Source: Cyanidioschyzon merolae (lineage: Eukaryota). Taken from it: 64,000 bases of DNA. The position numbers were made by a program, and so were the translations under genes. The notes under the pieces were generated by a model that made no database searches, was not told where the DNA came from, and saw nothing but the letters and a program-made list of their open reading frames with translations. Numbering within the stretch: the first letter of the stretch is position 1; each line of letters begins with the position of its first letter. Shown in pieces: positions 1 through 64,000 of the stretch. Where the stretch lies: the NCBI GenBank assembly GCA_000091205.1, contig AP006496.2. One strand, written 5' to 3'.

Positions 1-2823
1 CCAGTGAGATGAGTCTACTAGGGGTAAAAAGCCCACAGGGCGTGCCCCGTGAAGCGCTCCACATTGGCTCGCATATGCTTTTGGTTTTCAGAATGCTTCG
101 ATACTTTGTCGCATCTATCCTGCGGTTAGGACGGTCACAGACGTGGCAACGCGACGCGACAAGGCATTCTGGCACGTGTGTGTTTTTTTTTGCGATCCCT
201 GCTCCGACGATCACGCCATTCTGCATCCTCTGCCCGGGGTATATGTTGTGTCGTCGTACGAAGGTTTGATCGAAGAATTCCACAGGAGCGAGGACAACTG
301 GCACCTATGCGTACGGATCTCGTGAGGAAACTTCCTCGACGAGGTGCGTCAAGACGTGCAAAGCGAGGTAAACCCTCGTCAACGGACAAACCGAGCGATC
401 TCCAATAGCGTCCGGCATATCTTTTTGGAAGATTTGTCCTGGCGCTACGTCCTCGTAGAAAAGCTTTTACAACGGTTTCAGGTTGATCTCCCGGCTCGGA
501 AAGTTTCTCGTTTCGGTACCTTCTCGTCCTCTTTTCGGGAGGATTTCTCCTTTTCATCCGATGACTCCTTCTCCATTTCGTTTCTTTCGCGATGTGGCAT
601 GGATGCGATTGTTGTACTCCATACCTGGTTTCTGTCGGGATTCAGATGCGCTGGATTACGGGTGATACCAGGATCCGCATTCTCTATGTATGTATCTACT
701 ATTCCTCAGATAACTTTTGGTGAACTTCTCCGTCGCGAGCTTCTCTGCAGGCCGACAAAGGCATTGCCACCACCCGATGCGCACGAACTGTAGCGTCACA
801 GCGCAGTTGAGGGCCGGTCAAGGTAGAGAACTACCTGCCAAGCAGCAATTCATCGAAAACCTTTCGTTTCACGGATGCAAACGACTCGTCTAGCGTTTCA
901 TGGCCGTAACTACGGTATCAAACAGCAGAGAAGACGCTTTCGTCTGGATTGAATCAGGGGAACACGACGACGCGAAGAGCAACAGAACACCAATCATAGC
1001 TGCGTACTCCTTTATTGCTTTGGTTGATCCAAAGCGAAGTTCTCTAATAGGTGGACAGAGGAATGCGGGAAGAGGAAGCTACGAAGAGTGCCAACACGAG
1101 GGTTAAGATGCTGAAGGATCCTGACCGTTTGGCGATGTTTGGGCGACCAGACCAGGGCGTCGCCGTATGGCTGACGTTGTCGTCATACTCGCTTCTCGCT
1201 TCTATGCGAGCACCAGCTTAGTCCTCTCTGCGCACTCGCATACAGATCTACCATTTCTCCCAAATAAAGCCTCATGAATGTAGGTGAACACCTGGCCCTC
1301 CAGTGCCAAGCGTTCGCATTTCACCAGGATATCGATCGTGCGTTATTCAACGCGTGACGCGTCTAGCGTAGAAATCTGTGTTGTTCTCGGTCCGATAGGG
1401 TGTCTTCATCACTGTCCGCAATAGCGGTCCGGATGCTTCACATCCTGTGGCTTCTTCTATAGTGCTTCCTGGGGAAATCAAGGCATGGATTGGATTGACG
1501 AGAACATAGTCGTTCAGATAGGGTTCGCCAGGTTCTGTCGTGGACGCAAAATGTTAATATTAGGGATCAGGAGAGCGGCGGCTCACCTAGCCGATGAACT
1601 ATGAACGACTGATTGATGAATGAGCGACCGTTTGAGGCATGCTAGCAGCGACAAAGTCAAGTCTTTATGGCACCTTCCTTCAATCTGCAGGTTACATTCT
1701 TTTTGTTGAATAGATACGAAAAAAATAAACAAAAATAAAAACAGGTGTGTGAGTACGGGTGTTCCAGAACCCACTGCTCAGAGTCTAACGTCTCCGGATT
1801 TCGCAGCAGAGCGCATGAGGTAGCGTGCACCCTCGGGCCCATTTCCTCGGTAACGATCATGACCTGAATAGGCGGCAAGCGTCGCAGAGCTTCGGTGCGC
1901 AGTGGCAGTGGGTCGCAAGCTCTGCGTTTACAGAGCATGCATCCAGCTTCAAAACGTTGAATGCCGGTCAGTTTTTCTGGATTTTCACCACGTCGCTCTC
2001 GCTTAACATAGACTGGAGGGAAGGAATTCGTCGACGTGGCGTACCGCGTGCACGACATAGCGTCAGCGGGGCTTTGCATTGCGCACTGCAGAGCCGGCTC
2101 TTCGGGCACCTATTTCGCTTCCACGAACTGCGTCATTCGTGCGACCGGGTTGGCGTCGAGGGCGCGCTCGCTTTCGAAACCCCATGGTTTCGAGCCGCTC
2201 GCGAGAAGCGACAGCTCGGTGAGCACACTCTAAAAGACCGCTGTTGCAACGAGACGGGTCGGTTTCCTTTGAAAACTTCACGGCACTGGGTCGTCAACAC
2301 GCGTACAGCCGGGGCTCTGGGTTACGGCACTGAGGTAAAACCTGTGACTTGCATATGGTCGACGTATTTGATCCCTGATCCAGATCCATAAAACTGTGTA
2401 ATCCAGGACGTAGTACTCCCGTTCCAGAAGAGCCCCGCAACTCCACTTTCAGAGAGCGATGCAACCAAACACCGCGCCGCTGCATACCGTTAACCTAGCA
2501 GGCTCCTTCGTTAACGAGGCACCAAAAAGGCAAAGACGAGCACCGCCACAGAGTCCCAGAGACTCTATGCAATATCTCTTGCCTCCAAGCGCAAGGCTAG
2601 GGGGGCTTGAGAACGCCCGAACAACGGCGTGCAGGGTCCATTGCCCCAGACAAACACGTGCCCGCAAAATCCGGTCCCAATAATAGACACAACGTGATAG
2701 CGTCAGTGCAATGTACAATGTATGGAGGCTTGAGTCCGCCAGTCGGAAACCGCATACATTGCCAGAAGAGCCTACGTGTTTCCGTGAGCAGTTGGTGCAC
2801 CGCCTGCGATACGAGGCGCGCCG

Positions 2824-3264
2824 ATGCCCACTCGAAGCGCGCGCGCGCGCGCAGGCACGCCGCCTCGTCTGATAAGAGACTCTTCGTCGTCTGCCGCGGC
2901 TTTGTTGAGTGTTATTCTCCTGTACGCAGCTCTTGCTCCAGTGGGTACAGGCGCGACGCATACCATGTCAGGTTCGCTATGGAAACAACTGCTTACGCGC
3001 GGTAGCTCCTGGATAGAACCTTCAGCGTCTCCCGAGGCGTGGGAAACGACAGCTGAACTTCGCAGGAAGCTTCTGTACACACACCTAAACGCTTTGCCAG
3101 CTCGTTGGCAGGCCGCACAGAACGAGTTCAGGGCGCTGCTGGACAAGATGCGCGCGAAGCAGGTCACCGTCGAAGAGGCCGGGTGGTTCGGCGTGCGCTG
3201 TGTTGAGCTGTATGCATTCTATTGTTTGGGGGTCGTGATCGGGGCGCGCTCCCTCCAGCCGTGA
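2824..3264 (+). CDS. Mitochondrial F1Fo ATP synthase subunit g (probable true start at Met ~2965, 'MSGSLWKQ…')
   Basis: C-terminal 'QVTVEEAGWFGVRCVELYAFYCLGVVIGARSL' closely parallels the subunit-g C-terminus (human ATP5MG '…TVKEAVLNGLVATEVLMWFYVGEIIGKRGIIGY'). Size (~100 aa) fits. The first 47 codons of the ORF are probably an upstream extension. Confidence 0.5.
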   Translation: MPTRSARARAGTPPRLIRDSSSSAAALLSVILLYAALAPVGTGATHTMSGSLWKQLLTRGSSWIEPSASPEAWETTAELRRKLLYTHLNALPARWQAAQNEFRALLDKMRAKQVTVEEAGWFGVRCVELYAFYCLGVVIGARSLQP

Positions 3265-3693
3265 GCACCGGCTGCGCCGGCCCCACGACTGTGCAGCGCT
3301 CTATAGCCTGGGGTCCGTGACACGCACCGTGCCCCGATCAATTTGCTTCTGAGTCTACAGGCGCGAGTATGCGTGCGGAAGGTCTTTTTGATTCAGAGTT
3401 TTACGAGGATGACCTGGGTATGATCATACGAGATAAAGTGTGCAGCGGGTCCTGCGTTGGAGGCCCTCTCATCCACCTGAATCCAGCTTCATGGTGAGCT
3501 CCGGCTCGCGCGGGGCGTTGCCCACAAGCACGCGTGCGCACTTCGTGCATGCCTCTCGGTTAGACGTTGTAAAACAGATCAATACCGCAATGATGGCGTC
3601 CATGATTGTACGCAGCAGAGCGATCATGCCGATGCGCTATCTGCCGCACCAGGAACGTTACCGTTGACGGGGATACGTTGTTCGCATCCTCTA

Positions 3694-4311
3694 TCACGCA
3701 TGTGCCATGCGCCTCCTTGGTGTTTTCGCACCGCCCGGTGTGCGCCTCTCTCGACTAGTGCTGCGCGCACGCTGCGGCCGTTGGAAACGTTTCCTGAGCC
3801 CCTGGTCCAGGCCGAGGAACGCCAGCACCTCCACGAAAACAAAGAGCGGTGCGCTCGCAAACGCCTGAATGAGGTTATCCAGCAGCGCCGGGCGACGTTT
3901 CTCCAGCCATTCATGAGCAGCAAACTGAGCAGACCACCCCAGCAACTGGATGACGAGAAACGCAGACCAAACGACCTGTGCGTCAGGGGCGCGAAGCAGA
4001 AGCGCTCTGCCCGCAAGGTACAGAGGCAGGACCATCACTAGCGCTGCACTTGCTCCCAGAAGCGGCGAAAGCACGATATAATACAGCGCATAGGCTACAG
4101 CGACTATCAGTCCGAGATCGAGCTTCACACCACCGAGCGAAACGCGCCACTGCGCTAGCGCTGCTAGCGCACTGCCAAGCAGCAACGGAACGAACACCAC
4201 GTGGACCAACTGATTGACAGGGTGCGCGTGATATTTTAGATAAAATCCATACTGTTCAGCAAAGTCAAGACTTAAGACTGCTGCTGTATGTCGCTTCCGC
4301 TCCCCCGTCAT
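3694..4311 (-). CDS. Mpo1/YGL010w-like (DUF962) membrane protein
   Basis: N-terminus 'FAEQYGFYLKYHAHPVNQLVHVVFVPLLL' matches the DUF962 signature (F..FY..YH....N..IH..GVP.I), followed by 3-4 hydrophobic helices. The ORF is uninterrupted at 205 aa. Confidence 0.5.
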   Translation of the reverse strand: MTGERKRHTAAVLSLDFAEQYGFYLKYHAHPVNQLVHVVFVPLLLGSALAALAQWRVSLGGVKLDLGLIVAVAYALYYIVLSPLLGASAALVMVLPLYLAGRALLLRAPDAQVVWSAFLVIQLLGWSAQFAAHEWLEKRRPALLDNLIQAFASAPLFVFVEVLAFLGLDQGLRKRFQRPQRARSTSRERRTPGGAKTPRRRMAHA

Positions 4312-4480
4312 GGTTCACGGAACTGTCGTGTGTGCTGTTCTGGAAGTCAACAAGCAGCCGCTTATTCAGAACGTTCCTGGTACGCGAATTGCGCGCAGAG
4401 CGCACTGCACGTGCGCGATCGCAGATTTTTCTCGATTTGCAAAAACTTTTACGTAGACCATGGATCCCAGATTGTGGGAT

Positions 4481-4592
4481 GCATTGGCATTGGCATTGGC
4501 ATTGGCATTGGCATTGGCATTGACATTGGCATTGGCATTGGCATTGGCATTGGCATTGACATTGGCATTGGCATTGGCATTGGCATTGACAT
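4481..4592. repeat. (CATTGG)n hexanucleotide microsatellite, ~18 units with occasional GACATT variants
   Basis: Direct reading: 'gcattggcattggcattg…gacattggcattg…'. It produces artefactual poly-dipeptide ORFs in all frames (HWHWHW, CQCQCQ, LALALA, ANANAN). Confidence 0.95.
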
Positions 4593-4739
4593 TCGGGAAA
4601 GCGTCCATCATGTTGCGACACCCTACTTCCAAGTTCCATGACCCATACTTCCTCTTTGGTATACTGGTCGTTTCGTATGTTCTATCGTGCGCCGAGTACC
4701 TGCTTTGAACCCCAGCACAAGCACCGCTACCGCTGGAAC

Positions 4740-5075
4740 AGATACTGCACGGAGACAGAACGGCTTTGCTATACCGCTGAGGGTATCGGGCTGAGGCGTG
4801 GTTGGCGCGATACCGGGTCGGAGTACACCGTAACTCTGGGATCGCTCGAGCAGAGACTGCACGGAGACAGAACGGCTTTGCTATACCGCTGAGGGTATCG
4901 GGCTGAGGCGTGGTTGCCGCGATACCGGGTCGGAGTACATCGTAACTCTGGGATCGCTCGAGCAGATACTGCACGGAGACAGAACGGCTTTGCTATACCG
5001 CTGAGGGTATCGGGCTGAGGCGTGGTTGCCGCGATACCGGGTCGGATTACACCGTAACTCTGGAATCCTGCAAGC
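4740..5075. repeat. ~114-bp tandem repeat (minisatellite/satellite-like), ~2.9 units
   Basis: The unit 'agatactgcacggagacagaacggctttgctataccgctgagggtatcgggctgaggcgtggttg[g/c]cgcgataccgggtcggagtaca…ctcgagcag' recurs head-to-tail at ~4740, ~4854 and ~4968. Overlapping minus-strand ORFs share the repeated peptide 'RPGIAATTPQPDTLSGIAKPFCLRAVS'. Confidence 0.9.
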
Positions 5076-7035
5076 TGTGCAGAGAGACGTACTGCGGTCG
5101 GTAGCACGTGGCGGCTTCGGTTTGTGTGCCTTGCTGAATGTTAGGTTCAGGATCTTTTGCAACGAGGTGGCGCATCTCGAGGTACGATCGATGCGCACCT
5201 GGTCCTGTCAATGTCACAAACCGCGAATCAGACTTTCGTCAAAGGTTAACAGTTCGCTGACGTGACCCTCAGGGTACCGGGCGTATAGTGTGCGCTCGCG
5301 GAGAGCGCCGCTGAGGATGCTGCGTTGATATACAGCAACTTCACCACGTCCAGGAGAACGTCGGCAGGGAGTCGAGATATTCGATGCGTCTGCTGCAACG
5401 TATGGCACATGACCCTGGATGAACAGCCGTGCATGTGCATCGCATGACTTCTGTGGGGTTTCTTGCGAGATACGTCGATCAGTTGGTCAGAGTCCGGGGC
5501 CACAGCTGTTTCTTCAGATCGATCACAAGTAAAGAATGAGTTCGGTAATACGTCGCCGCTCCGAGGGCGCGATATGCGCATGCCCTGAGTCACGGGGTAT
5601 GGCGGATCGGCGAGAACGTCAGTGCTGCTCGCTTGTACCCTACCAAGCGGAACAAATCGACACAAACGAGCTATTTTGTTGTCATGATACCTCGAAGATC
5701 CGGCAGACGGACCACGAACCTGAAGTGCAGTGTTTCTGCATATGCAACGCAAGAGCGCCAGCGCCGGGTTCCGTGTCCGGAAGATGTGCGCAGCCTCGTT
5801 GAACCCGAACCCAGGTTGTTTTGAGAGCGAACCCCAAGTTGATTTGCAGCAGCCGCAACGATCGTCGCATGCTTCTTGTTCGTTTCTGACCGACGTGACT
5901 GCATCCAGCGCGCGGAGATGAGCAAGTATTCAGGCCTGCCGAGCGTTCGAGGAAAATCCAGAGTCCTAAGCTGCATGGACAAAGCAACTGCATCTGCCAC
6001 GTAGCCACGGCACTGTAGCGTCAACAATTGCGATGCACCGGAGGCTTCTCCGCATGCAATCGCAGGGATCGTGAGCCTTGTTCGCTGCTGTATAGCAGGA
6101 ACTTGATTCAACTCGCAGTCGTGCAGCATCCATCGCATCTCCAAATGCTTTGTTCGCGAGACTTGCGGATATAACGCTCGCTGCGCAGCGTTCTTGAATA
6201 TGATCGCTGACGGCTTCATATGCGGAGCAAAAACCTGCTAGGCACATCTGGGCAAAATTACCGTGACGACGGCATCTCGGCGCCTCGAGCTCCGGATCCG
6301 ACGTACGCCGCTACGGTGCACATGCACGAGATCTCGCTCGCGAAAGTAGTGTGATCCTTTTTTCGTATCATTTGCCACCTAAAATAGCAGTTTGTGATCA
6401 GTCTCGGAGGTTCGGGTCAGATATGAGAGCACGTACACGCTCCGAATAGCACCGTTTCATTGCCTTGGGGATTCCAGCGTCCAGTGCTTCGCCTGGCGTG
6501 CGTCATTGCTGTGACGCTCGAACGCCCAGCGCACCGGCAGACGCACATCGCACCAGTGTGCCGAGCATTCGCGCTGATTCCGGAGACAGATTTATAAACG
6601 GAGCCTTTAAATCGAGTCAACAATCCCCAGTCCTAACTTTCATTGAACAGGCTCCATGCTGTACCTGGTTGTTCATGCAGTGTAAGCGCGTGCTCGAGCG
6701 AACGAGTCATGAAAAGGTCTGGCAGTCGAGCGCATGCCCGTACGCAACAGATGGTGTGCATATGACTCGATGCAGAGCGCACTCGAGCGCATGTCGAGCT
6801 GTGCCCAGCACGCTGTCTATCCCTGGATTCGCGAACGGTACGCTTGAATTACGATCCGTTCAGCTGCAAAAGGCACATACCTCGGACATCCGGTTCTCGA
6901 TAGAGATATCGCAAGCTGGAGATGGTTTGCATGGTGCCGGAGAATGAAATCCGTTCTTATCGCACAGGCATACACCGATGCGCCGTTTCTGCAACATAGC
7001 GTCATACCAGAAAGGCAAAAGCTTCGTGCACAGAG

Positions 7036-7250
7036 CAGACAAACGACACTGATTGCGCTGCATCGTTGCTAAGAGTGATGCTATGCTATGCGGCGGTATA
7101 CGCCATGACCTGAGCATCTCGTGCGTTTTCTGAGGTATGCACCAAGCAAACAGACGGCACTGTTTGCGCTGCATCCTTACTAAGAGTGATGCTATGCTAT
7201 GCGGCGGTATACGCCATGACCTGATCATCTCTTGTCTCTGCCTCTGAGGC
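7036..7250. repeat. ~115-bp tandem duplication (2 units)
   Basis: '…cactg[a/t]ttgcgctgcatc[g/c]tt[g/a]ctaagagtgatgctatgctatgcggcggtatacgccatgacctga[g/t]catctc…' occurs twice in tandem. The duplicated peptide 'MLRSWRIPPHSIASLL' appears in minus-frame ORF 6860..7228. Confidence 0.85.
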
Positions 7251-7308
7251 GCTCGTCACTGTATGCATCCTCAGGAAAATCAACGGGAGCAGGAGCCAGC
7301 CCGCTCGT

Positions 7309-7941
7309 CTATTCGCGTACTTCGATGCAACGACGCGGACGAGGCCGCTCCGGAGGTGCTGGTAAAGGCTCCTGCTCGAGTTCTGGTGCAACCACTATTT
7401 CGTTGGGCTCAGGAACAAGTTCTGCCGGTTGCGATGTTTCCTCTTTCTGTTTGGACTCGTGGCCAAAGCGTTCGCGAAAAAAGCGGACAACATCATCCAT
7501 GCTCTGCCTCAGGTCCTTTCGAAGCGATGACGGGCGTGTATCCTTTGCCCAGGGCACATAGCGACCAAACCCTTGACCAACACCGACACAGCCGAACCCT
7601 ATGCCTACGCCGCAACCCGTGAACGCCCTCGGTGCCTGGATGCCGTAGCGACGCACGCTCTCAAACGACCAACCAAGCGCTAGCAAACAACAGCCGGTGC
7701 CACAGCCGAGAATCGCTACACCGGCCGGAGGCAAAAAAGATGGCAGTTGCACCGCCGCAACTGCAGCGTGCTTCCAAGCGCTCGCACCCGAAAGCCGCCG
7801 CCGTGCACCAGTCCCTGTGCCAAGCGTCCAGCTTGGAGGTGCGTGCGGCTCCACCCAGGTCGACCGAAGCACGCTCGAACCAGCGTCCAACTGGTAGTTC
7901 AAGCTCCTCGCGAAACAGTTAAGTCCACACGCTTGTTCCAT
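7309..7941 (-). CDS. Hypothetical protein with glycine-zipper stretch (GxGxGxG) and acidic C-terminus
   Basis: Uninterrupted 210-aa ORF. 'FTGCGVGIGFGCVGVGQGFG' is a glycine-zipper-like hydrophobic motif, and the C-terminal 'DDVVRFFRERFGHESKQKEE…' looks protein-like. No family recognised, and overlapping plus-strand ORFs exist. Confidence 0.2.
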   Translation of the reverse strand: MEQACGLNCFARSLNYQLDAGSSVLRSTWVEPHAPPSWTLGTGTGARRRLSGASAWKHAAVAAVQLPSFLPPAGVAILGCGTGCCLLALGWSFESVRRYGIQAPRAFTGCGVGIGFGCVGVGQGFGRYVPWAKDTRPSSLRKDLRQSMDDVVRFFRERFGHESKQKEETSQPAELVPEPNEIVVAPELEQEPLPAPPERPRPRRCIEVRE

Positions 7942-9177
7942 AAAGGCTTAGACACAGGAGAATAAGTTATTGAAAGCAAAGCCAAGTGCAAAGGTGCTGT
8001 GGCTCTGCACCACCCCGGCATCGGTGCTTCGCGTTCCCGCCAGCACCTGCGCCGGAAGATTCTTCGCATTCGCCGGAGGCTCAGCACCGGCAACCCTTGT
8101 GCGGTACCAGAGCGCAGGCGTCGCTCAGTATAGAGGCGCCACGGCGGATGCTGAAGGTAGACTTTGCGAAACGTAGATCGTACGCAGTGACCAGCATCTC
8201 CGAGATACGTTTGGGTAGATGCTGGTGGTTCCCGGAACGCACACTGCGGAATGATCATGCCATCCCAGATGACGATATCCATCGTGGAATCTAAGATCCC
8301 TGGTGCATGTCACTCTATGCTGTCGATCAGAAACGAATTGCTATCATGGGCTGTAGAACGCGCCCGCACGACACGGGCGATGCCGCACGGTCTTTAGGTA
8401 GCACCCGTTGCCGTTTTGCAGGAGGCTTCTGTGAAACCAAAAGTTACTGCAGGCTCGGTACCCGCGGGGTTCCTGGAACGGGATAGGTTACCGCCCCAGC
8501 AGATGTAGCTCAAGCGGTAGAAGCACGCAGTCACTACAGACAAGACGAGATGCTTGAAAGTTGGAGGTTCACGCGTCCAAGGCGGTCCACTGGGGTACCA
8601 GACATGTGAAATCCGCTGGTGTTGAACCGAATTTGCGGTATCTCGGGGAAGCCCATGTATCCTCCATGTACGCTCATACAATTGGGCGCACGGATAATGC
8701 GATCGTTTCATCGCCATTGCAATATACAAGAAGCGGAGGGAATCTATCATCCGGTATCTTGGTTGCTCACACAGCTCGACACTGAGGTTAGATGCAACAT
8801 GCTCGGATGGTGCGCTTTGCAAAAGCATACCTGCAGCGGGTCTACGTCTCCCTAGATGAACACTGCACTGAAATTGCGGGACAGAAGCGTCCGCTGAACA
8901 TACCCGGTCTATACTTCGACATTTGGCAGCGTTTGCGCTTCCACGCGCGTCTATTTAGGGTCAGTAATCCAGCGTCTTCATCAAATGACGAGATCGGTAA
9001 AGACTACTAACCGCTAGAGCGGTTGTGTCGCATGACCTCATCCCGCGACAATGGATATCGATCCATGATATGGGCACTCATGTCAGAATCAAGTAGAAAA
9101 TGATCCACTTTGGTGAATCAGGTGTCCAGTCTAAAGTTTGGGTCTCGTCCCGCATTCATGAACCATGGCCTTTGGGG

Positions 9178-10440
9178 GCTTTTTTTTCTCGGCGACAGCT
9201 TCCAGTCGTTCTCTTCTTTACATCAAGATCAGTTTTCAGCAGTCGAGGGATGGATGTTGATGGCAGCGTTCAACGCCCGAATTCCCTGCTTTCCGCTACG
9301 TTCTATTCATTGAGCCGACAGACGCTACATGCGATCTACGCTTCGCATACGATACTCTTTTCTTCTGTATACAGCCTCGGTGCGCACGTCGCACCGTTGA
9401 CAAATGAATGCACAGGGGCGCTCCCATGCGCCCACGAGACGCGCTACTTACGGACAGCCGCTTTGTGGCGCTTGGACGTTGGCGTCATCGCCCGTTACAC
9501 ACCCTTGGCGCGATAAACAAGGCTGACCCAGAAATGCCCTCCGCAGTTTCCGCACCCGGTGTTGTGTCGCAGGTGCACGGGCTTGGTCTGTGCGATGCCC
9601 TCAGCGCATGCCCTCTGAACCGCACGCGCAAGAGCAAGCAGCACCACTCGATACAGGGTTTGCGGGACGCTTTCTTCCACGTCTTGAGACCAGTACCAGA
9701 CCGAACATCTAGACTTGAGAGCAGGTCGAGAAAATGCGATCCGTCTACGCCCCCGTTCATGGAAAGCGATGGCGGTCGTACCGCCAAATGCGATCGCATC
9801 GATGACTCAAGCGCGAGTCCAAGACCCTTTGCTGGCAAACAGATGAGCCGCCAGCCCCTGAGTGCATACCCCCTGAGAGGCACCGTGCCGCTGCCGTCGG
9901 ATGCCGAATGACATGTCGTCGACGGCCACCAAGAGCGGAGGGTATGTGTTTCGAGCTGAATCTGTTGCTTGATGAGACAGGTTCAGTGAACTTTCGGCAT
10001 GAGCGTCTGGGAAAGTCTCCAAAGCTGATGTAGAGTTTTTCCCCGTCGTCGTCCATCCAGCGGCGATGCCTGCTGCGCCCTCGTGCTGCCTTGAAGCAGA
10101 ACCATCGAAAACTTGAAGAATTCGGTATCTGAGCGTGCTGCAGGCAAGGAATGTTGAAACGCAGAGTCCGCATCGTATGATTCGGATAGTGCTCCCGTTC
10201 ACGTTACGAAGCGTAGATCGAGGGCGTCGACACTCCCCTTGTACCGTGCACATAACGATTTCCAGCGGCAAGGAGTCGAACGAGCCACTCGGAAAACTCG
10301 ACCGAGAACCCGGATTCAATGAATGCATCTGATAGCGCTCAATGCGGCATATCTACTGCCAACGCTCTACATCTACAAAGCAAGACTGAGAATGCAATCG
10401 CAAGGCAGCAATTGATCGAACGGTTCAGTGCTCCATTTTT
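9178..10440 (-). mobile_element. Dispersed repeat family 1, copy 1 (~1.26 kb; inverted relative to copies 2 and 3)
   Basis: Encodes the same ORF set as 12168..13440 on the opposite strand: the 65-aa ORF 'MLQARNVETQSPHRMIRIVLPF…' is identical, the 173-aa ORF identical, and the 138-aa ORF differs by 1 aa. Sequence correspondence starts at 'ggggggcttttttttctcggcgacag' and ends at 'ccatttttat'. Confidence 0.85.
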
Positions 10441-12167
10441 ATGGTGGCAGGTGTATAGAGTCTAGGATATGGTTTAAGGCGCAATATGGATGACGAAATG
10501 TAACGGATTGTCGCGGCATGAAGAGAAAATTTTAGATGTACGAGTATTCATGAAGCCAAGACTGTACTCATCTGACGAGCCGCTGCAAGCGACACAGTAC
10601 AAGTAACGCTGATCATTTTGACGATAGTGGACATTTTTCTTGTTGTGCATTGTGTACAACCTGGCGCATAAGCAGCGCGCGCTCTCCAGCAGTGGCTCTG
10701 CACCGCGACCGCAACTACCTCGTGTATTACACAATTCCCGCAACAGAGTACGCTCACCATCGACATGATCCGTCTCTAGTTGCGCGCTTACGGCGTTACA
10801 AGTTCCAGCTGGCGGCTATTCTGACACTATCGGGAAGTGCTCTGGTTGCAGACGGAGAACCGGAACCAGCGCGACGAAAGAGCTGCAGTCGAACCGCAAT
10901 TCTCTGATGCAAAGGTTCACAGAATGCTTCGTTCGTGATGCAGCGTGGAGAGAAGCAGTGCGCTCCCTCCATTGCCCCAAGTTCCTTTTCGTGAACTGAC
11001 CCGCAGGCACTACGGGCATCTTCCTGATACCGCCAGTCCGTTTATTGTTGCTGCTCGGGCAACTTGAAGTGCTAGACGGTTTCTGCTAGAAAACCCGCCA
11101 AAAAGCTTGCTATACGGCGTTTACATATGAATCTGCCTAGTAACCCTAGTCGTCCGGCGTTCTCGCTGGCCGAGGAGAACGTTGTCACTTCGGAATGCAG
11201 ATGCTGGCGCGACATCCTCGGCGCGATGCATTGCTGCCCAGAGAGTTCCACAATCGAATTTGTCTGTTTCGTGTCTGCCACAGCATGTGGAATACAAATG
11301 TTTGCCGAACAGAAGATTGAAAGTTCTCCAACAGGTCCGGTCGCTGCAGTGTGCAACGCCTGCGGAGGCGCTCCCGCGTTCGAGGTTATTTATTCAGAGG
11401 GTTTCAGGCACTCACGGTTTAAAAGCATGAACCAGACCCGATCGCACAACGGCTCGTACGATAGCTGTCGCTGTGTCGTCTTCGATACGCCGTGGCGAGG
11501 CACTGGCAAAGCTACCTCTCCATCAGTCCCTGGTGTGGCGCTGAGCTCGTGGCCCCAGGCTCTGAAGGTCTGGGGGCCCTTGGCTTCGCTGCAAGCGCGA
11601 GTTTTCCGTAAACAATGTTCGTAAAACTCTTCCAAAGCCTCACACAGACCACGATTCGATTCGTGCACGCCCATACCGTCAGTGCACCCGGCGTCAGGCG
11701 TGTCGTAAAGGTAACACTGGAGCCCGCTCGTTGCCCTGTTTGGAGGACGCTTGTGTGCTGTGTTGCAACTTGCTCGCCGAGCCACAGTCGTTCGCTAAAC
11801 GCACCAATTACACCATGTTAATCTCAAGTCCGAGTAGAGCACTGTTCGAAACGTCCTCTTTATGCCAGAGTCGAGAATGGCTCTTATTCGCAAACGGTCT
11901 GAAAGAAATAATGCGGCGGGTGTGCGGCGTCGCCCGTGTTCATCGAATATCCTGCATCGAGTTGGTGCTGCCAGGAGGATATTGTCGTGAATATCGATCA
12001 ACATTCATCCAAGACGCATGTACCTCCGGAGGGAAATATGGAGAGTAGTGGTTCGAACTTGAATCTACAGAGCGGTATCATGGATGCTCACGCTGAAACC
12101 GATAACCGTCACAGAATCAGGGCTCCCTGCTTTATGTCAATATTCTTCGACACTACACTGGCGACGG

Positions 12168-13440
12168 CATAAAAATGGAGCACTGAACCGTTCGATCAAT
12201 TGCTGCCTTGCGATTGCATTCTCAGTCTTGCTTTGTAGATGTAGAGCGTTGGCAGTAGATATGCCGCATTGAGCGCTATCAGATGCATTCATTGAATCCG
12301 GGTTCTCGGTCGAGTTTTCCGAGTGGCTCGTTCGACTCCTTGCCGCTGGAAATCGTTATGTGCACGGTACAAGGGGAGTGTCGACGCCCTCGATCTACGC
12401 TTCGTAACGTGAACGGGAGCACTATCCGAATCATACGATGCGGACTCTGCGTTTCAACATTCCTTGCCTGCAGCACGCTCAGATACCGAATTCTTCAAGT
12501 TTTCGATGGTTCTGCTTCAAGGCAGCACGAGGGCGCAGCAGGCATCGCCGCTGGATGGACGACGACGGGGAAAAACTCTACATCAGCTTTGGAGACTTTC
12601 CCAGACGCTCATGCCGAGAGTTCACTGAACCTGTCTCATCAAGCAACAGATTCAGCTCGAAACACATACCCTCCGCTCTTGGTGGCCGTCGACGACATGT
12701 CATTCGGCATCCGACGGCAGCGGCACGGTGCCTCTCAGGGGGTATGCACTCAGGGGCTGGCGGCTCATCTGTTTGCCAGCAAAGGGTCTTGGACTCGCGC
12801 TTGAGTCATCGATGCGATCGCATTTGGCGGTACGACCGCCATCGCTTTCCATGAACGGGGGCGTAGACGGATCGCATTTTCTCGACCTGCTCTCAAGTCT
12901 AGATGTTCGGTCTGGTACTGGTCTCAAGACGTGGAAGAAAGCGTCCCGCAAACCCTGTATCGAGTGGTGCTGCTTGCTCTTGCGCGTGCGGTTCAGAGGG
13001 CATGCGCTGAGGGCATCGCACAGACCAAGCCCGTGCACCTGCGACACAACACCGGGTGCGGAAACGGCGGAGGGCATTTCTGGGTCAGCCTTGTTTATCG
13101 CGCCAAGGGTGTGTAACGGGCGATGACGCCAGCGTCCAAGCGCCACAAAGCGGCTGTCCGTAAGTAGCGCGTCTCGTGGGCGCATGGGAGCGCCCCTGTG
13201 CATTCATTTGTCAACGGTGCGACGTGCGCACCGAGGCTGTATACAGAAGAAAAGAGTATCGTATGCGAAGCGTAGATCGCATGTAGCGTCTGTCGGCTCA
13301 ATGAATAGAACGTAGCGGAAAGCAGGGAATTCGGGCGTTGAACGCTGCCATCAACATCCATCCCTCGACTGCTGAAAACTGATCTTGAAGTAAAGAAGAG
13401 AACGGCTGGAAGCTGTCGCCGAGAAAAAAAAGCCCCCCAA
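12168..13440 (+). mobile_element. Dispersed repeat family 1, copy 2 (~1.27 kb)
   Basis: >99 % identical reverse complement of copy 1, judged from translated ORFs and direct alignment of both ends. No TIRs, no recognisable transposase or RT motif. Overlapping ORFs on both strands suggest a non-coding, non-autonomous element. Confidence 0.85.
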
Positions 13441-14203
13441 TAGCTTGGCCTGATCACAATGGATATCCATCCTCCCTTTATCGTTTACGCCTGTATTAGC
13501 AGAGTCGACTTTTTTGAGTCAATGCTAAGATGAATCTTGTACATGTGCCAGACTTTACAAAGTGCATCTGTTCCATTTCTTGCTGATACGGGCACAACAG
13601 AAACAGCGTCCATGTCCAGCCATTATTCGTAAATTCACCATTGTTCAAGGCTACACACTGTGAAAGTGATGCCAATCAGAGCAATCCACAAGCGCTCGAT
13701 GCTCACATCACTGCACGTCTATACATCTATATTCTGTACAAAGAGCGCCACCCGATCCAGTCCGTTCGGTCTCAGCGTCCGCATCAGCACCCAACACAAT
13801 GCCGCTGGAGCTTCCTGCGAGCTGGATCCGCTCCGTTCACCAGTGCGAAACTGCGTCTAGCATGCACCACTTCTATGTAGTCGCGTGTTATGATGCACGC
13901 GAGCGCTGCGTATGCATCCCGGAATACAAAGCGCGCATCCATGGCCAGCCGCGCACCTAGGAAATCACGAGAGCATCGGTGCCGCATCATCATCATCATC
14001 ATCATCACGAGAACAACAATAACAACAAGTACGAGGCGGGTGCGTTTTCGCCAGCATTTCGAGGTTGTGTCGCCTGTGCTGTGCACTTGGATCGCGCGCT
14101 TGCCTTGCACTCCATGGATAGATGATGACCGATACACCCTTTTGTGCAAGTACTACTCGAATATCGATACCAGGGTGCCTTCTGCGCAGACTCGCGAGCG
14201 TGG

Positions 14204-17125
14204 TCACGAGGAGAACGCAGCTCCGCCAATCTGATCCCCGGTTCGAAGGACCGTCCCTGGCGATGCAATGTCGCCATTCAGCATAGGTACACCAGCGACA
14301 TCACCCAAGGTGGTGCCGCGAGGAAGTCGGAGCAACTTGCCCGAACTCTTATCGAATACGACGACATGCTGTTCCAGTTCAACGATTTGATGATAGAGTA
14401 CGCGAAAGTATTCACTGGTTGTTCCCAACGAAGCTGTGACGGTATCATCGAGAATAACATCCGCTCGACGCGACTCGGAATGCGTCAGTGTTTCCGAGGC
14501 GAGCGTCTCGCCTGAGGGCGGCTGCGTTGCCGGTAACGCTGCGACACGAGCGGGTGTATCCGATGGACCCGCTGCCGTTGTTGCTGCCGTCGGTGTGCTT
14601 ACGGCACCCGAGGCATCCGCCAGTGAGGCTACAGCAGCATCCGAGTCCGCTGCGACGTTGGATTCAAATTCGAACTCACCAACAGAAGGAGCACAGGGCG
14701 TATTGGCTAACGCCGCAGCATGCGCGATAGCGTTCCACGCAACAGCTTTCTCCCGTTCGCTCATGGCAGACGGCGAGACTGTGGTATTCGCAAAGCCCCG
14801 ATCCGTGAACAGATTCAGATTCTGCTTGTAGAGCCAGTGCGCGGCCCTGCCGTACTCCGCCAGCCGATGCATTCGCTCCGAACGCACCTGAACCTCAACC
14901 GGGAAGCCGTCGATAACTACCGTGGTATGCAGACTCTGATACCCGTTCTCCTTGGGCCAACGTATGAAATCGCGTCGCCTTTCGCGCACACTTGGCCAGA
15001 GTCGCTCGATGATGGCCATGACGGCGTCGCATGCCTCCAGCTCGCTGCTCTGATGAACCGGTCGCACAACAACCCGCAACGCCATCAGATCCAGAATGCT
15101 GTCGATGCCGCTCCCGAGACGAATCATCTTCCGGTACGTCGAGTAGAGACTCTTCACACGACCTCTGATGCGCCACGACCAAATGTAACTGTGCAACTGA
15201 GGCTCCAGACTGAGCGCATTTTCGATCGCTTGGCGAGCGTACTCGAGGATATCGGCACCTGCATCAAAGCGCAGTGCAACTTGCCGTCGCAGCGCCTCAC
15301 TCTGTTTTGGAAACAACAGCAAAAACGCCAGCTCCTCCATTTCGCATTGGAGGTAGTAGATGCCGAGCTGATTTGCGAGCGGAGCTACCACTTCCAGCGT
15401 CAAGAGAGCCAATCGCTGGGCAGTCGCATGCGTCATTGCGTCGAGCCGCTGCCTAGCGGGCGCGAGACTCGCCCGCTGGTCATCAGCGCCATCCGTATGG
15501 GATCGCGTCTCGCAAGACGCCTCTCGTGGTGTCAAGAGTCCGGGTGATACGCACGTGGGTGCTTGTTCCGCGGTCTCCTGCATCGAATTCAGTGAGCGAT
15601 CAGCAGGCGTATGCGAAACTGCAGGAGCACCAGAGGCATATGCCCCGGACGCCGTCGACGTACCCCTCACGACAGACGTCGCCACCGACTCGTCCATTGA
15701 CGACGCTGCCTCGCAGCTTCTTTGTGGTGCATTTCCCTCAGCTGCGCACGTATCTGGCGACGATGTTGCAGCGTCCATATCATCCATGAGGCCGAATGCT
15801 TCGCTGTACACGCGCAACTCGTGCAGCGTCCCTGCAAAAAAGAGCGCCAACGCGCGCCAGTCTTTGGCGACACCGATAAGCAGCTGCCGCAGACCTGCGG
15901 GATTCGAATCCATACTCGTCGCGTAGATAATGCCACGTATCGCCCTCTCCTGAATCAGAATATCTGCAACCGACCGGCCGAACTCGCTGGCGATCTCTCG
16001 CGTAGCCAGTGGTGTGTCCAGCAGAGCAGCTGCCAGCACAGCCTCGAGGTCCATCTGCAAGTCGATGACTGTATTCAGAACAGCACGACAGCGAGCGAAG
16101 CTGCGGTGTTTGCGCTCCTCGTGTATGGCGACACCCCAGGGTGTAGTCGACACAGCCGCTATGCGCCGTGCCGCCCTGTCGCTTGTACTTGGCGCGCTAG
16201 CTGCGTCCGGCGACAGGCGTTCGCGTTCCCCTCGCGCGCTTGTGCGCAAGTTCATGTCTGGTGGTGATGGTGGTGCATTCGCTGGGTCTGCCGTACTGCC
16301 TGCATCAGCATCTGGCGGTTGTCGAGCAGGCGAGTGCTGCATCGTAGCGGAACGCTGTAGCGAACGTTCCAGAGCAATGCGCACGAGGGATGAACCGATG
16401 GGTCCCAGGTACGCACAGCGAAGCTCGACATCTTCAATGAAGCGCTGCAAATCCTGTGTGGAGGATGGCCAGCCCGGGCCTTCCGCAACCTCACTGCATC
16501 TTCGCTGCTTTTCCAGGTTCTGGAGCGCCCGGCTAACCTGCGATGAAACCTGAATAAAATCTGAGCTGGAGACGTCTTTCGAGACTCGCTCTGGTGCCCG
16601 CCTGTGCTCGTTACGTCGCTGGCTCAGGGCTCCTGATTCGCGAGCCGCACCAAAGCACTCATACGTTCCATGCCTTGCGGGAGTGGTCGCTAGTCCCTGG
16701 CGGCGGCTGCGGTGCAGAAAAAGGCGCACGCCGACAGGTTTCCCAGTCGCTGACGGAGGCCGCTCCGGAACATCTTGCTGTTCACTGCGGGTGTTTTCAT
16801 CACCCGTGGCCACCTGAGCATCACCAGTCTTGTGTCGCACGTTCCAGACACACTTTGGTGCAGCAGAAGCGCCTTCCTCGCCATAGAACGGAGTTCGCTC
16901 AGGAAGCAGCCCCTGTTCGACCGGATCGATGCCCAGACGAAGAGCGCAGCGCCGCCCTTCGAAGCGGCCGCTACAAAACACCCTCCGTACAGGCGGAACG
17001 CGTAGGAGTGCTCTGTTTGCCGCACATAGTGCCGCCGCGCTCCCAACGAAGCCGTGAACCCGCTCTATTCGCACAGGCTGCAGACTCGGCTCAACGAAGC
17101 AGCTCGATGAGCGCCCAGTTGACAT
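14204..17125 (-). CDS. RelA/SpoT homologue (RSH): (p)ppGpp synthetase domain with degenerate HD hydrolase-like region
   Basis: Synthetase signature 'ILDLMALRVVVRP…YQSLHTTVVIDGFPVEVQVRSERMHRLAEYGRAAHWLYKQ'. Upstream 'RQLLIGVAKDWRALALFFAGTLHELRV' aligns to the HD-domain segment (…LLAMA.D.RVILIKLADRLHNMRT…), but no His-Asp dyad was seen. The ~330-aa N-terminus is low-complexity Ala/Pro/Ser-rich. Confidence 0.8.
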   Translation of the reverse strand: MSTGRSSSCFVEPSLQPVRIERVHGFVGSAAALCAANRALLRVPPVRRVFCSGRFEGRRCALRLGIDPVEQGLLPERTPFYGEEGASAAPKCVWNVRHKTGDAQVATGDENTRSEQQDVPERPPSATGKPVGVRLFLHRSRRQGLATTPARHGTYECFGAARESGALSQRRNEHRRAPERVSKDVSSSDFIQVSSQVSRALQNLEKQRRCSEVAEGPGWPSSTQDLQRFIEDVELRCAYLGPIGSSLVRIALERSLQRSATMQHSPARQPPDADAGSTADPANAPPSPPDMNLRTSARGERERLSPDAASAPSTSDRAARRIAAVSTTPWGVAIHEERKHRSFARCRAVLNTVIDLQMDLEAVLAAALLDTPLATREIASEFGRSVADILIQERAIRGIIYATSMDSNPAGLRQLLIGVAKDWRALALFFAGTLHELRVYSEAFGLMDDMDAATSSPDTCAAEGNAPQRSCEAASSMDESVATSVVRGTSTASGAYASGAPAVSHTPADRSLNSMQETAEQAPTCVSPGLLTPREASCETRSHTDGADDQRASLAPARQRLDAMTHATAQRLALLTLEVVAPLANQLGIYYLQCEMEELAFLLLFPKQSEALRRQVALRFDAGADILEYARQAIENALSLEPQLHSYIWSWRIRGRVKSLYSTYRKMIRLGSGIDSILDLMALRVVVRPVHQSSELEACDAVMAIIERLWPSVRERRRDFIRWPKENGYQSLHTTVVIDGFPVEVQVRSERMHRLAEYGRAAHWLYKQNLNLFTDRGFANTTVSPSAMSEREKAVAWNAIAHAAALANTPCAPSVGEFEFESNVAADSDAAVASLADASGAVSTPTAATTAAGPSDTPARVAALPATQPPSGETLASETLTHSESRRADVILDDTVTASLGTTSEYFRVLYHQIVELEQHVVVFDKSSGKLLRLPRGTTLGDVAGVPMLNGDIASPGTVLRTGDQIGGAAFSS

Positions 17126-17887
17126 AAACCAACTGTTTTCCTTACCAATAGTAAAGTAATTCTATTCTTGGAACACGCTCTCTGTCGTTGAATGCAGACC
17201 ACCCGACCCGTATGTCTCGGTTATCGAGTACGTTCCGTGACGCTCCCTTCACACAGCGCGCTACCGACACGTCATCTGCGCTCGGGGCTTCGCAGGCCGT
17301 TTCGTGCCGGTAATCCGGACATCCGGACAATCTCGCGATGGCGGGAACGCGCTGATGCGCTGGCGCTCCCAGTCTTCTGGACCTCCATCCAGATATGAAA
17401 CAAGTGCTGGCAAGAGTAGTCATCGAAGGGTGCCCCAGTCGTTGTGCAGTGTTCTAGTCAACGCGGTGCACGCTGGCTGGAATACCTGGTCCAAGACGCC
17501 GAGTCTGTGTTTGCGGGGTTTTTATCACAGGTATCCGCAGGAGGGATTGGAACCTGTTGGTGTGGGGACGTTCGTGCAGGGACCTGGTGCTGTCACTGCT
17601 AGCCTGCGAAGAACGGCTGCACTTGTACAGGTCAGTCGTTTGTAGGTCAGCAGGGCGATGAACCACGCGTTTCGTGGTCACGGTCATGAAGTTGTTGCAG
17701 ACAGCACGGAAAGTATCCAACGGTATGTATAGGACTCGCTCCTTCTTATTGCAATGCATTCCGAGCGATGTTTGAGAGTTTTTGGAAGAGATGTCACAGG
17801 TTGAGAAGTTTTCCGCACCGCTGATACGAAACGATGATAGAGAAGCACGAATGGACCGAGAAATTGCGGCGATAGGGGATGACGAAT

Positions 17888-18962
17888 GCATTCATAGAAT
17901 CCGGGTTCTCGGTCGAGTTTTCCGAGTGGCTCGTTCGACTCCTTGCCGCTGGAAATCGTTATGTGCACGTTACAAGGGGAGTGTCGACGCCCTCGATCTA
18001 CGCTTCGTAACGTGAACGGGAGCACTATCCGAATCATACGATGCGGACTCTGCGTTTCAACATTCCTTGCCTGCAGCACGCTCAGATACCGAATTCTTCA
18101 AGTTTTCGATGGTTCTGCTTCAAGGCAGCACGAGGGCGCAGCAGGCATCGCCGCTGGATGGACGACGACGGGGAAAAACTCTACATCAGCTTTGGAGACT
18201 TTCCCAGACGCTCATGCCGAAAGTTCACTGAACCTGTCTCATCAAGCAACAGATTCAGCTCGGAACACATACCCTCCGCTCTTGGTGGCCGTCGACGACA
18301 TGTCATTCGGCATCCGACGGCAGCAGCACGGTGCCTCTCAGGGGGTATGCACTCAGGGGCTGGCGGCTCATCTGTTTGCCAGCAAAGGGTCTTGGACTCG
18401 CGCTTGAGTCATCGATGCGATCGCATTTGGCGATACGAGCGCCATCGCTTTCCATGAACGGGGGCGTAGACGGATCGCATTTTCTCGACCTGCTCTCATG
18501 TCTAGATGTTCGGTCTGGTACTGGTCTCAAGACGTGGAAGAAAGTGTCCCGCAAACCCTGTATCGAGTGGTGCTGCTTGCTCTTGCGCGTGCGGTTCAGA
18601 GGGCATGCGCTGAGGGCATCGCACAGACCAAGCCCGTGCACCTGCGACACAACACCGGGTGCGGAAACGGCGGAGGGCATTTCTGGGTCAGCCTTGTTTA
18701 TCGCGCCAAGGGTGTGTAACGGGCGATGACGCCAACGTCCAAGCGCCACAAAGCGGCTGTCCGTAAGTAGCGCGTCTCGTGGGCGCATGGGAGCGCCCCT
18801 GTGCATTCATTTGTCAACGGTGCGACGTGCGCACCGAGGCTGTATACAGAAGAAAAGAGTATCGTATGCGAAGCGTAGATCGCATGTAGCGTCTGTCGGC
18901 TCAATGAATAGAACGTAGCGGAAAGCAGGGAATTCGGGCGTTGAACGCTGCCATCAACATCC
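17888..18962 (+). mobile_element. Dispersed repeat family 1, copy 3 (truncated at both ends, ~1.07 kb)
   Basis: Same ORF set as copy 2 with a few substitutions (RRQQHGA vs RRQRHGA; SSEHIP vs SSKHIP). Shared sequence begins at 'gcattcat[a/t]gaatccgggttctcgg' and ends at '…gctgccatcaacatcc'. ORF 17684..18079 (-) reads through the left boundary into unique flank. Confidence 0.8.
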
Positions 18963-19527
18963 TCACTACTATCAGCAAACGAAACCGGAGGGGAAAGGAG
19001 TCACCCGCGTATTGAAAGCCGGACCCAGATGAGAGTAAACGAGAGCAGTCTCATAAAATCCCCAAAGGCTTGTCTGGATGACCACAGGAAGAGATTCAAG
19101 TTCGAGCATATACGCCCGAGTTCGATCAATGCACCTGTCGCGTTCTGCGCCGCCACGGGGTCTCGGTACCCCGTTCGATCGCAGCGCAGCGGCCCCAGCG
19201 TCCTTCCGTTGGCGTGATGCGCATGATCCGCCGCTGGCTGCCGCCGCGGCACGCACGCAAGCACACACACCGACACCAGTGTCTCTATACTTCAATACAT
19301 GTCCATATGTTAATGTGTCATTATATTTCTATTTCTGTCCATCTACGCGAAGCACCGCGCACAGGCACAGCGCGTCGCCGTCGTCGCCGCCGTCGCGATC
19401 GACGCGCCAACGCCACAAAGCAGCCCGTGCGGCACACATCGCGTACAACGCATCCGTTCGTACCGACAAGCTGCGAGTTTGTGCAGTACTGTGTTTTGTT
19501 GCAGGTTAGCTACGCTCGCGATCGTCC

Positions 19528-20511
19528 ATGTCGGAGGCAACAAAACAGCAGGCTGCGGTAAGCACGGAGCAGGTGCAGAAGGCGAAGCAGAAGGCGAAAA
19601 CCTCCGTGACATCTTTCTTGAAGGACTTGGCTGCGGGTGGTGTTGCGGGAGCGATCAGCAAAACGGCGGTGGCACCGATCGAGCGTGTGAAGCTGCTGTT
19701 GCAGATTTCGTTGAGCAACCCGCAAATAAAGCCAGAGGACCGTTATAATGGAATTTTCGATACTTTCCGGCGTGTCGTGCGAGAGCAGGGCTTTTGGTCG
19801 CTATGGCGTGGGAACATGGCGAACGTACTGCGCTACTTCCCGACACAGGCGTTGAACTTTGCTTTCAAGGACACGTACAAGCAAATGTTCTTGGCCGGCG
19901 TAGATAAGGACAAACAGTTCTGGCGTTTCTTTATGGGTAACCTGGCTAGTGGCGGAGCTGCTGGCGCCACCTCGCTTCTCGTTGTGTACCCGCTGGACTT
20001 TGCGCGAACGCGCCTGGCTGCTGACGTCGGCAAGGGGAAGGATCGAGCATTCACCGGCCTTGGTGACTGCATCATGAAGATCTACCGGAGCGATGGCCTT
20101 CGGGGACTCTATCAAGGATTCGGCGTAAGTATTCAAGGCATTATTGTGTACCGGGCGGCATTCTTTGGCTTCTTCGACACTGCCAAGGCCTTGCTGCTGA
20201 AGGATCCACGCAACGCGCCTGTGTGGCAGTCCTGGCTCATTGCGCAGACCGTCACCACCGTGGCCGGTATTATCAGTTATCCCTTCGACACTGTTCGCCG
20301 TCGGATGATGATGCAGAGCGGTCGCGTAGGCCAGCGCGAATACACCGGCACGCTGGACTGCTGGGCGAAGATCATCAAGAATGAAGGCACTAGCGCCCTC
20401 TTCCGAGGTGCATTCTCGAATGTTATCCGAGGCACGGGCGGCGCCTTTGTTCTGGTGCTCTACGATGAGTTCAAGAAAATCATCAACCCAACAGCTGTGA
20501 TGTACAAGTAA
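19528..20511 (+). CDS. Mitochondrial ADP/ATP carrier (AAC/ANT; mitochondrial carrier family)
   Basis: Three mitochondrial-carrier repeats (P-x-D/E-x-x-K/R motifs), the AAC-specific 'RRRMMMQSG' signature, and the N-terminal '[30 protein letters not shown]'. Uninterrupted 327-aa ORF. Confidence 0.92.
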
Positions 20512-21902
20512 GCAAGCTCTGACGTCAAGGGTGGATGCACCAAAGGCCAGATGTTTCCGCCTTCGTAACTGCTGCGATGCAAGCGGCGTAACGCCGGCGC
20601 TTGAAAGCGCAGCTAGACGGGGTGGCATATGCGAGATGAACTGTCCTGGTTGTAAACGTAAATTTGGTTTAAATTCAAACCTAGGAATCGCCGACGTTGC
20701 CTTCGAGCGCTTTTCATTGCGAGCACCGCATTGCGTCCGGAAGAGGTACTCCGTACCACACGCTTTCTCTGAGAACGCAATCCGTGGTGCATCATACCAG
20801 CAGACTAGCCACACCAAACTTTGGCAAGTTTGGAAAAGCGATCTCTAGCCGTTAGACCTGGTTGCCTGTCCGCAACAGGTTCTTGTGCGCCAGCTGCACC
20901 ATACCTGTTGTCTTTGGGCAAGCGCTTGACGCTCCCGCGACGCTGCTGGCACTTGAGCGGAAAACCATAGCGTACACAAGGGCGTTTTATCAGGTCAGCG
21001 CAGTGCATCGCAACTACTATCCGGCGCAGGGCAGGCTCCCAGAAATCCTCGTGAAGCATGAACGCCTCCGAGTAGACTATTGGTTCCGGAGGACAGGCTC
21101 ACGTCCCTAGAACGGTGCTTGGGTTTCTGTTGCGTGAACTTGAAATGTCGCTGATGACTTTGTGTGATAACAGCGCGCAGAAGCAGGTACCAGATGCATA
21201 ACCTCATGCATAGAGTCGTTTTGCGCTGGAGTTCATCCATCATTCAAGCAGCAGCAGCAGCAGCAGCTGCTGCTGCTCTTCTGGCTAGCCCCAGGCAACA
21301 GCGCTTGCGTACGACTCCGCGTAGGAAACGTTCTCTTCAGTTTGATTTGGCTTACAGCACCTGAGACACCTGCCATTGCGCCATAAATGTGTCGAAGCGC
21401 CGTCTCAGCCCCTGTTCTCCAAAGATTTCTACCTGGTGCAGCACTCGACTGAACCACAGACGGCGTCAGCACGCCTGCGGAAAAGCTGTCTGATCTTCCT
21501 TCGGTGCCTCGCACACCCGCTCTTCATCCAATACCGATCCAGACTCGCCAACCGTCGCTAGTTGTAGTCGAACAGCACCGAAAGATGGAAAAACACGGCA
21601 TGAAGCGCACAAGTCAATGACTCCGTTCATGTGTGCTGTCTGGCGACAGGCTAGCATCGACGTGCTGCTCCCGGAACCTCTGGATGCTGCACTGGACATC
21701 GGGTTTCGAATCCATCGCTCCCGCAATCCGATACGCATCCTTTCCAAAGCATAAGAGCACGACGCCTTGCCAGGATGCTGTTCAGCATTGCCCAAAAGCA
21801 AAGACAACTGACCCAGCATTACCTTTGCATATCACCAACGAATACGCCTCATATCATCGAACGAGACACGCTCGATGACCGCACCATATCCGTACGATAC
21901 AG

Positions 21903-24584
21903 TCAGGGAATCGTCTCGATATCATCGAACCAGACGCGCTCGATTACCGCACAGTTCGGAGCGGCTTCCGCTGCATCACGGTGGTCTCTGGGGTGGCCCT
22001 CCGAGTCGCTCGGTTCAGGTGTTCGCGCTCGATCGATCGGGACCTCGTCAGTCAGCAGCTTATAGCGTCGCTCGTCGCAGCCGTATGGACGTGTTCGCAG
22101 ACAAATCAGGGTGTGCAGGGGAATATCGACGTACGGCACCTGCTCCTGCTTGAGGCCCTTGAAGAAAGCATAGATACTCCGAATAATCGCATTGTGAGCA
22201 ACAATAAGAAGAGGTTTGGTTTGACGTTCAATTTCCAGAATTATCGGTTCGACTCGATGGATCACATCAAGATACGATTCTCCGCTGGGATACCGATAGC
22301 GGAGCTTGTCGGCCTTGCGCGCCTCCCAGACATCGGGAAGCTCGCGTTTGATCTGCTCATAGGTCATGCCTTCGCAGATACCCGCGTTGATTTCGTTCAG
22401 CGAGCGCCAGCAGATGCAGATATCGGTGGGAATGTGACGCACTGTGAGCCAAGTGCGTCGCAACTGAGAGCACCAGACCGTGGGCAGCGGTCTGCCTTGG
22501 AACTCTCGTTGGAGGAATTCACTGAGTCGCTTGGCGTACGCTTCACCACGACGCGTGATCGGTGGATCACCGCCAAGTTGTCCGGTGACATTCCACTCGC
22601 TCTCTCCGTGTCGGGAGAGGTAGATCAGACGCGGAACGATATGCACGCTGGTGAGGTAGGAGACAATTTTGCTCTGGAGGTGACCTTTGAGATTATACAA
22701 TACAAACTTCTTGCCGCCGTCAATGATTTTGACGTAGCTGCACCCCTCGTCCTCGGTGATCGTCTCATTGGCGCGTTCGTAGTTTCTCAGACGATTCTTA
22801 AAGTCGCGGACCGCGTAGTCAGCATCTCGGTCGCGATAATCCGGTGAATTCAGTTTCGTAGCGAGAATATTCTGTTCTACAATGCGTTCATCGTTCACAA
22901 TGGACTCAAGAAAGAGGACTCGGATACCCAGATTTTCGAGGTACTCCCGGACAAAACGTCGGCGCATTTTGGTACTGTTGGTGGCGTCGTAGATGCCCAC
23001 TTGGCCGTTCTCACCGAAAAGCCACTGGTTCATCTCATGGAGTGTACGGCGGGCAAACTCCCAGCGCAAGCGCATGCCCTCATCGTTTTCGGGCGAGAAG
23101 AAAGATGCATCGCAATCGCTGCTCTTCATGAGGCGGCGTCGCATGACGCCCACGTTAAAGATCGCTGTACGGTGACCGAGCCAGTTCAGATACCTCGCAA
23201 CCTGTTGGGCGATATGGGACTTGCCCCTGGCAGGTAGCCCTGCCATCACAATCACCAGTTTGCGAACCATGTACTTTGTTTGGCCGGCTGGTTGCGCCAT
23301 TTCTGGAAGGTCGAGTGCGCTGGAAACGCGCTTTGCCTGAGACTCGATGCGACGAAGAGTCGAAGACGCTGCTAGGACCTCGTCGCCTGTTCCGGAGTGC
23401 ATCGATCCAGCGGCGGCCTGCGCTTCCACCAAGGTACACTGCTCTTGCTCTTGGTGTTCGTGGTGCTGTTGCTCTCGTTCAGGTACGTGGCGAGAATCGG
23501 GCGGTAGCGCACGGGATGTAGCCAGGTGCTGTGGCGGTTCACACGAGGCACCTGGGTCAATGTCCGCGAGACGATTCCCGGTGCCGGTGCCCTCGCCCTC
23601 GCCGCTATACGCAAGTGTTCGATGGTATTGCGGTCGAGCCGCACGGTGCCGGTCAATGAAGGCATCTTGGATACCGCCGTAGGCCTCAGAGGAGTTGTCG
23701 GCGTCGAAGTCTACAGCCAATGGGAATGATTCCTCAGCGAGCACCGGCGTTCGCTCGGTTTCCACCCGTCCACCGCCTGCAAGCAATGACGAATCTGCGC
23801 TCACAGCGTCTTCCTCGCGCTCGTTAGAAAAGCTTCTGGGACTCGGAGCAGCAGCGAGCGGTGCCAAAGACGGCGACTCTGAGCCGACGTTCCAGCGCGA
23901 GCGCCAACCCGCTGCACTCGTGTCATATTGAGACGTTGGAAAAGCACCAGATGCTTCAGCAGTTTGGTCTCCAGTTCCGCTGCCTGAGGGATTTGTTTGC
24001 TGCGCAGGCGAGAGCGGTGTCCAATGCGTGGCGGGTGCACCCTCGGCAGCTGGGGGCTCTGCTTTCTTGGCCGGCTCCGAAGCCACGGTGTTTCGCTCGA
24101 CGTGTGTCTCAGGGACAACACCTGGTGGAGACGGTTCCGAGGCCACCCTTTGCAAGTCTAACTGTTCTAAACAAGAACTTGCGGACGCTACGGCCCCCTG
24201 CTCTGGCGCTGTGGCAAGCGTACCGCTGAACGAGCGAGCGTTCCCGGCAGCAGCGTCCGTCGACGCTTCCGTTAGCGTTCGTTCCTCCCCAGTATGTTTT
24301 TGGCGTCTGGATAATTCACTCTGGATCTCAGCAACGAAAGCAAGCGAGTCATTATAGGAGACTATGCGTTTCATGATAGCCCCAGCGGGGAAGCGCGAGA
24401 CCCGCAACCTCTGTTCCAGCCGTGCGCTACTCCCATAAAAACGCTGCCTTGTTTGACTGATGCGCAGGCCAGACAACGTCATGCGAAGCGCTCGCCTGAC
24501 TGCGCTACTCGAAGGGTCGCTCCCCCGAACTATTTCATACCTGCTTCTGACAGAAAGACTGCTTGAGAAGTGGTGAGGTGTCAT
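21903..24584 (-). CDS. 6-phosphofructo-2-kinase / fructose-2,6-bisphosphatase (bifunctional PFK-2/FBPase-2) with ~430-aa low-complexity N-terminal extension
   Basis: Kinase Walker-A 'VIVMAGLPARGKSHIAQQVARYLNWLG'. Histidine-phosphatase (PGAM-like) 'RLIYLSRHGESEWN' catalytic RHG motif, followed by a conserved bisphosphatase core. Confidence 0.85.
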   Translation of the reverse strand: MTPHHFSSSLSVRSRYEIVRGSDPSSSAVRRALRMTLSGLRISQTRQRFYGSSARLEQRLRVSRFPAGAIMKRIVSYNDSLAFVAEIQSELSRRQKHTGEERTLTEASTDAAAGNARSFSGTLATAPEQGAVASASSCLEQLDLQRVASEPSPPGVVPETHVERNTVASEPAKKAEPPAAEGAPATHWTPLSPAQQTNPSGSGTGDQTAEASGAFPTSQYDTSAAGWRSRWNVGSESPSLAPLAAAPSPRSFSNEREEDAVSADSSLLAGGGRVETERTPVLAEESFPLAVDFDADNSSEAYGGIQDAFIDRHRAARPQYHRTLAYSGEGEGTGTGNRLADIDPGASCEPPQHLATSRALPPDSRHVPEREQQHHEHQEQEQCTLVEAQAAAGSMHSGTGDEVLAASSTLRRIESQAKRVSSALDLPEMAQPAGQTKYMVRKLVIVMAGLPARGKSHIAQQVARYLNWLGHRTAIFNVGVMRRRLMKSSDCDASFFSPENDEGMRLRWEFARRTLHEMNQWLFGENGQVGIYDATNSTKMRRRFVREYLENLGIRVLFLESIVNDERIVEQNILATKLNSPDYRDRDADYAVRDFKNRLRNYERANETITEDEGCSYVKIIDGGKKFVLYNLKGHLQSKIVSYLTSVHIVPRLIYLSRHGESEWNVTGQLGGDPPITRRGEAYAKRLSEFLQREFQGRPLPTVWCSQLRRTWLTVRHIPTDICICWRSLNEINAGICEGMTYEQIKRELPDVWEARKADKLRYRYPSGESYLDVIHRVEPIILEIERQTKPLLIVAHNAIIRSIYAFFKGLKQEQVPYVDIPLHTLICLRTRPYGCDERRYKLLTDEVPIDRARTPEPSDSEGHPRDHRDAAEAAPNCAVIERVWFDDIETIP

Positions 24585-25475
24585 GAAACTTGGAGCGGAG
24601 CGGTGGTTTCATCCCTGGATGCCGTCAGCATTCGCGCCTGTGGAAGGGGTCAGGTTCGCTGCATGATCGACCTCACACCATAAAATACGGTTGCCTTTGC
24701 AGCCTTTCCAAGCCTGGACCAAGCCAGCGTCCTGCGCATTTGGAAAGAAGGTCTTCAGATCGAGCCGGTGTCAGAAACGGCTCGGAAATACTGCGCTGTC
24801 TCCGTTCGGGAACTGTGAATAAGCATGCGGCGCGCTGCAGCAAGTATCAGCACAGCGCGTAGCATTGCATGAGGTCTCTTGTTAGGATCGACCAAGCTTC
24901 CATGCCCAAAAGGAAAAAAAGCTAGTCTGGAGCTTTTGACATGCACATGCATTCGCAGAGGAACGGAAAGAAGGCCGCCTTTCGCCAGACTGGCGCCACC
25001 AAGTGCCCCGAGCTGCAGCATCTCGTTTGATGCATCCTTGCCGGAGTGCACGTGAAGAGACCGAACACAGAGAGCGCTGGAATATCGAGCACCAGTACGG
25101 TTCAGTGAGCGTCGTAGCAGGTACTCACGCCGGGCTCGGTATCCGGATCATCATATCGACATAGCGTGATCCCCAGAGACGAGTCGGGGTCGCACTTCGT
25201 GCAGTTCAGAGCATGCGTAATAACGTGGTGGCTGCTTCTCTAGACGTCGATTACCCTAGTGTACTCGGGGTCTCTGGTGCGATTCCATCATCCGAGAACA
25301 ATCCAGAGACCCAGCCTCTGTGCGCCTTCATACCGGAAATGTTGCCCCTTTGTAGGGCGGGACTGCGCTTTGCTGCATTGCAGCCTCAGCGGCAGGCGTT
25401 TGCGATAAACCTGGTATCTGTAGCAGGGTTGCTGGCGCCTTCACGCCTTGATTCTATAGGGGAAAGCACGCTAGG

Positions 25476-27944
25476 TTGTTGGCGTTGTGGTTTCGGTATT
25501 CGTGTTCGGCGCACGAAGCGGCTGCCAAGGAAACGGGTTTCAGGTCGCAGTTGACGTCAGCGTTGGCGTGCTCGCGACTAGTCCCGCGAAACGCACAGGG
25601 AAGAGAACGCTGTGTTTCTCGTTTTTCCCGGGATATGGCTTTATCTTTCTGGATAGTCACGGTTTGGTTGCTCCTTTTTCTGTCGATAATTGAAAGTGCA
25701 TGCGGATCGATCCTCGAGGAGACGCTTCTGTTTGGAAACGCTGCCGCACAGGAAGGGCGCAGGTGTTGCTGGCTGCTTCGCGACGGCGCCCTAACAGTAA
25801 CGCCACATCGCGAGGAACACGCTGCGCAAGCAGAGCTGCGGATTTATGGGACGCTTTCGAGACTTGTATCTAATAAGCAGAAACCCCTGGCACCTGAGGA
25901 GGTCGAGTTTATCTTTTATCCTTCGACCCAGCGCGAGTATGTAGGGTATCACGCGCCGAACGGAGGCTCGACCGTTCAGTACTGTTGTCCGCTGGAGGCA
26001 GACGCAGAATTGGATGCCTCGACTCCACCAGGGTGTAATGCAGCTACCGGAGGACACGTGTTGGTGGCCACGGCAGTCGCAACACCGCTCACATTACCGC
26101 AACGCAAGATGCGGACAGACTGGCACCGGGGAGCGCTCCTGCGCGCACGTGCACGACATGGCGCACCTGCTGGGCCCTCTGAAGCGCAAACGAATCGAAA
26201 GCAACATCGAGAAAACGTTCCCCAAGGCAAACAAAGCATCGATCGGGGTCGGCCGTGCATCTGCGGGGCACAGCAACGTATGGAATGGTTACGGGACGAG
26301 GCTAGCGATCCGATGCAGCAGCGAGCGCTTCATGATGCAGTGCAACTGAACGCTCAGGAGCAAGGGCAGGAGCATGAGGAGCTAATGAAGCCCCGGATGC
26401 CATTGGATTTGAGCGCTGTTGTTGGACAGCGAGCAGTGGAGCGCATCGCAGGTGTTTGGCATCGACTCCGATACCGATCAGCGGCACAGGAGACACTGGA
26501 ATGCGTCGAACGGGGGCTCGCCACAGTTCGTGTCTCGCGTGACGCAGCTTTGGCACTGGCGGTACCCATTTCCATGGAAAGAGGTAGTTCCGGGGTCGCG
26601 CTTGATACCGCCGAGGCAAAGCCAACAGTTCCAGCTGCCGCCCCAGGACGCCAGCAGCAGCAAACAGAGCGACAAGCGCATCATGATCAGAGAAACGGCG
26701 TTCAATTTGAATACTTGAGGCATACAGAGACTCGCGATGTACAGGCACACGAGCAGGCGCCCTTCAGAGTTATTCCTGTGTTGCAGCAGCGAAAGCAACT
26801 GAATCAGACAACCGCCACGCCCGTTTACCGCTATCGATTGACGCTGCCGCGGTCCAGTTCGCGCATGGATTTCGGAGTGCTCATTTTCCCGGTCCGAGAG
26901 AGCGGCATTCACGAGCTATTGGTGGCCTCGTGTACTGGTACGAATATCAGCATGCACCTCGTTGCCGAATGGCAGAGTGCACACGGCTACCTGGCAGCGG
27001 AGCTCTATCCGCTACTCCCATTCTACGGCTGGATGACAGTGCTTTATGTAGCAGCCGGGGCTGTGTGGATACTCGCCTGCTACGTCCAGCTAGGTCGTCT
27101 CTACACTGCTCAGCATGTGACCACGTTCCTGCTAGTTCTCGGCCTGTTCGAGTCTTTTCTTCATTTTCAGGCATATCACTGGGCGAATCAATCAGGCAAG
27201 CGTATCTGTTGTCCACCGGGTGGCCTCGTCATGATCGGAGATTTCGTTGCAACCGTCCGTAGCACCCTGACCCGCGTACTCGTGCTTGCAGCGAGCATGG
27301 GTTTGCTCCTGCTCTCTCCGAGACTGATGCCCCCGAAAGCACTGCTCCTGAAATGGTTCGCTCTCGTGTATACGTTGAGCGCTGGCTCCCTGGAAATGCT
27401 CGAAACGGTATCACAGGGTCGTCGATCTGGCTTGATGGTCGTCGTGCCGGTCTCAGTACTCGTGTCAATCCTCGAAACACTTTTCTATTTCTGGATGTTG
27501 TTCGCCCTGCGCCAGACCTGGATTGCCCTCCAGCGCCGCGATTTGTCTGAAAAACGTGGACGTTTTCGCATCTTTATCGTCATGCTTGTCGCCTATGCTT
27601 GTTCGGTTTTGGCGTACGTGGGATTCGCGTTTGCTTTTCTCTGGAAAGGGGCAAATGGTCGAGGAGGTATCACTGATGCAAATTGGCATCTTTTCTGGTT
27701 GGTTGGACCCTACCCCGGTCTCGGTACAGGGGCACTCGGTGATACCGCTTCCGTCATGATACTGGCTGCCATCATGTGGATCTGGTTCCCCACAAGCACC
27801 CGACACGAGGAGCTGCTCGGTACCGGAGGCACACCGACTACACCTAATCAGCTGATGACGCTTCCCGCGAAGTCGTCGGCTCTACGGAGAGCGTCTGGAG
27901 AGCGTCTCGAATCCCGTTTCGAGCTGGACGAAGAAAACGACTAG
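25476..27944 (+). CDS. GPR107/GPR108-like (Lung seven-transmembrane receptor family) membrane protein; likely start at Met 25635 with signal peptide
   Basis: C-terminal 7-TM block resembles the Lung_7-TM_R family: 'LPFYGWMTVLYVAAGAVWI…', 'ILETLFYFWMLFALRQTWIALQRR', '…IMWIWFPTS'. Internal Met followed by 'ALSFWIVTVWLLLFLSIIESACG' is a classic signal peptide. Large lumenal domain with an extended Gln/Glu-rich insertion. Confidence 0.55.
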   Translation: MLALWFRYSCSAHEAAAKETGFRSQLTSALACSRLVPRNAQGRERCVSRFSRDMALSFWIVTVWLLLFLSIIESACGSILEETLLFGNAAAQEGRRCCWLLRDGALTVTPHREEHAAQAELRIYGTLSRLVSNKQKPLAPEEVEFIFYPSTQREYVGYHAPNGGSTVQYCCPLEADAELDASTPPGCNAATGGHVLVATAVATPLTLPQRKMRTDWHRGALLRARARHGAPAGPSEAQTNRKQHRENVPQGKQSIDRGRPCICGAQQRMEWLRDEASDPMQQRALHDAVQLNAQEQGQEHEELMKPRMPLDLSAVVGQRAVERIAGVWHRLRYRSAAQETLECVERGLATVRVSRDAALALAVPISMERGSSGVALDTAEAKPTVPAAAPGRQQQQTERQAHHDQRNGVQFEYLRHTETRDVQAHEQAPFRVIPVLQQRKQLNQTTATPVYRYRLTLPRSSSRMDFGVLIFPVRESGIHELLVASCTGTNISMHLVAEWQSAHGYLAAELYPLLPFYGWMTVLYVAAGAVWILACYVQLGRLYTAQHVTTFLLVLGLFESFLHFQAYHWANQSGKRICCPPGGLVMIGDFVATVRSTLTRVLVLAASMGLLLLSPRLMPPKALLLKWFALVYTLSAGSLEMLETVSQGRRSGLMVVVPVSVLVSILETLFYFWMLFALRQTWIALQRRDLSEKRGRFRIFIVMLVAYACSVLAYVGFAFAFLWKGANGRGGITDANWHLFWLVGPYPGLGTGALGDTASVMILAAIMWIWFPTSTRHEELLGTGGTPTTPNQLMTLPAKSSALRRASGERLESRFELDEEND

Positions 27945-28483
27945 GACGCGGGAGACGACTGGCATCGATCACGATTGCGACGCTGCCGAAGCTGCTGCGG
28001 TTCATAGAGCGAGATCCCTGCGATTACGTAAACAGCGGTATACCGATGTATAGGCATAGCGCGCACCGGGAGCTTGTGTGTTCGCGATCCGCCTCAGGTT
28101 CATGAGGACCGACATTGATCCCCAGCTAGCTGCTGCGGTGCCTTGCCGAGCGTATCTTGTCGGAGCAGCAGGACGCTGATGTGCCTGGCTTCTGGATGTC
28201 AGTATCCGGCACTTGATCAGCAGATCCTTTATCAGACGAAGTGATTCTATATTATTGAAAAATCGACGAGCTGGAGCCCATGACATGAATCGAGACCGCA
28301 TGCACAGTCCTGCCCGTTCGCTTTGAAGATATCGCTCGTCAGAGGTCGGAGCAGCTATCAAAGTATATGCATAAGACTATCTCCTCGTCAATAGGTTCCG
28401 TCGCTCACGTTGTTTAGGCTCAATGAAGCGAAAACGTTTCGCAACTATCGGGTGCAAGAATACCCACCCGCAGATGCCTCCCA

Positions 28484-29893
28484 GTCTTTTTTCGACGGGC
28501 CTCTTGGCATCGGCTTCAGTTTCTCCTTGAATACTTCGAGCTTCAGAGGCTACACTACAAAGACGGAACGCGTCAGCTCTGCGGGTCTGGTCGACAGCAC
28601 TGCACATCGTCTGGTATTCATGGAGATGTTGAAGGATCGGTTTACGAACTCTTTGCGATTTGTTGCCGCTGGTGGAACTCACCGTTGCAAGGGTTGTGTA
28701 GAGCTCGCGCCTGCTGTGCTTCGACAGTCTCGTCTTCGTCCCGCTGGGCAAATACGTTTTCTCGACGATCTCCCCTCTTCTCCTTCTCCTTCTCCTTCTC
28801 CTTCGTCGCTTGCGCTTCTTCGCTCGATGGTCGGTGAGAAGAGGATTTTTCCGTTTCTCTTCCAGGCGGCTGGCGATGACGGCCCTCGTGTATCCCCGAC
28901 TTTCATGTCCATTACTTTCACGTGGATTCCCTTATTTCTTCAAAATGAATGCATTTTTTATGCCGCTAGGTTGGGATGTTCCCGAAGAAGACCGGGGTTT
29001 GCGCAAGAAAGCTGACCTGTGCTCCCGATTTGTCGCTGTGTGCAGAACGCTTCTGCGATTCCTCCAGTGCAGCAATCATTACGTTGCATGATAAAAAACA
29101 CTCCCTTGCTGAGGTTGAATCACGCACCGTACGGAGTAATGAAAAGCAACTCGACCCCGATATCATCGGCAAAAGCCCTAACGCAAAGGGAATGGTAACA
29201 TGCAACATTGTCCATTGGAAGCACGTCGCCAGACGTCAGGGAGAGGTCACCCGTGAATCGACCAGGTCGGTGCTGTTGTGTGCGCCTTCTCTAGGAGCGA
29301 ACGTGATTCTGCCACCCGGGCCCACTCCAGATAAATCCGATGAGGATATCATCGCTCTCTTCGAGCTTCAACAGACGTACAATGAGCGCCCTGCTCCGCG
29401 AATACCCATATACGCACCGCCCGTTTCACCCGAAGCAAGTCTCATCGACAGAAAAAACACACCAGCGTCACTCGGCTTCATATCGATAGCGACTCTCCAT
29501 GAACGCTGTCGTTGCGATTTCAGTGGATGTTGGTCGTGCGTGAAGCTGGACTTTTCTGCGACGGTATCCCAGTGATTTCAGGACCACACGAACAAGCTGT
29601 TGAGAAACAGAGATGCCCGTGGCGGCCTCTATCGTCGCTTTTGCTTTCCGTAACGTAAACGAGGGGTCGTTTTCTACCATTTCCCGCAAGCGCGCTTTGA
29701 GAATATCGGTTTTAGGTGCAGAGCGCTTGTACTTCTTCCTTTCAGCGTTCCTCAACCATCTGAGTACCGTGGTATGACTAACTTGAAGGAGAGATGCAGT
29801 CTTCCTTGAACTTTTCAGTAAAGAATATATCCTCCAGGCAATTCTTCTACGATCTACAGGGTACATTCCATAGTGACTTTGTTCGCTTGCTAC
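28484..29893 (-). mobile_element. Tc1/mariner/IS630-superfamily-like transposon remnant, family 2 copy A (~1.41 kb)
   Basis: 98-99 % identical, inverted copy of 40452..41858 (translated ORFs differ by 1-3 aa). Contains a transposase N-terminal HTH ORF and an internal (TCTCCT)n microsatellite. Boundaries come from direct alignment of both copies ('cagtcttttttcgacgggcc' … 'ctttgttcgcttgctacacac'). Confidence 0.8.
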
Positions 29894-29950
29894 ACACCCC
29901 AGCAGCCGTGAAACGAATCTGGGTTGAAATACGATAAACAACGTCATCAT
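29468..29950 (-). pseudogene. Truncated Tc1/mariner/IS630-type transposase (paired-like double HTH only; DDE domain absent)
   Basis: '…YSLLKSSRKTASLLQVSHTTVLRWLRN…KRSAPKTDILKARLREMVENDPSFTLRKAKATIEAATGISVSQQLVRVVLKSLGYRRRKVQLHARPTSTE…' has the HTH1, GRPR-like linker and HTH2 arrangement of Tc1/IS630 transposases. The ORF stops where the DDE catalytic core should begin. Confidence 0.6.
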
Positions 29951-30337
29951 GAACGACGATGCGCGTTTTCATAGTGTACGAGCGATGCTTCGAAACACGG
30001 ATACTTCGGATGTGCGGTGATTCTCGGCAACAATGACAACGCATGTGACGTTGTCAGAGCGCATGCTGTCGCAGACCTCAAAAAAGAACTTGATTCTGGT
30101 TAGAGCAAGCTCCACAACGGTGTTGCAGCAGAGCTTTTTCGTTCATATGCGCAACAGACACACATCGACACCAAGACAAGACTATGAAAAGCTATGAAAC
30201 GAATGTACGAGAGGCGAGTTCGGAGGCATCAGCACCAGTCAATCCAGTCGTAACTGCGACAGCGATGCATGCATCCATGAGGAGGTCTTGCTCATCATTA
30301 TCAACATTCCTGCTCAACATGGGCTTTCATAACGTCT

Positions 30338-31312
30338 TTACTCGACATGATGGAGCCAGTGCAATGTAAACGCACCAGATGCTGCATCGTCTTGTCTGTT
30401 CATGAACGCGTACAAAGCATCGTCGCCGGAAAGCGCCCAGAGGAACGCTGCCGCCCTGGTCGCTTCGTCTCGGAGTTTCTCCTCATTGGTTAGCCATTGC
30501 GAAAAGGTTTCCTCATCGCCAATCTCTATCCCACTCGAATACGTTGGTCGATAGAAGTGCGCAATGGTTTCCGCTCGATCCTGAAGCAGCGAAAACAGCT
30601 GACGCAGCGCTTCCAACGCCCGCTGATGCAGCGTCTCTGCGTAGACCCAGCGTCTTCGGGTACGTCGGAGGGCACCAACGCCAGGCTCCAAACGCTCTGC
30701 GCTCTCGCTCATTGTTGCTTGAATGCGTTTCACCAGGTGCGCGACTCGGATCCAAAGTCGATGTGGATGAAGCTGGTAGAGCGCACTCACGCCAGTCAAG
30801 CCGGCAGGCAGTGGCTCTGCTGCACCTAGAGCGGCAATCACCAGCGGACACTCGTCTATCTGTCGCATGACTGCGCCAACGAACTGTTTTAGTGGGGTTG
30901 CAAGAGGCGCCTCTAGTTGATCGCGGTACCTGCACGCGTGCTTCAGTCGGCGCCAACACGCAAAGAGCGCGAACCATTGGTTCCCATTTCGAACGAGCCC
31001 TTTAGCACCTTCCAATAGCTCTATGAAGCGAACGGCTGTACGCGCAGTCTCACGTTCAAGGCTCGTTGCCTCCATACAAAGTCGCTTACCCTCTGAAGCG
31101 GCTTCATCGCACGATGAGGACGCTGCGCAGACAAGCCACGCTCCCGAGTCTGCGTCGAAATAGTTGCGGTGCTCCCGCTGCCATCGGCTAAATGAGAGCA
31201 CTGCTCTGGAAACTCGCTCCTCTAGCGTTTCCAAGGACGTCTCATCCTCGGACATAAACGTTTCCAGTGCCAGTTGTTGTCGGAGCGAAGGCTGGTGTTC
31301 GAAACACCACAC
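30338..31312 (-). CDS. Hypothetical protein (324 aa), no recognised domain
   Basis: Uninterrupted ORF in a gene-dense block with protein-like composition. No motif recognised. Confidence 0.3.
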   Translation of the reverse strand: MWCFEHQPSLRQQLALETFMSEDETSLETLEERVSRAVLSFSRWQREHRNYFDADSGAWLVCAASSSCDEAASEGKRLCMEATSLERETARTAVRFIELLEGAKGLVRNGNQWFALFACWRRLKHACRYRDQLEAPLATPLKQFVGAVMRQIDECPLVIAALGAAEPLPAGLTGVSALYQLHPHRLWIRVAHLVKRIQATMSESAERLEPGVGALRRTRRRWVYAETLHQRALEALRQLFSLLQDRAETIAHFYRPTYSSGIEIGDEETFSQWLTNEEKLRDEATRAAAFLWALSGDDALYAFMNRQDDAASGAFTLHWLHHVE

Positions 31313-31469
31313 TGGTGCGTTTCGGCATCGAGCAGCAGCGCGGGTGCTTCACAACGCCTCTGCCGCTGTTCCCAGTGCGCTCTGTGCGAGCACGTTTCCT
31401 ACAAGCGACCTGGGGTTCGTCTGACGGAAGACCGGCAAAGCAGAGCGAGGTACGTTTCCAAGCGGAGGT

Positions 31470-33212
31470 ATGCCTGTGGTGTCTGCGCAAGAGCGTGATG
31501 TCGTCGAGGCTAGTTCGCGTGAGGCGACGCATTCAGGGTACGTCTTGCGGGCCAGTGGAGAGCTTTCTTCGACCGCCGCTGAGTCGAGTTCCGCTCCGGA
31601 GGTACCTCGAACGCCTTCCGGAGCGGCTGGCTGCACCGCACTGCTTTCTGCTACCTTGACACCTACGGGGTCTCGAAGCAACGACTCGGGTAACGCGGAG
31701 ACCTCGACAAGAAGCGCGCTGGGCACTGCAGTAGGTGTTGTTCGTGTTGCTGGCGCCCCTGCTCGTCCACCTTCTACGACTACGACTGTTACTGCTACTG
31801 CTGCTACTGCCGCTACTGCTGCTACTGCTGCTACTGCTGCTACTGCCGCTACTGCTGCTACTGCCGCTACTGCTGCTACTGCCGCTACTGCTGCTACTGC
31901 CGCTACTGCTGCTACTGCCGCTACTGCTGCTACTGCTGCTACTGCTGCTACTGCTGCGTCATCGCCTCAGCCGAGCACCTCAGGGTCTGGAGGAGCCCCT
32001 GTCACAGAACCGAGTCGCCCGCGCTCGCAGCGTCTCTCGTGGTTCACCATCGCTCGTCGACTCTTATCGCACGGAGGGAAGAAACTCGAACTCGCCAGTT
32101 TCTTGAATGCGCTGCTTTTCCTCGGCCTCTTGACCAACTTGCACCTGACATATGTGAATCGAGCGGGCTGTGCCCCGACCCTATTGGAGCAAATGGCTCA
32201 GTTCCACCCGGAAGCACGACACGATCCGGCTCTGCTCCTGCGCCGCTACGACCTCGTCCAAGTACAAGTAGTGCCGACGCCACTCCCGCTGCAACACTTT
32301 CACAACACCTGGTCTGGCCTGCAGCCACTGTGGGAGCGGTTGTTGCCTCGTCCGCAACGGTACCAGTTCGCTACAGAAAAGGGATTTTTGCTACTAAGTG
32401 AACAGGCCAGACGAAGCCACAACATCTCCGAGTTGCATCTGGAGCTGACGACGAAAGATACGTGCTATGGTGCGTCACCATTCATGCGCGGTATTCTCAA
32501 GTACATTGTCGGTAGTGAAACCGTCGTTCTGAACGCTTTTGCGTATCTGCTGCAGTATGGCCTCCGACACGGCCACAGTAGTGGTCAGCGGTCGCTCGGC
32601 ACGGATGGGTACGTGCTCAACGTGCAGAGCGGTGATATCTATAACATCGGTCGGGTATTTATCGGGGAACTATACGCGCGCTCCGCTTACTTTACCGATG
32701 TCTTTCTGTTGAAAACGGGCGTGTTACTAACGTCAGCATATGTGATGTTCACCATAGGTGCACTGATCGCGTTTGCGTTACGGGAAGTGCAGTCAAGGAT
32801 CATGAAGTTAGCACTGGAGATCCAGAATGCTCGGAATCGCACGCCATATGCCGGAGCGCTGTTTAGCAGTTCGATTCATGCGCTGGTGCTGGTTCCGATT
32901 ATTACAGGTATCCTTTTCTTTCTTTTTGAATTCTTCGATAATCAGCTGCTTGCGTTTTGCGTGCTCGTTGTCGCATGGATTGCGGAGGTGACGGTCATGT
33001 TGGGCTGGCGGAGCGGCCTCTCGATCTACATCCTTCCGCGGGCGTTTGCAGCGTACTTGTTAGCATTTCATATTTACTTTTTCTCGTTTCCCCTGGGTTT
33101 TAGCTGGTTAGCGCTCTTCACCTGTGCCGCGTTCATGCAGCACACTGTTTTTCTGGTTTTCTCTCGGTTCGAGTCACCGCGGCTTCGCGCTGAGGCAACA
33201 ACGCAGCGATGA
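31470..33212 (+). CDS. Hypothetical multi-pass membrane protein with internal (Ala-Ala-Thr)n low-complexity tract
   Basis: 580-aa ORF. The N-terminal half is Ser/Ala/Thr-rich and includes ~20 x AAT encoded by a GCT-ACT-GC[C/T] repeat. The C-terminal ~250 aa contains 5-6 hydrophobic helices ('LLTSAYVMFTIGALIAFAL', 'ALVLVPIITGILFFLFEFF', 'LAFCVLVVAWIAEVTVMLGW', 'AAYLLAFHIYFFSFPLGFSWLALF'). Confidence 0.45.
   Translation: MPVVSAQERDVVEASSREATHSGYVLRASGELSSTAAESSSAPEVPRTPSGAAGCTALLSATLTPTGSRSNDSGNAETSTRSALGTAVGVVRVAGAPARPPSTTTTVTATAATAATAATAATAATAATAATAATAATAATAATAATAATAATAATAATAATAASSPQPSTSGSGGAPVTEPSRPRSQRLSWFTIARRLLSHGGKKLELASFLNALLFLGLLTNLHLTYVNRAGCAPTLLEQMAQFHPEARHDPALLLRRYDLVQVQVVPTPLPLQHFHNTWSGLQPLWERLLPRPQRYQFATEKGFLLLSEQARRSHNISELHLELTTKDTCYGASPFMRGILKYIVGSETVVLNAFAYLLQYGLRHGHSSGQRSLGTDGYVLNVQSGDIYNIGRVFIGELYARSAYFTDVFLLKTGVLLTSAYVMFTIGALIAFALREVQSRIMKLALEIQNARNRTPYAGALFSSSIHALVLVPIITGILFFLFEFFDNQLLAFCVLVVAWIAEVTVMLGWRSGLSIYILPRAFAAYLLAFHIYFFSFPLGFSWLALFTCAAFMQHTVFLVFSRFESPRLRAEATTQR
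31782..31955. repeat. Imperfect 9-bp (GCTGCTACT / GCCGCTACT)n coding microsatellite, ~19 units
   Basis: Direct reading 'gctactgctgctactgccgctactgct…'. Translates as (AAT)n in the CDS frame, poly-Leu in another, and (SSS/GSS)n on the reverse strand. Confidence 0.9.
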
Positions 33213-33923
33213 AGAGCGCCCGGGACTAGGACGCAGCGCACTGCATGCTTGGCGATGCGCGGGTACCATGTATAACGTGCTGCGCTCCTTGAAAAGTGTT
33301 TCTTGATTCGATGGTTTTGTTTGCAGCTTCATCGGTGCGAATGGCTGCTTGGTTGGCTTGCGACGGGTAATGCACAGCGCTTGCGTGGTGTCTCAGGCAG
33401 CTTTACGCTTGGACAACTTGCAAGCATGCCAGAAACGCCAGCACTTGTACCACTTTGGTGCATGCGAGACCACCGTGTGACGGTGCGATTTTGCATTTCG
33501 CGTGAGTACGTGCTATAGAGGGCGCGGCGGATGTCTGGCGCTGGACCAGGAACGGGCATTGCTGACGACTCCATCACGCTTTCTGGCGAGCGTATGCAAC
33601 AATCCTCCTTTCCGTGGTCAGGGTCGATGCCTATATGAGCAATTCGTATTGGTTGCATGGGTAGCGCGAGCGTTTCGTGCTACATGCGCTCGTCGTCCGC
33701 TGTGCAGCAGCAGGCAGACGCGTATCCTGGACAACAAATGCGCCGGCCAACCAGACGACGGGCAACGATTCGGTACGGTAAACGAAGCAACTTCAGTCAT
33801 ACCGAGTCCGGGTTGCTTGTGCGTGGGCAAAAGATGACTCTCGTTCCATTCGAGTTCAAACGAGCGTCGTGAATCGCCACTGCCGCAACATCGCTGATGA
33901 GTGAAGTACCCGCCGCGCCAGCG

Positions 33924-34448
33924 TCAGTCTCCGGGGAGGCGCACCAGATCGCGCCTCTTGCTCGGAGTTGGCTTTGGTGGATCTCCCGTGGGCGACAAGT
34001 CTGGAGAAATCGCCATCGATCCCGGTGTTGTTGTTATTGCTGTTGTTCTTGTCCCCGTTGCTGTCGTCGGAGGGGGTGCTTGCCGCACAGGCGCCGTACT
34101 GGCACCAGTGTGTGGCGTACGCGCACCGGCACGACGCTGGGCGTTCTCGGCGCCGTCCCGAGACGAACTTGGAGTCTCCTTCTTTCCAGGAGCGACGCCC
34201 TTCAACCTGAGCTCATAAGCCCGGACTTTGGCCGACACGTCACCGTCGCTTTCGTTCAAGTTCTGTCCATTATGTTTCTCGTGGAGTGCTGTGTAGTGAG
34301 CGATTTTCTCCCGAACCGTCCCGGACGAAGTATCGAGAGAATCATTGACGCTTTGTTCGATTGAAGAATTCGCACTCTTACTAACCGTCTCAAAAAACTC
34401 CTTCGCGGATCGTACGCTTAAGCTTGAGTTTAAAGTCTGTTGGGACAT
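33924..34448 (-). CDS. Hypothetical acidic/Ser-Thr-rich protein (174 aa)
   Basis: ORF with protein-like composition ('…KIAHYTALHEKHNGQNLNESDGDVSAKVRAYELRLKGV…'). The overlapping plus-strand ORF is Cys-rich low complexity and less convincing. No family recognised. Confidence 0.22.
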   Translation of the reverse strand: MSQQTLNSSLSVRSAKEFFETVSKSANSSIEQSVNDSLDTSSGTVREKIAHYTALHEKHNGQNLNESDGDVSAKVRAYELRLKGVAPGKKETPSSSRDGAENAQRRAGARTPHTGASTAPVRQAPPPTTATGTRTTAITTTPGSMAISPDLSPTGDPPKPTPSKRRDLVRLPGD

Positions 34449-34887
34449 GGATAGAAGTTTTCAGAGTCTATTGTCAGGTGTGCAGGTTGCGGGAAAAACG
34501 AATTTGCTGCGATGCGTGTCTGCGGCCGCAGGCGACGTCACGGCGGGAAAAACGGCTGTTGTCGCTCACGTGCAATGACGATCATGATGATCATGATAAT
34601 GATGATGGCTATGCCGTCCAGCAAATTCATTGGCATTGCAGCCTTCGGTTTTGAAAGCTTCTACATTCCTTTACTTGTCTGGGCGAATTCCAAGCAAGCA
34701 TCTGCCTCAAACGGTACCATAAAGAGAAAGCATTTGGATACCTCGCTCTCTCTACGTGAGCTTTGGAGATTCAGCGGGGGCTATTGCATGTTTCCAGCAC
34801 GCAGCAGCTACGTCATTCGTGTAGCGACTCGGACGCGTCGTGATCGGCGGTTCTATAATTGTACGTACTTACGCCGGTGTACAAAAA

Positions 34888-35045
34888 CACATCTAGATGC
34901 ATCGATCACTCAACGCAATCCGCATTGCACTGCCACGGTGATCGTAGATATCAACGTAAGTGCGCCTGCATACAAGCACATCTAGATGCATCGATCACTC
35001 AACGCAATCCGCATTGCACTGCCACGATGATCGTAGGTAGAAACG
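34888..35045. repeat. ~89-bp tandem duplication (2 units)
   Basis: 'acacatctagatgcatcgatcactcaacgcaatccgcattgcactgccacg[g/a]tgatcgtag…' is repeated starting at 34888 and 34977. Confidence 0.85.
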
Positions 35046-36220
35046 TTGGCTCCAAAGCGAAATCCCCTCGTGCTACGATGTTTGTTGGAATAGGATCGAA
35101 CAGTTCAACGAAACGTTCCAGAATGCGTGGGCGCTTCCAGAGAGAAGGCTGTGGATCTCAGCGCTTCAAGCGGTGCGATCCCGTCGTGCGGTTTTGAAAA
35201 TGATGCTATTTCCGGCAGCAGCGACTGGATCGATTCAGACGCTTGCTTGGCATCAAGCCGGTCTCGAACGGTCGCTGCACCTTCACCACCAGCACATCCA
35301 GCGTCACTGGGGTCATGCTGCGCAGACAGCACTGCCCTACAGAGCCTTGACGAGTATCCGCTGACAGAACGGCGCCCTATCGAGCCAACGCATACCGCAA
35401 CGGATGATTCGGGAGAGGCGCTGGCTGATGCAGTATGGCGAGAAAGTAGCGTTTTGTCCAAATGTTCTGTACCATGCGCAGATCAGACGCTTCGGATGGA
35501 CGAATGTATCTGGTTCGTCAACGGACGATCAAACTCGAACGGCGACAGCACGACGTGATTTGCCGACAATTGCTGCATTTTTGAAATGAAAGCCGCTCGT
35601 CGGAGCGACGCTGCACCGTTCCATATCGTTATGCGGGAGCGTCTCGTCGGCAGTTGGGAGCTTGTTGTCGTCGGCATATGCCGCTGAGCGCAGGCACGAC
35701 GACCAAACTGCAAGTTCACGAAGCAGGGTGCGTCATGCCCGCCAACAGCGCCGTCAGGAGCCAAAAGCGTCGAGAAGCAGACGCTGCTTTCAGCTGCTCG
35801 CCGGAGATAGCGCTCACCTAGGCTCCACGTTCATGCAGCAGAACTCTCTTACAGCATGGGATACTGTACCGTTGCGACGGTAGCAATGCCAGTGAGTACG
35901 TTCGCGTTGCGTTTTCTGTGCTGAAACCAGGTGATTTGCACTGTTCGAAGCGCCCCGTCATCCCAGCATAGGCCAACTGGATGCTGGCACTGCAGATTTC
36001 TCCTGAACCGGGTCGACGGAACTTGGATGCAGCGCGCGGTCCACAAGCTGCAGCACGTTTACAGAAGAACAAGGCTCGCGTAGACAATCAACGAACGAGT
36101 GCGACCTGCTCACCCTGGGGTATGCTCGATACCGAGCATCGCATCAGCGTTTGTCCAGGGGTACCCCATACCGCCAGACACATCCGTATCGTGAACGCGA
36201 TGACAAAGTCGCGTATGACC

Positions 36221-39200
36221 TCAAATGGACTCGGCGACTTTGGACTTGTGAACGAGGTCAGCCAAGTTGTCGAGGAAGAGACTCGGCGTCAGGAGATGCG
36301 TACCGCCTATGTAGACGTCGAGGTTCGGCATCTGCCGTGCGAACGTAGCCGCTATCCGACACTCTGTGCGCGTAAGGCCGCCAATAAAAAAGATCATCAG
36401 CACATCCTGGGATGGTGCACTCGACTGGGTGCTCACGGGGCGTGCTTCCACCAACGCACTCGTCGACGAAGCAGCGCAGTTGCGGCATGCATCATGTTCG
36501 CTCGAAGCCGAACGAATCTCCATAGCGGACTGAGAGACATGGGCGCCTGTCGGGAGCAGCGCATCCTGCTCAAGGACGCTACCTATCGACTGTAATGGGC
36601 TCGGCTGTCCGCTGCGTACTGGAGGCGTCCTCATTTGCAGTCCAGACGGGAGATATTCTTGGTACCGTTGCGTTCTGGTGTGTGTGGTTGAGGGCGCCGC
36701 TGTCGTCGACATGAAGGCACGGGCTGCCGTCGACGTGCTCGTCGAGGTAGCGTCTGCTCCTGGACTCGAGTCGATCGAAGGCGACACTGGGTTTTCAGAT
36801 GTGTTTCCTGCGGCTGCACAGCGACCGAGAATCTCGAGCAACAGCGGTGCACCATCACGAGCTCGTCGCTGTCTTTTGATTGGTTCTGCACTGTGACGCT
36901 CTGCCCGCAGGCACTCGATAAAGGCACGAAGGCTGGCTCGACCGCGGTCGTCGATCTGGGCTTTGGCCATCCAGCGTACCAGCAGGTTCGCGTCTGCACC
37001 GCGGCACGCTACCCAGAGGAGGATAAGACGCAACTTGGCGGAGGGTTCAACGTTGGGCTGTTGGAGCAGGGCCTCAACTTGTTGCTGCTGCTCTGCGCGT
37101 CGTACTTTTTTGCCGCTCCGGGGATCCTTGCCTGTCACCAGAATCGCCTCGAGTTGTACGATACTCGCCATGTAGCGTGACTGGTACAAGGCGGTGCATT
37201 TTTCAAGCTGATCCAGGTGGAAGCTGAGTCGTTCGACCACTCGCTGATATTCGACTACAGACTTGTCACCGAGAGTCGCGTTGGCTGACCCCTCGTTTCG
37301 AGGTCTGGAGCGAGCACTGCCCAGCGCGAACTCGCGCTGACTCGACTGACTGGCGTGTCCAGTCTCTATGAGAAACCTGTCCAGTTCAACATGTGCACTC
37401 GATGCTGCCTCGTGGATATCGAGATAGCGCAAACGCAGCCACGTTGGATCGTCAGGCGTATTCAAAGTCAGCGGTATGCTCCCGATCGACGTTGTCTTGA
37501 ACAAACTACGCTGCGGCTTGACCACAATACTCGTTGGATGACTATCGACCGGAACCGGGAACATGTCGTGCAAGAAGGCATCGTACGCGAGATCATGTCG
37601 CAGTGGTGTCAGCGGGTCCGTCGCTCGATCAATGAGCACGAGACGGACGCTGCGGCGACGATACCGGCTGCGAGAAGTACCAGTACCTGCTGCTCGCAGC
37701 TCGTCTGACGGTGCTTCTGTACAAGCGCTTGGTACAGAAGCCGTAACGTAGACGGCTTCAGCGGTAGACCGGGACGTTTCCGCGTTCATAGCCGCACGAA
37801 GCGCGTCCGCAATACCCATGGCGACGCTGCTGGCAATATGGGTGGTATGGATCTCAATCTTTGGCAGCTCAAGCCCGAGGATTTGCAATACCGAGGCGAG
37901 CTGATCACCCAGTTGCTTGCATGCCCGCTTCCATTGGGTACTCGAGTCGCCTTGCTCCGGCCTGTTACCGGATGGTCCGGTGTTCCGACCGTAGAACGTT
38001 CCAAAAAGCTCCGGCAGCTCGAAAGAGAACGCGTAGTCATCGATTGGGACTAGGTCGGCATGGAGCTCCCTAACTTGCAAACTGGCGTGCATCCCGCCTA
38101 GACTTGTTCGGACTACATCGAGCAACGGACTCGTTATCGACCGGATAGCCAAGAGCAATACGTCGAAACGGCGTTGGTGTCGAGTCGACGTTGGTGTTGG
38201 CGTCGATGATGAGGCTCGCGGTGAGAGCCCTGTGCACACCTGTGCGACCTGTGCGAGCGAGGTATCGTCCCCAGTAACCAGGAAGATGGTGTTCGTTCGC
38301 GACGGCAGGTTCTTCAGCTGTGCCGCTTCTTCGAGGGACTCAACGCCAGTGATCCCGTGGTCAGCAAGATCCGATAAACGGCAGACAGCGGCGAGGATAT
38401 GTGTGCAACGTGCATCCAAAACGAGCGTTTCCCAGCAGCCGTGTCGCGGGCGGATACTCCCGAACGTGGCCCCAACGAAGCGCATACGCAGAGCCTCTCT
38501 CAGACTGGGAGTCGATCGTAGGGTCTGTGAGACGCCGGGCGTCTCTGGTGGACGCTTCGGACCAGTGCTACGCTGCGGTGGTATGGAGTGCTTGTCGGGG
38601 GCCGTGCCACCACCGCCACCGCCAACGGTGCCACAGGCACTGGAAAGCGCAGCGATGGACAGGGTTGTTCGCTTTTCGAGCTCTGTTTCTTCATCGTCTG
38701 CTCTCTGAAGCCTCCGTTTGGCATTGTTTCGCTGCCGCTGACGACGTCGGTAGACGTAGTAGAGCGCCCCGAGTACGGCTGCCAAACCAAGGACGACGCT
38801 GGCAACCACACCGCCGATGACACCAGCGTTGCTGCTGCTGCTAGAGGATGAAGATCCCTGCTGCTGCTGCTGCGAGGACGACGACGACGACGGTGCTGGT
38901 TCCGCTGTAGGAGCAACTTCTGCTACGTCTATCGTCCCGCTGGGGCAAGTCGCCAGTATGCCGGTATCGAACGTGAGTCTACCACCACACACATACGACT
39001 GCAAACGAGCGGATGCGAGCGCTGTACCGTTCGCGCTTGCGTACGGACTCGAGTCCGTAACGAGACTGTAGTAGGACGCGTAGACGGAGCCCGCTCGCAC
39101 GCCCACAAGCCACGTCGTTTGGAAGCCGAGGCGAGTATCTAATGCCGACCGAATCACAACATCTATAGCACCAGCGTAATCGCTCAGGTTCATCGCTGGG

Positions 39201-40138
39201 AAATAGAGAGTATAGGCGAGACGAATGCCGTGCGTCTCGTTCACCGGGGTGATCCATGCGGGTGACGGTTCCACTGAGGGCACAGGATTGATGCTCTGCG
39301 GAGATGCAGCCGGTGTTGCCGCTGAAACCTGCACGGTACCGTCTACGGTCCAGTTCTGGAAAAGCAGTGGGCTATCGCCGGAGGCAAACAATCCTATGGT
39401 TCCGGAGAGCATTGCGTCTGTAGCTGTATCCACAAGGGTGCCCCATGGACTCCAACCGTTCAGACTCGCCTGGAATCCGCGTCCAATGGCGGTAAGTGTT
39501 AGGATGAAGGAGTCGCTGGCGTTCAGGCTCGGAACACTGGTGGCATTCGATGTCGCGAGCGTACGCCCCTGAAAGCCGGGTCGTAGTCTTTCCAGAGTCA
39601 GTGTCTGATTCGGACCCGTCCAAAGCAGCAGATAAAAATCGCTCACATCCCGTGCACGTGCAACGATACCCACAGTACTACTGTTGGCCGAAGCGTTAAC
39701 AGCGGCTGTCACGGTGTAGTCGGTCCAGTGCGCTATAGCGGTGCTGTTAACAAACAGCGCAAGGGCACCTTCGAAATCTGTTGACTCCAGGATCGTCGTG
39801 TTCGATGTTGCGTTTCCACTGCCCGCAGGCCCAGGCTCGTATAGTAACGTTCCATCGCTGAGAAGCGACCAGCTCGTTTCAGCAGACGCAGACGAACCCT
39901 CGCTCAGCACAAGGTACGAGCGGAGGCTCTCGAACGGCAGACTGCATGGACACGCACTGAAATTGAACGAATCGAGAGAGAAAAGCTCTGATACTTGAAC
40001 CGCCTGGCGCTCTAGATCAAGAATCAGCGCTCCAGCCAACTCAACGGATACAAGTGCAAGCAACAAACAAAAGAGAATAGCTACCCAGCCACGACACCAG
40101 CGTCGCATAGGAGGCCAATGTGCATGAGTTGCCAACAA
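36221..40138 (-). CDS. Sec1/Munc18 (SM) family protein fused in one ORF to an N-terminal signal peptide, N-glycosylation-rich ectodomain and single TM helix
   Basis: SM-domain start 'WETLVLDARCTHILAAVCRLSDLADHGITGVESLEEAAQLKNLPSRTNTIFLVTG'. SM C-terminus 'VLMIFFIGGLTRTECRIAATFARQMPNLDVYIGGTHLLTPSLFLDNL'. The N-terminus has a cleavable-looking signal ('…WVAILFCLLLALVSVELAGA'), more than 12 N-x-S/T sequons, the TM helix 'VIGGVVASVVLGLAAVLGALYYVY' and the stop-transfer 'RRRQRQR'. Confidence 0.7.
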   Translation of the reverse strand: MLATHAHWPPMRRWCRGWVAILFCLLLALVSVELAGALILDLERQAVQVSELFSLDSFNFSACPCSLPFESLRSYLVLSEGSSASAETSWSLLSDGTLLYEPGPAGSGNATSNTTILESTDFEGALALFVNSTAIAHWTDYTVTAAVNASANSSTVGIVARARDVSDFYLLLWTGPNQTLTLERLRPGFQGRTLATSNATSVPSLNASDSFILTLTAIGRGFQASLNGWSPWGTLVDTATDAMLSGTIGLFASGDSPLLFQNWTVDGTVQVSAATPAASPQSINPVPSVEPSPAWITPVNETHGIRLAYTLYFPAMNLSDYAGAIDVVIRSALDTRLGFQTTWLVGVRAGSVYASYYSLVTDSSPYASANGTALASARLQSYVCGGRLTFDTGILATCPSGTIDVAEVAPTAEPAPSSSSSSQQQQQGSSSSSSSSNAGVIGGVVASVVLGLAAVLGALYYVYRRRQRQRNNAKRRLQRADDEETELEKRTTLSIAALSSACGTVGGGGGGTAPDKHSIPPQRSTGPKRPPETPGVSQTLRSTPSLREALRMRFVGATFGSIRPRHGCWETLVLDARCTHILAAVCRLSDLADHGITGVESLEEAAQLKNLPSRTNTIFLVTGDDTSLAQVAQVCTGLSPRASSSTPTPTSTRHQRRFDVLLLAIRSITSPLLDVVRTSLGGMHASLQVRELHADLVPIDDYAFSFELPELFGTFYGRNTGPSGNRPEQGDSSTQWKRACKQLGDQLASVLQILGLELPKIEIHTTHIASSVAMGIADALRAAMNAETSRSTAEAVYVTASVPSACTEAPSDELRAAGTGTSRSRYRRRSVRLVLIDRATDPLTPLRHDLAYDAFLHDMFPVPVDSHPTSIVVKPQRSLFKTTSIGSIPLTLNTPDDPTWLRLRYLDIHEAASSAHVELDRFLIETGHASQSSQREFALGSARSRPRNEGSANATLGDKSVVEYQRVVERLSFHLDQLEKCTALYQSRYMASIVQLEAILVTGKDPRSGKKVRRAEQQQQVEALLQQPNVEPSAKLRLILLWVACRGADANLLVRWMAKAQIDDRGRASLRAFIECLRAERHSAEPIKRQRRARDGAPLLLEILGRCAAAGNTSENPVSPSIDSSPGADATSTSTSTAARAFMSTTAAPSTTHTRTQRYQEYLPSGLQMRTPPVRSGQPSPLQSIGSVLEQDALLPTGAHVSQSAMEIRSASSEHDACRNCAASSTSALVEARPVSTQSSAPSQDVLMIFFIGGLTRTECRIAATFARQMPNLDVYIGGTHLLTPSLFLDNLADLVHKSKVAESI

Positions 40139-40451
40139 GCCTCGTGTTGGTTGCCTCCTATGTGAGCGTTACCGCTGTCGCTCTCGTCACCAGGGTAACG
40201 AATGAGCCAGAAGGACGACACTTGGCATATGCGACTTGCGTCCACGCTAAACACCGTTACCTGAGCGACGACGCATCCAAAGCAACGGTGCTTTCCCCGA
40301 GGGATAGGTACGCTTTGCTCAGCAGCAGCGCGTAACGGACGCGTTCTAGGGGCGCGCGGCACAACGATCCGCATCGGGGCCATTTTCGCTCTGGAGGGCG
40401 CACCCCAGGCTCGACGTCGATTCTGTTCCACCTCTCCTAGTACCTCAGTGG

Positions 40452-41858
40452 TGTGTAGCAAGCGAACAAAGTCACTATGGAATGTACCCTGTAGATCGTA
40501 GAAGAATTGCCTGGAGGATATATTCTTTACTGAAAAGTTCAAGGAAGACTGCATCTCTCCTTCAGGTTAGTCATACCACGGTACTTAGATGGTTGAGGAA
40601 CGCTGAAAGGAAGAAGTACAAGCGCTCTGCACCTAAAACCGATATTCTCAAAGCGCGCTTGCGGGAAATGGTAGAAAACGACCCCTCGTTTACGTTACGG
40701 AAAGCAAAAGCGACGATAGAGGCCGCCACGGGCATCTCTGTTTCTCAACAGCTTGTTCGTGTGGTCCTGAAATCACTGGGATACCGTCGCAGAAAAGTCC
40801 AGCTTCACGCACGACCAACATCCACTGAAATCGCAACGACAGCGTTCATGGAGAGTCGCTATCGATATGAAGCCGAGTGACGCTGGTGTGTTTTTTCTGT
40901 CGATGAGACTTGCTTCGGGTGAAACGGGCGGTGCGTATATGGGTATTCGCGGAGCAGGGCGCTCATTGTACGTCTGTTGAAGCTCGAAGAGAGCGATGAT
41001 ATCCTCATCGGATTTATCTGGAGTGGGCCCGGGTGGCAGAATCACGTTCGCTCCTAGAGAAGGCGCACACAACAGCACCGACCTGGTCGATTCACTGGTG
41101 ACCTCTCCCTGACGTCTGGCGACGTGCTTCCAATGGACAATGTTGCATGTTACCATTCCCTTTGCGTTAGGGCTTTTGCCGATGATATCGGGGTCGAGTT
41201 GCTTTTCATTACTCCGTACGGTGCGTGATTCAACCTCAGCAAGGGAGTGTTTTTTATCATGCAACGTAATGATTGCTGCACTGGAGGAATCGCAGAAGCG
41301 TTCTGCACACAGCGACAAACCGGGAGCACAGGTCAGCTTTCTTGCGCAAACCCCGGTCTTCTTCGGGAACATCTCAACCTAGCGGCATAAAAAATGCATT
41401 CATTTTGAAGAAATAAGGGAATCCACGTGAAAGTAATGGACATGAAAGTCGGGGATACACGAGGGCCGTCATCGCCAGCCGCCTGGAAGAGAAACGGAAA
41501 AATCCTCTTCTCACCGAACATCGAGCGAAGAAGCGCAAGCGACGAAGAAGAAGGAGAAGGAGAAGAGGGGAGATCGTCGAGAAAACGTATTTGCCCAGCG
41601 GGACGAAGACGAGACTGTCGAAGCACAGCAGGCGCGAGCTCTACACAACCCTTGCAACGGTGAGTTCCACCAGCGGCAACAAATCGCAAAGAGTTCGTAA
41701 ACCGATCCTTCAACATCTCCATGAATACCAGACGATGTGCAGTGCTGTCGACCAGACCCGCAGAGCTGACGCGTTCCATCTTTGTAGTGTAGCCTCTGAA
41801 GCTCGAAGTATTCAAGGAGAAACTGAAGCCGATGCCAAGAGGCCCGTCGAAAAAAGAC
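40452..41858 (+). mobile_element. Tc1/mariner/IS630-superfamily-like transposon remnant, family 2 copy B (~1.41 kb, inverted relative to copy A)
   Basis: Reverse-complement match to 28484..29893 across all ORFs (199-aa ORF has 2 substitutions; the transposase-HTH ORF is identical over the shared part). Confidence 0.8.
40482..40880 (+). pseudogene. Truncated Tc1/mariner/IS630-type transposase HTH domain (copy B)
   Basis: Same 'YSLLKSSRKTASLLQVSHTTVLRWLRN…' sequence as 29468..29950. No DDE core follows. Confidence 0.6.
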
Positions 41859-42022
41859 TGAGAGGCTTCAGAGGATATATACACGCCCCATGATAGTGCA
41901 AAGAACTGCGTTTCATTGAACACGCGCTGACGCGAGTACAGTTTGGTTGCGCTTGTACTTGCGGTAACGCTACGTCTCGAAAAGCGCGCATTAACCTCAC
42001 AGATGCTTTTCTTGCACTTCCA

Positions 42023-43693
42023 ATGAGCGAACACTATCGAAACAGTCTGCGTTGGTGCATAGGACTACACCGAAGTTTGTTGTCGTGGCCGCAGAAACGG
42101 CCAGGTTGCCAACGCACTGGGTTGCGGTCTCCAGTGACCGGGACGCACAAAGCACCGGTTACTGCTCACTGGAAAACGCGGGATCATGAACGTGCCGTAA
42201 AGCATACTGCGTCTTTGTGGGCCGGCGGACAAAAACGGTTTCCCTGGCGCGGAGACTTTGACGTCTTGGCTCCATGCGTGCCGCTACTTCGTTTTCCCAG
42301 TTCGAAACGACAGCTTGTAGCGAGTAGACACGACGAGGCTGGAAGCGAGCACGCCCCTGCGGACCAGCACAAGTGCGAGCACATCGCCACCGTATCGTTG
42401 GAAGGAGCGCTTGCAAAAGACCCTGTCTCCACGGGCGTCTATGCCGCAGTGCAGGACCCGGAGCGCTCCACCAGCACAGAGCATACGCAGCGTGCTCCCG
42501 CGTCACCGAGCGGCACGTCGCGGAAACGACCACGGAATATGACACCATATCGACCGGTGCGCTCAGAAGTGGACTACCGAGCACTCGTCGACGACGAGCT
42601 ACCCCGTATCGTCAAGGGGCTCGGTCTTGGGCCGACGGCAGTGCTCGCGCTGGATCCGCAACATCCTGGACCGACTGAACAAGCCAAAAATGCATACCTT
42701 TCGTGGCTAACCGCTGGGTATCACGGCAGTATGGAGTACATGGCCCGGACGGATCGCATACGGCGGGCTTTGAACTACGAACAAATCCTGCCTGGTGTTC
42801 GAGCGATCGTTGTAACGACACTGTTCTACTGGCCGGGCAAGTCGGGGTTCACCGCACCCGCAGACGCCGCAACACCGAACCGAGGCACCGTCTCCTGCTA
42901 CGCGTGGGGTCAGGACTACCACCGCACGCTGGGGCAAAAGCTGAAGCAGCTCGCAGAGGAGATTCATGCATACGCAGGAGGTCAGGGGCGCTACTACGTG
43001 GACACCGGTGCTTTGCTGGAACGACATATCGGCGAAAGTGCTGGCCTGGGTTTTGTGGGAAAAAATAGTCTGCTCATTCATCCGCAGCTCGGAAGTGGCT
43101 TCTTTCTTGGGGAGGTCCTAACGACGCTGCCGCTTCCGAGCAAACGGCCGGATCTCTCTGGACGCGGTGGCTGCGGACGTTGTCGAAAATGTCGGACGGC
43201 TTGTCCAACTGGAGCGATTGTCGAAGACCGAGTTGTCGATGCTCGACGATGCATCTCTTACTTGACGATTGAACTGAAAGATGCGATTCCGGAAGAATAC
43301 CGCGAAGCGATCGGCTCCCTCATCTACGGCTGCGATATCTGCCAACAGGTATGTCCCTGGAATCAATTCGACTGGGAGGGATCACCTACGAGCCCGCTTT
43401 TCGGTGAGGTACCCCAGGATGTCCGCGAACCGGATCTCTTGGCGTTACTGGACCTGAACGAGGTTTCTTTTCAAGAACGATTCAGGGATTCACCGATACG
43501 GCGGATCGGCCTTGAGCGCCTCCAGCGGAACGTGCTTGTAGCGCTGGGTAATGTGGGGAATCCGCACCAGTCAAGAGCTCGTCTCGTTCGATTTCTTGAG
43601 GAGAATGAAAGCGAATTACTGCGAGAACATGCCCGTTGGGCGCTTGATCGCATTGAACGGCGAGAAAAAGCTGCTGCGCCTTTTGCAGGTTGA
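42023..43693 (+). CDS. queG: Epoxyqueuosine reductase QueG-like (tRNA queuosine biosynthesis), with ~180-aa N-terminal extension
   Basis: Ferredoxin-type 4Fe-4S motifs 'CGRCRKCRTACPTGAI' and 'CDICQQVCPWN'. The QueG-typical 'ISYLTIELKDAIPEEYREAIGSLIYG' and the C-terminal HEAT-like tail 'LQRNVLVALGNVGNP…LREHARWALDRI'. N-terminal part of the domain 'AYLSWLTAGYHGSMEYMARTDRIRRALNYEQILPGVRAIVV'. Confidence 0.75.
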   Translation: MSEHYRNSLRWCIGLHRSLLSWPQKRPGCQRTGLRSPVTGTHKAPVTAHWKTRDHERAVKHTASLWAGGQKRFPWRGDFDVLAPCVPLLRFPSSKRQLVASRHDEAGSEHAPADQHKCEHIATVSLEGALAKDPVSTGVYAAVQDPERSTSTEHTQRAPASPSGTSRKRPRNMTPYRPVRSEVDYRALVDDELPRIVKGLGLGPTAVLALDPQHPGPTEQAKNAYLSWLTAGYHGSMEYMARTDRIRRALNYEQILPGVRAIVVTTLFYWPGKSGFTAPADAATPNRGTVSCYAWGQDYHRTLGQKLKQLAEEIHAYAGGQGRYYVDTGALLERHIGESAGLGFVGKNSLLIHPQLGSGFFLGEVLTTLPLPSKRPDLSGRGGCGRCRKCRTACPTGAIVEDRVVDARRCISYLTIELKDAIPEEYREAIGSLIYGCDICQQVCPWNQFDWEGSPTSPLFGEVPQDVREPDLLALLDLNEVSFQERFRDSPIRRIGLERLQRNVLVALGNVGNPHQSRARLVRFLEENESELLREHARWALDRIERREKAAAPFAG

Positions 43694-45036
43694 GGTCTTG
43701 CGCAGCCTGCCCCCGAAATCCGCCTCTGATCACGTTGGACAGGAGCGGCGGCGACGCCAGCCACTAGCACCGAAGCAACTGAAGCAGACGCAGACCAGCG
43801 AATGTTGTTTGCCCTCGATGAGTGTGACGTGAAGAGACTGCTTTTTTTTTCTGTGTGTCGCCTAGCCGGTGATGCGCATGGCGTCCGCTGCCGCTTTCGA
43901 ACAAACATCGAGCGTCAGCGTGGTGGACTTGTGCGTGTTTGCTGCTCTCTGTATCAACCAGGCTGAATCGGCGTCCAGCTGCAGCACCACTTGGCACCGA
44001 AACCCAGGGCCACGACAGTCAGGGCATATGCCTCATCTTGAACTTGTTGTGCTTGGAAAGTTGAAGCAATTCTTGTGCTTTAGGAATTTACGCGGAGAAC
44101 CGTGTACGCACAGACTCATACATGTGTGCAGGGCGTCGTGGACTGTGTACATACTGCGCTCCATGTATAAACTCATAGAAATGTGCATGTCTATGTGCGG
44201 ATACACATCAACAAGCAATATCGTCGTGCGTACACGCGCACTATTCAAGGCAGCAACGGATGTGTGGATACGCTGTCGTATGTGCAACTGTTCAGCGAGG
44301 TTATTCGCGACCCTTTGGATATCCGTACATCCCATGCTTGTTGGAGATTCCGGTGCCTCTTCAAGTCATTCAGATCAAGTCGTGAAATCGGTGACTAACG
44401 ACAATGTCATTGGATGATCAGCGTTGAAAGAAGGATTCAGCAAGCAGCCATGGGCGGCTACTCGTCTAGTCGCTGTCGCTGTCGATACGTCCCCTTTTTG
44501 TCCACGCCGCTAATCGCTCTCCGTATGCCATGCGTTTCCTCGGACATTCTCATTGGACCTGCTGCTTGCGCCTTGCGAAACATTCCATACGCAACAGCAG
44601 GGGTCACTGTGTTCGCCACGGTGATCGAGCGCTCATCCTCAGTACCATCATCGATTCCCGACCAGCTGCTGATGCGTTACGGAAAGCGCCGCCTCACGTG
44701 ACGCTCGCGAGCGAGCCTACCTTCCAAGTGAAAGCGAACGTGCCACGCTGACTTCACCATCGCAGAGGGTGCACGTTTCCAAGACCTAGCTTGAATGCGC
44801 TGCCCTGGGCGCGCGATACACCGTTCTGTTGAACCTGCAGCACGAGCCTCGTCATTCGAGACACACATATGATGCTCGCGCATAGCGCTGAACCTGTATG
44901 CCCGCCAAGTACATGGCTCATGCTTTATGTTTGCGGAGCTTTGGCATGTATCGCAGACGAGTCGCTTCACGTCAGGTTGCAGTTGTGATCGCTCCTCGTA
45001 TCGAGAAACTCGCCACGAAACAACCCGCGCCTCTCA

Positions 45037-48000
45037 TCAAGCGTTTGCCTTGTGATCGTCCAAGCTCTGTGCACAGATCGCATGAAATTTTTTCAGAAAA
45101 CGCTCGAAATTTTCAGTTACAACATAGACACCATCATGCCTTGATACACGAACGTACGGCGGCGGATTTGTCAGAACGTACGGAAGACTATTCTGTGGAG
45201 TGCCCAGATTAAGGATTCGATTCGGAAACGGTAGACGACGCTGTCCGCAACTCCAGAACGTTAACCATGAAAAGCATGTCCGTTGTCGACGCTGTCCCGG
45301 GGTTGCACCGTCCACGCCCGTATCCAGCTCCGTCAACGGTTCCAGGATACGCTCCATGAATTCTTCGGAATCGATGTCCAGTCGCCGTGCAAGATCGCTG
45401 ACCAAGTCGAGTATGGACTCGTAGGGTTTCATGGAGCCTTCATCCTTATGATCGTTGGAACTAAAGCGACTGAGCAACATCTGATGGAGATCAGCGACGC
45501 TCACCCGCACATTATGGTGGAAACCGCGGTACAGTCCGTAAGGCAGCGCACCCGCTCTTATCACGATTTCGAGTAATTCGACGTAACGAATGTCGTGGAT
45601 TTCCGCTGGTACATTGGCCAGATGCAAATGCGCTCGACTAATCCGGATTCGTCGTCCGCGATGATCAAAGCGACTCACCGGCATGCCGAACAAGGACTTG
45701 GTGAGCAGTACCACACCCGGTAACGCGTGTTCCCGCGTCAAGAGCGCAGTCGCAAAGATGGAGGTTGCTGTAAGTTCCCCGCTAGCAAAGCGATTCCGAT
45801 ACCGAAAACCCTCGTCACCACCGACGTGTGCCTCGAAGACGCGAAGGGCAACGGTGCTGGGTACCGAAGACGGGGTTGCGTGGTTTCGGTACGCCCCGTG
45901 CTCGCGTGGAGTGTGCAGATCATCGTTTGGAGGCATCGTGGGTAGCACGTCAATGGGATGGTACACCTGCAAATGCCGAATCGGACGACGCTCGAACGGA
46001 TTCCCCAGACGCAAGTAGACTCGTCGGGGTGCGGCTGCTGGCACCATCTCTAGCGCCTGATGCCGAGACAATTCCGAGGTCACATATACATCGCACTGAT
46101 AGTGGCGCAGTAGCAGATCCAAGTTCACCATGGAAAACACTTCCAGGCCAGAGAGGGTTGTTTCTGGCTCCACGAAACCCTGAGCGGTGTCGTTGCTCAC
46201 GAGTACAATGGCATGCGCATGGGCAGCTTGCACCCGCGCAAGGTCCGATATGCGGAGCACTGAACCCGCCACATGTCTGAGCGGACCATACTTGGCTGCT
46301 ATCTCAGCAAAGTGGGACTCATTGGAAAGCGACGGGACCAGAACGAGCACTTCAAAGTTCGCTACTTTCCAGCCGTTCGGTGCCGAGAACCCCGGCTCCT
46401 GCGATGGCGCACTCGAGTCTGCGTTGACACGAACGTAACTCACGGACGACCGCAGTGCCTTGGTAAAAAGCTCCAAAAAGACCGTGCTTAGCGTTGAGCT
46501 GCAAGTCGCGAGAATAACCGTGGCCTCTTTCGGTGCCTCGTCTTCATCAACGTCATCATCAGAGTTTCGAAGTTGATCACCTGCGTCCTGCTCGCTGCCG
46601 GGCTCCGATGACTCGGACGCAGACCTTCTCGCGAAATCTGCCAAAGGGCGGCTTTCCGCAGTGGCATCCAGACTCGTCCGCTTGACGACACCAGCAGTGG
46701 CAGCTCGGGTGTCATGAGCGCGCTCGGTCGACAGCACAGACGGAAACGCAGACGCTGACACGGCCTCTTGGCGCTTTTGCGAGTCGTTGGATACCGCCGT
46801 GTTCCTGCGGCTGCGTGCTCTGCGTTGCTGGAGACGAAGCTTCTCCGCCGATGCAGCGGTATTGAGACGGCCTCGCCCGGTACCCAGCTCCACTTCGGGC
46901 AACGCAACCTCGACCAGGCCGAAACGAGTCCACCCGCTGGAGCGTGACTGCTTGCTCAACCGCGTGTTGTTGCTCGATGTGTCAGCGTCGTCCCGATCGA
47001 GGCTTTTGCGTAGCTCCCAGAGATCATCGACGGCTCTGGTGCTGTAGAGCCAGGAGATCACAGGACGAAACTGATGCCGAGCACACAGAATAAAAAGCAA
47101 CCCTCGGGTTCCTATTTTGTGCCGGGGATTGTACAGCACACGCCATGCTCCAGCCGAATCGAGTATCAGCAGCCCCGCCACCGCCACTTCAAAGCGCAGG
47201 TACAGCTCAAGTGCCAGTTCGCCGAGACGCACCCCAGCTAGCCGCTCTGGCAACGAGATTCGCCGTAACTTGTGCCGAACACCAGTCTTGTACTCAAGAA
47301 TAGACAACGAGTCGCCGAAACATAACGGTCGATCGATACGGGGATCAGCTAGCATATTCCGGACAAGCGTGGACGCCCCATTACAATGCACATTGGCTGC
47401 CAACAAGTACGCTGCAAACTCCAGCTGACAGAGCGTCCGAGTTTCGTACTCCAAGAGTCCCGCCTGTACTGCATCTTCCGTATCCCGCGGATGCTCATCA
47501 GCATCTATCAGACACTGAGTCTGGATGAAGAGATCTTCCAGCTGGCGAACTGCATAAGGCGTCTGGAAGAGGATATGCAGCGGGAGTCGCGGGTAGTGCA
47601 TGCGAACTGTGCGCGCACGAAGCACCAGCGCAGCATCGTCAGCGATACGGTGCGTTTCGGTATAGGAGTCACGCGGCTCAACGCCCGAAAATAACAGGCA
47701 CATTTCAGCGTGACCGAGGTCCACGCGACGGCGGTCATAAGCCTCATAGACATTGCCTACGAGCAAACGAACGCGATCCGTGGCTTCAGTGTGCTGGAGC
47801 ACGTGTGTTTGGGGCTCGCTCAGGTAGAGATCATCAAGGAAGATGATAAAGTACGCCAGAGCATTGCGTTGTTCCGCATAGAAGACAGAGAGTGCTGCCT
47901 CCAATTGCGGGAGAGAAGGACGACCAGTCACCACAATGTGTCGCCGGTAACCACCAGCCCGGAAGGAGCCCTTACCCTCCTGACTCATCTTGTAAATATT

Positions 48001-49416
48001 CACAATATTCGCAATGGCGTACGCAAAGTAGGCAACCATAATTACGATCACAATGGTGACGTAGATGCGAGCGACGACATTGGTGGCCACATAGTCACCG
48101 TAACCTACGGTCGTTACCGTCACGATCGTGAAGTATATGGAGGATGTTGGGGTGAAATGGTTCGATCCGCTCGCGTACTCGATGTCAAACATGAGCATAG
48201 CGATGCTGAAGACAATGGCAAAGAGGTGAATGCTCAGAGAGACGACATAACGCCCGACACGGCCGATGTACATGTGATCCTCGCGCAACATGTCCCGATT
48301 GTATATATAGAAAAAGGCTTGCACTGCCGTGATTGAACGAAGAAAATTGAAGTTCACAAAAGAAACGTTCCCAGCGGCGGATCGCAGAGCCGATGGTATC
48401 GATAAACTCTCTGCAATCGCACTCAGGGTGAAGACGTGATTTCGATAGTACGGACCCCGGTGCGGCAGCAGAAAGACTCGAAATGCGTAATCCACGGCGA
48501 ACCATAGACCTACAGGCCAATAGTAAACACGTCCAATGTAATCACGACGAAGCTCGCCCTCAACATAGAAGATCACACAAGTAGCCAGATCGATCAGGAG
48601 TCGAATCCAGCTTAACGCCAAAGTCACACGAGAGCGTTCCATGGTCATCTCGAGGCGCTCGACGAGCAGCGAATATCGCAACGAGTCCTCAGTGACTATC
48701 GGTAGACGATCGCTTACAGGAGGAATCATTCGAGACCACCAGGGTGTCATGACTTTCATACTGAGATGCAAAGCTCGGGCTCGATTCACCCAGTTTTGAG
48801 CGTCGTTGGCGTCAGCGACACGCTCTGCGACAACACCCGAAGCGCCAACATGGCGTACTACGGGACCGTCCGGGATTGCAGTGCTTTCAACGCTTTCTAG
48901 GTCTGGTTCATGCAGCGACGCGGTCGCAACTCGTCCAGCGTCCAGCTGGGCTAACGACGAGTCTACTGGAAAGTCCGGCTTTTGCGAAGCCGCCTCCAAA
49001 ACGCCACGACTCAGCTGCAGCGGGCTCGACGCGCGGTTCGTTTTGCCAGTCTCGCGCTGCAGCAGACGCTCAAGGACATCAGGTTGTTCGAACACGGCAT
49101 CGGTGTCCGCTGCAGACCCGCTGAATTGCCCCTCGTCCGCGTCTTCATATGGTTTGAGCCACGCGAACACGCTCCGATCCGTCAAGGCTGGCGGTAAAAG
49201 ATGCCTGTTGAGCCGCGAGCGTAACCATAGTGCCGCCAGACGCCCGCGGGCCCGACGTCTAGCCAACAGGCGGAGGCGGCGAAGCGCACGAAAAAGGAGC
49301 AGCAGAAGAAAAGGCTTGAGAGCGACTACACAGAAGATAATAGAGCCCCAAACAAGGGAAAAGAGCAAACCTTTTACGTCGCTCAACCGTACACTATCTT
49401 GATCAGAAGAAGACAT
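45037..49416 (-). CDS. Slo/BK-like (RCK-domain) potassium channel, 1459 aa
   Basis: K+ selectivity filter 'FTIVTVTTVGYGDYV' preceded by hydrophobic helices. 'RHIVVTGRPSLPQLEAAL…' matches the start of the first RCK domain in Slo channels ('KHIVVCG…'). Long cytoplasmic C-terminus. Confidence 0.78.
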   Translation of the reverse strand: MSSSDQDSVRLSDVKGLLFSLVWGSIIFCVVALKPFLLLLLFRALRRLRLLARRRARGRLAALWLRSRLNRHLLPPALTDRSVFAWLKPYEDADEGQFSGSAADTDAVFEQPDVLERLLQRETGKTNRASSPLQLSRGVLEAASQKPDFPVDSSLAQLDAGRVATASLHEPDLESVESTAIPDGPVVRHVGASGVVAERVADANDAQNWVNRARALHLSMKVMTPWWSRMIPPVSDRLPIVTEDSLRYSLLVERLEMTMERSRVTLALSWIRLLIDLATCVIFYVEGELRRDYIGRVYYWPVGLWFAVDYAFRVFLLPHRGPYYRNHVFTLSAIAESLSIPSALRSAAGNVSFVNFNFLRSITAVQAFFYIYNRDMLREDHMYIGRVGRYVVSLSIHLFAIVFSIAMLMFDIEYASGSNHFTPTSSIYFTIVTVTTVGYGDYVATNVVARIYVTIVIVIMVAYFAYAIANIVNIYKMSQEGKGSFRAGGYRRHIVVTGRPSLPQLEAALSVFYAEQRNALAYFIIFLDDLYLSEPQTHVLQHTEATDRVRLLVGNVYEAYDRRRVDLGHAEMCLLFSGVEPRDSYTETHRIADDAALVLRARTVRMHYPRLPLHILFQTPYAVRQLEDLFIQTQCLIDADEHPRDTEDAVQAGLLEYETRTLCQLEFAAYLLAANVHCNGASTLVRNMLADPRIDRPLCFGDSLSILEYKTGVRHKLRRISLPERLAGVRLGELALELYLRFEVAVAGLLILDSAGAWRVLYNPRHKIGTRGLLFILCARHQFRPVISWLYSTRAVDDLWELRKSLDRDDADTSSNNTRLSKQSRSSGWTRFGLVEVALPEVELGTGRGRLNTAASAEKLRLQQRRARSRRNTAVSNDSQKRQEAVSASAFPSVLSTERAHDTRAATAGVVKRTSLDATAESRPLADFARRSASESSEPGSEQDAGDQLRNSDDDVDEDEAPKEATVILATCSSTLSTVFLELFTKALRSSVSYVRVNADSSAPSQEPGFSAPNGWKVANFEVLVLVPSLSNESHFAEIAAKYGPLRHVAGSVLRISDLARVQAAHAHAIVLVSNDTAQGFVEPETTLSGLEVFSMVNLDLLLRHYQCDVYVTSELSRHQALEMVPAAAPRRVYLRLGNPFERRPIRHLQVYHPIDVLPTMPPNDDLHTPREHGAYRNHATPSSVPSTVALRVFEAHVGGDEGFRYRNRFASGELTATSIFATALLTREHALPGVVLLTKSLFGMPVSRFDHRGRRIRISRAHLHLANVPAEIHDIRYVELLEIVIRAGALPYGLYRGFHHNVRVSVADLHQMLLSRFSSNDHKDEGSMKPYESILDLVSDLARRLDIDSEEFMERILEPLTELDTGVDGATPGQRRQRTCFSWLTFWSCGQRRLPFPNRILNLGTPQNSLPYVLTNPPPYVRVSRHDGVYVVTENFERFLKKFHAICAQSLDDHKANA

Positions 49417-51284
49417 TGTCCATCAAATAGCGATGTGCAGGTGTCCATGCGGTGCTGGCTTGACAACTGAGGTGCTCAGCGGTTTCTGGTGCTCGTTCCA
49501 AGTCGGAACCCAAACGGGTCAAGTGCTGGCCTGCCGCCACAGCGGGGCGTCGGCCTCGGCGCTGATCGAAGATTATCGTTTATTGGACAGAATGCTTGTA
49601 TGGACTAGGGATGCTAGATTCCGCGATGGATAGTGACATCCAGGAACGCGCAGATCATTCTTGACGCTACATCCACGTTAGATTATTTATACTCGTTCTC
49701 GGAGATTCTGGTCATTTCCTGCGACAAAAAACTGCCGAGGCTGTCTTGAGCACCCGCAATAACGCCCATACAACCGGTGCGGATTCAGTACGGAGACGAA
49801 ACGGCTTCGAAATACTCCCGGGAGCGTCGGCTCGAGGCACGCTTCACTAGTCACAGAATCGGGATGCATCATCATTCTGGGAGCCTGAATCCTGCGCATA
49901 CGGAAGCACTGCCTGTGGAGGCGCGAAGCGATGTGCTAGGAGTCCACTGCGACCATAGCGACGCCCCTACGCAGCTTACCAGCTACGGGTCCCAGAATGA
50001 AATGCGTTTCGGACAAGCAGCCATGTATTGGCTCAGCACCCGTCAGTGCAGAAGCACACAAAGCGCTGGCCCAGAACACTCATCCGGCTCGCAGGACCTG
50101 CCTCTTAGACGTAAATGGTCGAATATACAGGGAATGTTTTCCCCTTTCATCGCTCACCATATCCATTCAAACACCAGGTTCTCGAGTTGCTAGTGCGCAT
50201 TTCGTTTCTTCGAGATTGCTCATGCACACGATTCTACCCGCCGCTGCGTCTTCTCTCCGTGCATTGCCGGGCACAGCAGCAGGCACACAGCACCCCGAGT
50301 GACATATGAACTGGGCATGCACTCCGAAGGGAAGCATGTTCAGTGACTAGCTTAACTTGGAGGTCGGATGCGGCATGATGGGCGTTTTCACTTATGTCGA
50401 TACCTTTCGCGTACAATAGCGCGTCGTCGGTTCCTCTGGGGGTTCCGTCGATCAAAAACACAGGCGCGATGCTGTGCGGGTAGCCGCGCGAAGCACTGCT
50501 TCCAAATAGCGTCAAGGCGAGATATCTTTTGATGATTGATCCACGAATCTGACCAGCAATCCCCGGGATATGCAACCGCTGCCTATACCCAGGGAAGCGA
50601 GCCCTCATGTGCTTCGGAGACCTCTGGGTCACGTGAATCACGCTCCAGTCTGACTGTCGAGAATGAGCGTTTCATTCACCAAACGAGCCTCCAAGCGTTG
50701 AATCCTAGTCCAGCACCGGACATAGCACCAGCAAACGCGGGCATCTCAGCACAGAACACGCGTATCGTGCCTGCAAAGAAGACTTCACTCGCAGGATTTG
50801 ATGTTTTTCTCACTGCATCCATCGATGGCAAGCGCCATGGTTAAATGCCTACCCGCTAGAATCTTTCCCGAGAATAGAGGATCGTTTACCATGACCAGGG
50901 ATTCCCCACTGCACGACGCTCACTGGTATCCGAGAGCGTGTCGCTTGTTCCGCACCTCACCGTCAGGGTCCATTGGCGAACCCGCTTCATCACTGTCCAG
51001 GATATGCTGGAGCATACCGAACGCAGTCAGCTGGGTACACGTGTGGGAAGCAGCCCGTCGAGAAGCGTGGCGCTGGGCGAGCTACATCTCCCGACGTGGC
51101 GGAACGGGTGCAAAGCATCCCAAAACAGCTTCCGTTCGTTGCTTGAAGCAAGTGCAGGCACCGGATACCGTTCAAAAGCGCTTTCATACGTATCACGTTC
51201 GGTTCGAAAGAGCGCTTCGTCCAAGTCGGGACTGGACGACGTTCGTGTGTTTCCGGAAGTGGAGACGCAAGTCGGCGACAATCC

Positions 51285-52235
51285 TTGTTTTACAGCTCCC
51301 GCAACAGTCGTAACAGCGCGATGCTCCAAGCCAAAGAGGCATCGTTCGGCTCGAGCCAGCCGGTAGCTATCATAACGGGTGCATCCCGGGGGATAGGTCG
51401 GGCTATCGCCTTGACCCTTGCCGAGAGGGACCGCATGGTTCTCGTACTCGCGGCTAAGAGCCGGGTGTCTCGTGCAAACCTGCCTGGAACTGTGCAGAGC
51501 GTCGCTGACGAGTGCCTGGCTCGTGGTGCTGCTGCGGTTCTCCCGTTCCCGCTTGACGTCCGTGACGACCAAGGGATCGAGCGAATGGTGCACGAGACGC
51601 TACAGCGATTCGGTCGAATCGACGTGCTGGTGTGCAACGCTGGTGCTTTATGGTGGAAACCGGTGGCCGAGACGCCCCTCGAGCGCTTCGATCTCGTCCA
51701 TGGTGTCAACGCCCGAGGCTCGTTTGCCTGTGCCCGCGCAGTTCTGCCCGCTATGGTGCGTCAAAAGACCGGCCTCATTATAACGATGTCGCCGCCGGTA
51801 GAGCTTGACGCGCTTCCCGGAATGACCGGGTATTTGATAAGCAAGTTCGGAATGACCATGCTGGTTCACGGGCTTGGTGGCGAGCTTGCCGGCACTGGCG
51901 TCACCTCGGTGGCTCTTTGGCCAGCTACGATGGTAGAGTCTTTCGCGACGAAGAACTTCCAGCTCGGAGATCGCTCGCAATGGCGAAAAGCCAGCATTAT
52001 CGCTGATTGCGTCCACATGCTTCTCCATGACCCTGAGCGCAACGCATTGAGCGGTCGTGCGCTCATCGACGAAGACTACATGCGCTCTCGCGGTATCCGA
52101 GACTTTTCCCAGTACCGCTGCGATCCAGATGTGGAGCCAGAGCGAGCCTGGCCTCCACGCAAACCGTGGGCATCAACCGCGAAGGACCCCAGAGCGCTAC
52201 CACCTGGTGTCTCGCTAGCACCGTCCAAATTATGA
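51285..52235 (+). CDS. Short-chain dehydrogenase/reductase, HSDL2-like (probable start at Met 51321)
   Basis: Rossmann 'VAIITGASRGIGRAIALTL', 'VLVCNAGAL' (NAG motif), catalytic 'YLISK' (YxxxK). '…GTVQSVADECLARGAAAVLPFPLDVRDD' resembles the HSDL2 N-terminal SDR domain. Confidence 0.8.
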   Translation: MFYSSRNSRNSAMLQAKEASFGSSQPVAIITGASRGIGRAIALTLAERDRMVLVLAAKSRVSRANLPGTVQSVADECLARGAAAVLPFPLDVRDDQGIERMVHETLQRFGRIDVLVCNAGALWWKPVAETPLERFDLVHGVNARGSFACARAVLPAMVRQKTGLIITMSPPVELDALPGMTGYLISKFGMTMLVHGLGGELAGTGVTSVALWPATMVESFATKNFQLGDRSQWRKASIIADCVHMLLHDPERNALSGRALIDEDYMRSRGIRDFSQYRCDPDVEPERAWPPRKPWASTAKDPRALPPGVSLAPSKL

Positions 52236-53299
52236 GGTTTGCTGAAGCATGCACTGGAATGCGCAAGCTAGCATCTCGAACGTAGTGCACAGGTCGAGAT
52301 CGCTGGGTCAGGTATCAAAGCCTCGTGCGCCTTCACATCGAAACATGTGCAGTGATCGCGCTGGAGCATCGCGCCTGGCAACTGGTATAGCAGGTGTTTA
52401 TCTACAAAGCGCTGCGCTCTTTTCAATGCGCTCACCCGGATACCTCCAGATACGAACGACAAACGGGGATAATCGAACCTTGATTCGGTTGCAGAGCGCG
52501 GCAATCGTCACCAGCAGCCTTTGAAAGCGCCTGAGCTCTCCTCAGTACCGAGTTCCGCTGTGTATCCTTCGCTCAGGTGTCCATAGTCCAGATGACTGCG
52601 TTCTCCATTTTCGAGATACGGAGCTGATAAACGTGCTAATGGATATGCACTCGGCAAGCTAAACGCCAGCTCTGTAACGGAGATGTAGAAGAACAGGATT
52701 CAAGAGTCGCGAGGCATCCGTCAGCGAGGACTGGTTCACAGCCACCGACAATCTCTATAGGCAACGCAGCGTCGGACGGCCTGCTTGCTTCATGGTGCGA
52801 GCATGCTCATAAACACTCTATGACATGTTGTACTCGTTTGCATTCGTTGCCGATGCTTTCGATACATACAAAACCACAGGTGGCAGTGGAGAGGCAACCA
52901 TGACGCGCCTCCACTGGAAGCCTCTGAGCTGATGCCCACTCCATACAGCATGGAAACAGGCGACGAGGTACCCGCAACCTCCAGCGCATTATCGAACGCT
53001 GGACCCGAAACGCTTCCCGCTTCATCATCACCTTTGAAGGCTCAACGTCAGCGCCAACCACAGCAGTGCAGCAGAGGCGAGCGTCCGTCCTTCGCTAACT
53101 AGCTCATACAGCAGTCGCATGATCGGAGATGTTGCTGCTGTAGCGCTCCATGCTTCATTCCCTCCTGGGTGCAATCACTCTTGTGTGCACGTAAGATGCC
53201 TCCGCATCGAAACAAAAGCCGTTTTCGCTGGCTTAACTCATCGTTTCGATACTGAATGCGCTCGAAGCATACCCCAAGGCGCAGTGAACGGAACACGCG

Positions 53300-53803
53300 C
53301 TAGTCTCTTCGCACATACAGATCCACCTCGAAACGCACAGCACCAGAGCAAACCGGGAACCTACGTGTCCGTACGCGTGTCACAAAACTCCCCTTCTCAA
53401 GCCGCATACAAGCGACATCGGGAATCAGCCAGATCTCTTGACCCAGACGTCTGGGTTGCGGGGTAACCAGCACCTCAACGTCCGCACTTGCTGACAGCTC
53501 TGTGGCTATCCGAAACCCCGCGTTCCCCGGGAGACGCCAGCACTCGACTTTTGGTGTATGCGGGCTTGCTTCGGTTCCTTCCGAGCGTCTGCTTTCGAGT
53601 TTTGTGTTTACAACCGACCCAGAGACGACTCCTGTTTCGGGAAAGCGTCGTCTTAGGGTGTCGCGCTCTTCGCGACGCTTCACAGCCTGACGGTGACGAC
53701 GCCCCCGAGTGTGTACGAGGTAGTTCGCCTCGCTGGGGTGGACGGTGCGGCAGAGCTTGCACTCGACGGCACCCAGCCGGTTTTTGAGTGCGTAGGCGTC
53801 CAT
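53300..53803 (-). CDS. Splicing factor 3a subunit 2 (SF3A2/Prp11)-like matrin-type C2H2 zinc-finger protein
   Basis: 'LKNRLGAVECKLCRTVHPSEANYLVHTRGRRHRQAVKRR' parallels SF3A2 'MKNHLGSYECKLCLTLHNNEGSYLAHTQGKKHQTNLARR'. The ORF lacks the conserved ~35-aa N-terminal 'RERLRQLALETID' segment, and an in-frame stop lies 11 codons upstream. Confidence 0.5.
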   Translation of the reverse strand: MDAYALKNRLGAVECKLCRTVHPSEANYLVHTRGRRHRQAVKRREERDTLRRRFPETGVVSGSVVNTKLESRRSEGTEASPHTPKVECWRLPGNAGFRIATELSASADVEVLVTPQPRRLGQEIWLIPDVACMRLEKGSFVTRVRTRRFPVCSGAVRFEVDLYVRRD

Positions 53804-56556
53804 TCCGGGCCCAGCCTCAAGGCTGTCAGGTGCCTATGGCAGGCCGCTCCGACGCTGAGGAGCAACACGTGCCCAGCGGTGGCACGCCAGCAGACTTCCA
53901 GTGGCCAAACTTGCGTATCCCGGGCTTCCGCCTGCTATCACCAAAAGAATCCAGCGTCACGCAAGACTTTAGTCGGAACACGCCCTGGGAGGACCTCGTG
54001 TACGCTTTAGAAGAAGCCGCAAAGGCCTTGGTTACGCAGGTGGCAACTCGTGGTACCGTACCCGGAGCCGTACGACAGTCGTTGACGGTCGCACTGCCAC
54101 CAGCACTGGACCGGACACCCTGGACACCTTGGACGACCTGCAGGGAAGACGCATCGACAAGCACTCGTGTGTCTGCAGAGCTCTACCTCGTATGCGATGA
54201 AACCTGGCAGGTGGCGCAACCTCTGGGGCTCGTGAGACTCTTTGGCGTTCCTGCGTACTGGCTACTCCGTTTGACGCCAGCACTATCGTCATATCGTGAC
54301 TGGGTTCAAGCTGCAGTTGGCGCACTTTTCTTCGTTGCCACGACCTGTCTACAGACCGATCAAGACCAGCCTGGTGAAAGCGCGTGCGTTCTATGGCAGT
54401 CTCGCGGAGCGGGGCGCCAGTGTATGACACCCGACTGTACCTCAGACGTCGAGACTGGTCCCAGGAGGAAGTGCACGACGCTCAACAAGCGAAACGGAAG
54501 CACACACTCTGTAGAGTCGACTGAGCCCCAGGACCGTAAGCACTGCACCAGCGTCTCGATGACAATGATGCCCACGACAGTTTTCGTTGAAACAAGCGCT
54601 ACGATGACGGAAGCTGCAACCGAGTACCGCGGACTAGGTATTGGTGATGGGTTTGCATTGCGGCATTACGAAATGCGCGTGCTATCTACACCTCCTGCGA
54701 ATATCGAGGATCTGGAATCCTTGTTGGCATTCTTTCGCCAGCATATCGTAACATCTTCGCTCTCGCCAGGCGCCACGGAGACGAACAGGAGCATCACACA
54801 AGAGCGGCTTGAGATTGCCCTGACCTATGAGGTGGTGCTGGAACCCGAAGCGGTCGAGTCCGAGGGCTTAGTCACATCGCCTCTTGTAGATGCGGATGCC
54901 CTGCGGCTTGCGTTGATGCTGCGATGGCCACTGAGGTCGCTCGCTGCCTACGAAAGCATGGATCTGCTGGATGCACCAGAGTGGATCCTCTGGTTACCGA
55001 GCGAAAGCCTGGACGCCGAACCCATGTCCAGCATGCCACGGAAAGTACTGTCGGTGCCGCACTGGACACAGATGCGACTGTTGAGACAACTCGTCAGACG
55101 ACTTGTGCAACTGATTCGCAACCTCCGCTCCGTATCGATCAGTGATACTGAGCAGTACCTGGATCTAGAGCAGCCCAGCAGGATGTTCACGTCAAGGCAC
55201 CTGATTTGTCCGCTCTTGGAAGCGTTGAGAGCGTGCGTCGACGACGCCTTGATTGCAAATTCATGGCCAAAAGGGCTGCACAGCGAGAACGACGGGACGG
55301 TTGCGGCAGAACTTCGTGTGACACTAGAGAGCTTGAATAGACTGGCGAGTGCGAATCTGCAGAAATCAACACCGGAGGCGACACCTCTTGACGCCGCAGC
55401 GGCTAGCGTAGAATCTCAACGGGTTCCAGTGGAAAGCACATGCCCAGCTGCCAGGAATCGAGGAGCCGTCGCATCTGAAAAGAGCGCTGGAGCACAGGCT
55501 CCCTCTGCTACGCCTGTTTATGCGCTGAACGCTGGAATTCGCGGAGAGGCCGGTGCGGTAGCTCTTGAGCAAACGGCAGTAGCGTTTGCGTCCGATGCAT
55601 TCGGATCGCAGGCATACACAGTACGGGTGCCGGGACGCGCTTTGGGCTCCGTCAGCCCTGGGCAAGGGGTTGCTTCAGCTTCGCTCCCGTCACCTGAGCC
55701 AGCGCCTGTACCCAGTAGACCGGGCCACCTGCAGACGGCCGGCACACGAAAGCAACTGCATGGTGCGGCAAGCGAGCATGCTGTAAAGTCGGATCCTGAG
55801 GCGCTAGGCCAGGCTGAAGTGGATTCTGATGCGCAAATGCCGGTTGCCGCGGATGACACCTCGACGGAAGGCATCTTTTCTGTTGAAAACGATCCACATC
55901 GGTGCGCATCCCTATACGACGCAAATCCAGGGGCCAACGGGACACCCACGGGCAACGCGACTGCCAAAGCTGAGGCATCTTTCTTTCCGGATGACTCGGA
56001 ACCAAGTCGACAGCAATGGCAGAGACTGCTCGAGTTCGGGGCAATGCAGTGTGTGAGAGCGCTCTGGCAAGCGATCTGCTGCCAGTCTAGCATCGAACGC
56101 CAGTATGTAACGGGCTTTCGTCGCTGTTTCGAGTCCACAGCGGCTGCGTGTGCTGCGCTTTTCCAGTCCTCTGTGCCAGAGACTGGTGTTCTGGGTGCGC
56201 ACCTGCAGCACAGCATGGACGAGATCGATCAACTGCTGACGCTTTGGGTGCACGTGCAACTTTTGCGACGAGTCTTCCAGGATCGTATGGAGCTTTTAGA
56301 TGAATTGCTTCAGCATGGGCAGCTGACGCTTCCGGGGCCGTATGCTTCGCCAACAGCAGCACCGGTGCAAACAGCACTTCTGGAGTACTTGACGCGCTCG
56401 ATCTTTGACCTCGATGAGGCGGCTGTTCTGGAAACCCCGCACATGCGGGAATATGTCTTGGAAGCGCGAACCGAAGACAATGAGGAGCGCGCTCGCCTCC
56501 TCTACCGACTGACTGGTGAACATTGTGTGCTCGCAACTGTCCACGACAGCAACTGA
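53788..56556 (+). CDS. Hypothetical large protein (≤922 aa), no recognised domain; true start likely at a downstream Met (e.g. 53836)
   Basis: Long uninterrupted ORF. It is divergent from, and overlaps by a few codons, the start of the SF3A2-like gene. Ala/Ser/Pro-rich segments present. No motif recognised. Confidence 0.4.
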   Translation: MRRRPFRAQPQGCQVPMAGRSDAEEQHVPSGGTPADFQWPNLRIPGFRLLSPKESSVTQDFSRNTPWEDLVYALEEAAKALVTQVATRGTVPGAVRQSLTVALPPALDRTPWTPWTTCREDASTSTRVSAELYLVCDETWQVAQPLGLVRLFGVPAYWLLRLTPALSSYRDWVQAAVGALFFVATTCLQTDQDQPGESACVLWQSRGAGRQCMTPDCTSDVETGPRRKCTTLNKRNGSTHSVESTEPQDRKHCTSVSMTMMPTTVFVETSATMTEAATEYRGLGIGDGFALRHYEMRVLSTPPANIEDLESLLAFFRQHIVTSSLSPGATETNRSITQERLEIALTYEVVLEPEAVESEGLVTSPLVDADALRLALMLRWPLRSLAAYESMDLLDAPEWILWLPSESLDAEPMSSMPRKVLSVPHWTQMRLLRQLVRRLVQLIRNLRSVSISDTEQYLDLEQPSRMFTSRHLICPLLEALRACVDDALIANSWPKGLHSENDGTVAAELRVTLESLNRLASANLQKSTPEATPLDAAAASVESQRVPVESTCPAARNRGAVASEKSAGAQAPSATPVYALNAGIRGEAGAVALEQTAVAFASDAFGSQAYTVRVPGRALGSVSPGQGVASASLPSPEPAPVPSRPGHLQTAGTRKQLHGAASEHAVKSDPEALGQAEVDSDAQMPVAADDTSTEGIFSVENDPHRCASLYDANPGANGTPTGNATAKAEASFFPDDSEPSRQQWQRLLEFGAMQCVRALWQAICCQSSIERQYVTGFRRCFESTAAACAALFQSSVPETGVLGAHLQHSMDEIDQLLTLWVHVQLLRRVFQDRMELLDELLQHGQLTLPGPYASPTAAPVQTALLEYLTRSIFDLDEAAVLETPHMREYVLEARTEDNEERARLLYRLTGEHCVLATVHDSN

Positions 56557-57198
56557 TGCGAATCGTGAATACTCGGGCGAACTCGATGCGGGATCGACCT
56601 CGCTATGCCGAGTCTGTACGAGCGCAGCCACCGCTGCCTTCTTGCTGACGGCAGATTGATGAAACGACATACGACTCCGTTGTTGAACGCGTATCCGAGG
56701 CGGAATGCACGGTTCGAGTGCTTTCAACGGCCTACCACGGTCCAGCATCCGGGACAGAGCAAGTCTAGGCACGTTCACGCCGGACGCAGCGTCGACGCTT
56801 CGAGCCTGACCCGGTGATACGTTGTTCGGTGACTGATTTTGGGTACCTCGTTCAGAAAAAGCGAGCTAGCCAGCTGCGGATCATTGAGAAAGGGATACTG
56901 CCCTTCCCTTGAGACAATACATCTATTTATGCATGTATTCGGCTGATGGAAAACTTCTGCAGTCTTCAAGTGCCTCAAATCGATCAAATATGCGATACGC
57001 CAATCGTCTCGAATAAAATCAAGATTCTTGTCGCTCGTTGGAGGCTGTGTTTATCGCGGGCTCGCGAATGAACAGCGCGGGAAACTTGGAGCACATACAC
57101 ATAAATAAACATACATTCATAAACAAAAATCTATCGTCGAGCGCCAATCTACGCTGAGGTAAACGCAGAGGTCATGACAGCATCAGGACCCGCACGGT

Positions 57199-59295
57199 TT
57201 ATGTGGCTTCATCGGATACCCTCTGCCAGACTTGTGCGAGCAGGCTTCGATCAAGCTGCCATACACTGGACAAGAGCGCAAGGCTCACCCCAATTGTCCA
57301 TCCGAATCCAACCTGGGGAACGTATTCACCGCCGTTGCCACTCTCTCCGACCTTTTCCGCGTGATACTTCTCGAAAAGATCACCACTCCGAAGCCAGCCC
57401 TGGTATACAGAACGCAGAAATCGGATGGCTATCTGCAAAGAAAGTTCGCGAGCTCGGTTGGAGATTTGCTCATTCGCGGAAAACTGCGTCGCTAGCGACG
57501 CAAACGCTTCGTGCAGCAGGAGTTGCACGGGTGGCCACGCGTTCGGGTAATCCCACTGTTGACCCGAATCGGTCACCAATGTTGCAACAACGCCTCCGTT
57601 TTGCAGGAGACCACTCTCCTCGAACGACTGGAGCACGCCACGCGCGATGGAAGCCGCTTGTTCCGATTCGATATGCTCGAGGATGCCGCTCCAGAGCGGG
57701 AAAAAGTTGCTCGAACTCACCGTCTGCCGCCAATCTGCAACCGTTTGCAGGGTCGTTGTATCGGCCTCCAGGTCGTAGTCGATCCATTGATCCCGGCTTG
57801 GTACGTATAAATACTTTTGCATCGTAGAGACCCGCTGTTGGACTCGATCAAGCAAGTCTCTTGTCACTGGGTCATTGGGGACCTCCTCATTTCCGGGTAA
57901 CCGCTGTTCGAAAATGCTACCTTTTTCCGTTTCCGGTCGGCTACCGCTGATATACCATCGGTAGAGAAAAGCGAGATTGCGTTCCATGCGAAGCATGAAA
58001 CTGTTGAAACACACAGGAATAATCAACTGCGTTCGGATGGAGCACATGCTTCGCCGGTCGCGCAGCCAGCGCGACGAAAAGTCCCATCCGCTTTCCGCTG
58101 CTGCAGTCAAGGCGATGAAGAGCTCACTCCGCCGCGGATCACCGAGAAGTTCCATCGAACAGTCACTTGCAAGTTTCGAGTCCTCGTAGAAGGATTCCGG
58201 TCGCGGTCCTTCGGCTGCGGGCGCATGGTAACGATTTAGGGTTCCCCCTGCGCGCATCTTTACCGTCCGTTGCTCCATCATGAAGCTGTATTCACGCTCC
58301 AGAAGCGGCAACGCTCGCCCCAAAAATGTCATCACGTCCCATCCGGCATGTGCATGCTCTGCGATGCAGCGCACCATATCCGAAAGTAGTGGTGGTTGGG
58401 TACGATTCAGATAGTAGATGCGGGCACCGTTGGGCACAAAGCCGAACTGCTCTACCAGATCGAGAAGATTCTCAACGCAGCAGCGCGCAGTCTCCCACAT
58501 ACCGCAGACCAGAAGGCCGCGAACGATGAAGTAGGTATCCCAGTAGTAGCACTCGCGGAATCGACCACCAGCCACGATGAATGGATGTTTCAGGGGCAGC
58601 AGACTGAAGCGTTCAGGTTCTCTGAACACCATCGGCGAGGTCTCGCGACCGAGTTTTCGCCAGCGTGCGACCATATCCATGAGCCAGTTTCCCGCATCGA
58701 CATCCTGTGCTTTCATCCAGCGCCAGATCTGGTGCAGCAACGGTGGCGAACCGGTCGCTGTCGTTCCAGGTTCAGGGTCCAGCTCCAACTGCGGCAAGTC
58801 CCGCGGGATCCAGGCAAGCAAGTCGCCACCAGGCGCGTAGTCAAAGTGCTCTAACAGAAAGCGACGTACCTCCTCGAAGTCGGTGTCAGGTCCCTCGACA
58901 CGTGCTAGCCGAAAGGTGGGCACAGGGGGCTCGCGCTCGGCCTCGCGGAGCCCGCTGGTTGCTTCGCCTGGGCCCGCCAGCGGCTCCTCAACAACGCGGC
59001 GACCGAACTCAGCGTCCCAGTACTCTATGATCCGCTCCGGTATTCGCCCAGGTAGCAGAGGCAGATCCACAAAGTGTTTTGAGTCAGCGAAAATGCGCAG
59101 TCGCTGAACGACTGCGAGCAGCGACTTTTCACAGCCGGCACTAGTTTCAGCGCAGTTGGCGGCACAGTATACAACCGAACTCGGAAATGCAGGCGCCAAC
59201 GCGCCCAGACGAAAAGCCATATGCACGTACGCTTCGATGACTTTCAATGTCATGGTGCTCAGGTTACGGTACTGAACAGTTGCATAGTACCACAC
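57199..59295 (-). CDS. Trehalase (glycoside hydrolase family 37)
   Basis: Trehalase signature 1 'PGGRFRECYYWDTYFIVRGLL' and signature 2 'QWDYPNAWPPVQ'. 698-aa uninterrupted ORF. Confidence 0.88.
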   Translation of the reverse strand: MWYYATVQYRNLSTMTLKVIEAYVHMAFRLGALAPAFPSSVVYCAANCAETSAGCEKSLLAVVQRLRIFADSKHFVDLPLLPGRIPERIIEYWDAEFGRRVVEEPLAGPGEATSGLREAEREPPVPTFRLARVEGPDTDFEEVRRFLLEHFDYAPGGDLLAWIPRDLPQLELDPEPGTTATGSPPLLHQIWRWMKAQDVDAGNWLMDMVARWRKLGRETSPMVFREPERFSLLPLKHPFIVAGGRFRECYYWDTYFIVRGLLVCGMWETARCCVENLLDLVEQFGFVPNGARIYYLNRTQPPLLSDMVRCIAEHAHAGWDVMTFLGRALPLLEREYSFMMEQRTVKMRAGGTLNRYHAPAAEGPRPESFYEDSKLASDCSMELLGDPRRSELFIALTAAAESGWDFSSRWLRDRRSMCSIRTQLIIPVCFNSFMLRMERNLAFLYRWYISGSRPETEKGSIFEQRLPGNEEVPNDPVTRDLLDRVQQRVSTMQKYLYVPSRDQWIDYDLEADTTTLQTVADWRQTVSSSNFFPLWSGILEHIESEQAASIARGVLQSFEESGLLQNGGVVATLVTDSGQQWDYPNAWPPVQLLLHEAFASLATQFSANEQISNRARELSLQIAIRFLRSVYQGWLRSGDLFEKYHAEKVGESGNGGEYVPQVGFGWTIGVSLALLSSVWQLDRSLLAQVWQRVSDEAT

Positions 59296-61785
59296 GTTCT
59301 ATACGTCAACTGATGGCGAATGCGTCTCGCGGAGCTCGCGTTTCGTCGATCGAGAAGCGCATCGATGCGATTCTCGATCAATAGAGCTGGTGCTTTCCGC
59401 TGCTGACGCTGCCGCCTTTTTTTGGATAGGCGTGGTGTGCTTTGGCATTTGTGAGCTTGGCAACCTGGTGTGCCACTGGCGCTTGCGACAGGCCCCATAC
59501 GGCTTGGTTTTCGAGCTTGTGTCGTGTCCGAACGACACACATTTGAGGTACTGGTGTGGGCAGGATGTACATTGATGACGCAGATAATCGCAGGCATCCG
59601 GTTTATGCTCGTGGGCATTGCGCAGCTGATGGTCTGGGTTCGGGCGAAGCATCGGCAGTCTCTGAAGGAATTTGGAACCCTCTATCCCTGGATGAAGAAA
59701 CGCATGCTTCCTTTCGTTTGGTGAATGCGCAGCGGGTCACGAAATTTGTGTGCGTGCTGATGGGCAAGCCCTGACTTGGAGGTACGAGGCCGGTGCGCTT
59801 GTGACTTTTCGTCACTTTTGGATGATGGTGGATTCGGTGATCGTTGGAAACCGTGTAGTGAAGTGCACCCATACTCGTGATGGTGCTCGATAGTCGAGCA
59901 ACCAAAGTGCACTCGGATATTTTTCCCAGAATACCGTGGCGGCGACTAGACATCACCCTGAATATGAACGTTTAGGGTACGCGCTTGTTTTACGTACGTA
60001 TTAGGAAACCGTAGCATGCTGTGCGGCTTCGTTGCGCACTATTCACGGCCAGCATGCCGTCACCAGAGCACCTGGTGCCGGCTGCAGCCTCCAGCTTCTG
60101 GTACCGATCGTTTGATAGCGCCAGTCAAGATGGATCGTTTCTTGACCTCAGCTCTATCACTAGCGTTTTCGACAAAACGTCATCAATATCAGAAGACGAC
60201 TGGTGATGGAGGCGCGACCGGCGGAGCTGACGCGGTCCACCTTTCTGGGACATCCTCTCAGGGTCGAATTGTACAAAGAGAAGCTGCAACCGATAGCAGG
60301 GGGCCGGTCGAAAAAGGCTAGGAGACGTCTGTGATTGGATATTAATTTACCCTAAATGGTCGTGAAACGTTTTCTTTCCATTGAACGGTAAGGGATAGAG
60401 AAAAAATCCGTCTCTCGAGCAGTTTTACTACTGGAAGGGAAAAATCAGCAGGTGGCTAACGAACATCCGCGTGCTTAAGGAATGGCGGGTGGCGTAGGGG
60501 GTGCAGATAAGTTTACGGTTTGGTGCTTGCACAACTACATACAAGTTAGGCTCTTGAAACTAATCTTATAGAGTAGATAAGAATACAGTATGTGCTTTTG
60601 TCGGGTGCCTCGATCGTGCCAGGCGAGATGCGTCGGCCGAACGTCGTGGCAGATATGGACGCTACCTGTGTGCTATGCCTCTGTCAAGATCACCGGGTCC
60701 GAGACAGTAGCAGGCACCATAACTTGGGCAATGACGATAGCATGGAAATGACTTGAACGGTCATCAGTACCAGCCCATGACGCCGGAAAGAAGCAAAATT
60801 CATGTCAGTTCCTTATTCCAGCGTCCGTGCAGCATGCATAACAAGCATAGAGAATAAACTTACATCCGTGTTCGGGAACACTACCGTATTTAGTTTGGTT
60901 ACGATCAATACAACTAACGAAACTCTTCAAGGCTAGTGTGATGCATACCTCATCCACACAAGCGTAAGCCGCAGAGAACGCTACGCTTTTGATAGAAGCG
61001 TCGAGAGGTATCGTGCCAGGCCCCAACAGCTCCATGTATGTCAGGGCGGTACTGCGATGGGCAGTAGCGTCGGCACCAGCGACATAGCCTATAGCAAGAG
61101 ACTACTCTACGTGAGTTTTCGATTTAGGACACCTGATTTTTGCTGCTGCGCGATGCGAACACGCAAGTGCCAAGGCGGGGTGTCGGACACGTGTCCTTCA
61201 TCGATCGGTGAGGCGTCTCGCGCGGTGCACGCATCGCGCTCGGTGAGCGCATCTGGGAGATCAGGCAGACATGAGACACGACATGTATGTCGCCGTTGAA
61301 GGGAAATGCGATCGCGATCTTTAGCGTGTTGCTCTCAAGTTGTATTTGCGTTAAAGTCATAGCAGAGTATACTTTTCAGGTCAATTATGTTTCAACCCTC
61401 AGTTTAGTTTATTCAAGTGATTTTTCGCGGTTTATATCAGAGGCGTTGATGGAGCGTTCTTTTTCAAAAAAACAAAAAAGGAAAGCTATGAAAAAGCAAG
61501 TCGGCGATCCTGGAGGCCCAGGGTCGCCGGCTGTCAGAAAAAAAAAACAAAAACAGTGCCGATTCCAGAAGAAAAGCAAGAGAAAAAGAAGCAAAAGGGG
61601 AGGCCTTACGTCGAAGGCGGCAAAAAAGACAACTGTACGACGAGATGGTGGTTAAAGGCTGTCTTCTTAAACAAATCAAGGATCCCCACAGGGAAACGTT
61701 GCGATACGCTATCGAAAAACGTGTCGACTCGTACTCGAAGAGTATTGTCAAGGCGTCGTCAGGACTGATGCATTTGTCGAGGTAG

Positions 61786-62460
61786 ATGTATCGCGAAGTG
61801 GCGCACATGGAAACGGTCGAGATTCCGGACGAGTTTTTCGACAAGACCTCTATTCGTCAGCTGATGCTTGGTACAGGGGAAGCGCGGAGGGAAACTCAGA
61901 TAGTGCATGCCCTCCACGAAAGCTTCGCGGAATTCCGCTTCGAAGGTAATCGATACAAGGGTGACTCGACTATTTACATATACGGGGCGGTGAAGTACCT
62001 CACGAACCTGAGGAACCATATGACGATGGACCTCGAACATTTTATGATACGCGCCGTGTTCGCTCTCGACCCGCGCATCTCTCGCAAAGGTGCACAGGCG
62101 ATGATCAATGGCATCACGAAAGATCGCAAGCGTGAAGATGAGGTCGAATTTGTAGACAAGAAGGCGTCAAAAGAGCGCATGAATGAAGCTTCTGTAATCC
62201 GTGCGGCTATCCAAGAGCATCGTGCGGTACTGGGGTTTGTTAATCCAACAGAAAAGATATCAGAGTTGAAAAAAGACAAGGAAAGATACTATCGCCTCGT
62301 CCTGCGATATTTCGTGTTTCTGGACCGAGAGCTCGAACGCAAAGCGGAGATGAAGCTGAGTGAGGAGAGAATTAAAAAAGAGTGGGAGAGACGGGCGGCT
62401 TCGCTCATGGGAAGCGCTTCTACGCGGTTCCAATGTGCAACATCAAGTCACATTTTGTGA
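61786..62460 (+). CDS. Hypothetical 224-aa ORF directly upstream of the Fanzor/TnpB-like RuvC core (possible N-terminal exon/domain of the same gene)
   Basis: Lys/Glu-rich helical ORF ('…[44 protein letters not shown]…'). Preceded at 61409..61768 by Lys/Arg-rich NLS-like coding potential in other frames. Linkage to the downstream RuvC segments is inferred from adjacency only. Confidence 0.3.
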
Positions 62461-62606
62461 CGATCGACTCCAGCATCCTCTATGGCATCATGAGACAGAT
62501 CAGTGGGGAGTTCGATGTTAGCAACGGGAAGTTCATCGGTGAAAACCGGGAGATGCACTAGAAGAATATCTTCGAGTTCAAACTTCTCAAAGCGGGCAAG
62601 CAAAAG

Positions 62607-63713
62607 TTGTTCACTGGGATGATCGAAACCGATGGAGTAGCCTTGTGTGTACACGATCCGCGGTTGACGAAAGATCGTTCAGTGCCGCCCTCGGCTTCGC
62701 CCGTGGCGAAGGATGCAGAAAACAAAGCGGCGGATCCTGCGACGCAGCAGGTAGAGGATAACGACCTTGTCGTTGGTACGGCGAAGCATGAAGATGAGAA
62801 GGAGGCGGGTCTTGAGACGCAGAAAGTGCAGGATAACGACTTTGTCGTTGGCGCGGCGAAGCATAAAGATGAGAAGGAGGCGGGTCTTGAAACGCAGAAA
62901 GTGCAGGATAACGACTTTGTCGTTGGCGCGGACCTCGGGAACACGAATATCGTAACCATCGCAGCATCCACGCCTGGGGAAGATGATACTGACGGTGACT
63001 TACGTCAGAGAGACACGCGACTTTTGAGATTCCCGACAACGAGATGCTATCGAGAATCCGGTATAACGAATGCAAGGAAGAGAATCGAGATATGGAATGC
63101 AGGAGTGAAAGAGCACCTCGAAGCTTTGAGCGAGGTAACGAGCCGCGGAGCGGACTTTCGAGCTTTTCGGGAATTCCCGCAAGTTCGTGTTGCTCATTGG
63201 GATGCGCTGTAGAGGAGTATACAAAGCCTCGGTGGGCTCGTTTGCGAATGAACTTGCACTGTGGGAAGCAGCGTGCATTCGCGAATTTTTTCAATGAGTT
63301 GCGTGCCCTGAAGGAGGATGAAAGTCAGAGGCCCGTAGTAGCGTCTTGGGCAGGGCGATGGAAGACCCAAACAGGGACTACTCCAGCTCCAACGACGAGG
63401 GTATGCAAGGAGTGTGCACGGCGTTTCGTTACAATACCGATAGATGAGTTTCGAGCATCGTATACACACCACGAGCTGGGTTGTACACTTCAGAGGGTCG
63501 AGATGGAAACGTGTCAGCGGCGCCCTGAGGATACAAAAAGTACGGACCGCTGACGGAAGAGCAAATGGAAAGGAGGGCGACAGTTCGTGGACTCCTTGCA
63601 CTAGCGCTTTCTGCAAACAACGGCAAGAAACGTATCGAATCGTGAACGGAGACTTTAACGCCGCTATCAATATAAGGAAATGTACGGTGATGGAAAGAAG
63701 ACCTCCAGAGTAG
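62607..63713 (+). pseudogene. Fanzor/TnpB-like RuvC-nuclease core (eukaryotic OMEGA-type RNA-guided endonuclease homologue), read through three frames (62607..63212, 63044..63553, 63444..63713): frameshifted or intron-containing
   Basis: The RuvC-I motif 'DFVVGADLGNTNIVTIAAS' matches the TnpB consensus 'vGiDlGi.n.a'. Upstream, '[13 protein letters not shown]' is β-strand-like. The middle frame 'WAGRWKTQTGTTPAPTTRVCKECARRFVTIPIDEFRASYTHHELGC' matches 'GDW…G..P……V..VDEy.TSq.C'. The final frame 'WTPCTSAFCKQRQETYRIVNGDFNAAINIRK' is a C-x4-C zinc finger plus the RuvC-III hallmark '[DR]D.NAA.NI'. Confidence 0.55.
62748..62930. repeat. 72-bp (24-aa) tandem repeat, ~2.5 units, inserted immediately upstream of the RuvC-I motif
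   Basis: 'cagaaagtgcaggataacgac[c/t]ttgtcgttgg[tac/cgc]ggcgaagcat[g/a]aagatgagaaggaggcgggtcttga[g/a]acg' repeats. Translated it gives 'QKVQDNDFVVGAAKH[KE]DEKEAGLET' x3, and the last unit ends in the genuine 'DFVVGADLG' motif. Confidence 0.85.
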
Positions 63714-64000
63714 ACGAGTGAGAACTTTGGGGACAACCTCTCAGCGTGGGACTATATGAGAAAAAGCTGGAAGCAGTAGTGAGTGGCCGCCCCCAAAAAA
63801 CCGGGAGGCACCTGCACGACAGTTGGAGGCTTCTTGTCTAGGGCGGGCTTCGCGCCACTACTGTACAAGGTCGGCATCGTTTTTCTTTTGAAAGACGTTT
63901 GTTTCCAGGGGTGGCTCCTAGTATATTGCTTCGCGCTGCCGCAGGCACTAGTCCTGTATGCGCAATTTCAGGCTCCCAGAATGATAAGGAATCCCGATTC

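Follow-up and report, generated by a model that had tools for sequence, protein, structure and literature searches.

Two transposase-related sequences lie in opposite orientation on chromosome 14 of Cyanidioschyzon merolae 10D, almost identical to each other and about ten kilobases apart, and the question they raise is whether they are young mobile DNA, the ends of a larger mobile unit, or old remnants in which a DNA-binding gene has been kept. The red alga C. merolae serves as a model of a 'minimal' eukaryote; its telomere-to-telomere genome contains about 4,800 genes and very few transposons. The window analysed here is a stretch of 64,000 nucleotides of that chromosome (assembly GCA_000091205.1, contig AP006496.2). 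The reading that we favour, with some reserve, is that the pair consists of old, dead, inverted copies homogenised by gene conversion, that the short ORF inside them is most likely a working gene, and that the arms may serve as a substrate for flipping the block between them.

An inverted pair of repeats

The sequence-only reading, made from the letters of this stretch, had described an inverted pair of near-identical copies, and the pair is present almost exactly where it was placed: positions 28478-29898 and 40450-41866 form one 1.42 kb tract of 98.8 % identity in the MAFFT alignment, interrupted by 11 substitutions and one 6-bp indel in a CTCCTT microsatellite. Shuffled controls reached 48 % identity in the same comparison. 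A repeat search of the window recovered the arms as the pairs 28783-29898/40450-41565 and 28468-28798/41544-41874, and the spacing between the two tracts is 10.55 kb. The features discussed below are as follows.

28478-29898, minus strand: left arm of the 98.8 % identical tract, a putative gene-conversion tract (repeat search, MAFFT, shuffle test)
40450-41866, plus strand: right arm of the same tract (repeat search, MAFFT, shuffle test)
28417-29929, minus strand: left element, full length 1513 bp, decayed IS630/Tc1-type (nhmmer with the family DNA profile, family end alignments)
40408-41921, plus strand: right element, ends approximate (nhmmer, alignments)
29468-29866, minus strand: left HTH-only ORF, 132 aa plus TGA stop, weak Pfam match; 160 aa from an in-frame upstream ATG at 29950
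40482-40880, plus strand: right HTH-only ORF, 132 aa plus TGA stop (polymorphism and dN/dS tests, AF2 model)
28961-29467, minus strand: left DDE_3 remnant, continuing the frame of the ORF after its stop, with more stops and K in place of the catalytic E (tblastn, conceptual translation)
40881-41387, plus strand: right DDE_3 remnant, with in-frame stops and the catalytic E changed to K
28417-28960, minus strand: left 3' non-coding part, including the imperfect 3' terminal inverted repeat (...GTGAAACGTTTTCGCTTCATTGAGCC) (family end alignments, nhmmer)

Structure and decay of the two elements

Each copy had been taken to carry only the HTH half of an IS630/Tc1/mariner-type transposase, with no DDE core. 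The family assignment is confirmed, whereas the missing core is not: both copies are whole IS630/Tc1-type elements of ~1.5 kb, in which a decayed DDE_3 region with DD34E spacing follows in frame behind the stop of the HTH ORF. Over 91 % of its length, the conceptual frame shares 37 % identity with an intact IS630-family transposase of 346 aa (P0001; PF13358 DDE_3, NCBIfam IS630 131.8 bits, triad D187/D264/E299). In the remnant the corresponding residues are D141 in VDET, D219 in MDN and a third position at which NPIE has become NLSK, so that the catalytic E is now K, and the spacing is 77/34 residues. Membership in IS630/Tc1/mariner by a DD34E-type DDE_3 domain is therefore seen as a remnant only. 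An intact, potentially active transposase, with an open frame and a complete D-D-E triad, is absent from both copies.

Four in-frame stops are common to the two copies (in the right copy at 40878, a TGA that is the ORF's own, 40920, TGA, 41055, TAG, and 41226, TGA), and a fifth occurs in some strains. The copies are thus point-mutated and not internally deleted, contrary to the suggestion that a full-length relative might show them to be internal deletion derivatives. An alternative genetic code was rejected as an explanation for the stops, which are a mixture of TGA and TAG and align to R, W or G in relatives.

The true ends of the elements lie further out than the 99 % tract and were located only after paralogues had been collected. 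No terminal inverted repeats were found at the ends of the tract itself, and a blastn-short search of the window for a 5' partner of the outer terminus returned only noise. The family DNA profile matches the left element from 29929 to 28423 (hmm positions 1-1448) and the right element from 40421 to 41899 (hmm positions 7-1432). The family ends, those of the left copy included, carry what appear to be imperfect terminal inverted repeats of ~27 bp with a common TTCAA...CGTTTCAC; the 5' end reads GTCTTTCAACTCAATTTCGTTTCAC and the 3' end, reverse-complemented, GTTCAATGAAACGAAAACGTTTCAC. Around the intact relative on L003, no convincing terminal inverted repeats were found. The four element ends had been named as places to look for TA target-site duplications. 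The left element is flanked by TA at 28415-28416 and at 29930-29931, while the right has CA/AC and 5' and 3' termini (~40 bp and ~55 bp) that have diverged from those of the left. Several paralogues have TA at the 5' end and variable 3' ends.

The third copy and the family census were examined in metagenome contigs ~99 % identical to C. merolae. These environmental genomes contain at least nine other loci, all with stops or frameshifts, and no intact C. merolae member was found among the family loci of these near-identical genomes. A third family fragment lies inside the window at 60.2 kb. Eight 'class II' transposase-related elements, closest to bacterial transposases, have been described in C. 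merolae (Nozaki et al. 2007, PMC1955436).

Origin of the near-identity

The 99 % identity stops sharply inside the elements. Beyond it, the 3' terminal ~55-61 bp are 59.7 % identical between the copies (z about 4.7 against shuffles), and these same ~55-61 bp beyond the outer boundary are also shared by the 60.2 kb fragment and other family members. The 5' terminal parts are 47.6 % identical, a value not significant alone, and the right copy could be truncated there. Alleles are shuffled between the arms across strains, giving a mosaic over eight copies. The locus thus has both marks of gene conversion, namely a high-identity tract bounded by diverged homologous sequence, with the 5' side not significant by itself, and alleles common to the arms.

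Because the tract ends inside elements whose termini are only ~50-60 % alike, its identity would stem from conversion of old copies, and the proposal that the copies are very young does not fit this structure. The evidence points to gene conversion between two old insertions, a process that we infer from the observed structure. Two ~1.5 kb IS630/Tc1-type (DD34E-spaced) elements would have inserted long ago in opposite orientation, 10.5 kb apart, and intrachromosomal gene conversion may then have copied the inner 1.42 kb of one element over that of the other, leaving the termini diverged.

Substitution patterns in the 132-aa reading frame

As the sequence-only reading had noted, the HTH ORFs are intact in both copies; the two uninterrupted frames of 132 codons encode identical proteins. 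The protein matches Pfam HTH_Tnp_Tc3_2 with E=1.9e-6 and 28.5 bits, below the gathering score of 31.5 bits. Its AF2 model consists of two three-helix bundles and a C-terminal helix (mean pLDDT 72), and Foldseek placed Pax6, Pax5, IstA, Mos1 and the SETMAR DNA-binding domain at the top ranks, which are of the expected kind but not significant (E >=0.3). A sequence search of the PDB gave only spurious polyubiquitin matches. The NCBI protein set for C. merolae lacks the protein, which was retrieved from JGI, Logan and ENA sources only, where it occurs on 44 environmental contigs without any amino-acid variant, many of these being from related samples and hence not independent.

Within the ORF, all five polymorphic sites are synonymous (P=0.0024; 14 full and 11 partial copies), few as these sites are, whereas the DDE remnant has 11 non-synonymous and 5 synonymous sites (Fisher p=0.012 against the ORF). 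The density of variable sites among eight aligned copies does not differ between the HTH ORF (3/399 bp) and the 3' non-coding part (6/479 bp), so that the argument for selection comes from the synonymous/non-synonymous pattern and not from diversity.

A third, unlinked copy (L007/L106-L110, P0125), located between a CREG-like and a PDI-like gene, also has a 132-aa ORF and stops at the same derived TGA; in other members this codon is GGA or TGG. Compared with this paralogue, the ORF is 89.5 % identical with no indel, while the DDE remnant is 76.7 % identical and has indels. The dN/dS of the ORF is 0.28 (p=5e-5) at a dS of 0.26, which equals the downstream divergence, and the next 45 codons behind the stop give 0.94. 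Synonymous and non-synonymous changes number 22:20 in the ORF and 34:85 in the DDE remnant (p=0.008). A downstream dN/dS of about one at the same distance implies that constraint had already been lost from the catalytic part at a time when it still acted on the HTH part. Polymorphism at the paralogous locus itself amounts to one synonymous and one non-synonymous site, too sparse for use.

Purifying selection thus appears to act on the 132-aa ORF, with drift in the sequence behind it, and the ORF shows what is expected of a domesticated gene, namely an intact frame, a dN/dS below 1 and decay of the rest of the element. Constraint in the one part together with drift in the other makes the ORF most likely a working gene. 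These substitution patterns (all five sites synonymous, dN/dS 0.28) back the idea, raised earlier, of a domesticated DNA-binding domain, and suggest a putative functional protein that is a truncated or domesticated transposase DNA-binding part. What is kept would be the first 132 codons, a bipartite HTH DNA-binding module that ends at the nonsense codon. Its product would be predicted to bind the scattered terminal-repeat sequences of the family, perhaps as a repressor that the element left behind or as a regulator that has been co-opted.

The enclosed block and its orientation

The block between the elements contains three annotated genes, not the four to five that had been counted, and these include the hypothetical, repeat-bearing membrane-protein and SM-fusion genes as described:

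29930-40407, no strand: enclosed block, three annotated genes and a gene-poor stretch
30338-31255, minus strand: hypothetical gene
31470-33212, plus strand: Membralin-like gene with a 9-bp repeat
33.2-36.2 kb: gene-poor stretch
36221-40108, minus strand: Sec1/Munc18-like fusion gene

Exact-protein look-ups gave no match for a QueG-like gene, for which two start choices were tried, and in the contig index none for GOST.

The pair had been proposed as a substrate for inversion, and both orders of the block do occur in assembled contigs, though short-read mis-threading could mimic them. Six environmental contigs read through a repeat, and all four junction combinations are found among them; three have the reference order (L005, L112, L113), and the other three (L006, L082, L090) have the inverted one, in which both new junctions are seen. 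All six are short-read assemblies, and about 20 other contigs break at the repeat. The 3:3 split fits flip-flop inversion, and mis-threading of short reads would give the same. When the read-through contigs were clustered by SNPs of the inner block and compared with orientation, the result was a mosaic of very low divergence and uninformative. The arms may act as a substrate for reciprocal exchange that would flip the three-gene block, and such a flip should be nearly neutral, because both arms point outward and no local junction is changed.

Alternative explanations

That the repeats are young or composite-transposon ends with only the HTH half, and that the 10.5-kb block was, or could be, moved by the pair as one element, would agree with arms that are inverted, 99 % identical and bracket genes, and with outer ends that are both 3' element ends in mutually inverted orientation. 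We regard it as highly improbable, given that both copies hold a dead DDE remnant, that the search for intact family members, made in the near-identical environmental genomes, yielded none, that the high-identity tract ends within elements with termini ~50-60 % alike, and that the outer flanks are TA and AC with no shared duplication. In all environmental relatives, moreover, the flanking genes are found at unchanged positions, and conserved housekeeping genes lie within the block. Functional or trans-mobilisable ends and one target duplication around the whole unit, as a composite element would have, were not seen at this locus, and the earlier suggestion of a large composite element is accordingly not supported. 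If one dead element had recently been duplicated as an inverted segment, with the HTH ORF intact only for lack of time, this would explain why the arms differ by just 0.8 %. By our own calculation, four stops in 302 codons leave a chance of ~0.10 that none falls within the first 132, and intactness of the HTH ORF alone therefore proves nothing. This duplication is nevertheless quite unlikely, since homology to the family, at 60 % identity, extends for ~55-61 bp beyond the outer boundary of the tract, and since the selection signal is independent of the pair, coming as it does from the unlinked paralogue.

The two remaining objections concern the ORF and the orientation of the block. If the HTH ORF were not a gene, its low dN/dS would date from the era of an active transposase, and the stops would later have been converted between copies or have arisen in parallel at CpG/TGG sites. 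Gene conversion clearly operates in this family, CGA>TGA and TGG>TGA changes arise easily, and codon 147 of L007b is likewise a TGA. We consider this unlikely, because the dN/dS of 0.94 applies directly behind the stop, to a stretch that includes the first catalytic D, because the remnant accumulated its 34:85 ratio at a neutral distance equal to the dS of the ORF, and because present-day polymorphism in the ORF is still entirely synonymous. A considerably stronger objection, which falls only a little short of an even chance, is that the orientation differences are assembly artefacts and that one orientation is fixed in nature. The 1.42 kb repeat exceeds short-read inserts and has stretches of 300-500 bp without a copy-specific site, most contigs break there, and just such an equal split would be expected if short-read assemblers threaded a 1.4-kb repeat arbitrarily. 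Moreover, L090, a MEGAHIT contig, stops at a coverage gap after 162 bp of the second copy, and its two repeat copies have one difference in those 162 bp, which is compatible with a chimeric path. Against an artefact, both reciprocal new junctions come from independent samples and different assemblers, the alleles of L082 and L090 are consistent with a single reciprocal exchange within the outer 230-310 bp, and the arms demonstrably recombine. Homologous recombination also works efficiently in C. merolae and underlies the gene targeting that is routine in this alga.

Relation to known systems

The elements resemble IS630/Tc1/mariner (ITm) elements of the DD34E type in having a probable N-terminal bipartite HTH followed by DDE_3, D(77)D(34)E spacing, a length of ~1.5 kb, what appear to be short terminal inverted repeats and, in the best-preserved copy, TA flanks. 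They differ in that all copies seen are dead (K for the catalytic E, four in-frame stops) and in that the terminal repeats are imperfect and start without the usual CAGT.

A route by which a paired-like HTH is kept under purifying selection while the catalytic part is lost has been described for transposase DNA-binding modules (PMC13548663). As in domesticated Tc1/mariner modules (Drosophila CG4570, cag and toy, the Pax paired domain, SETMAR), the HTH module alone seems to be retained, and the predicted fold of the 132-aa protein ranks nearest to Pax paired domains, Mos1 and SETMAR, although not significantly. Here, by contrast, the putative gene still sits inside recognisable elements with a decaying DDE tail, and it is known, as three copies, two of them homogenised by conversion, from one species complex only. 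The InsA protein of IS1 and OrfA of IS911 are made by design from an upstream ORF, and programmed frameshifting yields the transposase. The 132-aa product would be analogous to these as a short DNA-binding part of a transposase that would bind element ends and could repress transposition, but here a nonsense mutation makes the short protein and no transposase is left to regulate.

A fuller interpretation, which we hold only tentatively and find somewhat doubtful as a whole, is that of an unannotated host gene family of three copies, recently domesticated, with the relic terminal repeats as its binding sites, in which conversion maintains two of the copies and the arms flip the block between neutral isomers in nature. 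None of this would be a new kind of biology, as domesticated Tc1/mariner DNA-binding modules and repeat-mediated inversions are already well known. If true, the locus would provide a clean early-stage case of a transposase DNA-binding module kept as its catalytic half decays, and expression of the HTH-only ORFs would mean that a small DNA-binding protein family is missing from the reference annotation.

With its 1.4 kb inverted arms of 99 % identity and mosaic alleles, the pair is also similar to the plastid IR flip-flop, the yeast 2-micron plasmid, palindrome arms and NAHR inversions; both orders are found as in those systems, here in assemblies, and no site-specific recombinase is involved. 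It may also offer a simple example of conversion and inversion mediated by repeats, in a genome regarded as very plain in structure.

An inverted repeat of decayed transposons

Of nine long ORFs that were looked up by exact sequence, eight are C. merolae 10D proteins (BAM81207...BAM81219, including CMN096C; one 852,727-bp record), so the stretch is chromosome 14 of this red alga. The inverted repeat proposed by a sequence-only reading was borne out to within a few bases by repeat search and alignment. The alignment joins both arm pairs of the search into a single tract (28478-29898 against 40450-41866; 98.8 % identity, compared with 48 % in shuffled sequence), and the arms differ by 11 substitutions and one 6-bp indel, the latter in a CTCCTT microsatellite. 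A GOST-family gene (BAM81210) precedes the left arm and a QueG-like gene comes after the right one. Between the arms lie a hypothetical gene (hyp), a Membralin-like gene that contains a 9-bp repeat, and a Sec1/Munc18-like gene (BAM81213; 36221-40108, -), whose 1295-aa product carries the Sec1/Munc18 domain only at residues ~571-1290, the N-terminal extension of ~570 aa being without a Pfam match.

Repeats and elements in the window
28783-29898 and 40450-41565: repeat arms, 99 % (repeat search)
28468-28798 and 41544-41874: repeat arms, 98 % (repeat search)
28417-29929, -: left element, family termini, TA at either side
about 40408-41921, +: right element, family termini, flanks CA and AC
29468-29866, - and 40482-40880, +: 132-aa HTH ORF of the left and right element
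60178-60381, +: fragment of the family 3' part
61454-61543, +: fragment of the family 3' part
63472-63818, +: fragment of the family 3' part

Both arms have the transposase strand directed outward. They had been credited with the HTH half alone and no DDE core, which is wrong: the frame of the HTH ORF runs on past its own TGA, then through TGA, TAG and TGA, as a stop-ridden DDE region. Conceptual translation of the 302 codons gives a product with 37 % identity, across 91 % of its length, to P0001, an intact 346-aa metagenomic protein with a Pfam DDE_3 domain and a passing score (131.8 bits) for the NCBIfam IS630 model. The triad of P0001 (D187, D264, E299) has DD34E spacing; the window copies retain D141 (VDET) and D219 (MDN) with unchanged spacing, and have NLSK in place of NPIE, and two of their in-frame stops align with R and W of P0001 (CGA>TGA, TGG>TGA). 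Every lesion is common to both arms. Both copies belong, in decayed form, to the IS630/Tc1/mariner group, and are whole elements inactivated by point mutations.

Eight class II ‘transposase-related elements’, with bacterial transposases nearest, were mentioned without further description in the C. merolae genome (Nozaki et al. 2007; PMC1955436), and our literature search found no paper naming IS630 and Cyanidioschyzon together. The consecutive accession numbers of the 10D proteins leave no gap for the transposase ORFs, and the 132-aa protein is without an NCBI entry, its sources being only JGI, Logan and ENA. The locus, unannotated in a model genome, is no new kind of system but a tidy new case of known kinds. 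At ~800-1700 (-) lie the remains, recognisable at the protein level, of a further and more diverged IS630/Tc1-like transposase; the tblastn matches (1697-1362, 1360-1166 and 959-804) are colinear with HTH and DDE parts, and the family DNA profile gives no match there.

The family and its termini

Termini were defined by aligning the ends of family copies. The 5' end reads TA followed by GTCTTTCAACTCAATTTCGTTTCACC..., the 3' end ...GTGAAACGTTTTCGTTTCATTGAAC, and the terminal repeats are imperfect and ~27 bp long (common part TTCAA...CGTTTCAC). The family profile spans 29929-28423 in the left element and 40421-41899 in the right. Scanning metagenomes with the alignment of the two window copies as query gave 78 loci. 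On contigs of samples that also contain ~99 %-identical copies of the window, the ~1.5 kb family has nine or more additional loci (68-80 % DNA and 36-62 % protein identity), each with stops or frameshifts; intact relatives (27-40 % identity) come from unrelated environments only.

No further full copy of the family occurs in the window. The three fragments match only its 3' non-coding ~460 bp (profile positions 984-1448), and this 3' module may be an independent repeat of its own. The stretch that holds them (59.3-64 kb) has lower GC (~0.50), strong GC and AT skew and no long ORF before 61.8 kb. A second head-to-head pair, on the environmental contig L007 (Ga0080006_1145071; 3348-4624, -, and 9938-10978, +, 5.3 kb apart), points outward like the window pair. 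Its two copies have diverged, one matching the window copy at 70 % and the other at 80 % identity, and one of them is a third locus with an intact HTH ORF.

Probable homogenisation of the arms

The high-identity tract stops inside the elements. Past its outer boundary the copies remain homologous for 55-61 bp, yet identity there drops to 59.7 % (shuffles 43.6 ± 3.4 %); this homology extends to the fragment at 60.2 kb and to other paralogues. Past the inner boundary the left copy still matches paralogues for about 31 bp, and the right copy, with a 9-bp insertion, is 47.6 % like the left (alone not significant). Among eight copies, taken from 10D and from environmental strains, alleles are mixed between the GOST-side and QueG-side arms. 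The simplest reading of this observed discontinuity, as against recent transposition or duplication, is that gene conversion between two old insertions would have homogenised the arms. The proposal of young copies is rejected because the identity tract ends within the elements and the outer part falls to 59.7 %; that of a composite transposon is likewise rejected. Eight variable sites across strains are packed into 66 bp of the right DDE remnant (40932-40997), as if this patch had been converted from a diverged paralogue.

Constraint on the HTH ORF

All five polymorphic sites of the HTH ORF are synonymous (14 complete and 11 partial copies; P=0.0024 for random placement of four transitions and one transversion), while in the DDE remnant next to it 11 sites are non-synonymous and five synonymous, with one segregating extra stop among the variants (Fisher p=0.012). 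The 90 % protein cluster of the product has four members on 44 contigs, each an exact sub-string of one sequence. At an unlinked locus between CREG-like and PDI-like genes (L007, L106-L110; the latter gene's protein has its nearest named relative in Cyanidiococcus, 58 %), the paralogue P0125 has the 132-aa ORF intact with the same terminal TGA, and shares the next TGA as well. Codon 133 is GGA or TGG in other family members, and the stop is thus a derived character of the window/P0125 sub-lineage.

Window copy compared with the unlinked paralogue P0125
dN/dS: HTH ORF 0.28 (p=5e-5); next 45 codons behind the stop 0.94
dS: HTH ORF 0.26
DNA identity: HTH ORF 89.5 %, without indel; DDE remnant 76.7 %, with indels
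Synonymous : non-synonymous changes: HTH ORF 22:20; DDE remnant 34:85 (p=0.008)

The synonymous distance of the ORF equals the neutral distance downstream, hence its conservation is not a younger conversion patch; judged from these substitutions, it reflects slower amino-acid change. The AF2 model shows two three-helix bundles with a loop between them and a C-terminal helix (mean pLDDT 72), and in Foldseek the highest ranks, none of them significant, go to Pax paired domains, IstA, Mos1 and the SETMAR DNA-binding domain. We therefore suggest, with moderate confidence, that the transposase in its truncated form functions as a DNA-binding protein. Domestication, one earlier option, thus gains support from the substitution patterns (5/5 synonymous; dN/dS 0.28 vs 0.94) and is unproven. 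The protein might act as a repressor of its family, which is now extinct, or as a co-opted regulator. The retained HTH module parallels the ‘DNA-binding module’ route described for Drosophila Tc1/mariner domestication (PMC13548663), and may resemble bacterial IS HTH-only regulators in what it does.

Orientation of the enclosed block

Most environmental contigs end at the repeat. Six cross a whole repeat copy (R) into unique sequence on either side, and together they contain all four junction types.

Junctions in the read-through contigs
L005: Sec1-R-QueG, reference
L112: hyp-R-GOST, reference
L113: hyp-R-GOST side, reference
L006: hyp-R-QueG, inverted
L082: hyp-R-QueG, inverted
L090: GOST-R-Sec1, inverted

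Flip-flop inversion of the block between the arms would yield these four junctions, and short-read assemblers threading the 1.4-kb repeat arbitrarily would yield them equally. A single reciprocal exchange within the outer 230-310 bp would account for the alleles of L082 and L090, the latter of which has signs of low coverage. The 10D reference was finished to 100 % (PMC1955436), so its block orientation is taken as reliable. As both arms face outward, a flip keeps every local junction, a few SNPs aside, and is for that reason expected to be close to neutral. The arms may resemble other inverted repeats subject to conversion and inversion.

Other repeats and duplications were also seen. The Membralin-like product ranges from 531 to 569 aa across environmental contigs, indicating that its 9-bp-period array (31727-31984) is length-polymorphic. 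An 80-nt direct repeat (34878-34957 and 34967-35046; 90 %) lies in 3 kb with short ORFs only (33.2-36.2 kb) of an otherwise gene-dense genome. Paralogues of the short-chain dehydrogenase (51321-52235) and of the trehalase (57199-59253), each with more than 90 % identity, occur on another C. merolae chromosome (BAM79784, BAM79781; 739,753-bp record), which suggests an inter-chromosomal segmental duplication.

Follow-up and report, generated by a model that had tools for sequence, protein, structure and literature searches.

A single gene for a predicted type-I membrane protein

On the minus strand of the window, meaning the whole 64,000-nucleotide stretch of Cyanidioschyzon merolae DNA that was analysed, positions 36221 to 40138 are listed as one ORF, which has 1305 codons if counted from an upstream TTG (Table 1). 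The first ATG is codon 11, at position 40108, and the product from this ATG to the stop is 1295 aa long and identical to GenBank BAM81213.1 (XP_005537249.1) of C. merolae 10D. The same Met is the start in all three of the closest homologues. An earlier description of this DNA (the sequence-only reading) had reported a single ORF of 1305 codons; the uninterrupted frame stands, and the true CDS is reduced to 1295 codons. That description gave the interval without its strand. The locus is also one gene in the public annotation. BAM81213.1 is one genuine gene of C. merolae, and from its sequence it is predicted to code for a type-I integral membrane protein.

Table 1 Features of the BAM81213.1 gene (positions in the window; residues numbered from the ATG)
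Feature	Residues	Position	Strand	Basis or remarks
Complete CDS		36221..40108	-	1295 codons, then the TGA stop (36221-36223); GenBank match, homologue starts
Ten in-frame codons 5' of the ATG, from TTG		40109..40138	-	Mechanical ORF only, outside the gene; homologues begin at the ATG-equivalent Met
Predicted cleavable signal peptide	1-27	40028..40108	-	MRRWCRGW, hydrophobic core, A-G-A before L28; hydropathy
Ectodomain A	28-262	39323..40027	-	CPCSLP motif, then ConA-like/DUF1080 (PF06439, CBM66-like) beta-jelly-roll; conserved N-glycosylation sequons
Pro/Thr/Ser-rich interdomain linker	263-293	39230..39322	-	pLDDT < 50
Ectodomain B	294-400	38909..39229	-	Small beta-alpha-beta-beta-alpha, membrane-adjacent; two conserved Cys
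Ser/Gln-rich stalk	401-428	38825..38908	-	Ser/Gln run itself at 407-426; poly-Q length differs in frame among environmental variants
Single TM helix	about 428-453	38750..38824	-	AGVIGGVVASVVLGLAAVLGALYYVY; KD peak 2.42; equivalent helix in homologues
Cytosolic juxtamembrane segment	454-493	38630..38749	-	Stop-transfer cluster RRRQRQR..KRR, acidic patch, LSIAALSSACG
Gly/Pro-rich variable tether	494-533	38510..38629	-	Low conservation, invariably in frame
Complete SM domain	534-1295	36224..38509	-	PF00995 E=1.9e-52; PDB matches; hallmark motifs

The protein begins with a hydrophobic segment whose Kyte-Doolittle 19-residue mean peaks at 2.63, and the signal-peptide cleavage site was placed by eye with the -3/-1 rule. 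Only one other hydrophobic peak is present, at residues 428-453, and it is followed directly by RRRQRQR. An equivalent TM helix occurs in 7/7 homologues, where the first 15 residues past the helix hold 5-7 Lys/Arg in those that were scored. P0078 was left out of the automatic scoring; taken directly from its sequence, its true TM lies at ~381 with the flank WRRLRHRR. Sequons of the N-x-S/T type number 13 in the first 430 aa of BAM81213.1 versus two in the other 846 aa, and 0 of 2000 composition-preserving shuffles reached 13 in the head. Sequon counts are 12-14 in the head and 2-4 in the cytosolic part, the latter being about twice as long, and six sequons and four Cys are kept in three species. 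These values bear out the signal peptide (peak and A-G-A before L28), the sequon-packed ectodomain of about 400 aa with its poly-Ser/Gln stalk, and the single TM helix with a poly-Arg stop-transfer that the sequence-only reading had proposed. From hydropathy, the positive-inside rule and the sequon statistics we infer an N-out, C-in topology. The SM domain would therefore lie on the cytosolic face, on a flexible tether (about 80 aa between TM and SM domain in BAM81213.1, 60-110 residues across the family).

For PF06439, BAM81213.1 itself has no match above the Pfam threshold, and its paralogue P0054 scores 23.1 bits, below the cut-off of 26.8. A profile of the head domain (positions about 98-230) matches about 50 proteins, with E down to 2.1e-20, and all seven of the matches sampled are PF06439-positive. 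The AF2 model of the head, built from six sequences and of moderate confidence (mean pLDDT 65.5), superposes in fold searches on the CBM66 of Bacillus subtilis levanase and on a DUF1080 structure; with the two-domain model (A and B) the matches are dominated by domain A. The HMM search for an ectodomain fold leads, through the family profile and the model, to a PF06439/CBM66-like domain, with the direct Pfam match sub-threshold. The head has the beta-jelly-roll (ConA-like) fold, which alone is no proof of glycan binding. Ectodomain B forms its beta-alpha-beta-beta-alpha unit at pLDDT 82-86 and has the lowest dN/dS within BAM81213.1 (0.07-0.10). No Pfam match to it was found at E up to 10 in the five family members searched.

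The Sec1 family model PF00995 is matched over positions 2-574 of 575 with 179.7 bits (cut-off 30.7), at residues 571-1290 in the numbering of the 1305-codon ORF, and P0020, P0054 and P0058 are likewise full-length matches above threshold. The sequence-only reading was right that the domain is complete to the C-terminus; its start, put at 'WETLVLD', moves about 28 residues upstream, to near residue 534 in ATG numbering, when aligned with Munc18-1. Two lineage-specific low-complexity inserts interrupt the domain (about 780-825 and 1101-1235). In a six-member alignment the motifs LVLD (domain 1), DRxxDPxTPxxH..TY, W..LR, GG.S..E and GGT..LTP are invariant or nearly so, the GG, E, GGT and P being strictly invariant, and dN/dS in the SM core is 0.08-0.12. 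The top PDB relatives are Munc18-1, Munc18-2, Munc18-3 and squid Sec1 (~1e-19). By phmmer scores against the PDB for three family members, and not by a tree, the domain is closest to exocytic Sec1/Munc18 rather than to Sly1, Vps33 or Vps45 (BAM81213.1: Munc18-1 1.4e-19 versus Vps45 5e-4; P0076: Munc18-2 5.7e-24 versus Sly1 6e-3; P0020: Munc18-2 1.6e-38 versus Vps45 1e-11). The profile match from end to end predicts the arch of three domains around a central cleft that is typical of the family. The domain is divergent (~1e-19 to Munc18) and carries large inserts; it would bind SNAREs if it acts as an ordinary SM protein, but could have a derived role.

Conservation of the fusion

The fusion is uninterrupted in L001-L003, the syntenic orthologues of Cyanidiococcus yangmingshanensis and of a Cyanidiales lineage known from metagenomes, at about 53% identity and 96-99% coverage. 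The same unbroken architecture is found in five further proteins, including Cyanidium caldarium CDCA09G2611 and CDCA02G0585, P0020 and P0054, and in these four the head was confirmed to be followed in turn by TM, basic cluster, tether and Sec1 domain. No stop codon separates the head and SM halves in any of eight homologues spanning two paralogue groups and four or more lineages, and synonymous sites are saturated between species. Among environmental variants of the gene the only differences are substitutions and poly-Q indels that keep the frame. The juxtamembrane segment is under purifying selection (pN 0.12-0.33 versus pS 0.72-0.92), and its LSIAALSSACG motif is kept within the Cyanidioschyzon/Cyanidiococcus clade. 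The orthologue search therefore recovers the fusion intact in syntenic orthologues and in both paralogue groups, and found no separate halves. By sequence comparison the family is restricted to the Cyanidiophyceae, with at least two paralogue groups; group 2 (P0054 and P0076) has 22-24% identity to BAM81213.1, few sequons and longer tethers. The head-domain profile recovers no Galdieria proteins, whose heads may therefore be different.

The sequence-only reading had held out, beside its main reading of one gene joining a glycoprotein-like head to a complete SM protein, the alternative of two adjacent genes in a shared frame. On that alternative, neighbouring genes that happen to share a stop-free frame would independently express a glycoprotein, either secreted or membrane-bound, and a soluble SM protein, and the weak conservation of the 40 residues directly before the SM domain, together with the in-frame M542 at its start, would fit. 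However, the halves are never separated by a stop in the eight homologues despite saturated synonymous divergence, and an upstream gene lacking a stop would have to read into the SM domain. M542, the sole in-frame Met close to the junction, is Ala in orthologues, and a start there would cut about 10 residues off SM helix 1. Public annotations also have a single gene. Given the unbroken fusion in homologues, the saturated dS, the constrained juxtamembrane segment, the lack of a stop and the unconserved M542, the two-gene alternative is rejected as barely credible, and the main reading, a membrane-anchored SM protein from a single gene, is upheld.

Part of this is already public, namely the gene model and the signal-peptide and TM flags in the supplementary tables of PMC13353863. 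These tables flag both features for several Cyanidiophyceae SM genes (CMI070C, Cyanidium g153 and g912, Galdieria partita g718 and g1423), with SignalP positive for the Cyanidium and Galdieria genes, and the text of the paper is silent on the flags (PMC13353863). In the searchable literature we found no discussion of a membrane-anchored SM protein, in keeping with the earlier remark that such a protein is not recognised from characterised systems; discussion of the architecture is apparently new. The same tables include a canonical soluble Unc-18-like protein of C. merolae, CMD164C, with 0 TM (PMC13353863). BAM81213.1 thus adds to an ordinary Sec1 and does not replace it.

A membrane-tethered SM protein and its possible roles

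Characterised SM proteins are soluble or peripheral, with neither signal peptide nor TM; BAM81213.1 departs from this, and the anchor is kept family-wide. With Munc18-1/STXBP1, yeast Sec1 and Arabidopsis KEULE/SEC11 it shares a full-length Sec1 domain and the hallmark motifs. Those exocytic proteins are soluble or peripheral, have about 600-700 aa and reach the membrane by binding syntaxin, whereas BAM81213.1 has in addition a signal peptide, a 400-aa head, a TM, an 80-aa tether and two large inserts. The SM protein Vps33, in HOPS/CORVET, likewise stays at the membrane permanently, through stable attachment to other machinery and not through transient syntaxin binding. The likeness is conceptual, as the Vps33 tether is non-covalent, multisubunit and recruited by Rab GTPases, whereas BAM81213.1 is anchored covalently by its TM and is an SM protein of the Sec1 subfamily. 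On the lumenal side, no sequence-level kinship was found to the L-type lectin cargo receptors (ERGIC-53/LMAN1, VIP36, Emp46/47; PF03388). The cytosolic tails of these receptors have about 10-12 residues with coat-binding motifs (COPI/COPII); the cytosolic part of BAM81213.1 is instead an 840-residue tether and SM domain. PF06439 (DUF1080, the 3-keto-disaccharide hydrolase family) and CBM66 modules, of which the head is a profile and fold relative, sit in large multidomain secreted proteins, apparently of bacterial type.

We put at about 0.6 the probability that BAM81213.1 is an exocytic SM protein with a type-I membrane tether and a lectin-like lumenal head that possibly couples glycan or wall cargo to SNARE assembly. 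The architecture can be stated firmly, and from it we infer a mechanism. The secretory pathway would carry BAM81213.1 to the plasma membrane, and thus each carrier or target membrane containing it would have a resident SM protein, which might chaperone or template exocytic SNAREs (an SYP1-type Qa with R- and Qbc-SNAREs). Of the exocyst, C. merolae keeps a single subunit, and its tethering complexes are few (PMC1810245). Anchoring may replace recruitment by soluble SM-syntaxin binding and by exocyst-type tethers, which are largely missing in this alga. The lectin-like head probably binds glycan; in the lumen its ligand could be glycoprotein cargo destined for secretion or for the cell wall, and on the outside it could be the wall or matrix. 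Binding would then tie cargo or wall status to the sites where fusion machinery concentrates. More tentatively, and with doubts outweighing our confidence, the family could be a Cyanidiophyceae hybrid of cargo receptor and fusion factor, in which a lumenal lectin that binds wall or matrix glycoprotein cargo, or the wall, has an exocytic SM protein covalently joined to it on the other side of the membrane. If so, a vesicle would bring along the catalyst for its SNARE assembly, and its competence to fuse would depend on its cargo, giving tether-independent exocytic specificity in a eukaryote whose exocyst and other tethering complexes are mostly lost.

Other fates of the same protein have to be weighed against permanent tethering. 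The anchor could serve only to bring a precursor to the membrane, where cleavage in the tether or within the membrane would free a soluble SM protein, perhaps under the control of a ligand (cf. SREBP, ATF6, Notch). Every member has a weakly conserved and probably disordered tether of 60-110 residues, and the compact juxtamembrane alpha/beta domain may, by analogy, be placed like the autoproteolytic SEA-type modules that lie next to the membrane in other type-I proteins. But family alignments show no conserved cleavage motif in the tether, and C. merolae already encodes soluble SM proteins, so we regard release by cleavage as unlikely. A role away from SNAREs, as a surface receptor or adhesin with an SM-derived cytosolic scaffold or signalling module, seems to us about equally improbable: around 10 SM genes versus 16 SNAREs in a genome of about 5000 genes suggest a surplus of SM proteins over the classical pathways, and the branch is long with large SM-domain inserts, yet purifying selection on the SM core is strong (dN/dS about 0.1), the pan-SM motifs are invariant or nearly so in both paralogue groups, and exocytic Munc18/Sec1 is still the best match along the whole domain. 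Production of both an anchored full-length form and a soluble SM isoform, through an internal promoter or internal initiation, is a much slimmer prospect than either; the closest orthologues do have a Met within the first ~20 SM residues (M542 here, the Met of ASMLG/ANMLG elsewhere), but its position varies between species.

Anchoring and secretion

In textbooks SM proteins are soluble factors; their recruitment has long been in question, as has the share of their function that comes simply from a high local concentration beside SNAREs. A naturally occurring, conserved Sec1/Munc18 protein that is covalently anchored and has a lectin-like lumenal head is directly relevant to both, and experiments on an anchored SM protein are practical in C. 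merolae, where the trafficking machinery is minimal and genes are routinely targeted. The anchored protein is also a concrete molecular lead on differences in secretion between the walled diploid and wall-less haploid phases of Cyanidiophyceae. A role of SM proteins with SYP1 in wall formation has been proposed in a 2026 Plant Cell paper (PMC13353863). It gives about 10 SM genes per Cyanidiophyceae genome. In its supplementary tables the SM genes flagged for signal peptide and TM are mostly expressed in the diploid phase, and the walled diploids have strongly raised expression of CMI070C, Cyanidium g153 and g912, and Galdieria g718 and g1423 (PMC13353863).

A single reading frame across head and SM domain

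The frame at 36221..40138 (minus strand) is one ORF of 1305 codons when counted from an upstream TTG in the ORF listing, and its first ATG, from which residues are numbered here, is codon 11 at position 40108. The gene is BAM81213.1, a chromosome-14 ('CMN') locus of C. merolae. Its product matches the Sec1 family PF00995 over the full model (179.7 bits, E=1.9e-52, positions 2-574 of 575). The uninterrupted frame, the Ser/Gln stalk, the one transmembrane (TM) helix with an Arg-rich flank and the complete Sec1/Munc18 (SM) domain described in the sequence-only reading are all present (see the table). The window has a GC content of ~55%, and both its strands hold long ORFs that run unbroken and apparently without introns, as fits C. 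merolae nuclear DNA; no tRNA genes were found in it.

Parts of the SM gene product (ATG numbering) and neighbouring features of the window
Feature	Residues	Window position	Strand
Signal-like N-terminus	1-27		-
Head	28-400		-
Domain B of head	294-400		-
Ser/Gln stalk	401-428		-
Poly-Q run of stalk	413-417	38870-38884	-
Single TM helix, then RRRQRQR	~428-453		-
Tether	454-533		-
SM domain	534-1295		-
Low-complexity inserts of SM domain	~780-825; 1101-1235		-
Membralin homologue ORF		31470-33212	+
9-bp tandem repeat		31785-31957	+
Stretch downstream of SM gene		33213-36220	
Transposase-type HTH ORF		40482-40880	+
QueG homologue		42023-43693	+
BK/Slo-like channel homologue		45037-49416	-

The same reading had left open that two adjacent genes might share a frame by chance, and had proposed an orthologue search. 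Full-length relatives with the same layout occur in Cyanidiococcus yangmingshanensis (KAF6002804.1, P0002, 1253 aa) and in a metagenomic Cyanidiales sequence (P0003, 1228 aa). Both are ~53% identical to the SM protein across 96-99% of its length, share its start Met and lie in loci syntenic with the window, with GOST-type 7TM, Membralin and QueG-like neighbours in common; the gene order around the SM gene is locally rearranged in C. merolae relative to these loci. The fusion is thus kept among orthologues. No homologue has a stop codon between the halves. In codon comparisons of the three orthologues pS is 0.62-0.92 by region, at or near saturation, the exception being the 25-codon TM segment in the closest pair (pS 0.33). 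At such divergence an untranslated spacer would be randomised, but none of the three sequences shows a break in the frame. Were there two genes, the upstream one would end in the cytosolic juxtamembrane segment, where pN is 0.12-0.33 against pS of 0.72-0.92. The orthologues have Ala in place of M542, the sole in-frame Met close to the junction, and a start at M542 would cut off part of SM helix 1. On this comparative evidence two genes in one frame can be rejected. A set of 29 near-identical environmental variants (1295-1299 aa) differs by substitutions and an in-frame change in poly-Q length only.

Five of the C. merolae-like environmental variants (P0001, P0007, P0008, P0014, P0016) carry 8-9 Gln in the predicted extracellular stalk, against 5 in the window. 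Their substitutions are few (R6P, L19F, P521S, P1171L), and the rest of the 1295-aa protein is invariant.

Predicted fold and orientation of the head

Sequons (N-x-S/T) number 12-14 per ~420-aa head in the three close orthologues, against 2-4 in the cytosolic part at twice the length; the head count was reached in none of 2000 shuffles. All three species share six conserved sequons and four conserved cysteines. Taken together, the signal-like N-terminus, the sequon statistics and the positive-inside flank support a type-I orientation, in which the head would face the lumen or the cell exterior and the SM domain the cytosol, as first proposed from the sequon-packed ectodomain. This is also the sole orientation that would let the SM domain meet SNAREs. 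An acidic stretch next to the membrane was considered as a mimic of the syntaxin N-peptide (DRTxEL-like) and dropped, as it is not conserved in orthologues.

Searches of Pfam and of PDB sequences gave no direct match to the head, and the N-terminal 533 aa returned from PDB sequences nothing but a chance TM-helix match. The HMM search for a known ectodomain fold, also proposed at the outset, did find kin at the profile level. A head profile over positions ~98-230 matches ~50 large multidomain proteins (E down to 2e-20), and all seven of those scanned carry PF06439 (3-keto-disaccharide hydrolase/DUF1080); the paralogue P0054 has a PF06439 match below threshold. An AF2 model of the head, built from six family sequences, has a mean pLDDT of 65.5 (~70-79 in domain A, 82-86 in domain B), and Foldseek with this model finds a CBM66 carbohydrate-binding module (E=4e-7, target TM-score 0.64-0.72). 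The profile homology and the fold match identify domain A as a predicted ConA-like jelly-roll of the DUF1080/CBM66 kind. The head is homologous to DUF1080/CBM66 at profile and fold level, and to ERGIC-53-type receptors it is analogous only.

Domain B is modelled as a compact beta-alpha-beta-beta-alpha unit adjoining the membrane, and is under the tightest constraint in the fusion protein (dN/dS 0.07-0.10). It had no Pfam match at E up to 10, so its SEA-like look in the model stays a guess.

A family of anchored SM proteins and its possible role

The SM region is closest among all PDB chains (phmmer) to Munc18-1, Munc18-2, Munc18-3 and squid Sec1 (1.4e-19) and far weaker against Vps45 (5e-4); P0076 and P0020, two further family members, give the same ranking. 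The motifs LVLD, DRxxDPxTPxxH, W..LR, GG.S..E and GGT..LTP are common to Munc18-1 and invariant or nearly invariant in both paralogue groups of the family. The SM core has dN/dS of ~0.08-0.12, and two low-complexity inserts evolve near-neutrally. On sequence, the protein qualifies as a member of the SM family and of its Sec1 subfamily. It breaks with a universal trait of known SMs, which are soluble or peripheral.

When a head-only profile was run exhaustively (HMM search) against 1.84 billion representative proteins, 55 proteins matched, four of them head-Sec1 fusions: P0003, P0020 (1084 aa), P0054 (1306 aa) and P0058, which falls in one cluster with Cyanidium caldarium CDCA02G0585. A further search added P0078 (C. 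caldarium CDCA09G2611, 1153 aa). Each member has one strong TM helix (KD 2.4-3.3), followed by a tether of ~60-110 residues and then the SM domain. The 15 residues past the TM hold 5-7 Lys/Arg in members scored at the true TM; the flank of P0078, WRRLRHRR, was read from its sequence. The C. merolae gene, P0002, P0003, P0078 and P0020 form one paralogue group, P0054 and P0076 the other. As far as the head-profile search goes, the combination appears restricted to the class Cyanidiophyceae. The membrane-anchored SM fusion is real, conserved and experimentally tractable. One source labels P0003 (loci L002/L003, 8001-11687) 'cbb3-type cytochrome oxidase subunit 3'; this label is evidently spurious, and was probably driven by the TM or a low-complexity segment.

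Part of this is already on record: a public gene model exists, and supplementary tables carry signal-peptide and TM flags. Among the 'SEC' genes listed there with a SignalP signal peptide and a Phobius TM are C. merolae CMI070C, Cyanidium g153 and g912, and Galdieria partita g718 and g1423, all five with a strong bias towards the walled diploid phase (log2FC 3.3-6.0); Galdieria g1424, the sixth TM-flagged gene among those listed, has a mild diploid bias of 0.8 (PMC13353863). The same tables list a soluble Unc-18-like protein, CMD164C (0 TM), in the C. merolae genome. Cyanidiophyceae genomes each have ~10 SM genes (Galdieria 8), and diploid-enriched SMs have been proposed to work with SYP1 in wall construction (PMC13353863). 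Membrane anchoring of SMs is absent from the text of that paper and from a 2007 survey classifying C. merolae SMs (PMC1810245). The impression that no characterised system has such a protein held up in the literature searched, where neither a naturally TM-anchored SM protein nor a discussion of this gene was found.

The most economical reading of the sequences is a membrane-resident exocytic SM. The protein would be inserted into the ER, glycosylated and carried by secretory traffic to the plasma membrane, where the SM domain, held at the cytosolic face by a flexible tether, could act on SYP1-type SNAREs. Of the exocyst, C. merolae keeps a single subunit, and its tethering complexes are few (PMC1810245); a covalent anchor could therefore stand in for recruitment and tethering. 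In its design the lectin-like head is reminiscent of L-type lectin cargo receptors, and by this analogy may bind glycoprotein or wall cargo, a picture that fits the diploid bias of the paralogues and the published SYP1 proposal. Alternatively, proteolysis might free a soluble SM from the fusion protein, an extra soluble isoform might exist besides the anchored form, or the SM-derived domain might have taken on a derived, non-SNARE role.

Neighbours of the SM gene

Directly upstream of the SM gene lies a 132-aa ORF whose product has a transposase HTH of the Tc1/mariner type (PF01498, 31.6 bits; cut-off 31.5). At this ORF the QueG-like, SM, Membralin and GOST genes have been rearranged compared with their order in the Cyanidiococcus loci; the ORF may therefore be what is left of a transposon at a breakpoint of the rearrangement. 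The QueG homologue is a bacterial-type epoxyqueuosine reductase (PF08331 and 4Fe-4S dicluster), extended by ~250 aa at its N-terminus. Such an enzyme is unusual in a eukaryote, and its gene lies beside the SM gene in the other Cyanidiales loci also. The 1459-aa BK/Slo-like potassium channel homologue has Ion_trans, Ion_trans_2, Slo-like RCK and BK_channel_a domains. In the ~3 kb that follow the SM gene on its downstream side no ORF exceeds 175 aa; at the corresponding place a gene of 158-161 aa is called in the Cyanidiococcus and metagenome loci. In the Membralin homologue (PF09746), the 9-bp repeat (~18 copies, 92% matches) encodes an (Ala-Ala-Thr)n run in an N-terminal extension.

What the first reader, a model, noticed from the sequence alone, without database searches (positions are those of the whole stretch)
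42023..43693. Bacterial-type epoxyqueuosine reductase (QueG) homologue encoded as a nuclear-style gene with a 180-aa N-terminal extension
QueG performs the last step of de novo queuosine biosynthesis in bacteria. Most eukaryotes instead salvage queuine and lack QueG. This ORF has both 4Fe-4S motifs, the QueG-specific segment and the HEAT-like tail. It sits between eukaryotic-looking neighbours and carries a Ser/Arg/Pro-rich N-terminal extension that could be an organellar transit peptide. This suggests plastid or mitochondrial tRNA-Q maturation, or an HGT-derived gene.
Basis: partly seen in the sequence, partly recalled or inferred. Interest (0 to 1): 0.5.

Follow-up and report, generated by a model that had tools for sequence, protein, structure and literature searches.

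The report
Organelle-targeted queuosine reductase of Cyanidioschyzon

Summary
ORF 42023-43693(+) encodes a 556-aa protein identical to C. merolae 10D BAM81214.1, vaguely annotated "similar to iron-sulfur cluster-binding protein". Residues about 173-551 are a full QueG. It scores 332 bits on NCBIfam TIGR00276 (cutoff 200), has all eight Fe-S cysteines, the DYH motif, the catalytic Asp327 and Arg334, and folds like solved QueG (TM 0.8). It is not a reductive dehalogenase (44 bits; cutoff 160).

It is not contamination. Its neighbours are eukaryotic genes and the locus is syntenic in Cyanidiococcus. dN/dS is at most 0.06-0.12 across three Cyanidiales.

The N-terminal extension is translated. The four codons before Met173 (R-P-R-N) differ among three species only at third positions, and the upstream frame is open in all three. 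The extension is a basic amphipathic helix followed by about 140 disordered residues, which fits a targeting peptide. Mitochondrion is likelier than plastid, but this is undecided.

A 2025 paper already describes mitochondrial BL-TGT/QueA/QueG in Chloropicon and red algae. The closest prokaryotic QueGs are from Myxococcota and Chloroflexota.

One point appears unremarked: C. merolae is listed as lacking B12-dependent enzymes, yet QueG needs cobalamin.

The parts
42023..43693 (+). Complete CDS of the QueG precursor (556 aa plus stop). Identical to BAM81214.1 / XP_005537250.1 / UniProt M1V955 of C. merolae 10D.
42023..42538 (+). N-terminal extension, aa 1-172. No Pfam domain. Predicted helix at aa 2-18, net charge +6 over the first 40 aa, and aa 16-159 predicted disordered. 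Putative organelle-targeting peptide plus linker.
   Evidence: The open frame of 214 codons upstream of M173 was matched by 3 of 20000 shuffles.
42527..42538 (+). Codons for R169-P170-R171-N172, directly upstream of M173. They are conserved as amino acids in C. merolae, Cyanidiococcus and Cyanidium-like L002, and every nucleotide difference falls at a third codon position. This is the evidence that translation starts upstream of M173.
   Evidence: Synonymous sites between these species are saturated, pS about 0.73.
42539..43690 (+). QueG catalytic body, aa 173-556. AlphaFold pLDDT is above 90 from about aa 171 to 551.
42776..43006 (+). QueG_DUF1730 (cobalamin-binding core), aa 252-328. Contains D298-Y299-H300 (42914-42922) and the catalytic Asp327 (43001-43003). 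Arg334, the lower-face cobalamin cap, lies just downstream at 43022-43024.
   Evidence: Residue roles are taken from PMC4646009 and PMC5175355.
43172..43363 (+). Double 4Fe-4S ferredoxin domain (Fer4_16), aa 384-447. Cys 384, 387, 390, 394, 410, 437, 440 and 444 are invariant in 145 homologues.
43496..43675 (+). C-terminal HEAT-like helical repeat (tRNA-binding domain of QueG). Predicted helices at aa 492-511, 514-527 and 531-551.
   Evidence: (weak HEAT_2 hit), and 58 (whole-chain superposition on 5d08/5d6s, TM 0.8).

Best explanation
The gene encodes a nuclear-encoded, organelle-imported epoxyqueuosine reductase (QueG) of Cyanidioschyzon merolae.

Targeting. The precursor is translated from ATG 42023. 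Its basic amphipathic N-terminus directs import into an organelle. I rate mitochondrion as most likely, as predicted for the Galdieria and Chloropicon orthologues. Plastid is the main alternative.

Mechanism. The mature enzyme (from about aa 165-173 onward) binds two [4Fe-4S] clusters and base-off cobalamin. It reduces epoxyqueuosine-34 to queuosine-34 on organellar tRNA-Asp, -Asn, -His and -Tyr. Cob(I)alamin attacks the epoxide. Asp327 acts as general acid with Tyr299 and His300, and Arg334 shields the lower face of the corrin.

Pathway. It would act after a bacterial-like TGT and QueA on a salvaged precursor such as preQ1.

Shown here: identity as QueG, conservation of all catalytic and cofactor-binding residues, purifying selection, nuclear location, and translation of the extension.

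Inferred: the compartment, cobalamin use, presence of the partner enzymes in this species, and the source of the precursor.
For: Identity as QueG:
- TIGR00276 equivalog scores 332 bits against a cutoff of 200.
- The PDB QueG entries 5d6s and 5d08 match at E 3e-49 and 5e-46.
- The AlphaFold model has pLDDT above 90 for aa 171-551. It superposes on QueG structures at Foldseek E 1e-24 to 1e-26 and TM 0.77-0.82. PceA reaches only E 1e-6 and TM about 0.36.
- D298/Y299/H300, D327, R334 and all 8 Cys are conserved, as in experimentally characterised E. coli and Bacillus QueG (roles).

A maintained nuclear gene:
- The exact protein is in C. merolae 10D.
- Neighbours are eukaryotic.
- Synteny of Sec1, Membralin, QueG, BK channel and SDR in Cyanidiococcus.
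- dN/dS is 0.06-0.12 with saturated dS.

The extension is translated:
- The R-P-R-N codons vary only at wobble positions in 3 species.
- The upstream frame is open for 214, 151 and 57 codons.
- The Cyanidium caldarium GenBank model (446 aa) includes its extension.

Targeting-like features: net +6, one acidic residue, hydrophobic moment 0.50 for aa 2-19, AlphaFold helix at 2-18 followed by a disordered stretch.

Literature:
- A chlamydial-type TGT is putatively mitochondrial in red algae (PMC2376095).
Against: - No targeting predictor was available. The crude features cannot separate a mitochondrial presequence from a red-algal plastid transit peptide, and 172 aa is very long for a presequence.
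- Codon usage of the extension is only intermediate. Its log-likelihood ratio is -0.011 per codon, against 0.126+-0.039 for coding windows and -0.136+-0.082 for intergenic windows.
- Apart from the last 5-6 residues, the extension is not alignable between species (z about 0.6).
- QueA, bacterial-type TGT and a preQ1 transporter were not shown for C. merolae itself.
- C. merolae is grown in vitamin-free mineral medium and is reported to lack other B12-dependent enzymes. Cofactor and substrate supply are therefore unexplained.
Confidence: 0.75

Rival explanations
1. Same enzyme, but imported into the plastid, where it matures queuosine on plastid-encoded GUN tRNAs. The extension would be a red-algal transit peptide.
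For: The extension is long, hydroxylated and Ala/Pro-rich and largely disordered, as transit peptides are. The Cyanidiococcus upstream Met gives 'MAFSR...', reminiscent of the N-terminal Phe of red-algal transit peptides (the motif is from my own knowledge). The N-terminal 182 codons of the RSH gene in this window (14204-17125) also score low on codon usage (0.016 per codon), close to the extension; I assume it is plastid-targeted, which was not tested.
Against: C. merolae itself has no Phe in the first 70 residues and has Glu at position 3. The published predictions for Galdieria and Chloropicon QueG, QueA and BL-TGT are mitochondrial, and the red-algal BL-TGT was also called mitochondrial in 2008. 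I saw no cyanobacterial affinity for the QueG domain.
Confidence: 0.25
2. Translation starts at Met173 (42539), as in the database models of the Cyanidiococcus (419 aa) and metagenome (391 aa) orthologues. This would give an untargeted, cytosolic QueG, and the upstream open frame would be fortuitous 5' UTR.
For: Two orthologue gene models start at that Met. The extension has weak coding statistics and no alignable sequence.
Against: R-P-R-N upstream of that Met is conserved with only third-position changes, although neutral sites are saturated (pS 0.73). The frame is open for 214 codons (3 of 20000 shuffles) and for 151 codons in Cyanidiococcus (48 of 20000). AlphaFold confidence rises to 66 for aa 161-170, ahead of Met173, and exceeds 90 from 171. 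The cytosol has no oQ-tRNA substrate, because eukaryotic TGT inserts queuine directly.
Confidence: 0.07
3. The protein is a QueG-derived enzyme that no longer makes queuosine in this alga. It could be a relic, or it could have been recruited for another reductive reaction, since the cell supposedly has neither B12 nor a queuosine precursor.
For: C. merolae is listed among algae lacking METH/MTRR, RNR-II and MCM and is said possibly not to need B12 pathways. Partner genes were not verified here.
Against: Every catalytic, corrin-capping and cluster-binding residue is intact, and dN/dS is at most 0.12 over three genera. The score is far above the equivalog cutoff. The same gene is kept in Galdieria, Porphyridium, Rhodosorus, Chondrus, Pyropia and prasinophytes, with QueA and BL-TGT reported alongside.
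Confidence: 0.08
4. A bacterial contaminant or recent assembly artefact inside a eukaryotic scaffold.
For: The domain is of bacterial type and the best prokaryotic matches are about 50% identical.
Against: GC content matches its surroundings (0.576 against 0.52-0.58). The flanks are Sec1 and BK-channel genes. The arrangement recurs in independent metagenome contigs and in the Cyanidiococcus genome. The closest relatives are other red algae at 76% and 60% identity.
Confidence: 0.01

Closest known systems
Bacterial epoxyqueuosine reductase QueG (B. subtilis 5D08/5D0B, S. thermophilus 5D6S, E. coli YjeS)
   Same: Same three-part architecture: cobalamin-binding core, double 4Fe-4S ferredoxin domain, and HEAT-like tRNA-binding tail. 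The DYH motif, catalytic Asp, Arg cap and 8 Cys are identical. TM 0.8 to the solved structures. About 41% identity to E. coli and 34% to Bacillus.
   Different: Encoded in a eukaryotic nucleus. It carries a translated N-terminal extension of about 172 aa, absent from bacterial enzymes, and a conserved basic R-x-P-R-N patch just before the fold.
Nuclear-encoded, predicted mitochondrial QueG of Chloropicon primus/roscoffensis and Galdieria sulphuraria, part of a BL-TGT/QueA/QueG(/YhhQ) route (PMC12301720, 2025)
   Same: Same clade in my NJ tree: all labelled algal QueGs group together with Myxococcota at 74% bootstrap. About 50% identity (Galdieria 50%, Chloropicon 51-52%). All have N-terminal extensions.
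   Different: C. merolae is not named in that paper. Its extension is much longer (172 aa against about 30-80). Partner genes and a preQ1 transporter were not checked for this species. That paper does not discuss the cobalamin requirement (0 occurrences of 'cobalamin').
Reductive dehalogenases (RdhA/PceA, NpRdhA)
   Same: Shared class III cobalamin plus 2x[4Fe-4S] redox chain and a conserved active-site Tyr.
   Different: TIGR02486 scores only 44 bits against a cutoff of 160. Foldseek E 1e-6 and TM about 0.36. No HEAT tail in RdhA. The QueG-specific DYH/Asp constellation is present here.
QueH (DUF208), the non-orthologous cobalamin-independent epoxyqueuosine reductase
   Same: Same reaction, oQ to Q (from my own knowledge: Zallot et al. 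2017).
   Different: Unrelated fold and cofactors. The window protein shows no QueH signature. An organism without B12 would be expected to use QueH, which makes the choice of QueG here notable.

Membership tests
QueG (tRNA epoxyqueuosine(34) reductase, TIGR00276 / PF08331+PF13484) | Full-length match to the equivalog HMM above its curated cutoff | tested here: met
   332 bits against a cutoff of 200, model positions 20-336 of 337. PF08331 63 bits and PF13484 81 bits, both above cutoff.
QueG (tRNA epoxyqueuosine(34) reductase, TIGR00276 / PF08331+PF13484) | Eight Cys ligands for two [4Fe-4S] clusters | tested here: met
   C384, C387, C390, C394, C410, C437, C440 and C444 are invariant in 145 aligned homologues. 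Their roles are described in PMC4646009.
QueG (tRNA epoxyqueuosine(34) reductase, TIGR00276 / PF08331+PF13484) | Active-site D-Y-H motif, catalytic Asp (Bs Asp134 / St Asp130) and Arg capping the lower corrin face (Bs Arg141) | tested here: met
   D298-Y299-H300, D327 and R334 are present.
QueG (tRNA epoxyqueuosine(34) reductase, TIGR00276 / PF08331+PF13484) | C-terminal HEAT-like helical tRNA-binding domain and overall QueG fold | tested here: met
   AlphaFold helices at 492-551 with pLDDT above 95. Whole-chain Foldseek TM 0.77-0.82 to 5d08, 5d0a and 5d6s. The Pfam HEAT_2 hit is only 16.9 bits, below cutoff.
QueG (tRNA epoxyqueuosine(34) reductase, TIGR00276 / PF08331+PF13484) | Binds cobalamin and reduces oQ-tRNA to Q-tRNA | not testable with these tools
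   Only inferred from residue conservation. Needs biochemistry or nucleoside LC-MS.
QueG (tRNA epoxyqueuosine(34) reductase, TIGR00276 / PF08331+PF13484) | Co-occurrence with QueA and a preQ1-inserting TGT, the source of the oQ substrate | not tested
   No C. merolae proteome or genome search was possible with the tools. The literature reports BL-TGT, QueA and QueG in some red algae and a chlamydial-type TGT in red algae. Neither is in this window.
Algal organellar bacterial-type queuosine route (PMC12301720) | Nuclear-encoded, groups with red-algal and Chloropicon QueG | tested here: met
   Exact match to a C. merolae 10D nuclear protein. NJ clade of all 15 labelled algal sequences plus Myxococcota at 74% bootstrap, with Cm+Cyanidiococcus+Cyanidium at 100%.
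Algal organellar bacterial-type queuosine route (PMC12301720) | N-terminal mitochondrial targeting peptide | tested here: inconclusive
   The extension is translated, basic and amphipathic at its tip, then disordered. No trained predictor was available and a plastid transit peptide is not excluded.
Reductive dehalogenase (TIGR02486) | Match above the family cutoff, RdhA-type active site | tested here: not met
   44.4 bits against a cutoff of 160.35, covering the ferredoxin region only. Foldseek TM about 0.36.

The most novel reading that the evidence does not exclude
C. merolae, Galdieria sulphuraria and Porphyridium are tabulated as algae 'lacking identifiable B12-associated metabolism' (PMC11439496). 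All three nevertheless keep a cobalamin-dependent enzyme, QueG, and in the Cyanidiales it is under strong purifying selection. If it is active, these algae must take up a corrinoid and a 7-deazaguanine precursor from hot-spring bacteria and deliver both into an organelle. Algal B12-dependence surveys that score only METH, MCM and RNR-II would then miss a fourth B12 enzyme. In vitamin-free laboratory medium the organellar tRNAs would be expected to carry G34, or oQ if only the precursor is present.
Probability: 0.45. Interest if true: 0.5.

Novelty: new member of a known kind. Interest (0 to 1): 0.3.

Why it matters
It gives a precise function to a vaguely named gene in a model red alga ("similar to iron-sulfur cluster-binding protein"). 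It also corrects N-terminally truncated models of its orthologues.

It extends the recently described bacterial-type organellar queuosine route to the Cyanidioschyzon, Cyanidiococcus and Cyanidium lineage.

Its wider value is as a test case. C. merolae is transformable and grows in defined mineral medium. It has one plastid and one mitochondrion (my own knowledge). Import of the enzyme, and the dependence of organellar tRNA queuosine on external preQ1 and vitamin B12, could therefore be tested cleanly. The result bears on how 'B12-independent' algae are defined.

Tried and rejected
1. Polymorphism test of the extension. Four metagenome strains differ from the window at only 4 codons, so the test is uninformative.
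2. Codon-usage log-likelihood of the extension. The value is intermediate between coding and intergenic, so not decisive.
3. Protein-level similarity of the three extensions. Not above shuffled controls except for the last residues.
4. Pfam scan of the extension alone. No domain found.
5. Search for a cyanobacterial or alphaproteobacterial origin.
   - The genome-contig scan stopped at 600 candidates. Its best 80 were Chloroflexota, Gemmatimonadota, Acidobacteriota and Myxococcota, with no cyanobacteria.
   - The plasmid collection gave E. coli, Sinorhizobium, Bacillus, Neochlamydia and Parabacteroides as outgroups, but no cyanobacterium.
   - The plastid-origin question is therefore answered only indirectly: no named cyanobacterial protein appears among the top 120 of 7757 hits.
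6. Partner genes (QueA, bacterial TGT, YhhQ, QueC/D/E/F) in C. merolae. They could not be searched, because the protein searches list only the best hits to the query and no algal seed sequence was available. None lies in this window.
7. Literature search for the accession numbers. No paper cites them.
8. The reductive-dehalogenase and contamination readings were rejected.
9. My NJ tree has weak internal nodes (14-25%). I do not claim monophyly of the eukaryotic sequences or a specific donor.
Full report
**The observation.** The window has an ATG-initiated ORF at 42023-43693 (+) of 556 codons.
- Pfam finds QueG_DUF1730 (aa 252-328) and the double-cluster Fer4_16 domain (aa 384-447) above their cutoffs. 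There is a weak HEAT_2 hit at the C-terminus.
- The NCBIfam equivalog model for QueG, TIGR00276, scores 332 bits against a cutoff of 200 and covers almost the whole model. The reductive-dehalogenase model reaches 44 bits against a cutoff of 160.
- The two solved QueG sequences match at E 3e-49 and 5e-46. Dehalogenases match only over the ferredoxin part, at about 1e-6.
- An AlphaFold model built on 45 homologues is confident (pLDDT above 90) from about residue 171 to 551. It superposes on B. subtilis and S. thermophilus QueG at TM 0.77-0.82 and E 1e-24 to 1e-26. PceA gives TM about 0.36.

**Active site.** The structural papers name the following as functionally important:
- the D-Y-H motif;
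- the catalytic Asp (Bs Asp134 / St Asp130);
- the Arg that caps the lower face of base-off cobalamin (Bs Arg141);
- eight cluster-ligating Cys (PMC5175355 and PMC4646009).

In the window protein these are D298-Y299-H300, D327, R334 and C384/387/390/394/410/437/440/444. In a 145-sequence alignment Y299, H300, D327 and all eight Cys are invariant. D298 is Asp in 144 of 145 sequences and R334 is Arg in 140 of 145. The window protein has the same residues as E. coli QueG, including Ile416 where Firmicutes have Gln.

**Whose gene it is.** The exact 556-aa sequence is BAM81214.1 / XP_005537250.1 / UniProt M1V955. It is named [quoted passage not shown] and lies on an 852,727-bp record.
- The window's GC content (0.50-0.58) is uniform across the gene.
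- The flanking long ORFs are eukaryotic: Sec1 family, Slo/BK potassium channel, Membralin, GOST, PFK2/FBPase2, trehalase, a mitochondrial carrier and a RelA/SpoT homologue.
- The Cyanidiococcus yangmingshanensis genome has the same neighbourhood: Sec1, Membralin, QueG, BK channel, SDR.
- Several hot-spring metagenome contigs repeat the QueG-BK arrangement at about 99% identity.
- Between C. merolae, Cyanidiococcus and a Cyanidium-like contig, synonymous sites are saturated (pS about 0.73) while pN is 0.15-0.28. That gives dN/dS of at most 0.06-0.12.

This is a long-resident nuclear gene under purifying selection, not contamination.

**Is the extension real?** There is no Met between M1 and M173. 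The Cyanidiococcus GenBank model (419 aa) and the metagenome call for the Cyanidium-like orthologue (391 aa) both start at the equivalent of M173. The alternative start therefore had to be tested.

Three tests were weak:
- too few polymorphisms;
- intermediate codon usage, -0.011 per codon against 0.126+-0.039 for coding and -0.136+-0.082 for intergenic windows;
- no alignable similarity between the extensions.

Two tests were informative.
1. The frame upstream of M173 is open for 214 codons in C. merolae (3 of 20000 shuffles), 151 in Cyanidiococcus (48 of 20000) and 57 in the Cyanidium-like contig. Each has an upstream ATG.
2. The four codons immediately before M173 read CGA CCA CGG AAT, CGC CCT CGA AAC and CGG CCG CGG AAC in the three species. 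All encode R-P-R-N, and every difference is at a third position. Neutral sites are saturated between these species. This conserved-conserved-variable periodicity therefore means the region is translated in this frame.

The only in-frame ATG upstream in C. merolae is 42023, so the 556-aa model stands. The Cyanidium caldarium GenBank model (446 aa) also includes its extension. The 419-aa Cyanidiococcus model is probably truncated.

**What the extension looks like.**
- The first 40 residues carry 7 basic residues and 1 acidic residue.
- Residues 2-19 have a helical hydrophobic moment of 0.50.
- AlphaFold predicts a helix at 2-18, followed by a low-confidence stretch (pLDDT below 50) from 16 to 159.
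- No domain is detected.
- Orthologues in Galdieria, Porphyridium, Chloropicon and unnamed marine sequences also have basic, non-homologous N-terminal extensions.

This is what a targeting peptide plus linker looks like. I could not run a trained predictor. The features do not separate a mitochondrial presequence from a red-algal plastid transit peptide, and 172 residues is unusually long.

**Comparison with what is known.** A 2025 paper on Chloropicon genomes (PMC12301720) reports the following.
- Nuclear genes for a bacterial-like TGT, QueA, QueG and sometimes the preQ0/preQ1 transporter YhhQ are all predicted to be mitochondrial.
- Their closest relatives are red-algal.

An earlier study had already found a chlamydial-type TGT, putatively mitochondrial, in red algae (PMC2376095).

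The window gene is the C. merolae member of this set. It is not named in those papers, and no paper in the library cites its accessions. On that basis I favour the mitochondrion, with the plastid as the main alternative.

**Origin.**
- The best hits after Cyanidiococcus (76%) and Cyanidium (60%) are other red algae and prasinophytes at about 45-57%.
- Next come Myxococcota and Anaerolineae/Chloroflexota at about 48-54%.
- A scan of one genome per prokaryotic species was capped at 600 candidates. Its best 80 were Chloroflexota, Gemmatimonadota, Acidobacteriota and Myxococcota at 37-50%.
- E. coli is 41% identical, Sinorhizobium 38-39%, Bacillus 34% and Neochlamydia 33%.
- In a neighbour-joining tree (145 sequences, 303 columns, 200 bootstraps), all 15 labelled algal QueGs fall in one clade with a nested Myxococcota group (74% support). 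Chloroflexota are sister to it. The proteobacterial, chlamydial, Bacteroidota and Firmicutes sequences lie outside.
- Internal nodes are weak.

No cyanobacterial sequence could be obtained. A plastid-endosymbiont origin is therefore only indirectly disfavoured, by the absence of a named cyanobacterial protein among the top 120 hits. Unlike the partner TGT, QueG does not look chlamydial. It does not look alphaproteobacterial either.

**Mechanism, and what is inferred.** By homology, the mature enzyme accepts electrons through two low-potential [4Fe-4S] clusters. It reduces base-off cobalamin to cob(I), which attacks the epoxide of oQ34. Asp327, relayed by His300 and Tyr299, protonates the leaving oxygen to give the cyclopentenediol of Q.
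- Because eukaryotic TGT inserts queuine directly, a QueG only makes sense where a preQ1-inserting TGT and QueA make oQ-tRNA. That points to an organelle.
- The presence of those partners in C. merolae, the electron donor, the precursor source and the cofactor supply are all inferred, not shown.

**A point I did not find in the literature.** The survey of algal B12 use lists C. merolae 10D, Galdieria sulphuraria and Porphyridium among the few algae "lacking identifiable B12-associated metabolism". It bases this on METH/MTRR, MCM and RNR-II, and it never mentions queuosine (PMC11439496). Another paper suggests C. merolae may not need B12 pathways at all (PMC3594237). All three taxa have QueG, and the Chloropicon paper does not mention cobalamin. 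There are two possibilities:
- these algae do use a corrinoid, for one organellar tRNA modification; or
- the pathway stalls at oQ, or at unmodified G, when B12 or the precursor is missing, as in vitamin-free culture.

This is testable in C. merolae and is the most novel reading that the evidence leaves open.

**Verdict.** The gene is a new member of a kind described in 2025, in a well-studied genome where it is already modelled at full length but poorly named. Interest is modest. It is raised slightly by the cobalamin paradox and by the clean evidence that the long extension is translated.

Noticed in passing
window 40482-40880 (+): A 132-aa ORF between Sec1 and QueG matches the Tc1/mariner-type transposase HTH domain (PF01498 HTH_Tnp_Tc3_2, 31.6 bits, just at cutoff). 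No catalytic domain follows, so it is probably a transposon remnant. The Cyanidiococcus locus has a different 306-aa gene in this interval.
   Followed up: partly
L001:5557-7260 (Cyanidiococcus, GCA_026122185.1 JANCYV010000008.1): The GenBank model CCYA_CCYA08G2429 (419 aa, starts at L001:6001) is probably N-terminally truncated. The frame is open for 151 codons upstream, with a Met at 5557 (MAFSRCRTTSS...), and R-R-R-P-R-N precedes the annotated Met. The same holds for the 391-aa metagenome call P0003, compared with the 446-aa Cyanidium caldarium model P0135.
   Followed up: yes
window 42521-42538; proteins P0014, P0004: A basic patch R-(K/R)-(R/x)-P-(R/K)-N lies just before the QueG fold. 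It recurs in Rhodosorus (GRPKN) and Pyramimonas (RKPKN) but not in bacterial QueG. It could be a processing site (Arg at -2 of N|M) or an added tRNA contact. Its function is unknown.
   Followed up: partly
NJ tree (P0019, P0031, P0037, P0052 and neighbours): Myxococcota QueGs nest inside the algal QueG clade rather than outside it. This could mean a myxobacterial donor, transfer from a eukaryote to Myxococcota, or an NJ artefact. Support for internal nodes is low.
   Followed up: partly
protein cluster of P0009 (member P0139): A cluster of 474-497-aa QueGs has long N-terminal extensions and falls in the algal clade. One member is labelled 'MAG: Promethearchaeia archaeon'. This is possibly a eukaryotic (algal) contig mis-binned into an Asgard MAG.
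   Followed up: no
window 14204-17125 (-): A 973-aa RelA/SpoT homologue (HD_4 plus RelA_SpoT domains), a nuclear-encoded (p)ppGpp enzyme. The codon usage of its N-terminal 182 codons is as atypical as that of the QueG extension (0.016 per codon).
   Followed up: no
window 1-14000: No ORF of 250 aa or more in the first 14 kb, in contrast to the rest of the window. There are tandem repeats at 4481-4593 (GCATTG x19), 4731-5067 (112 bp x3) and 7027-7231 (111 bp x1.8).
   Followed up: no
window 60000-64000: Lower GC (0.50-0.51) with strong positive GC and AT skew (up to 0.16 and 0.15). There is a 75-bp tandem repeat at 62729-62931 and several overlapping 120-230-aa ORFs on both strands with no significant Pfam hit. 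This may be a degraded repeat or mobile-element region.
   Followed up: partly
window 31785-31957: A 9-bp repeat (CTGCTACTG x18) lies inside the Membralin-like ORF 31470-33212, which implies a low-complexity coding repeat.
   Followed up: no

Follow-up and report, generated by a model that had tools for sequence, protein, structure and literature searches.

The far end of the window, by which we mean the whole 64,000-nt stretch of Cyanidioschyzon merolae DNA analysed here, raises the question of whether a set of neighbouring reading frames resembling a TnpB/Fanzor nuclease constitutes a working gene, and of what kind of element carries it. Fanzor1 proteins are eukaryotic relatives of the bacterial RNA-guided TnpB nucleases. 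The region 61235-63897 is almost certainly a broken copy of CMe-1A, a Fanzor1-encoding transposable element of C. merolae; this degree of confidence covers the whole of our best explanation, namely an old, decayed CMe-1A copy with a Fanzor1 pseudogene and a variant 5' module (Table 1).

Identity of the region and the state of its reading frame

The CMe-1A family is already known, having been described for the C. merolae genome in 2013, and the novelty implied by the first-pass annotation of this DNA is therefore lost. Bao & Jurka 2013 (Mob DNA 4:12, PMC3627910) reported about 150 copies at roughly 80% identity to a 3169-bp consensus, which is free of terminal inverted repeats (TIRs) and encodes a 734-aa single-exon protein, and their phylogeny assigned CMe-1 to the Fanzor1 clade. 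Global alignment of the window copy to this consensus gave 85.1% identity, and blastn 83.8% and 85.6%. The resulting divergence of about 15% from the consensus is typical of the family, within which identities here are 0.80-0.86. Five of the eight window ORFs that were looked up are exact C. merolae 10D proteins (BAM81207, BAM81208, BAM81209, BAM81214 and BAM81215); the window copy resides in the nuclear genome of this alga, in which the sequence is present in multiple copies. The region belongs to the old copies of CMe-1A, some 150 in number; the element is non-autonomous, nuclear and without TIRs, and its single intronless gene encodes a Fanzor1 protein.

Table 1. Features of the CMe-1A copy and its surroundings (window coordinates)
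Feature	Position	Strand	Remarks
Upstream repeat module, in place of the TE-N2 5' module	59494..61234	+	homology to related loci
Older Fanzor C-terminal fragment	60179-60337		inside upstream module
356-bp segment	60312-60667	+	inside upstream module; not in L038 or L026
CMe-1A copy	61235..63897	+	consensus 648-3169; 5' 647 bp (TE-N2_CMe module) absent
Fanzor1 pseudo-CDS	61488..63841	+	ATG 61488 is consensus ATG 906
Lys/Arg-rich N-terminus, putatively NLS-like	61488..61640	+	broken by two frameshifts
Frameshift +2	61547	+	alignment to consensus
Frameshifts -1	61598, 62409, 63211, 63536, 63640, 63730	+	alignment to consensus
In-frame stop TAG	61783-61785	+	consensus GAG
In-frame stop TAG	62559-62561	+	consensus TGG
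Pre-RuvC strand motif (conserved IETDGV)	62616..62654	+	T, D, G, C invariant in family
Tandem 75-bp (25-aa) unit, three copies	62702..62931	+	one copy in consensus
RuvC-I, VVGADLGNTNIVT	62919..62957	+	catalytic Asp kept (GADLG); consensus GADPGNTN
WAGRW string	63347-63361	+	translation
RuvC-II, IDEFRASYTHHELGC	63440..63484	+	catalytic Glu kept (IDEF); also first half of degenerate zinc finger
VRGLLALALSANNGKKRIE, at second Cys-pair position of zinc finger	63583..63639	+	homologous frame; no cysteines, as in consensus
CTSAFC (C-x4-C)	63597-63614	+	frame 0, out of frame with respect to homology
RuvC-III, NGDFNAAINIRK	63645..63680	+	catalytic Asp kept (NGDF); consensus NRDFNAAINI
3' end, three potential hairpins	63823..63915	+	one over stop codon; GGCG..CGCC; terminal CGTTTTTC-TTTT-GAAAGACG
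Inverted TE-N2_CMe-like fragment (consensus 275-366)	63911..64000	-	87% identity; runs into window edge

Mapped base by base, the lesions of this copy amount to seven indels that shift the frame and two TAG stops within it, which scatter the coding sequence over about eight frame segments; the tblastn segments adjoin without gaps at the frame switches. The first-pass annotation had offered either spliceosomal introns or inactivating frameshifts for the frame switches that it noticed, and it is the second of these that stands. Because the copy aligns colinearly to a consensus that has no introns, each switch is an indel of 1-2 nt, with no intervening sequence that could be spliced out, and the same holds against the 752-aa ORF of an intact relative, P0001. 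Each of the two stops interrupts a conserved block (SR*MYR versus REMYR, and EMH*KNIF versus ETYWKNIF). The whole C. merolae genome reportedly holds about 27 introns, a figure attributed to Matsuzaki et al. 2004. Many eukaryotic Fanzor genes do bear introns, and multi-exon examples appear in Additional file 1 of PMC3627910; CMe-1, however, is listed there as single-exon, and an intact gene interrupted by introns has next to no chance of being the right reading.

The window copy is thus a pseudogene: it cannot make a nuclease because of its seven frameshifts, its two nonsense codons and an expanded 75-bp repeat, and as a pseudogene it is unannotated. The repeat expansion is in frame and sits immediately before RuvC-I, in a part of the protein that is disordered in the predicted model; the number of units ranges from 1 to about 6 across loci. 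Of the 81 related loci, most are broken too, and among Cyanidiales copies a near-full ORF is found only in L001 and L050. The family retained coding capacity for a long time; identities to the consensus at the three codon positions are 0.87, 0.90 and 0.81.

Homology, fold and motifs of the encoded protein

A stitched translation of 689 aa matched 52 proteins, the best of which is P0001, whose ORF is uninterrupted (E=3.4e-293, 66% identity, 100% coverage). Within the PDB, a profile of the family matched Fanzor1 chains exclusively (9cf0, E=8e-10; 8gkh, E=4.6e-7), and the profile alignment lines up the RuvC-I Asp, the RuvC-II Glu and the RuvC-III Asp. The AlphaFold model of P0001 is of moderate confidence (pLDDT 65, pTM 0.48). 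Its top seven PDB matches are all Fanzor1 proteins (SpuFz, PpFz and GtFz; E=1.6e-12 to 2.7e-9), with TM scores of 0.43-0.54 normalised to the query and 0.47-0.65 normalised to the target, and Cas12 proteins come after them in the fold search. The identification of a TnpB/Fanzor homologue in the first-pass annotation is borne out by the sequence profile, the fold and the published CMe-1A family. We conclude that a homologue of the TnpB/Fanzor family, specifically of Fanzor1, is supported.

Detection of this relationship required the family profile, as phmmer with the stitched protein against PDB sequences returned nothing. It might be proposed that the protein is not a Fanzor1 at all, and that we are looking at a Fanzor2, a horizontally acquired bacterial TnpB or a chance set of motifs. 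Consistent with this, Pfam gave no relevant match to the separate window ORFs or to the stitched protein, and PF07282 is absent or below threshold in the stitched protein and its relatives; the only hint is a sub-threshold Cas12f1-like_TNB match in the distant relative P0052 (E=1e-4; 22.7 bits, the cut-off being 26.3). The zinc finger is, moreover, degenerate. However, chance is excluded by the E value of 3e-293 between the stitched translation and its relatives, and the significant profile and fold matches are all to Fanzor1, with none to Fanzor2, TnpB or Cas12. The helical N-terminal half and basic N-terminus suit Fanzor1, the genome that holds multiple copies of the sequence is nuclear and eukaryotic, and CMe-1 falls within Fanzor1 in the published phylogeny, so that we consider a protein of another kind highly improbable.

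Every motif string quoted in the first-pass annotation is present in translations of the + strand. RuvC-I and RuvC-III are kept, the latter with the catalytic Asp that it had claimed; the coding sequence is spread over about eight frame segments and not over the three frames described. The Lys/Arg-rich stretch and the 224-aa ORF that it had placed ahead of the core are the N-terminus and the helical N-terminal half of the same Fanzor1 protein. The consensus N-terminus reads MEKEVEDPGGP...KKRK...KKQKREARRQR, and a K/R-rich N-terminus is shared by the window copy, the consensus and the related protein P0046. In the profile alignment the IETDGV motif is matched by LETDGVGV in PpFz1 and by ITTDGASV in SpuFz1. 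Within the family the RuvC-II Glu and RuvC-III Asp are invariant and the RuvC-I Asp is nearly so; all three residues of the Fanzor1 triad (signature GxDxG; DEF[RK]TS; NRD.NAA.N) survive in the window copy, but on different frames of the broken ORF.

The C-x4-C finger that had been read before RuvC-III is an out-of-frame string, CTSAFC, and the homology at this point runs in another frame. A C4 zinc finger between RuvC-II and RuvC-III (OrfB_Zn_ribbon; the Bao & Jurka signature) is not found in CMe-1: the consensus and the window copy read THHELGC...RGLLAL(V/A)S, as opposed to C-P-K-C...LLRC...SC in PpFz1. The whole CMe-1 lineage is without the second cysteine pair and without a canonical C4 zinc finger. 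Because the defect is lineage-wide, Fanzor1 membership of CMe-1 rests on descent and fold, not on the zinc-finger motif. Intact CMe-1 members could differ functionally, the zinc finger being absent.

Boundaries of the element and a possible role for its 3' end

In published CMe-1A the 5' 635 bp are common to TE-N2_CMe (PMC3627910). The TE-N2_CMe 5' module is not present in the window copy, whose homology begins at consensus 648; many metagenomic copies also begin at consensus 648-671. The module that takes its place is 81-85% homologous to sequence lying 5' of the Fanzor unit at other loci, from 59494 in L038 and L026, from 60545 in L043 and from about 60780 in L003, L039, L044, L047 and L048. 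The window copy is thus a structural variant of the CMe-1A family. L038 and L026 were rejected as orthologues of the window locus, since the homology starts at 59494 and stays out of the trehalase gene. A six-frame HMM search of 59494-60179 found no hidden Fanzor coding sequence. We also rejected a second occurrence of the element's 3' end in the 5' flank, the similarity being a T-run of about 10 nt only. A T-rich, TTTTTC-like motif lies just 5' of element starts and offers a lead to a candidate TAM.

The first-pass annotation had expected the element to end beyond the window edge. Its 3' end instead falls inside the window (about 63897-63915), with homologous DNA extending over 61235-63897; the consensus terminus is at 63897, and some 7-19 nt more are conserved among some copies. 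No inverted repeat joining 59494 or 61235 with 63897 was found, nor were TIRs at the ends of a 1.4-kb duplicated unit. A copy related to the inverted TE-N2_CMe-like fragment at the window edge lies at 49856-49947. The window further contains solo Fanzor 3' fragments at 28.5, 41.7 and 60.2 kb; these end before the terminal hairpins.

The 3' hairpins are present in all copies and may represent an omegaRNA or a transposon end. It could be proposed on this basis that the ORF is dead while the locus is active as RNA, its 3' end giving an omegaRNA-like guide in trans to the rare intact CMe-1 Fanzors. Nothing of the 3' end is missing up to the consensus terminus, and three hairpins are retained including the terminal one, which exists in two sequence variants that fold at the same position in different copies; intact relatives such as P0001 exist, and ORF-less ghost loci yield functional omegaRNAs for SpuFz1 (PMC10432273). 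On the other hand, covariation for a hand-specified structure of three or four hairpins did not reach significance (83.5% of cells were paired, compared with 82.5% in shuffled alignments, and 63 of 500 shuffles equalled or exceeded the observed value), and folding z-scores were just -1.0 to -2.5. Conservation of the 3' UTR (0.82) is no higher than that of the remaining non-coding parts (0.80-0.81), RNAalifold gave one hairpin only for a set of 51 3' ends, and Rfam returned nothing on 60-64 kb at E<=1. We consider an RNA-level function of the locus unlikely and retain the reading of a decayed CMe-1A copy.

A wider proposal for the family, which we advance as a long shot, is that CMe-1 is a zinc-finger-less Fanzor1 system that moves as a single strand in the manner of IS200/IS605 or Helitron elements, with ORF-dead copies, the window copy among them, as omegaRNA donors for the few intact nucleases. 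The proposal draws on the lack of TIRs, the two versions of the 3'-terminal hairpin and the T-rich motif as a possible TAM. If this were true, C. merolae, being genetically tractable and poor in transposable elements, would provide a place to test the effect of a Fanzor on elements in vivo.

Comparison with known systems

The locus itself is of little importance, as one decayed member of a family catalogued in 2013. The residual interest of the family is independent of the window copy: in an alga that is very compact, thermo-acidophilic and genetically tractable, CMe-1 forms the main repeat; it lacks the canonical zinc finger, and P0001 (from L001), a relative of 752 aa that is intact and comes from a hot-spring metagenome, would be a candidate heat- and acid-adapted eukaryotic RNA-guided nuclease. 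The closest known system is the published CMe-1A consensus, which comes from the same genome, specifies the same protein (basic N-terminus, RuvC motifs and C-terminal tail) and likewise has no TIRs. The window copy differs from it in having another upstream module instead of the 5' 647 bp TE-N2_CMe module, three 75-bp units instead of one, and an ORF destroyed by its frameshifts and stops.

Among characterised proteins, P0001 shares its full-length fold (E~1e-12, TM 0.52-0.65) with the Fanzor1 proteins of Spizellomyces punctatus (SpuFz1; PDB 8GKH, 9CEU-9CEZ), Parasitella parasitica (9CF0-3) and Guillardia theta (9CER), a group of proven omegaRNA-guided DNA endonucleases (PMC10432273, PMC11423790). 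CMe-1 aligns with these proteins at the ETDG motif and at the RuvC D/E/D residues, whereas sequence identity is only 12-15% and their four zinc-finger cysteines are missing in CMe-1. Fanzor1 is a TnpB-like RuvC endonuclease that targets DNA via an omegaRNA from the 3' end of its element (PMC10432273). By analogy with SpuFz1, GtFz1 and TnpB, from which we borrow the RNA-guided mechanism, an intact CMe-1 Fanzor1 would cleave DNA under omegaRNA guidance and might help its element to persist.

A RuvC nuclease core is also shared with Cas12f and with the bacterial TnpB of IS200/IS605 elements such as ISDra2. IS200/IS605 elements encode their guide RNA at the 3' end, carry subterminal hairpins and have neither TIRs nor TSDs, and CMe-1 would resemble them in these respects. 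Unlike IS200/IS605, CMe-1 shows no TnpA (HUH) transposase here, resides in a eukaryotic nucleus and carries a long helical N-terminal extension; Cas12f gave only weak structural matches to the P0001 model (E 0.1-0.9, TM about 0.17-0.28). Spu-1 elements have 30-nt inverted repeats, in contrast to CMe-1A, which has none. The window locus resembles the ghost Spu-1 loci (PMC10432273) in being protein-dead with its 3' end region kept; those loci, however, are conserved units of about 550 nt bounded by inverted repeats, with demonstrated omegaRNA function, whereas the window copies are decayed relics.

Fanzor1 identity and the published CMe-1A family

The TnpB/Fanzor reading of 61409-64000 in the first-pass annotation drew no support from Pfam, which was silent on the separate window ORFs and on a hand-stitched 689-aa translation, but is supported by matches of a family profile and of a modeled relative. 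Single-sequence PDB searches with the same ORFs and translation also gave no match. The stitched translation retrieved 52 homologues, the best being P0001, an uninterrupted relative of 752 aa (E=3.4e-293, 66% identity, 100% coverage), and at the sequence level this homology signal is far beyond chance. Profile A2, built from 11 family members, matched only Fanzor1 chains in the PDB, led by Parasitella parasitica Fz1 (9cf0, E=8e-10) and Spizellomyces punctatus Fz1 (8gkh, E=4.6e-7), and the alignments line up the ETDG strand motif as well as three catalytic residues, Asp of RuvC-I (G-x-D-P-G), Glu of RuvC-II (DEF/Y-[RK]-TS) and Asp of RuvC-III (NRD). With an AlphaFold model of P0001 (pLDDT 65, pTM 0.48; repeat region disordered), the top seven Foldseek matches were the Fanzor1 proteins of S. 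punctatus (SpuFz), P. parasitica (PpFz) and Guillardia theta (GtFz), at E 1.6e-12 to 2.7e-9; TM-scores against Fanzor1 structures reached 0.52-0.65, and Cas12 proteins ranked lower, with E above 0.01. Because profile matches, aligned motifs and fold matches agree, we assign the window element to Fanzor1.

CMe-1A, a Fanzor1 element already described in C. merolae (Bao & Jurka 2013, PMC3627910), occurs about 150 times, individual copies showing ~80% identity to a 3169-bp consensus that lacks TIRs, encodes a single-exon protein of 734 aa and shares its 5' 635 bp, at 95% identity, with a separate repeat, TE-N2_CMe (PMC3627910). In that consensus (Additional file 2 of PMC3627910), positions 648-2191 correspond to window 61235-62776 (83.8% identity) and 2117-3169 to 62852-63897 (85.6%); global alignment gave 85.1%, and from the ATG at 61488 on the window translation reads like the consensus protein. 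The window element thus belongs to a family already known from its host, with the copy itself being a pseudogene. Five of the eight long window ORFs looked up are exact C. merolae 10D proteins (BAM81207, BAM81208, BAM81209, BAM81214, BAM81215), and Pfam matches of window ORFs (Sec1, BK channel, 6PF2K, trehalase) are eukaryotic housekeeping.

Motifs and decay of the window copy

All strings quoted in the first-pass annotation were found in plus-strand translations, and the codons for all three catalytic residues (D, E, D) are kept. The C-x4-C finger of that annotation is an artefact, as CTSAFC (frame 0) overlaps the homologous VRGLLALALSANNGKKRIE read in another frame. The Lys/Arg-rich stretch is the N-terminus of the protein that carries the core, and the 224-aa ORF is its helical half. 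For the frame switches, both introns and inactivating frameshifts had been proposed. In tblastn, P0001 segments adjoin without intervening DNA at every switch (for example, one segment stops with residue 576 at 63209 and the next starts with residue 578 at 63212), and the switches are therefore small indels, not introns.

Features of the window; lesions are relative to the CMe-1A consensus
Feature	Position	Strand	Basis or remark
Tc1/mariner-type transposase HTH ORF	29468-29950	-	HTH_Tnp_Tc3_2, E=4e-7
Upstream repeated module, different from TE-N2	59494-61234		comparison with related loci
Older Fanzor C-terminal fragment, ending ...RPAELTRSTFLGHPLRVELYKEKLQPIAGGRSKKARRRL*	60179-60337		inside upstream module
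Frameshift +2	61547	+	
Frameshifts -1	61598, 62409, 63211, 63536, 63640, 63730	+	
Nonsense TAG	61783	+	consensus GAG
In-frame +3	62371	+	
Nonsense TAG	62559	+	consensus TGG
Pre-RuvC string (13 residues; ETDG strand motif region)	62616-62654	+	translation
In-frame +150	62705	+	two extra copies of 75-bp unit
VVGADLGNTNIVT (RuvC-I)	62919-62957	+	translation
WAGRW	63347-63361	+	translation
IDEFRASYTHHELGC (RuvC-II)	63440-63484	+	translation
VRGLLALALSANNGKKRIE	63583-63639	+	homologous reading; different frame from CTSAFC
CTSAFC	63597-63614	+	translation, frame 0
NGDFNAAINIRK (RuvC-III)	63645-63680	+	translation
TE-N2-like fragment in inverted orientation (consensus 366 to 275)	63911-64000		14 bases after 3' end; cut by window edge

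By codon position the window copy is 0.863 / 0.874 / 0.821 identical to the consensus (~0.84 in UTRs), a pattern consistent with largely neutral decay. In related loci (117 aligned segments) the figures are 0.871 / 0.896 / 0.810, with 0.80-0.82 in non-coding parts; part of the family's diversification therefore took place under purifying selection, as already argued in 2013 (PMC3627910). Of the Cyanidiales copies within the set of 81 related loci, L001 and L050 alone have a near-full ORF. Locus L001 (10001-12259; JGI 3300050362) holds P0001 as an intact CMe-1-type Fanzor1 ORF on a metagenomic, Cyanidioschyzon-like contig (Ga0504780_000149). Pfam finds DUF8286 alone in P0001, weakly, and the protein is a candidate active member of the CMe-1 lineage.

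Directly before RuvC-I, a 75-bp (25-aa) unit (62702-62931 in the window copy) is present once in the consensus and up to about six times elsewhere (L045, L046, L051, L053, L063, L067 and others). With this varying copy number it behaves as a coding minisatellite, and its region is predicted to be disordered in the P0001 model.

Element ends and neighboring repeats

The TE-N2 module is absent from the window copy, whose match to the consensus begins at position 648; starts at 648-671 are also seen in many copies from metagenomes. The different module upstream is common to L038 and L026 from 59494, to L043 from 60545 and to five more loci from ~60780, its homology stopping short of the adjoining trehalase gene. 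A 356-bp segment (60312-60667) is missing from the otherwise colinear L038 and L026. The terminus, first placed beyond the window edge, lies inside it at 63897, past which some copies are conserved for another ~7-19 nt. No TIRs linking the element ends were found. The 3' ends of blastn alignments form classes at consensus ~3145 and 3169, and four loci (L002, L022, L030, L042) hold head-to-head inverted CMe-1A pairs joined near consensus 660-740.

Elsewhere in the window, a 1,426-bp inverted duplication (28473-29898 and 40450-41869; 98.9% identical) has arms ~10.5 kb apart that flank the genes for membralin and Sec1. Both arms contain a Tc1/mariner-type transposase HTH ORF together with a 3' Fanzor fragment that has diverged to ~69% identity (consensus 2862-3084); no TIRs were found at the unit's ends, and it may be a recently copied remnant of a mariner-plus-Fanzor element. 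Two plus-strand TE-N2_CMe-like copies (4442-5108 and 49586-50147) are 73-88% identical to consensus 1-567, the former with consensus ~191-301 in three tandem copies (4585-4841, 4843-4953, 4955-5108). At the left edge, 21-427 (minus strand) encodes part of the N-terminus of a Fanzor1 from a more diverged lineage, matching residues 62-189 of the homologue P0046 (E=7e-10, 32% identity) and not the proteins of CMe-1. The genome may once have hosted a second Fanzor lineage.

Terminal motifs and comparison with other Fanzor1 systems

In other systems, Fanzor1 proteins have been established as TAM-dependent DNA endonucleases directed by an omegaRNA, which is transcribed from the 3' end of the element and whose guide lies just past the right end, and 'ghost' loci without an ORF can provide working omegaRNAs (PMC10432273; PMC11423790). 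For CMe-1, hairpins are possible at three places in the last ~90 nt: one would span the stop codon, another is formed by GGCG..CGCC, and the third is terminal. Two versions of the terminal hairpin, CGTTTTTC-TTTT-GAAAGGCG and CGTTCGA-CTT-TCGAACG, fold at the same place, and folding z-scores of 3' ends are -1.0 to -2.5. Hairpin covariation did not exceed shuffles (83.5% vs 82.5%; 63/500 shuffles as high or higher), 3' UTR conservation was not unusual and Rfam gave no match; the hairpins only weakly suggest an omegaRNA-type structure. At 63865-63897, these two versions (the T-rich type A and the TTCGA-type B) share a position in different registers, as compared in the 3' ends of L001, L015, L049, L057, L058 and others.

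A TTTTTC(T)-like T-run precedes the TE-N2/CMe-1A 5' start in about 12/15 independent junctions (loci L007, L012, L041, L053, L065, L072 and others; window 4430-4441). It could represent a target motif of the TAM kind, or else some bases of the element that the consensus leaves out; past it, the 5' flank shows no similarity to the element's 3' end.

In the CMe-1 consensus and close relatives, H and L replace the first zinc-finger cysteine pair, and the second pair is altogether missing. A distant member, P0052, retains CxxC...CxxxxCxC and matches PF07282 below threshold (E=1e-4, 22.7 bits; cut-off 26.3). The stretch that reads RGLLALVSTT in the consensus and close relatives is GLLRC...SC in PpFz1.

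Follow-up and report, generated by a model that had tools for sequence, protein, structure and literature searches.

Several described systems bear on the locus considered here. For the TnpB nucleases of IS200/IS605 elements, the work of Karvelis and of Altae-Tran in 2021 reportedly established both a guide RNA (ωRNA, or reRNA) and a hairpin at the right end of the element. Among eukaryotic relatives, a scaffold-plus-guide mechanism has been shown for SpuFz1 of Spizellomyces punctatus (Saito et al., 2023, PMC10432273; Xu et al., 2024, PMC11423790). Fz1 scaffolds can be simple, with as few as two stem-loops. The closest described family is CMe-1A of Cyanidioschyzon merolae, a transposon of ~150 copies that encodes a Fanzor1 protein, each copy being ~80% identical to a consensus of ~3 kb (Bao and Jurka, 2013, PMC3627910). 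In that description TIRs are absent and TSDs undetermined, and the 5' 635 bp of CMe-1A are common to TE-N2_CMe, a second repeat with ~70 copies; other Fanzor1 genes were located inside Helitrons (Bao and Jurka, 2013, PMC3627910). The paper predates ωRNAs and gives the 3' tail of the element no function (PMC3627910). No ωRNA for CMe-1A was found in the searchable literature, and such an RNA is to be expected of Fanzor1, a system of a known kind.

The window analyzed here is a stretch of 64,000 nt from C. merolae (contig AP006496.2), with ~55% GC and long ORFs without introns. A sequence-only reading had placed a candidate ωRNA in its last part, 63714-64000, directly downstream of a Fanzor-like ORF. 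Positions 63714-63897 belong to a decayed CMe-1A copy, of which they form the 3' end. The 2013 publication already covered the family, its protein and its 3' terminus, and the window copy is an ordinary member. The short non-coding tail with which this copy ends is the likeliest site for the candidate guide-RNA scaffold of the family.

A decayed CMe-1A copy and its right end

The reference for CMe-1A was the 3169-bp consensus in Additional file 2 of Bao and Jurka (2013; Mob DNA 4:12; PMC3627910), to which the window copy is 86.4% identical over 2494 aligned positions (Table 1). The two have in common the ORF (CMe-1), its stop codon, the 3' terminus, the association with TE-N2_CMe and the lack of TIRs, and the locus fits the published description of an element without TIRs whose 5' part is common to TE-N2_CMe. 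They differ in that the window copy is a pseudogene and in its first ~690 bp, where consensus positions 1-647 have no match and an alternative 5' region, termed X, that is not TE-N2-like is found instead. By blastn, X is 81-87% identical to L017 1370-2126, L069 3545-4301 and L075 3471-4224.

Table 1. Features of the CMe-1A copy and its surroundings, with positions in the window and, where aligned, in the published consensus.
Feature	Window position	Strand	Length	Consensus position	Basis or remark
Part of the copy aligned to the consensus	61235-63897			648-3169
5' non-coding region of the copy	60545-61487	+			60545-61235 of X type; 61235-61487 aligns to consensus 648-905
Degenerate Fanzor1 (CMe-1) ORF	61488-63841	+	734 aa in consensus	906-3110	ATG 61488 kept; ancestral frame ends at TAG 63839-63841
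Premature stop (consensus TTG to TAG)	63711-63713	+			Codon comparison with consensus
Remnant of the last 43 Fanzor1 codons (..TRENFVGQPLKVELYEKKLEAVVGGRSKKTGRRLHVSWRRFV*), decayed coding sequence	63714-63841	+	128 nt		P0006/P0007 C-termini, consensus ORF end, indel list
Small hairpin AGGC-N5-GTCT (consensus AGAC-N5-GTCT)	63827-63839	+			Ends at ancestral stop codon
Conserved non-coding 3' tail, candidate ωRNA scaffold	63842-63897	+	56 nt		Column conservation, consensus terminus, nhmmer profile
Hairpin B, GGCGGG-CTT-CGCGCC	63842-63856	+			One G-G mismatch in window copy
Near-invariant core CGCCACTACTGTACA (consensus CGCCACTACTGTACAC)	63853-63867	+	~16 nt		Per-position identity, 63 copies
Terminal hairpin CGTTTTTC-TTTT-GAAAGACG	63878-63897	+			8 bp including one G-U pair; intact in window copy
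Published 3' terminus (last base, ..TTTTGAAAGGCG)	63897			3169
Junction and flank, TTTGTTTCCAGGG	63898-63910	+	~13 nt		TT common to most copies
Reversed TE-N2_CMe / CMe-1A 5' fragment (another repeat)	63911-64000	-	90 nt		Cut by window end; outside the 3' end of the Fanzor element

Between 61.0 and 64.0 kb, translation in three frames reveals a long TnpB/Fanzor-like coding region with repeated frame changes, in which RuvC-I (VVGADLGNTNIV) and RuvC-III (NGDFNAAINI) are visible. The stitched translation has 48 homologues of 25-71% identity, mostly from a few JGI metagenomes. A profile built from 11 members of the family matches the solved Fanzor1 structures of PpFz1 (9cf0, E = 7e-20), SpuFz1 (8gkh, 1.6e-18) and GtFz1 (9cer, 1e-7), and the Fanzor1 assignment is therefore sound: what had been called a Fanzor-like ORF from the letters alone is a genuine relative. 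Precomputed Pfam annotation of the close homologues P0006 and P0001 gives only a weak DUF8286 match, and that of a distant family member gives Cas12f1-like_TNB.

The same sequence-only reading had allowed for a functional nuclease and had ended its ORF at 63713; neither idea survives comparison with the family. Codon-by-codon comparison with the published consensus identified ~7 uncompensated 1-nt deletions (five frame changes by tblastn) and three nonsense codons, at 61783 (GAG to TAG), 62559 (TGG to TAG) and 63711 (TTG, Leu, to TAG). The ORF of the window copy is a pseudogene and cannot make protein. The P0006 and P0007 proteins extend beyond the position of the last of these stops, through ..RPPESTRENFLGQPLKVELYETTLEAVVDGRSKRTRRRLHLGWRRFV, and the window encodes the same C-terminal sequence in another frame up to the ancestral TAG, 63714-63841 being out of frame through a 1-nt deletion near 63730. 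Both proteins and the consensus read on to 63839-63841, so that the gene does not end at 63713, where the stop arose by nonsense mutation.

The window copy also carries a 150-bp in-frame expansion of a 75-bp tandem repeat (..KHEDEKEAGLETQKVQDNDFVVG..), which occupies 62702-62931. This repeat is an in-frame linker of variable copy number just upstream of RuvC-I, with three units in the window, one in the consensus, four in P0001 and five in P0007.

The decay of single copies can be set beside the history of the family as a whole. In 63 copies compared over consensus 2200-3169 (window 62930-63897), the identity of codon positions 1, 2 and 3 to the consensus is 0.90, 0.93 and 0.80, respectively. 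This pattern indicates that most of the divergence arose under purifying selection on the Fanzor1 protein, which Bao and Jurka also suspected for CMe-1A (PMC3627910), and such selection in turn implies a prolonged need for a functioning nuclease together with its RNA partner. Only ~6 of 62 distinct metagenomic copies retain an open frame of 700 aa or more. At the locus in the window the nuclease is dead, so that any activity would need protein supplied in trans by intact paralogues, and the tail of this copy is either inert or usable only in trans.

The right end was located by comparing copies. A metagenome scan returned 80 loci with relatives, from which 65 distinct copies, anchored on the RuvC-III region, were aligned. 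Conservation per column stays at 0.7-0.9 as far as 63899 and drops to 0.35-0.45 from 63900 onward. As the boundary in the copy alignment agrees with the published terminus, the right end of the transposon is at 63897-63899, or at most ~9 nt further, and lies inside the window. The expectation that paralogous insertions would reveal the right boundary, and that it would fall within 63714-64000, was thus borne out by the collapse of similarity after 63899 among the 65 copies. The element does not, as had been supposed, run off the window, which instead ends in a reversed fragment of another repeat that adjoins the element. This fragment shows 87% identity to consensus 275-366 (reverse complement) and 80% to window 49856-49947, and it was also detected by a profile.

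Directly after the terminal hairpin, T is found at +1 in 25 of 38 copies and at +2 in 32 of 38, followed by a weak TTG.TGGTG-like bias. Apart from this bias and one 16-mer common to a few copies, the flanks beyond the right end vary from copy to copy. The 16-mer, TTTGYTTCCAGGRGTG (63898-63913 in the window), recurs at L051 ~6985-7000 and L033 ~1341-1356 as well as in L058, L036, L049, L050 and L052. The copies that have it are otherwise ~20% different and carry different types of terminal hairpin, and their flanks diverge past the 16 nt. Possible explanations are that the ancestral 3' end was longer, that this sequence is a preferred target, or that flank has been carried over.

No inverted repeat of the element ends was found, nor an inverted copy of the tail at the left end. 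A carrier transposon with TIRs had been suspected, as the sequence of 63911-64000 recurs inverted upstream of the Fanzor gene in many loci. The idea was rejected because the recurring repeat is the TE-N2-like 5' region of the CMe-1A family.

These boundaries narrow the region first put forward for the guide RNA. At least two thirds of 63714-64000 is decayed coding sequence or foreign flank (63898-64000). Both GC-rich strings that had been quoted as stem-forming blocks downstream of the ORF are present. The first, at 63785-63815, is ancestral coding sequence (..GGRSKKTGRRLH..) and not downstream non-coding RNA, since the ancestral frame reaches 63839-63841; the second, at 63842-63875, does lie in the non-coding tail. 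The proposal of a scaffold region 3' of the ORF therefore keeps its place, where a conserved tail and a terminal hairpin are found, and loses its division into coding and non-coding sequence.

The conserved tail and its hairpins

The tail measures 59 nt in the consensus. That other copies would share the 3' segment proved correct, as the tail is common to ~60 metagenomic copies and is present in all main-family copies. It also aligns closely with the main family in a divergent sublineage (L069:3204) that is 67% identical over the last ~430 nt, tail included, and it is borne by the intact copies L072/L074, L002/L006 and L079/L081. An nhmmer profile of the tail matches at right ends only, always on the + strand, and copies of the tail or its core at left ends or at solo "ghost" loci were not found. 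The tail is missing from three short Fanzor C-terminal fragments in the window (28470-28691, 41651-41869 and 60182-60331). Conservation is concentrated in the core, where identity is at least ~0.9 per position in 63 copies as against 0.80-0.82 at third codon positions, and the core motif is present in right-end tails only. Identity over the whole tail is 0.76-0.77, which is not above that of third codon positions.

Three hairpins can be drawn in and beside the tail (Table 1), and the terminal one recurs most widely. At least 6 bp form within the last 26 nt in 43 of 50 copies, with a mean dG of -7.5 kcal/mol compared with -2.5 kcal/mol in control windows of the same copies, a comparison whose p-value is inflated because the copies are related. 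The 8-bp form of the window is found in 13 copies and a 10-bp form, CGTCGTTCGA-CTT-TCGAACGGCG, with its register shifted by 3 nt, in 27; several idiosyncratic versions still pair. The G-U pairs make the terminal hairpin specific to the + (sense) strand. In the L047/L064 lineage, hairpin B reads AGCGTG/CACGCT, with two pairs changed on both sides. Many folds of single copies include the small hairpin at the ancestral stop codon, which has 88.5% of cells paired and no both-sided pair changes.

Measured against dinucleotide shuffles, the tail folds modestly above chance: z = -2.44 for 63827-63899 (6 of 200 shuffles as stable), -3.23 for the terminal hairpin at 63876-63899 (2 of 200) and -2.44 for 63760-63899, compared with -1.5 for the minus strand of the tail and +1.18 for the flank at 63900-64000. 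RNAalifold returned no consensus structure from the 50-copy alignment or its sub-alignments. An explicit model of 27 pairs in four helices is compatible with the data, and the consensus is self-complementary: 80.2% of cells pair, as against 32-55% with slid partners. No covariation was detected with this model, as column-shuffled alignments pair at 80.8%, and 468 of 500 reach at least the observed value; the both-sided pair changes cluster in the L047/L064 lineage only. These double changes and the two registers of the terminal hairpin lend anecdotal support to a conserved structure. The stable, conserved structure that had been anticipated is thus a borderline matter, present as a recurrent terminal hairpin and absent as column-wise covariation or an RNAalifold consensus.

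A long-range helix, CAGTAGTG/CACTACTG (63774-63781 with 63856-63863), appeared in the minimum-free-energy fold of the window and was discarded as unsupported, its changes being mostly one-sided. An RNA overlapping the last ~150 nt of the ORF was sought through raised conservation of synonymous sites, and the difference was not significant (0.853 versus 0.821, p = 0.21). Rfam gave no match in the whole window at the gathering threshold, and by E-value only a chance-level Noro_CRE match (E = 3.6) in 63400-64000; a tRNA scan gave nothing.

The results for structure raise the question of whether the tail has any function at all. Its self-complementarity might be chance inherited from the ancestor of the family, with conservation reflecting shared ancestry only, and the lack of covariation by the shuffle control, the modest z-scores (-2.4 to -3.2) and the death of most copies would all agree with this. 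However, the codon-position pattern indicates that divergence took place mostly in functional lineages and not by neutral decay, on this background the core is conserved above second codon positions, and the two main sublineages have rebuilt the hairpin in different registers. An entirely functionless tail is accordingly regarded as improbable.

A role in the Fanzor1 mRNA is less probable still. As a 3' UTR, terminator or processing signal, the tail would use its hairpins for 3'-end formation or stability. It does follow directly on the ancestral stop codon, its T-rich hairpin and the TT(T) behind it superficially resemble a terminator, and no covariation specific to a complex fold was detected. 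Against this, conservation stops where the mobile unit stops and not at a typical UTR length, and an invariant core of ~16 nt would be unusual for the UTR of so diverged a transposon. Intrinsic terminators are also not known to be used by eukaryotic nuclear genes. Taken together, a UTR or processing signal appears highly unlikely.

Composite copies and neighboring repeats

The surroundings of the copy contain further fragments of the same and other elements. In four independent loci, the 690-bp X region (60545-61235 in the window) is preceded by the remnant of a divergent Fanzor 3' end. These composites are at window 60179-60346 plus 60545-61235, L017 1259-2126, L069 3079-4301 and L075 3360-4224. 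The upstream remnant keeps a right-end-like tail in L017, L069 and L075 and lacks it in the window, and the 5' truncation points differ. Such head-to-tail composites may hint at read-through or one-ended transposition.

At the other end of the element, a T-rich run (GATTTTTNTTTC) precedes most left ends, just upstream of consensus position 1 (L071, L041, L024, L032, L037, L047, L022 and window 4435). Its presence suggests one of two things: a start of the element ~12 nt upstream of the consensus as published, or insertion 3' of a T-rich, TAM-like motif. Two solo copies of the TE-N2_CMe / CMe-1A 5' region lie on the + strand of the window. One, at 49586-50147, corresponds to consensus 5-567 at 73% identity, and the other, at 4442-5108, corresponds to consensus 8-344, with segment 191-301 present three times in tandem.

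A 1.4-kb inverted repeat, window 28473-29898 and 40450-41869, has arms that are 98.9% identical and 10.5 kb apart. Each outer end is a fragment of ~220 bp from an older Fanzor C-terminus (consensus 2862-3084, 69% identity), and the inner part, in translation, resembles a decayed transposase of the Tc1/mariner kind (Pfam HTH_Tnp_Tc3_2, E = 1e-6, slightly under the cutoff). Homologues of ~70% identity are found in L079, L081, L033, L036 and L051. The structure may be a second, mariner-type element associated with Fanzor or a recent inverted duplication. Near the start of the window, residues 97-210 of P0040, a distant Fanzor1 homologue, weakly match 21-376 on the minus strand by tblastn (E = 4e-7, 31-48% identity); this stretch is probably another decayed Fanzor fragment.

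The tail as a candidate guide-RNA scaffold

The tail fills the interval from the ancestral stop codon to the right end, a place expected of a Fanzor or TnpB ωRNA, and conserved, scaffold-like sequence continues to 63899, where a copy-specific segment takes over. In place, size and this layout of hairpin followed by variable flank, the CMe-1A tail would suit a Fanzor1 ωRNA scaffold. In active members of the family, one transcript would cover the 3' end of the ORF and the tail, would fold into two or three small stem-loops with the terminal hairpin adjoining the guide, and would run on for ~15-20 nt of flanking sequence. With Fanzor1 bound to the tail scaffold, the flank-derived segment would guide cutting of matching DNA beside a TAM. 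By analogy with SpuFz1, the guide would begin at ~63898 and run to ~63915. The terminal hairpin of the top strand probably also marks the right end for the transposition machinery.

Since the protein profile matches the solved Fanzor1 structures, a scaffold in the tail with a guide from ~63898 would fit the SpuFz1 precedent. The two proteins are homologous (profile E = 1.6e-18 to 8gkh), whereas no sequence similarity was seen between the RNAs, and SpuFz1 elements have inverted repeats while CMe-1A has none. For SpuFz1, expression, binding and cleavage have been shown (Saito et al., 2023; Xu et al., 2024). Judged by homology and position, the chance that the CMe-1A tail acts as an ωRNA lies at even or slightly better.

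A hairpin near an end without TIRs would also be required by a single-strand or rolling-circle transposase, so that structure alone does not discriminate between an RNA and a DNA signal. The tail might be a transposon end at the DNA level only, with the hairpin and core as signals for a single-stranded-DNA transposase of the HUH/IS200-IS605 or the Helitron/rolling-circle kind, and with no guide RNA. Such a role fits the data equally well: the family lacks TIRs and detectable TSDs and has no inverted copy of the tail at its left end, the hairpin stands 0-2 nt from the boundary, and its G-T pairs make it strand-specific, like the ends of IS200/IS605. The head-to-tail composites in the window, L017, L069 and L075 resemble read-through of one-ended transposition, and other Fanzor1 genes lie inside Helitrons (Bao and Jurka, 2013). 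However, neither the window nor the loci examined showed an HUH or Helitron transposase, and the CTRR terminus of Helitrons is missing at the 3' end. Long purifying selection on Fanzor1 implies an RNA partner, and the ωRNAs of characterized Fanzor1 systems are all at the 3' end. In IS200/IS605, moreover, the right-end hairpin coexists with an ωRNA, and the two roles are thus not mutually exclusive. A tail that serves solely as a DNA end is rated as unlikely, though a serious contender.

Like IS200/IS605 elements with TnpB, CMe-1A has its nuclease gene on the 3' side, lacks TIRs and TSDs, carries a subterminal top-strand hairpin at the right end, and would be expected to draw its guide from the flank directly 3' of that end. 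It differs in its eukaryotic host, in a Fanzor1-type protein with a long N-terminal extension, and in that no TnpA (Y1) gene was found and no left-end hairpin is consistently present. A TnpA-like gene was not seen in a non-exhaustive look through the window and the loci, and a left-end hairpin analogous to the right-end one was set aside as inconsistent, the T-run pairing weakly with ..CAAAACG. At the 3' end of Helitrons, a hairpin lies ~10 nt upstream of the CTRR terminus. CMe-1A resembles this arrangement in the lack of TIRs and TSDs, the 3' subterminal hairpin and the tandem or composite copies, and other Fanzor1 genes ride in Helitrons; it differs in the position of its hairpin, 0-2 nt from the end, in the absence of CTRR, and in that no Rep/helicase gene was found.

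The best explanation of the locus is that it preserves the decayed 3' end of a CMe-1A copy together with a tail that would serve as an ωRNA in active members, as proposed above, and this explanation is considered reasonably probable. A bolder extension would make CMe-1A a eukaryotic counterpart of the IS200/IS605 elements that carry only TnpB. The ~60-nt tail would then be both a minimal ωRNA scaffold and the hairpin mark of the right end, and dead copies with intact tails would supply guides in trans, so that the family would persist by RNA-guided homing. The setting is a Fanzor1 under purifying selection, with ~150 copies in a genome of 16 Mb in which no cognate transposase is apparent. This extension is speculative and, on balance, doubtful.

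The single locus, as a dead copy of a catalogued transposon, matters little alone. The CMe-1A family to which it belongs is an old, many-copy lineage of Fanzor1, with purifying selection on the nuclease, a sharp right end and a tail that is short and conserved. The genome of Cyanidioschyzon, the likely host, is small, and the alga can be manipulated genetically. If the tail is indeed an ωRNA scaffold, a compact scaffold of ~60 nt would join the Fanzor1 set, and Cyanidioschyzon would be a convenient natural system for the role that Fanzor plays in vivo for its transposon.
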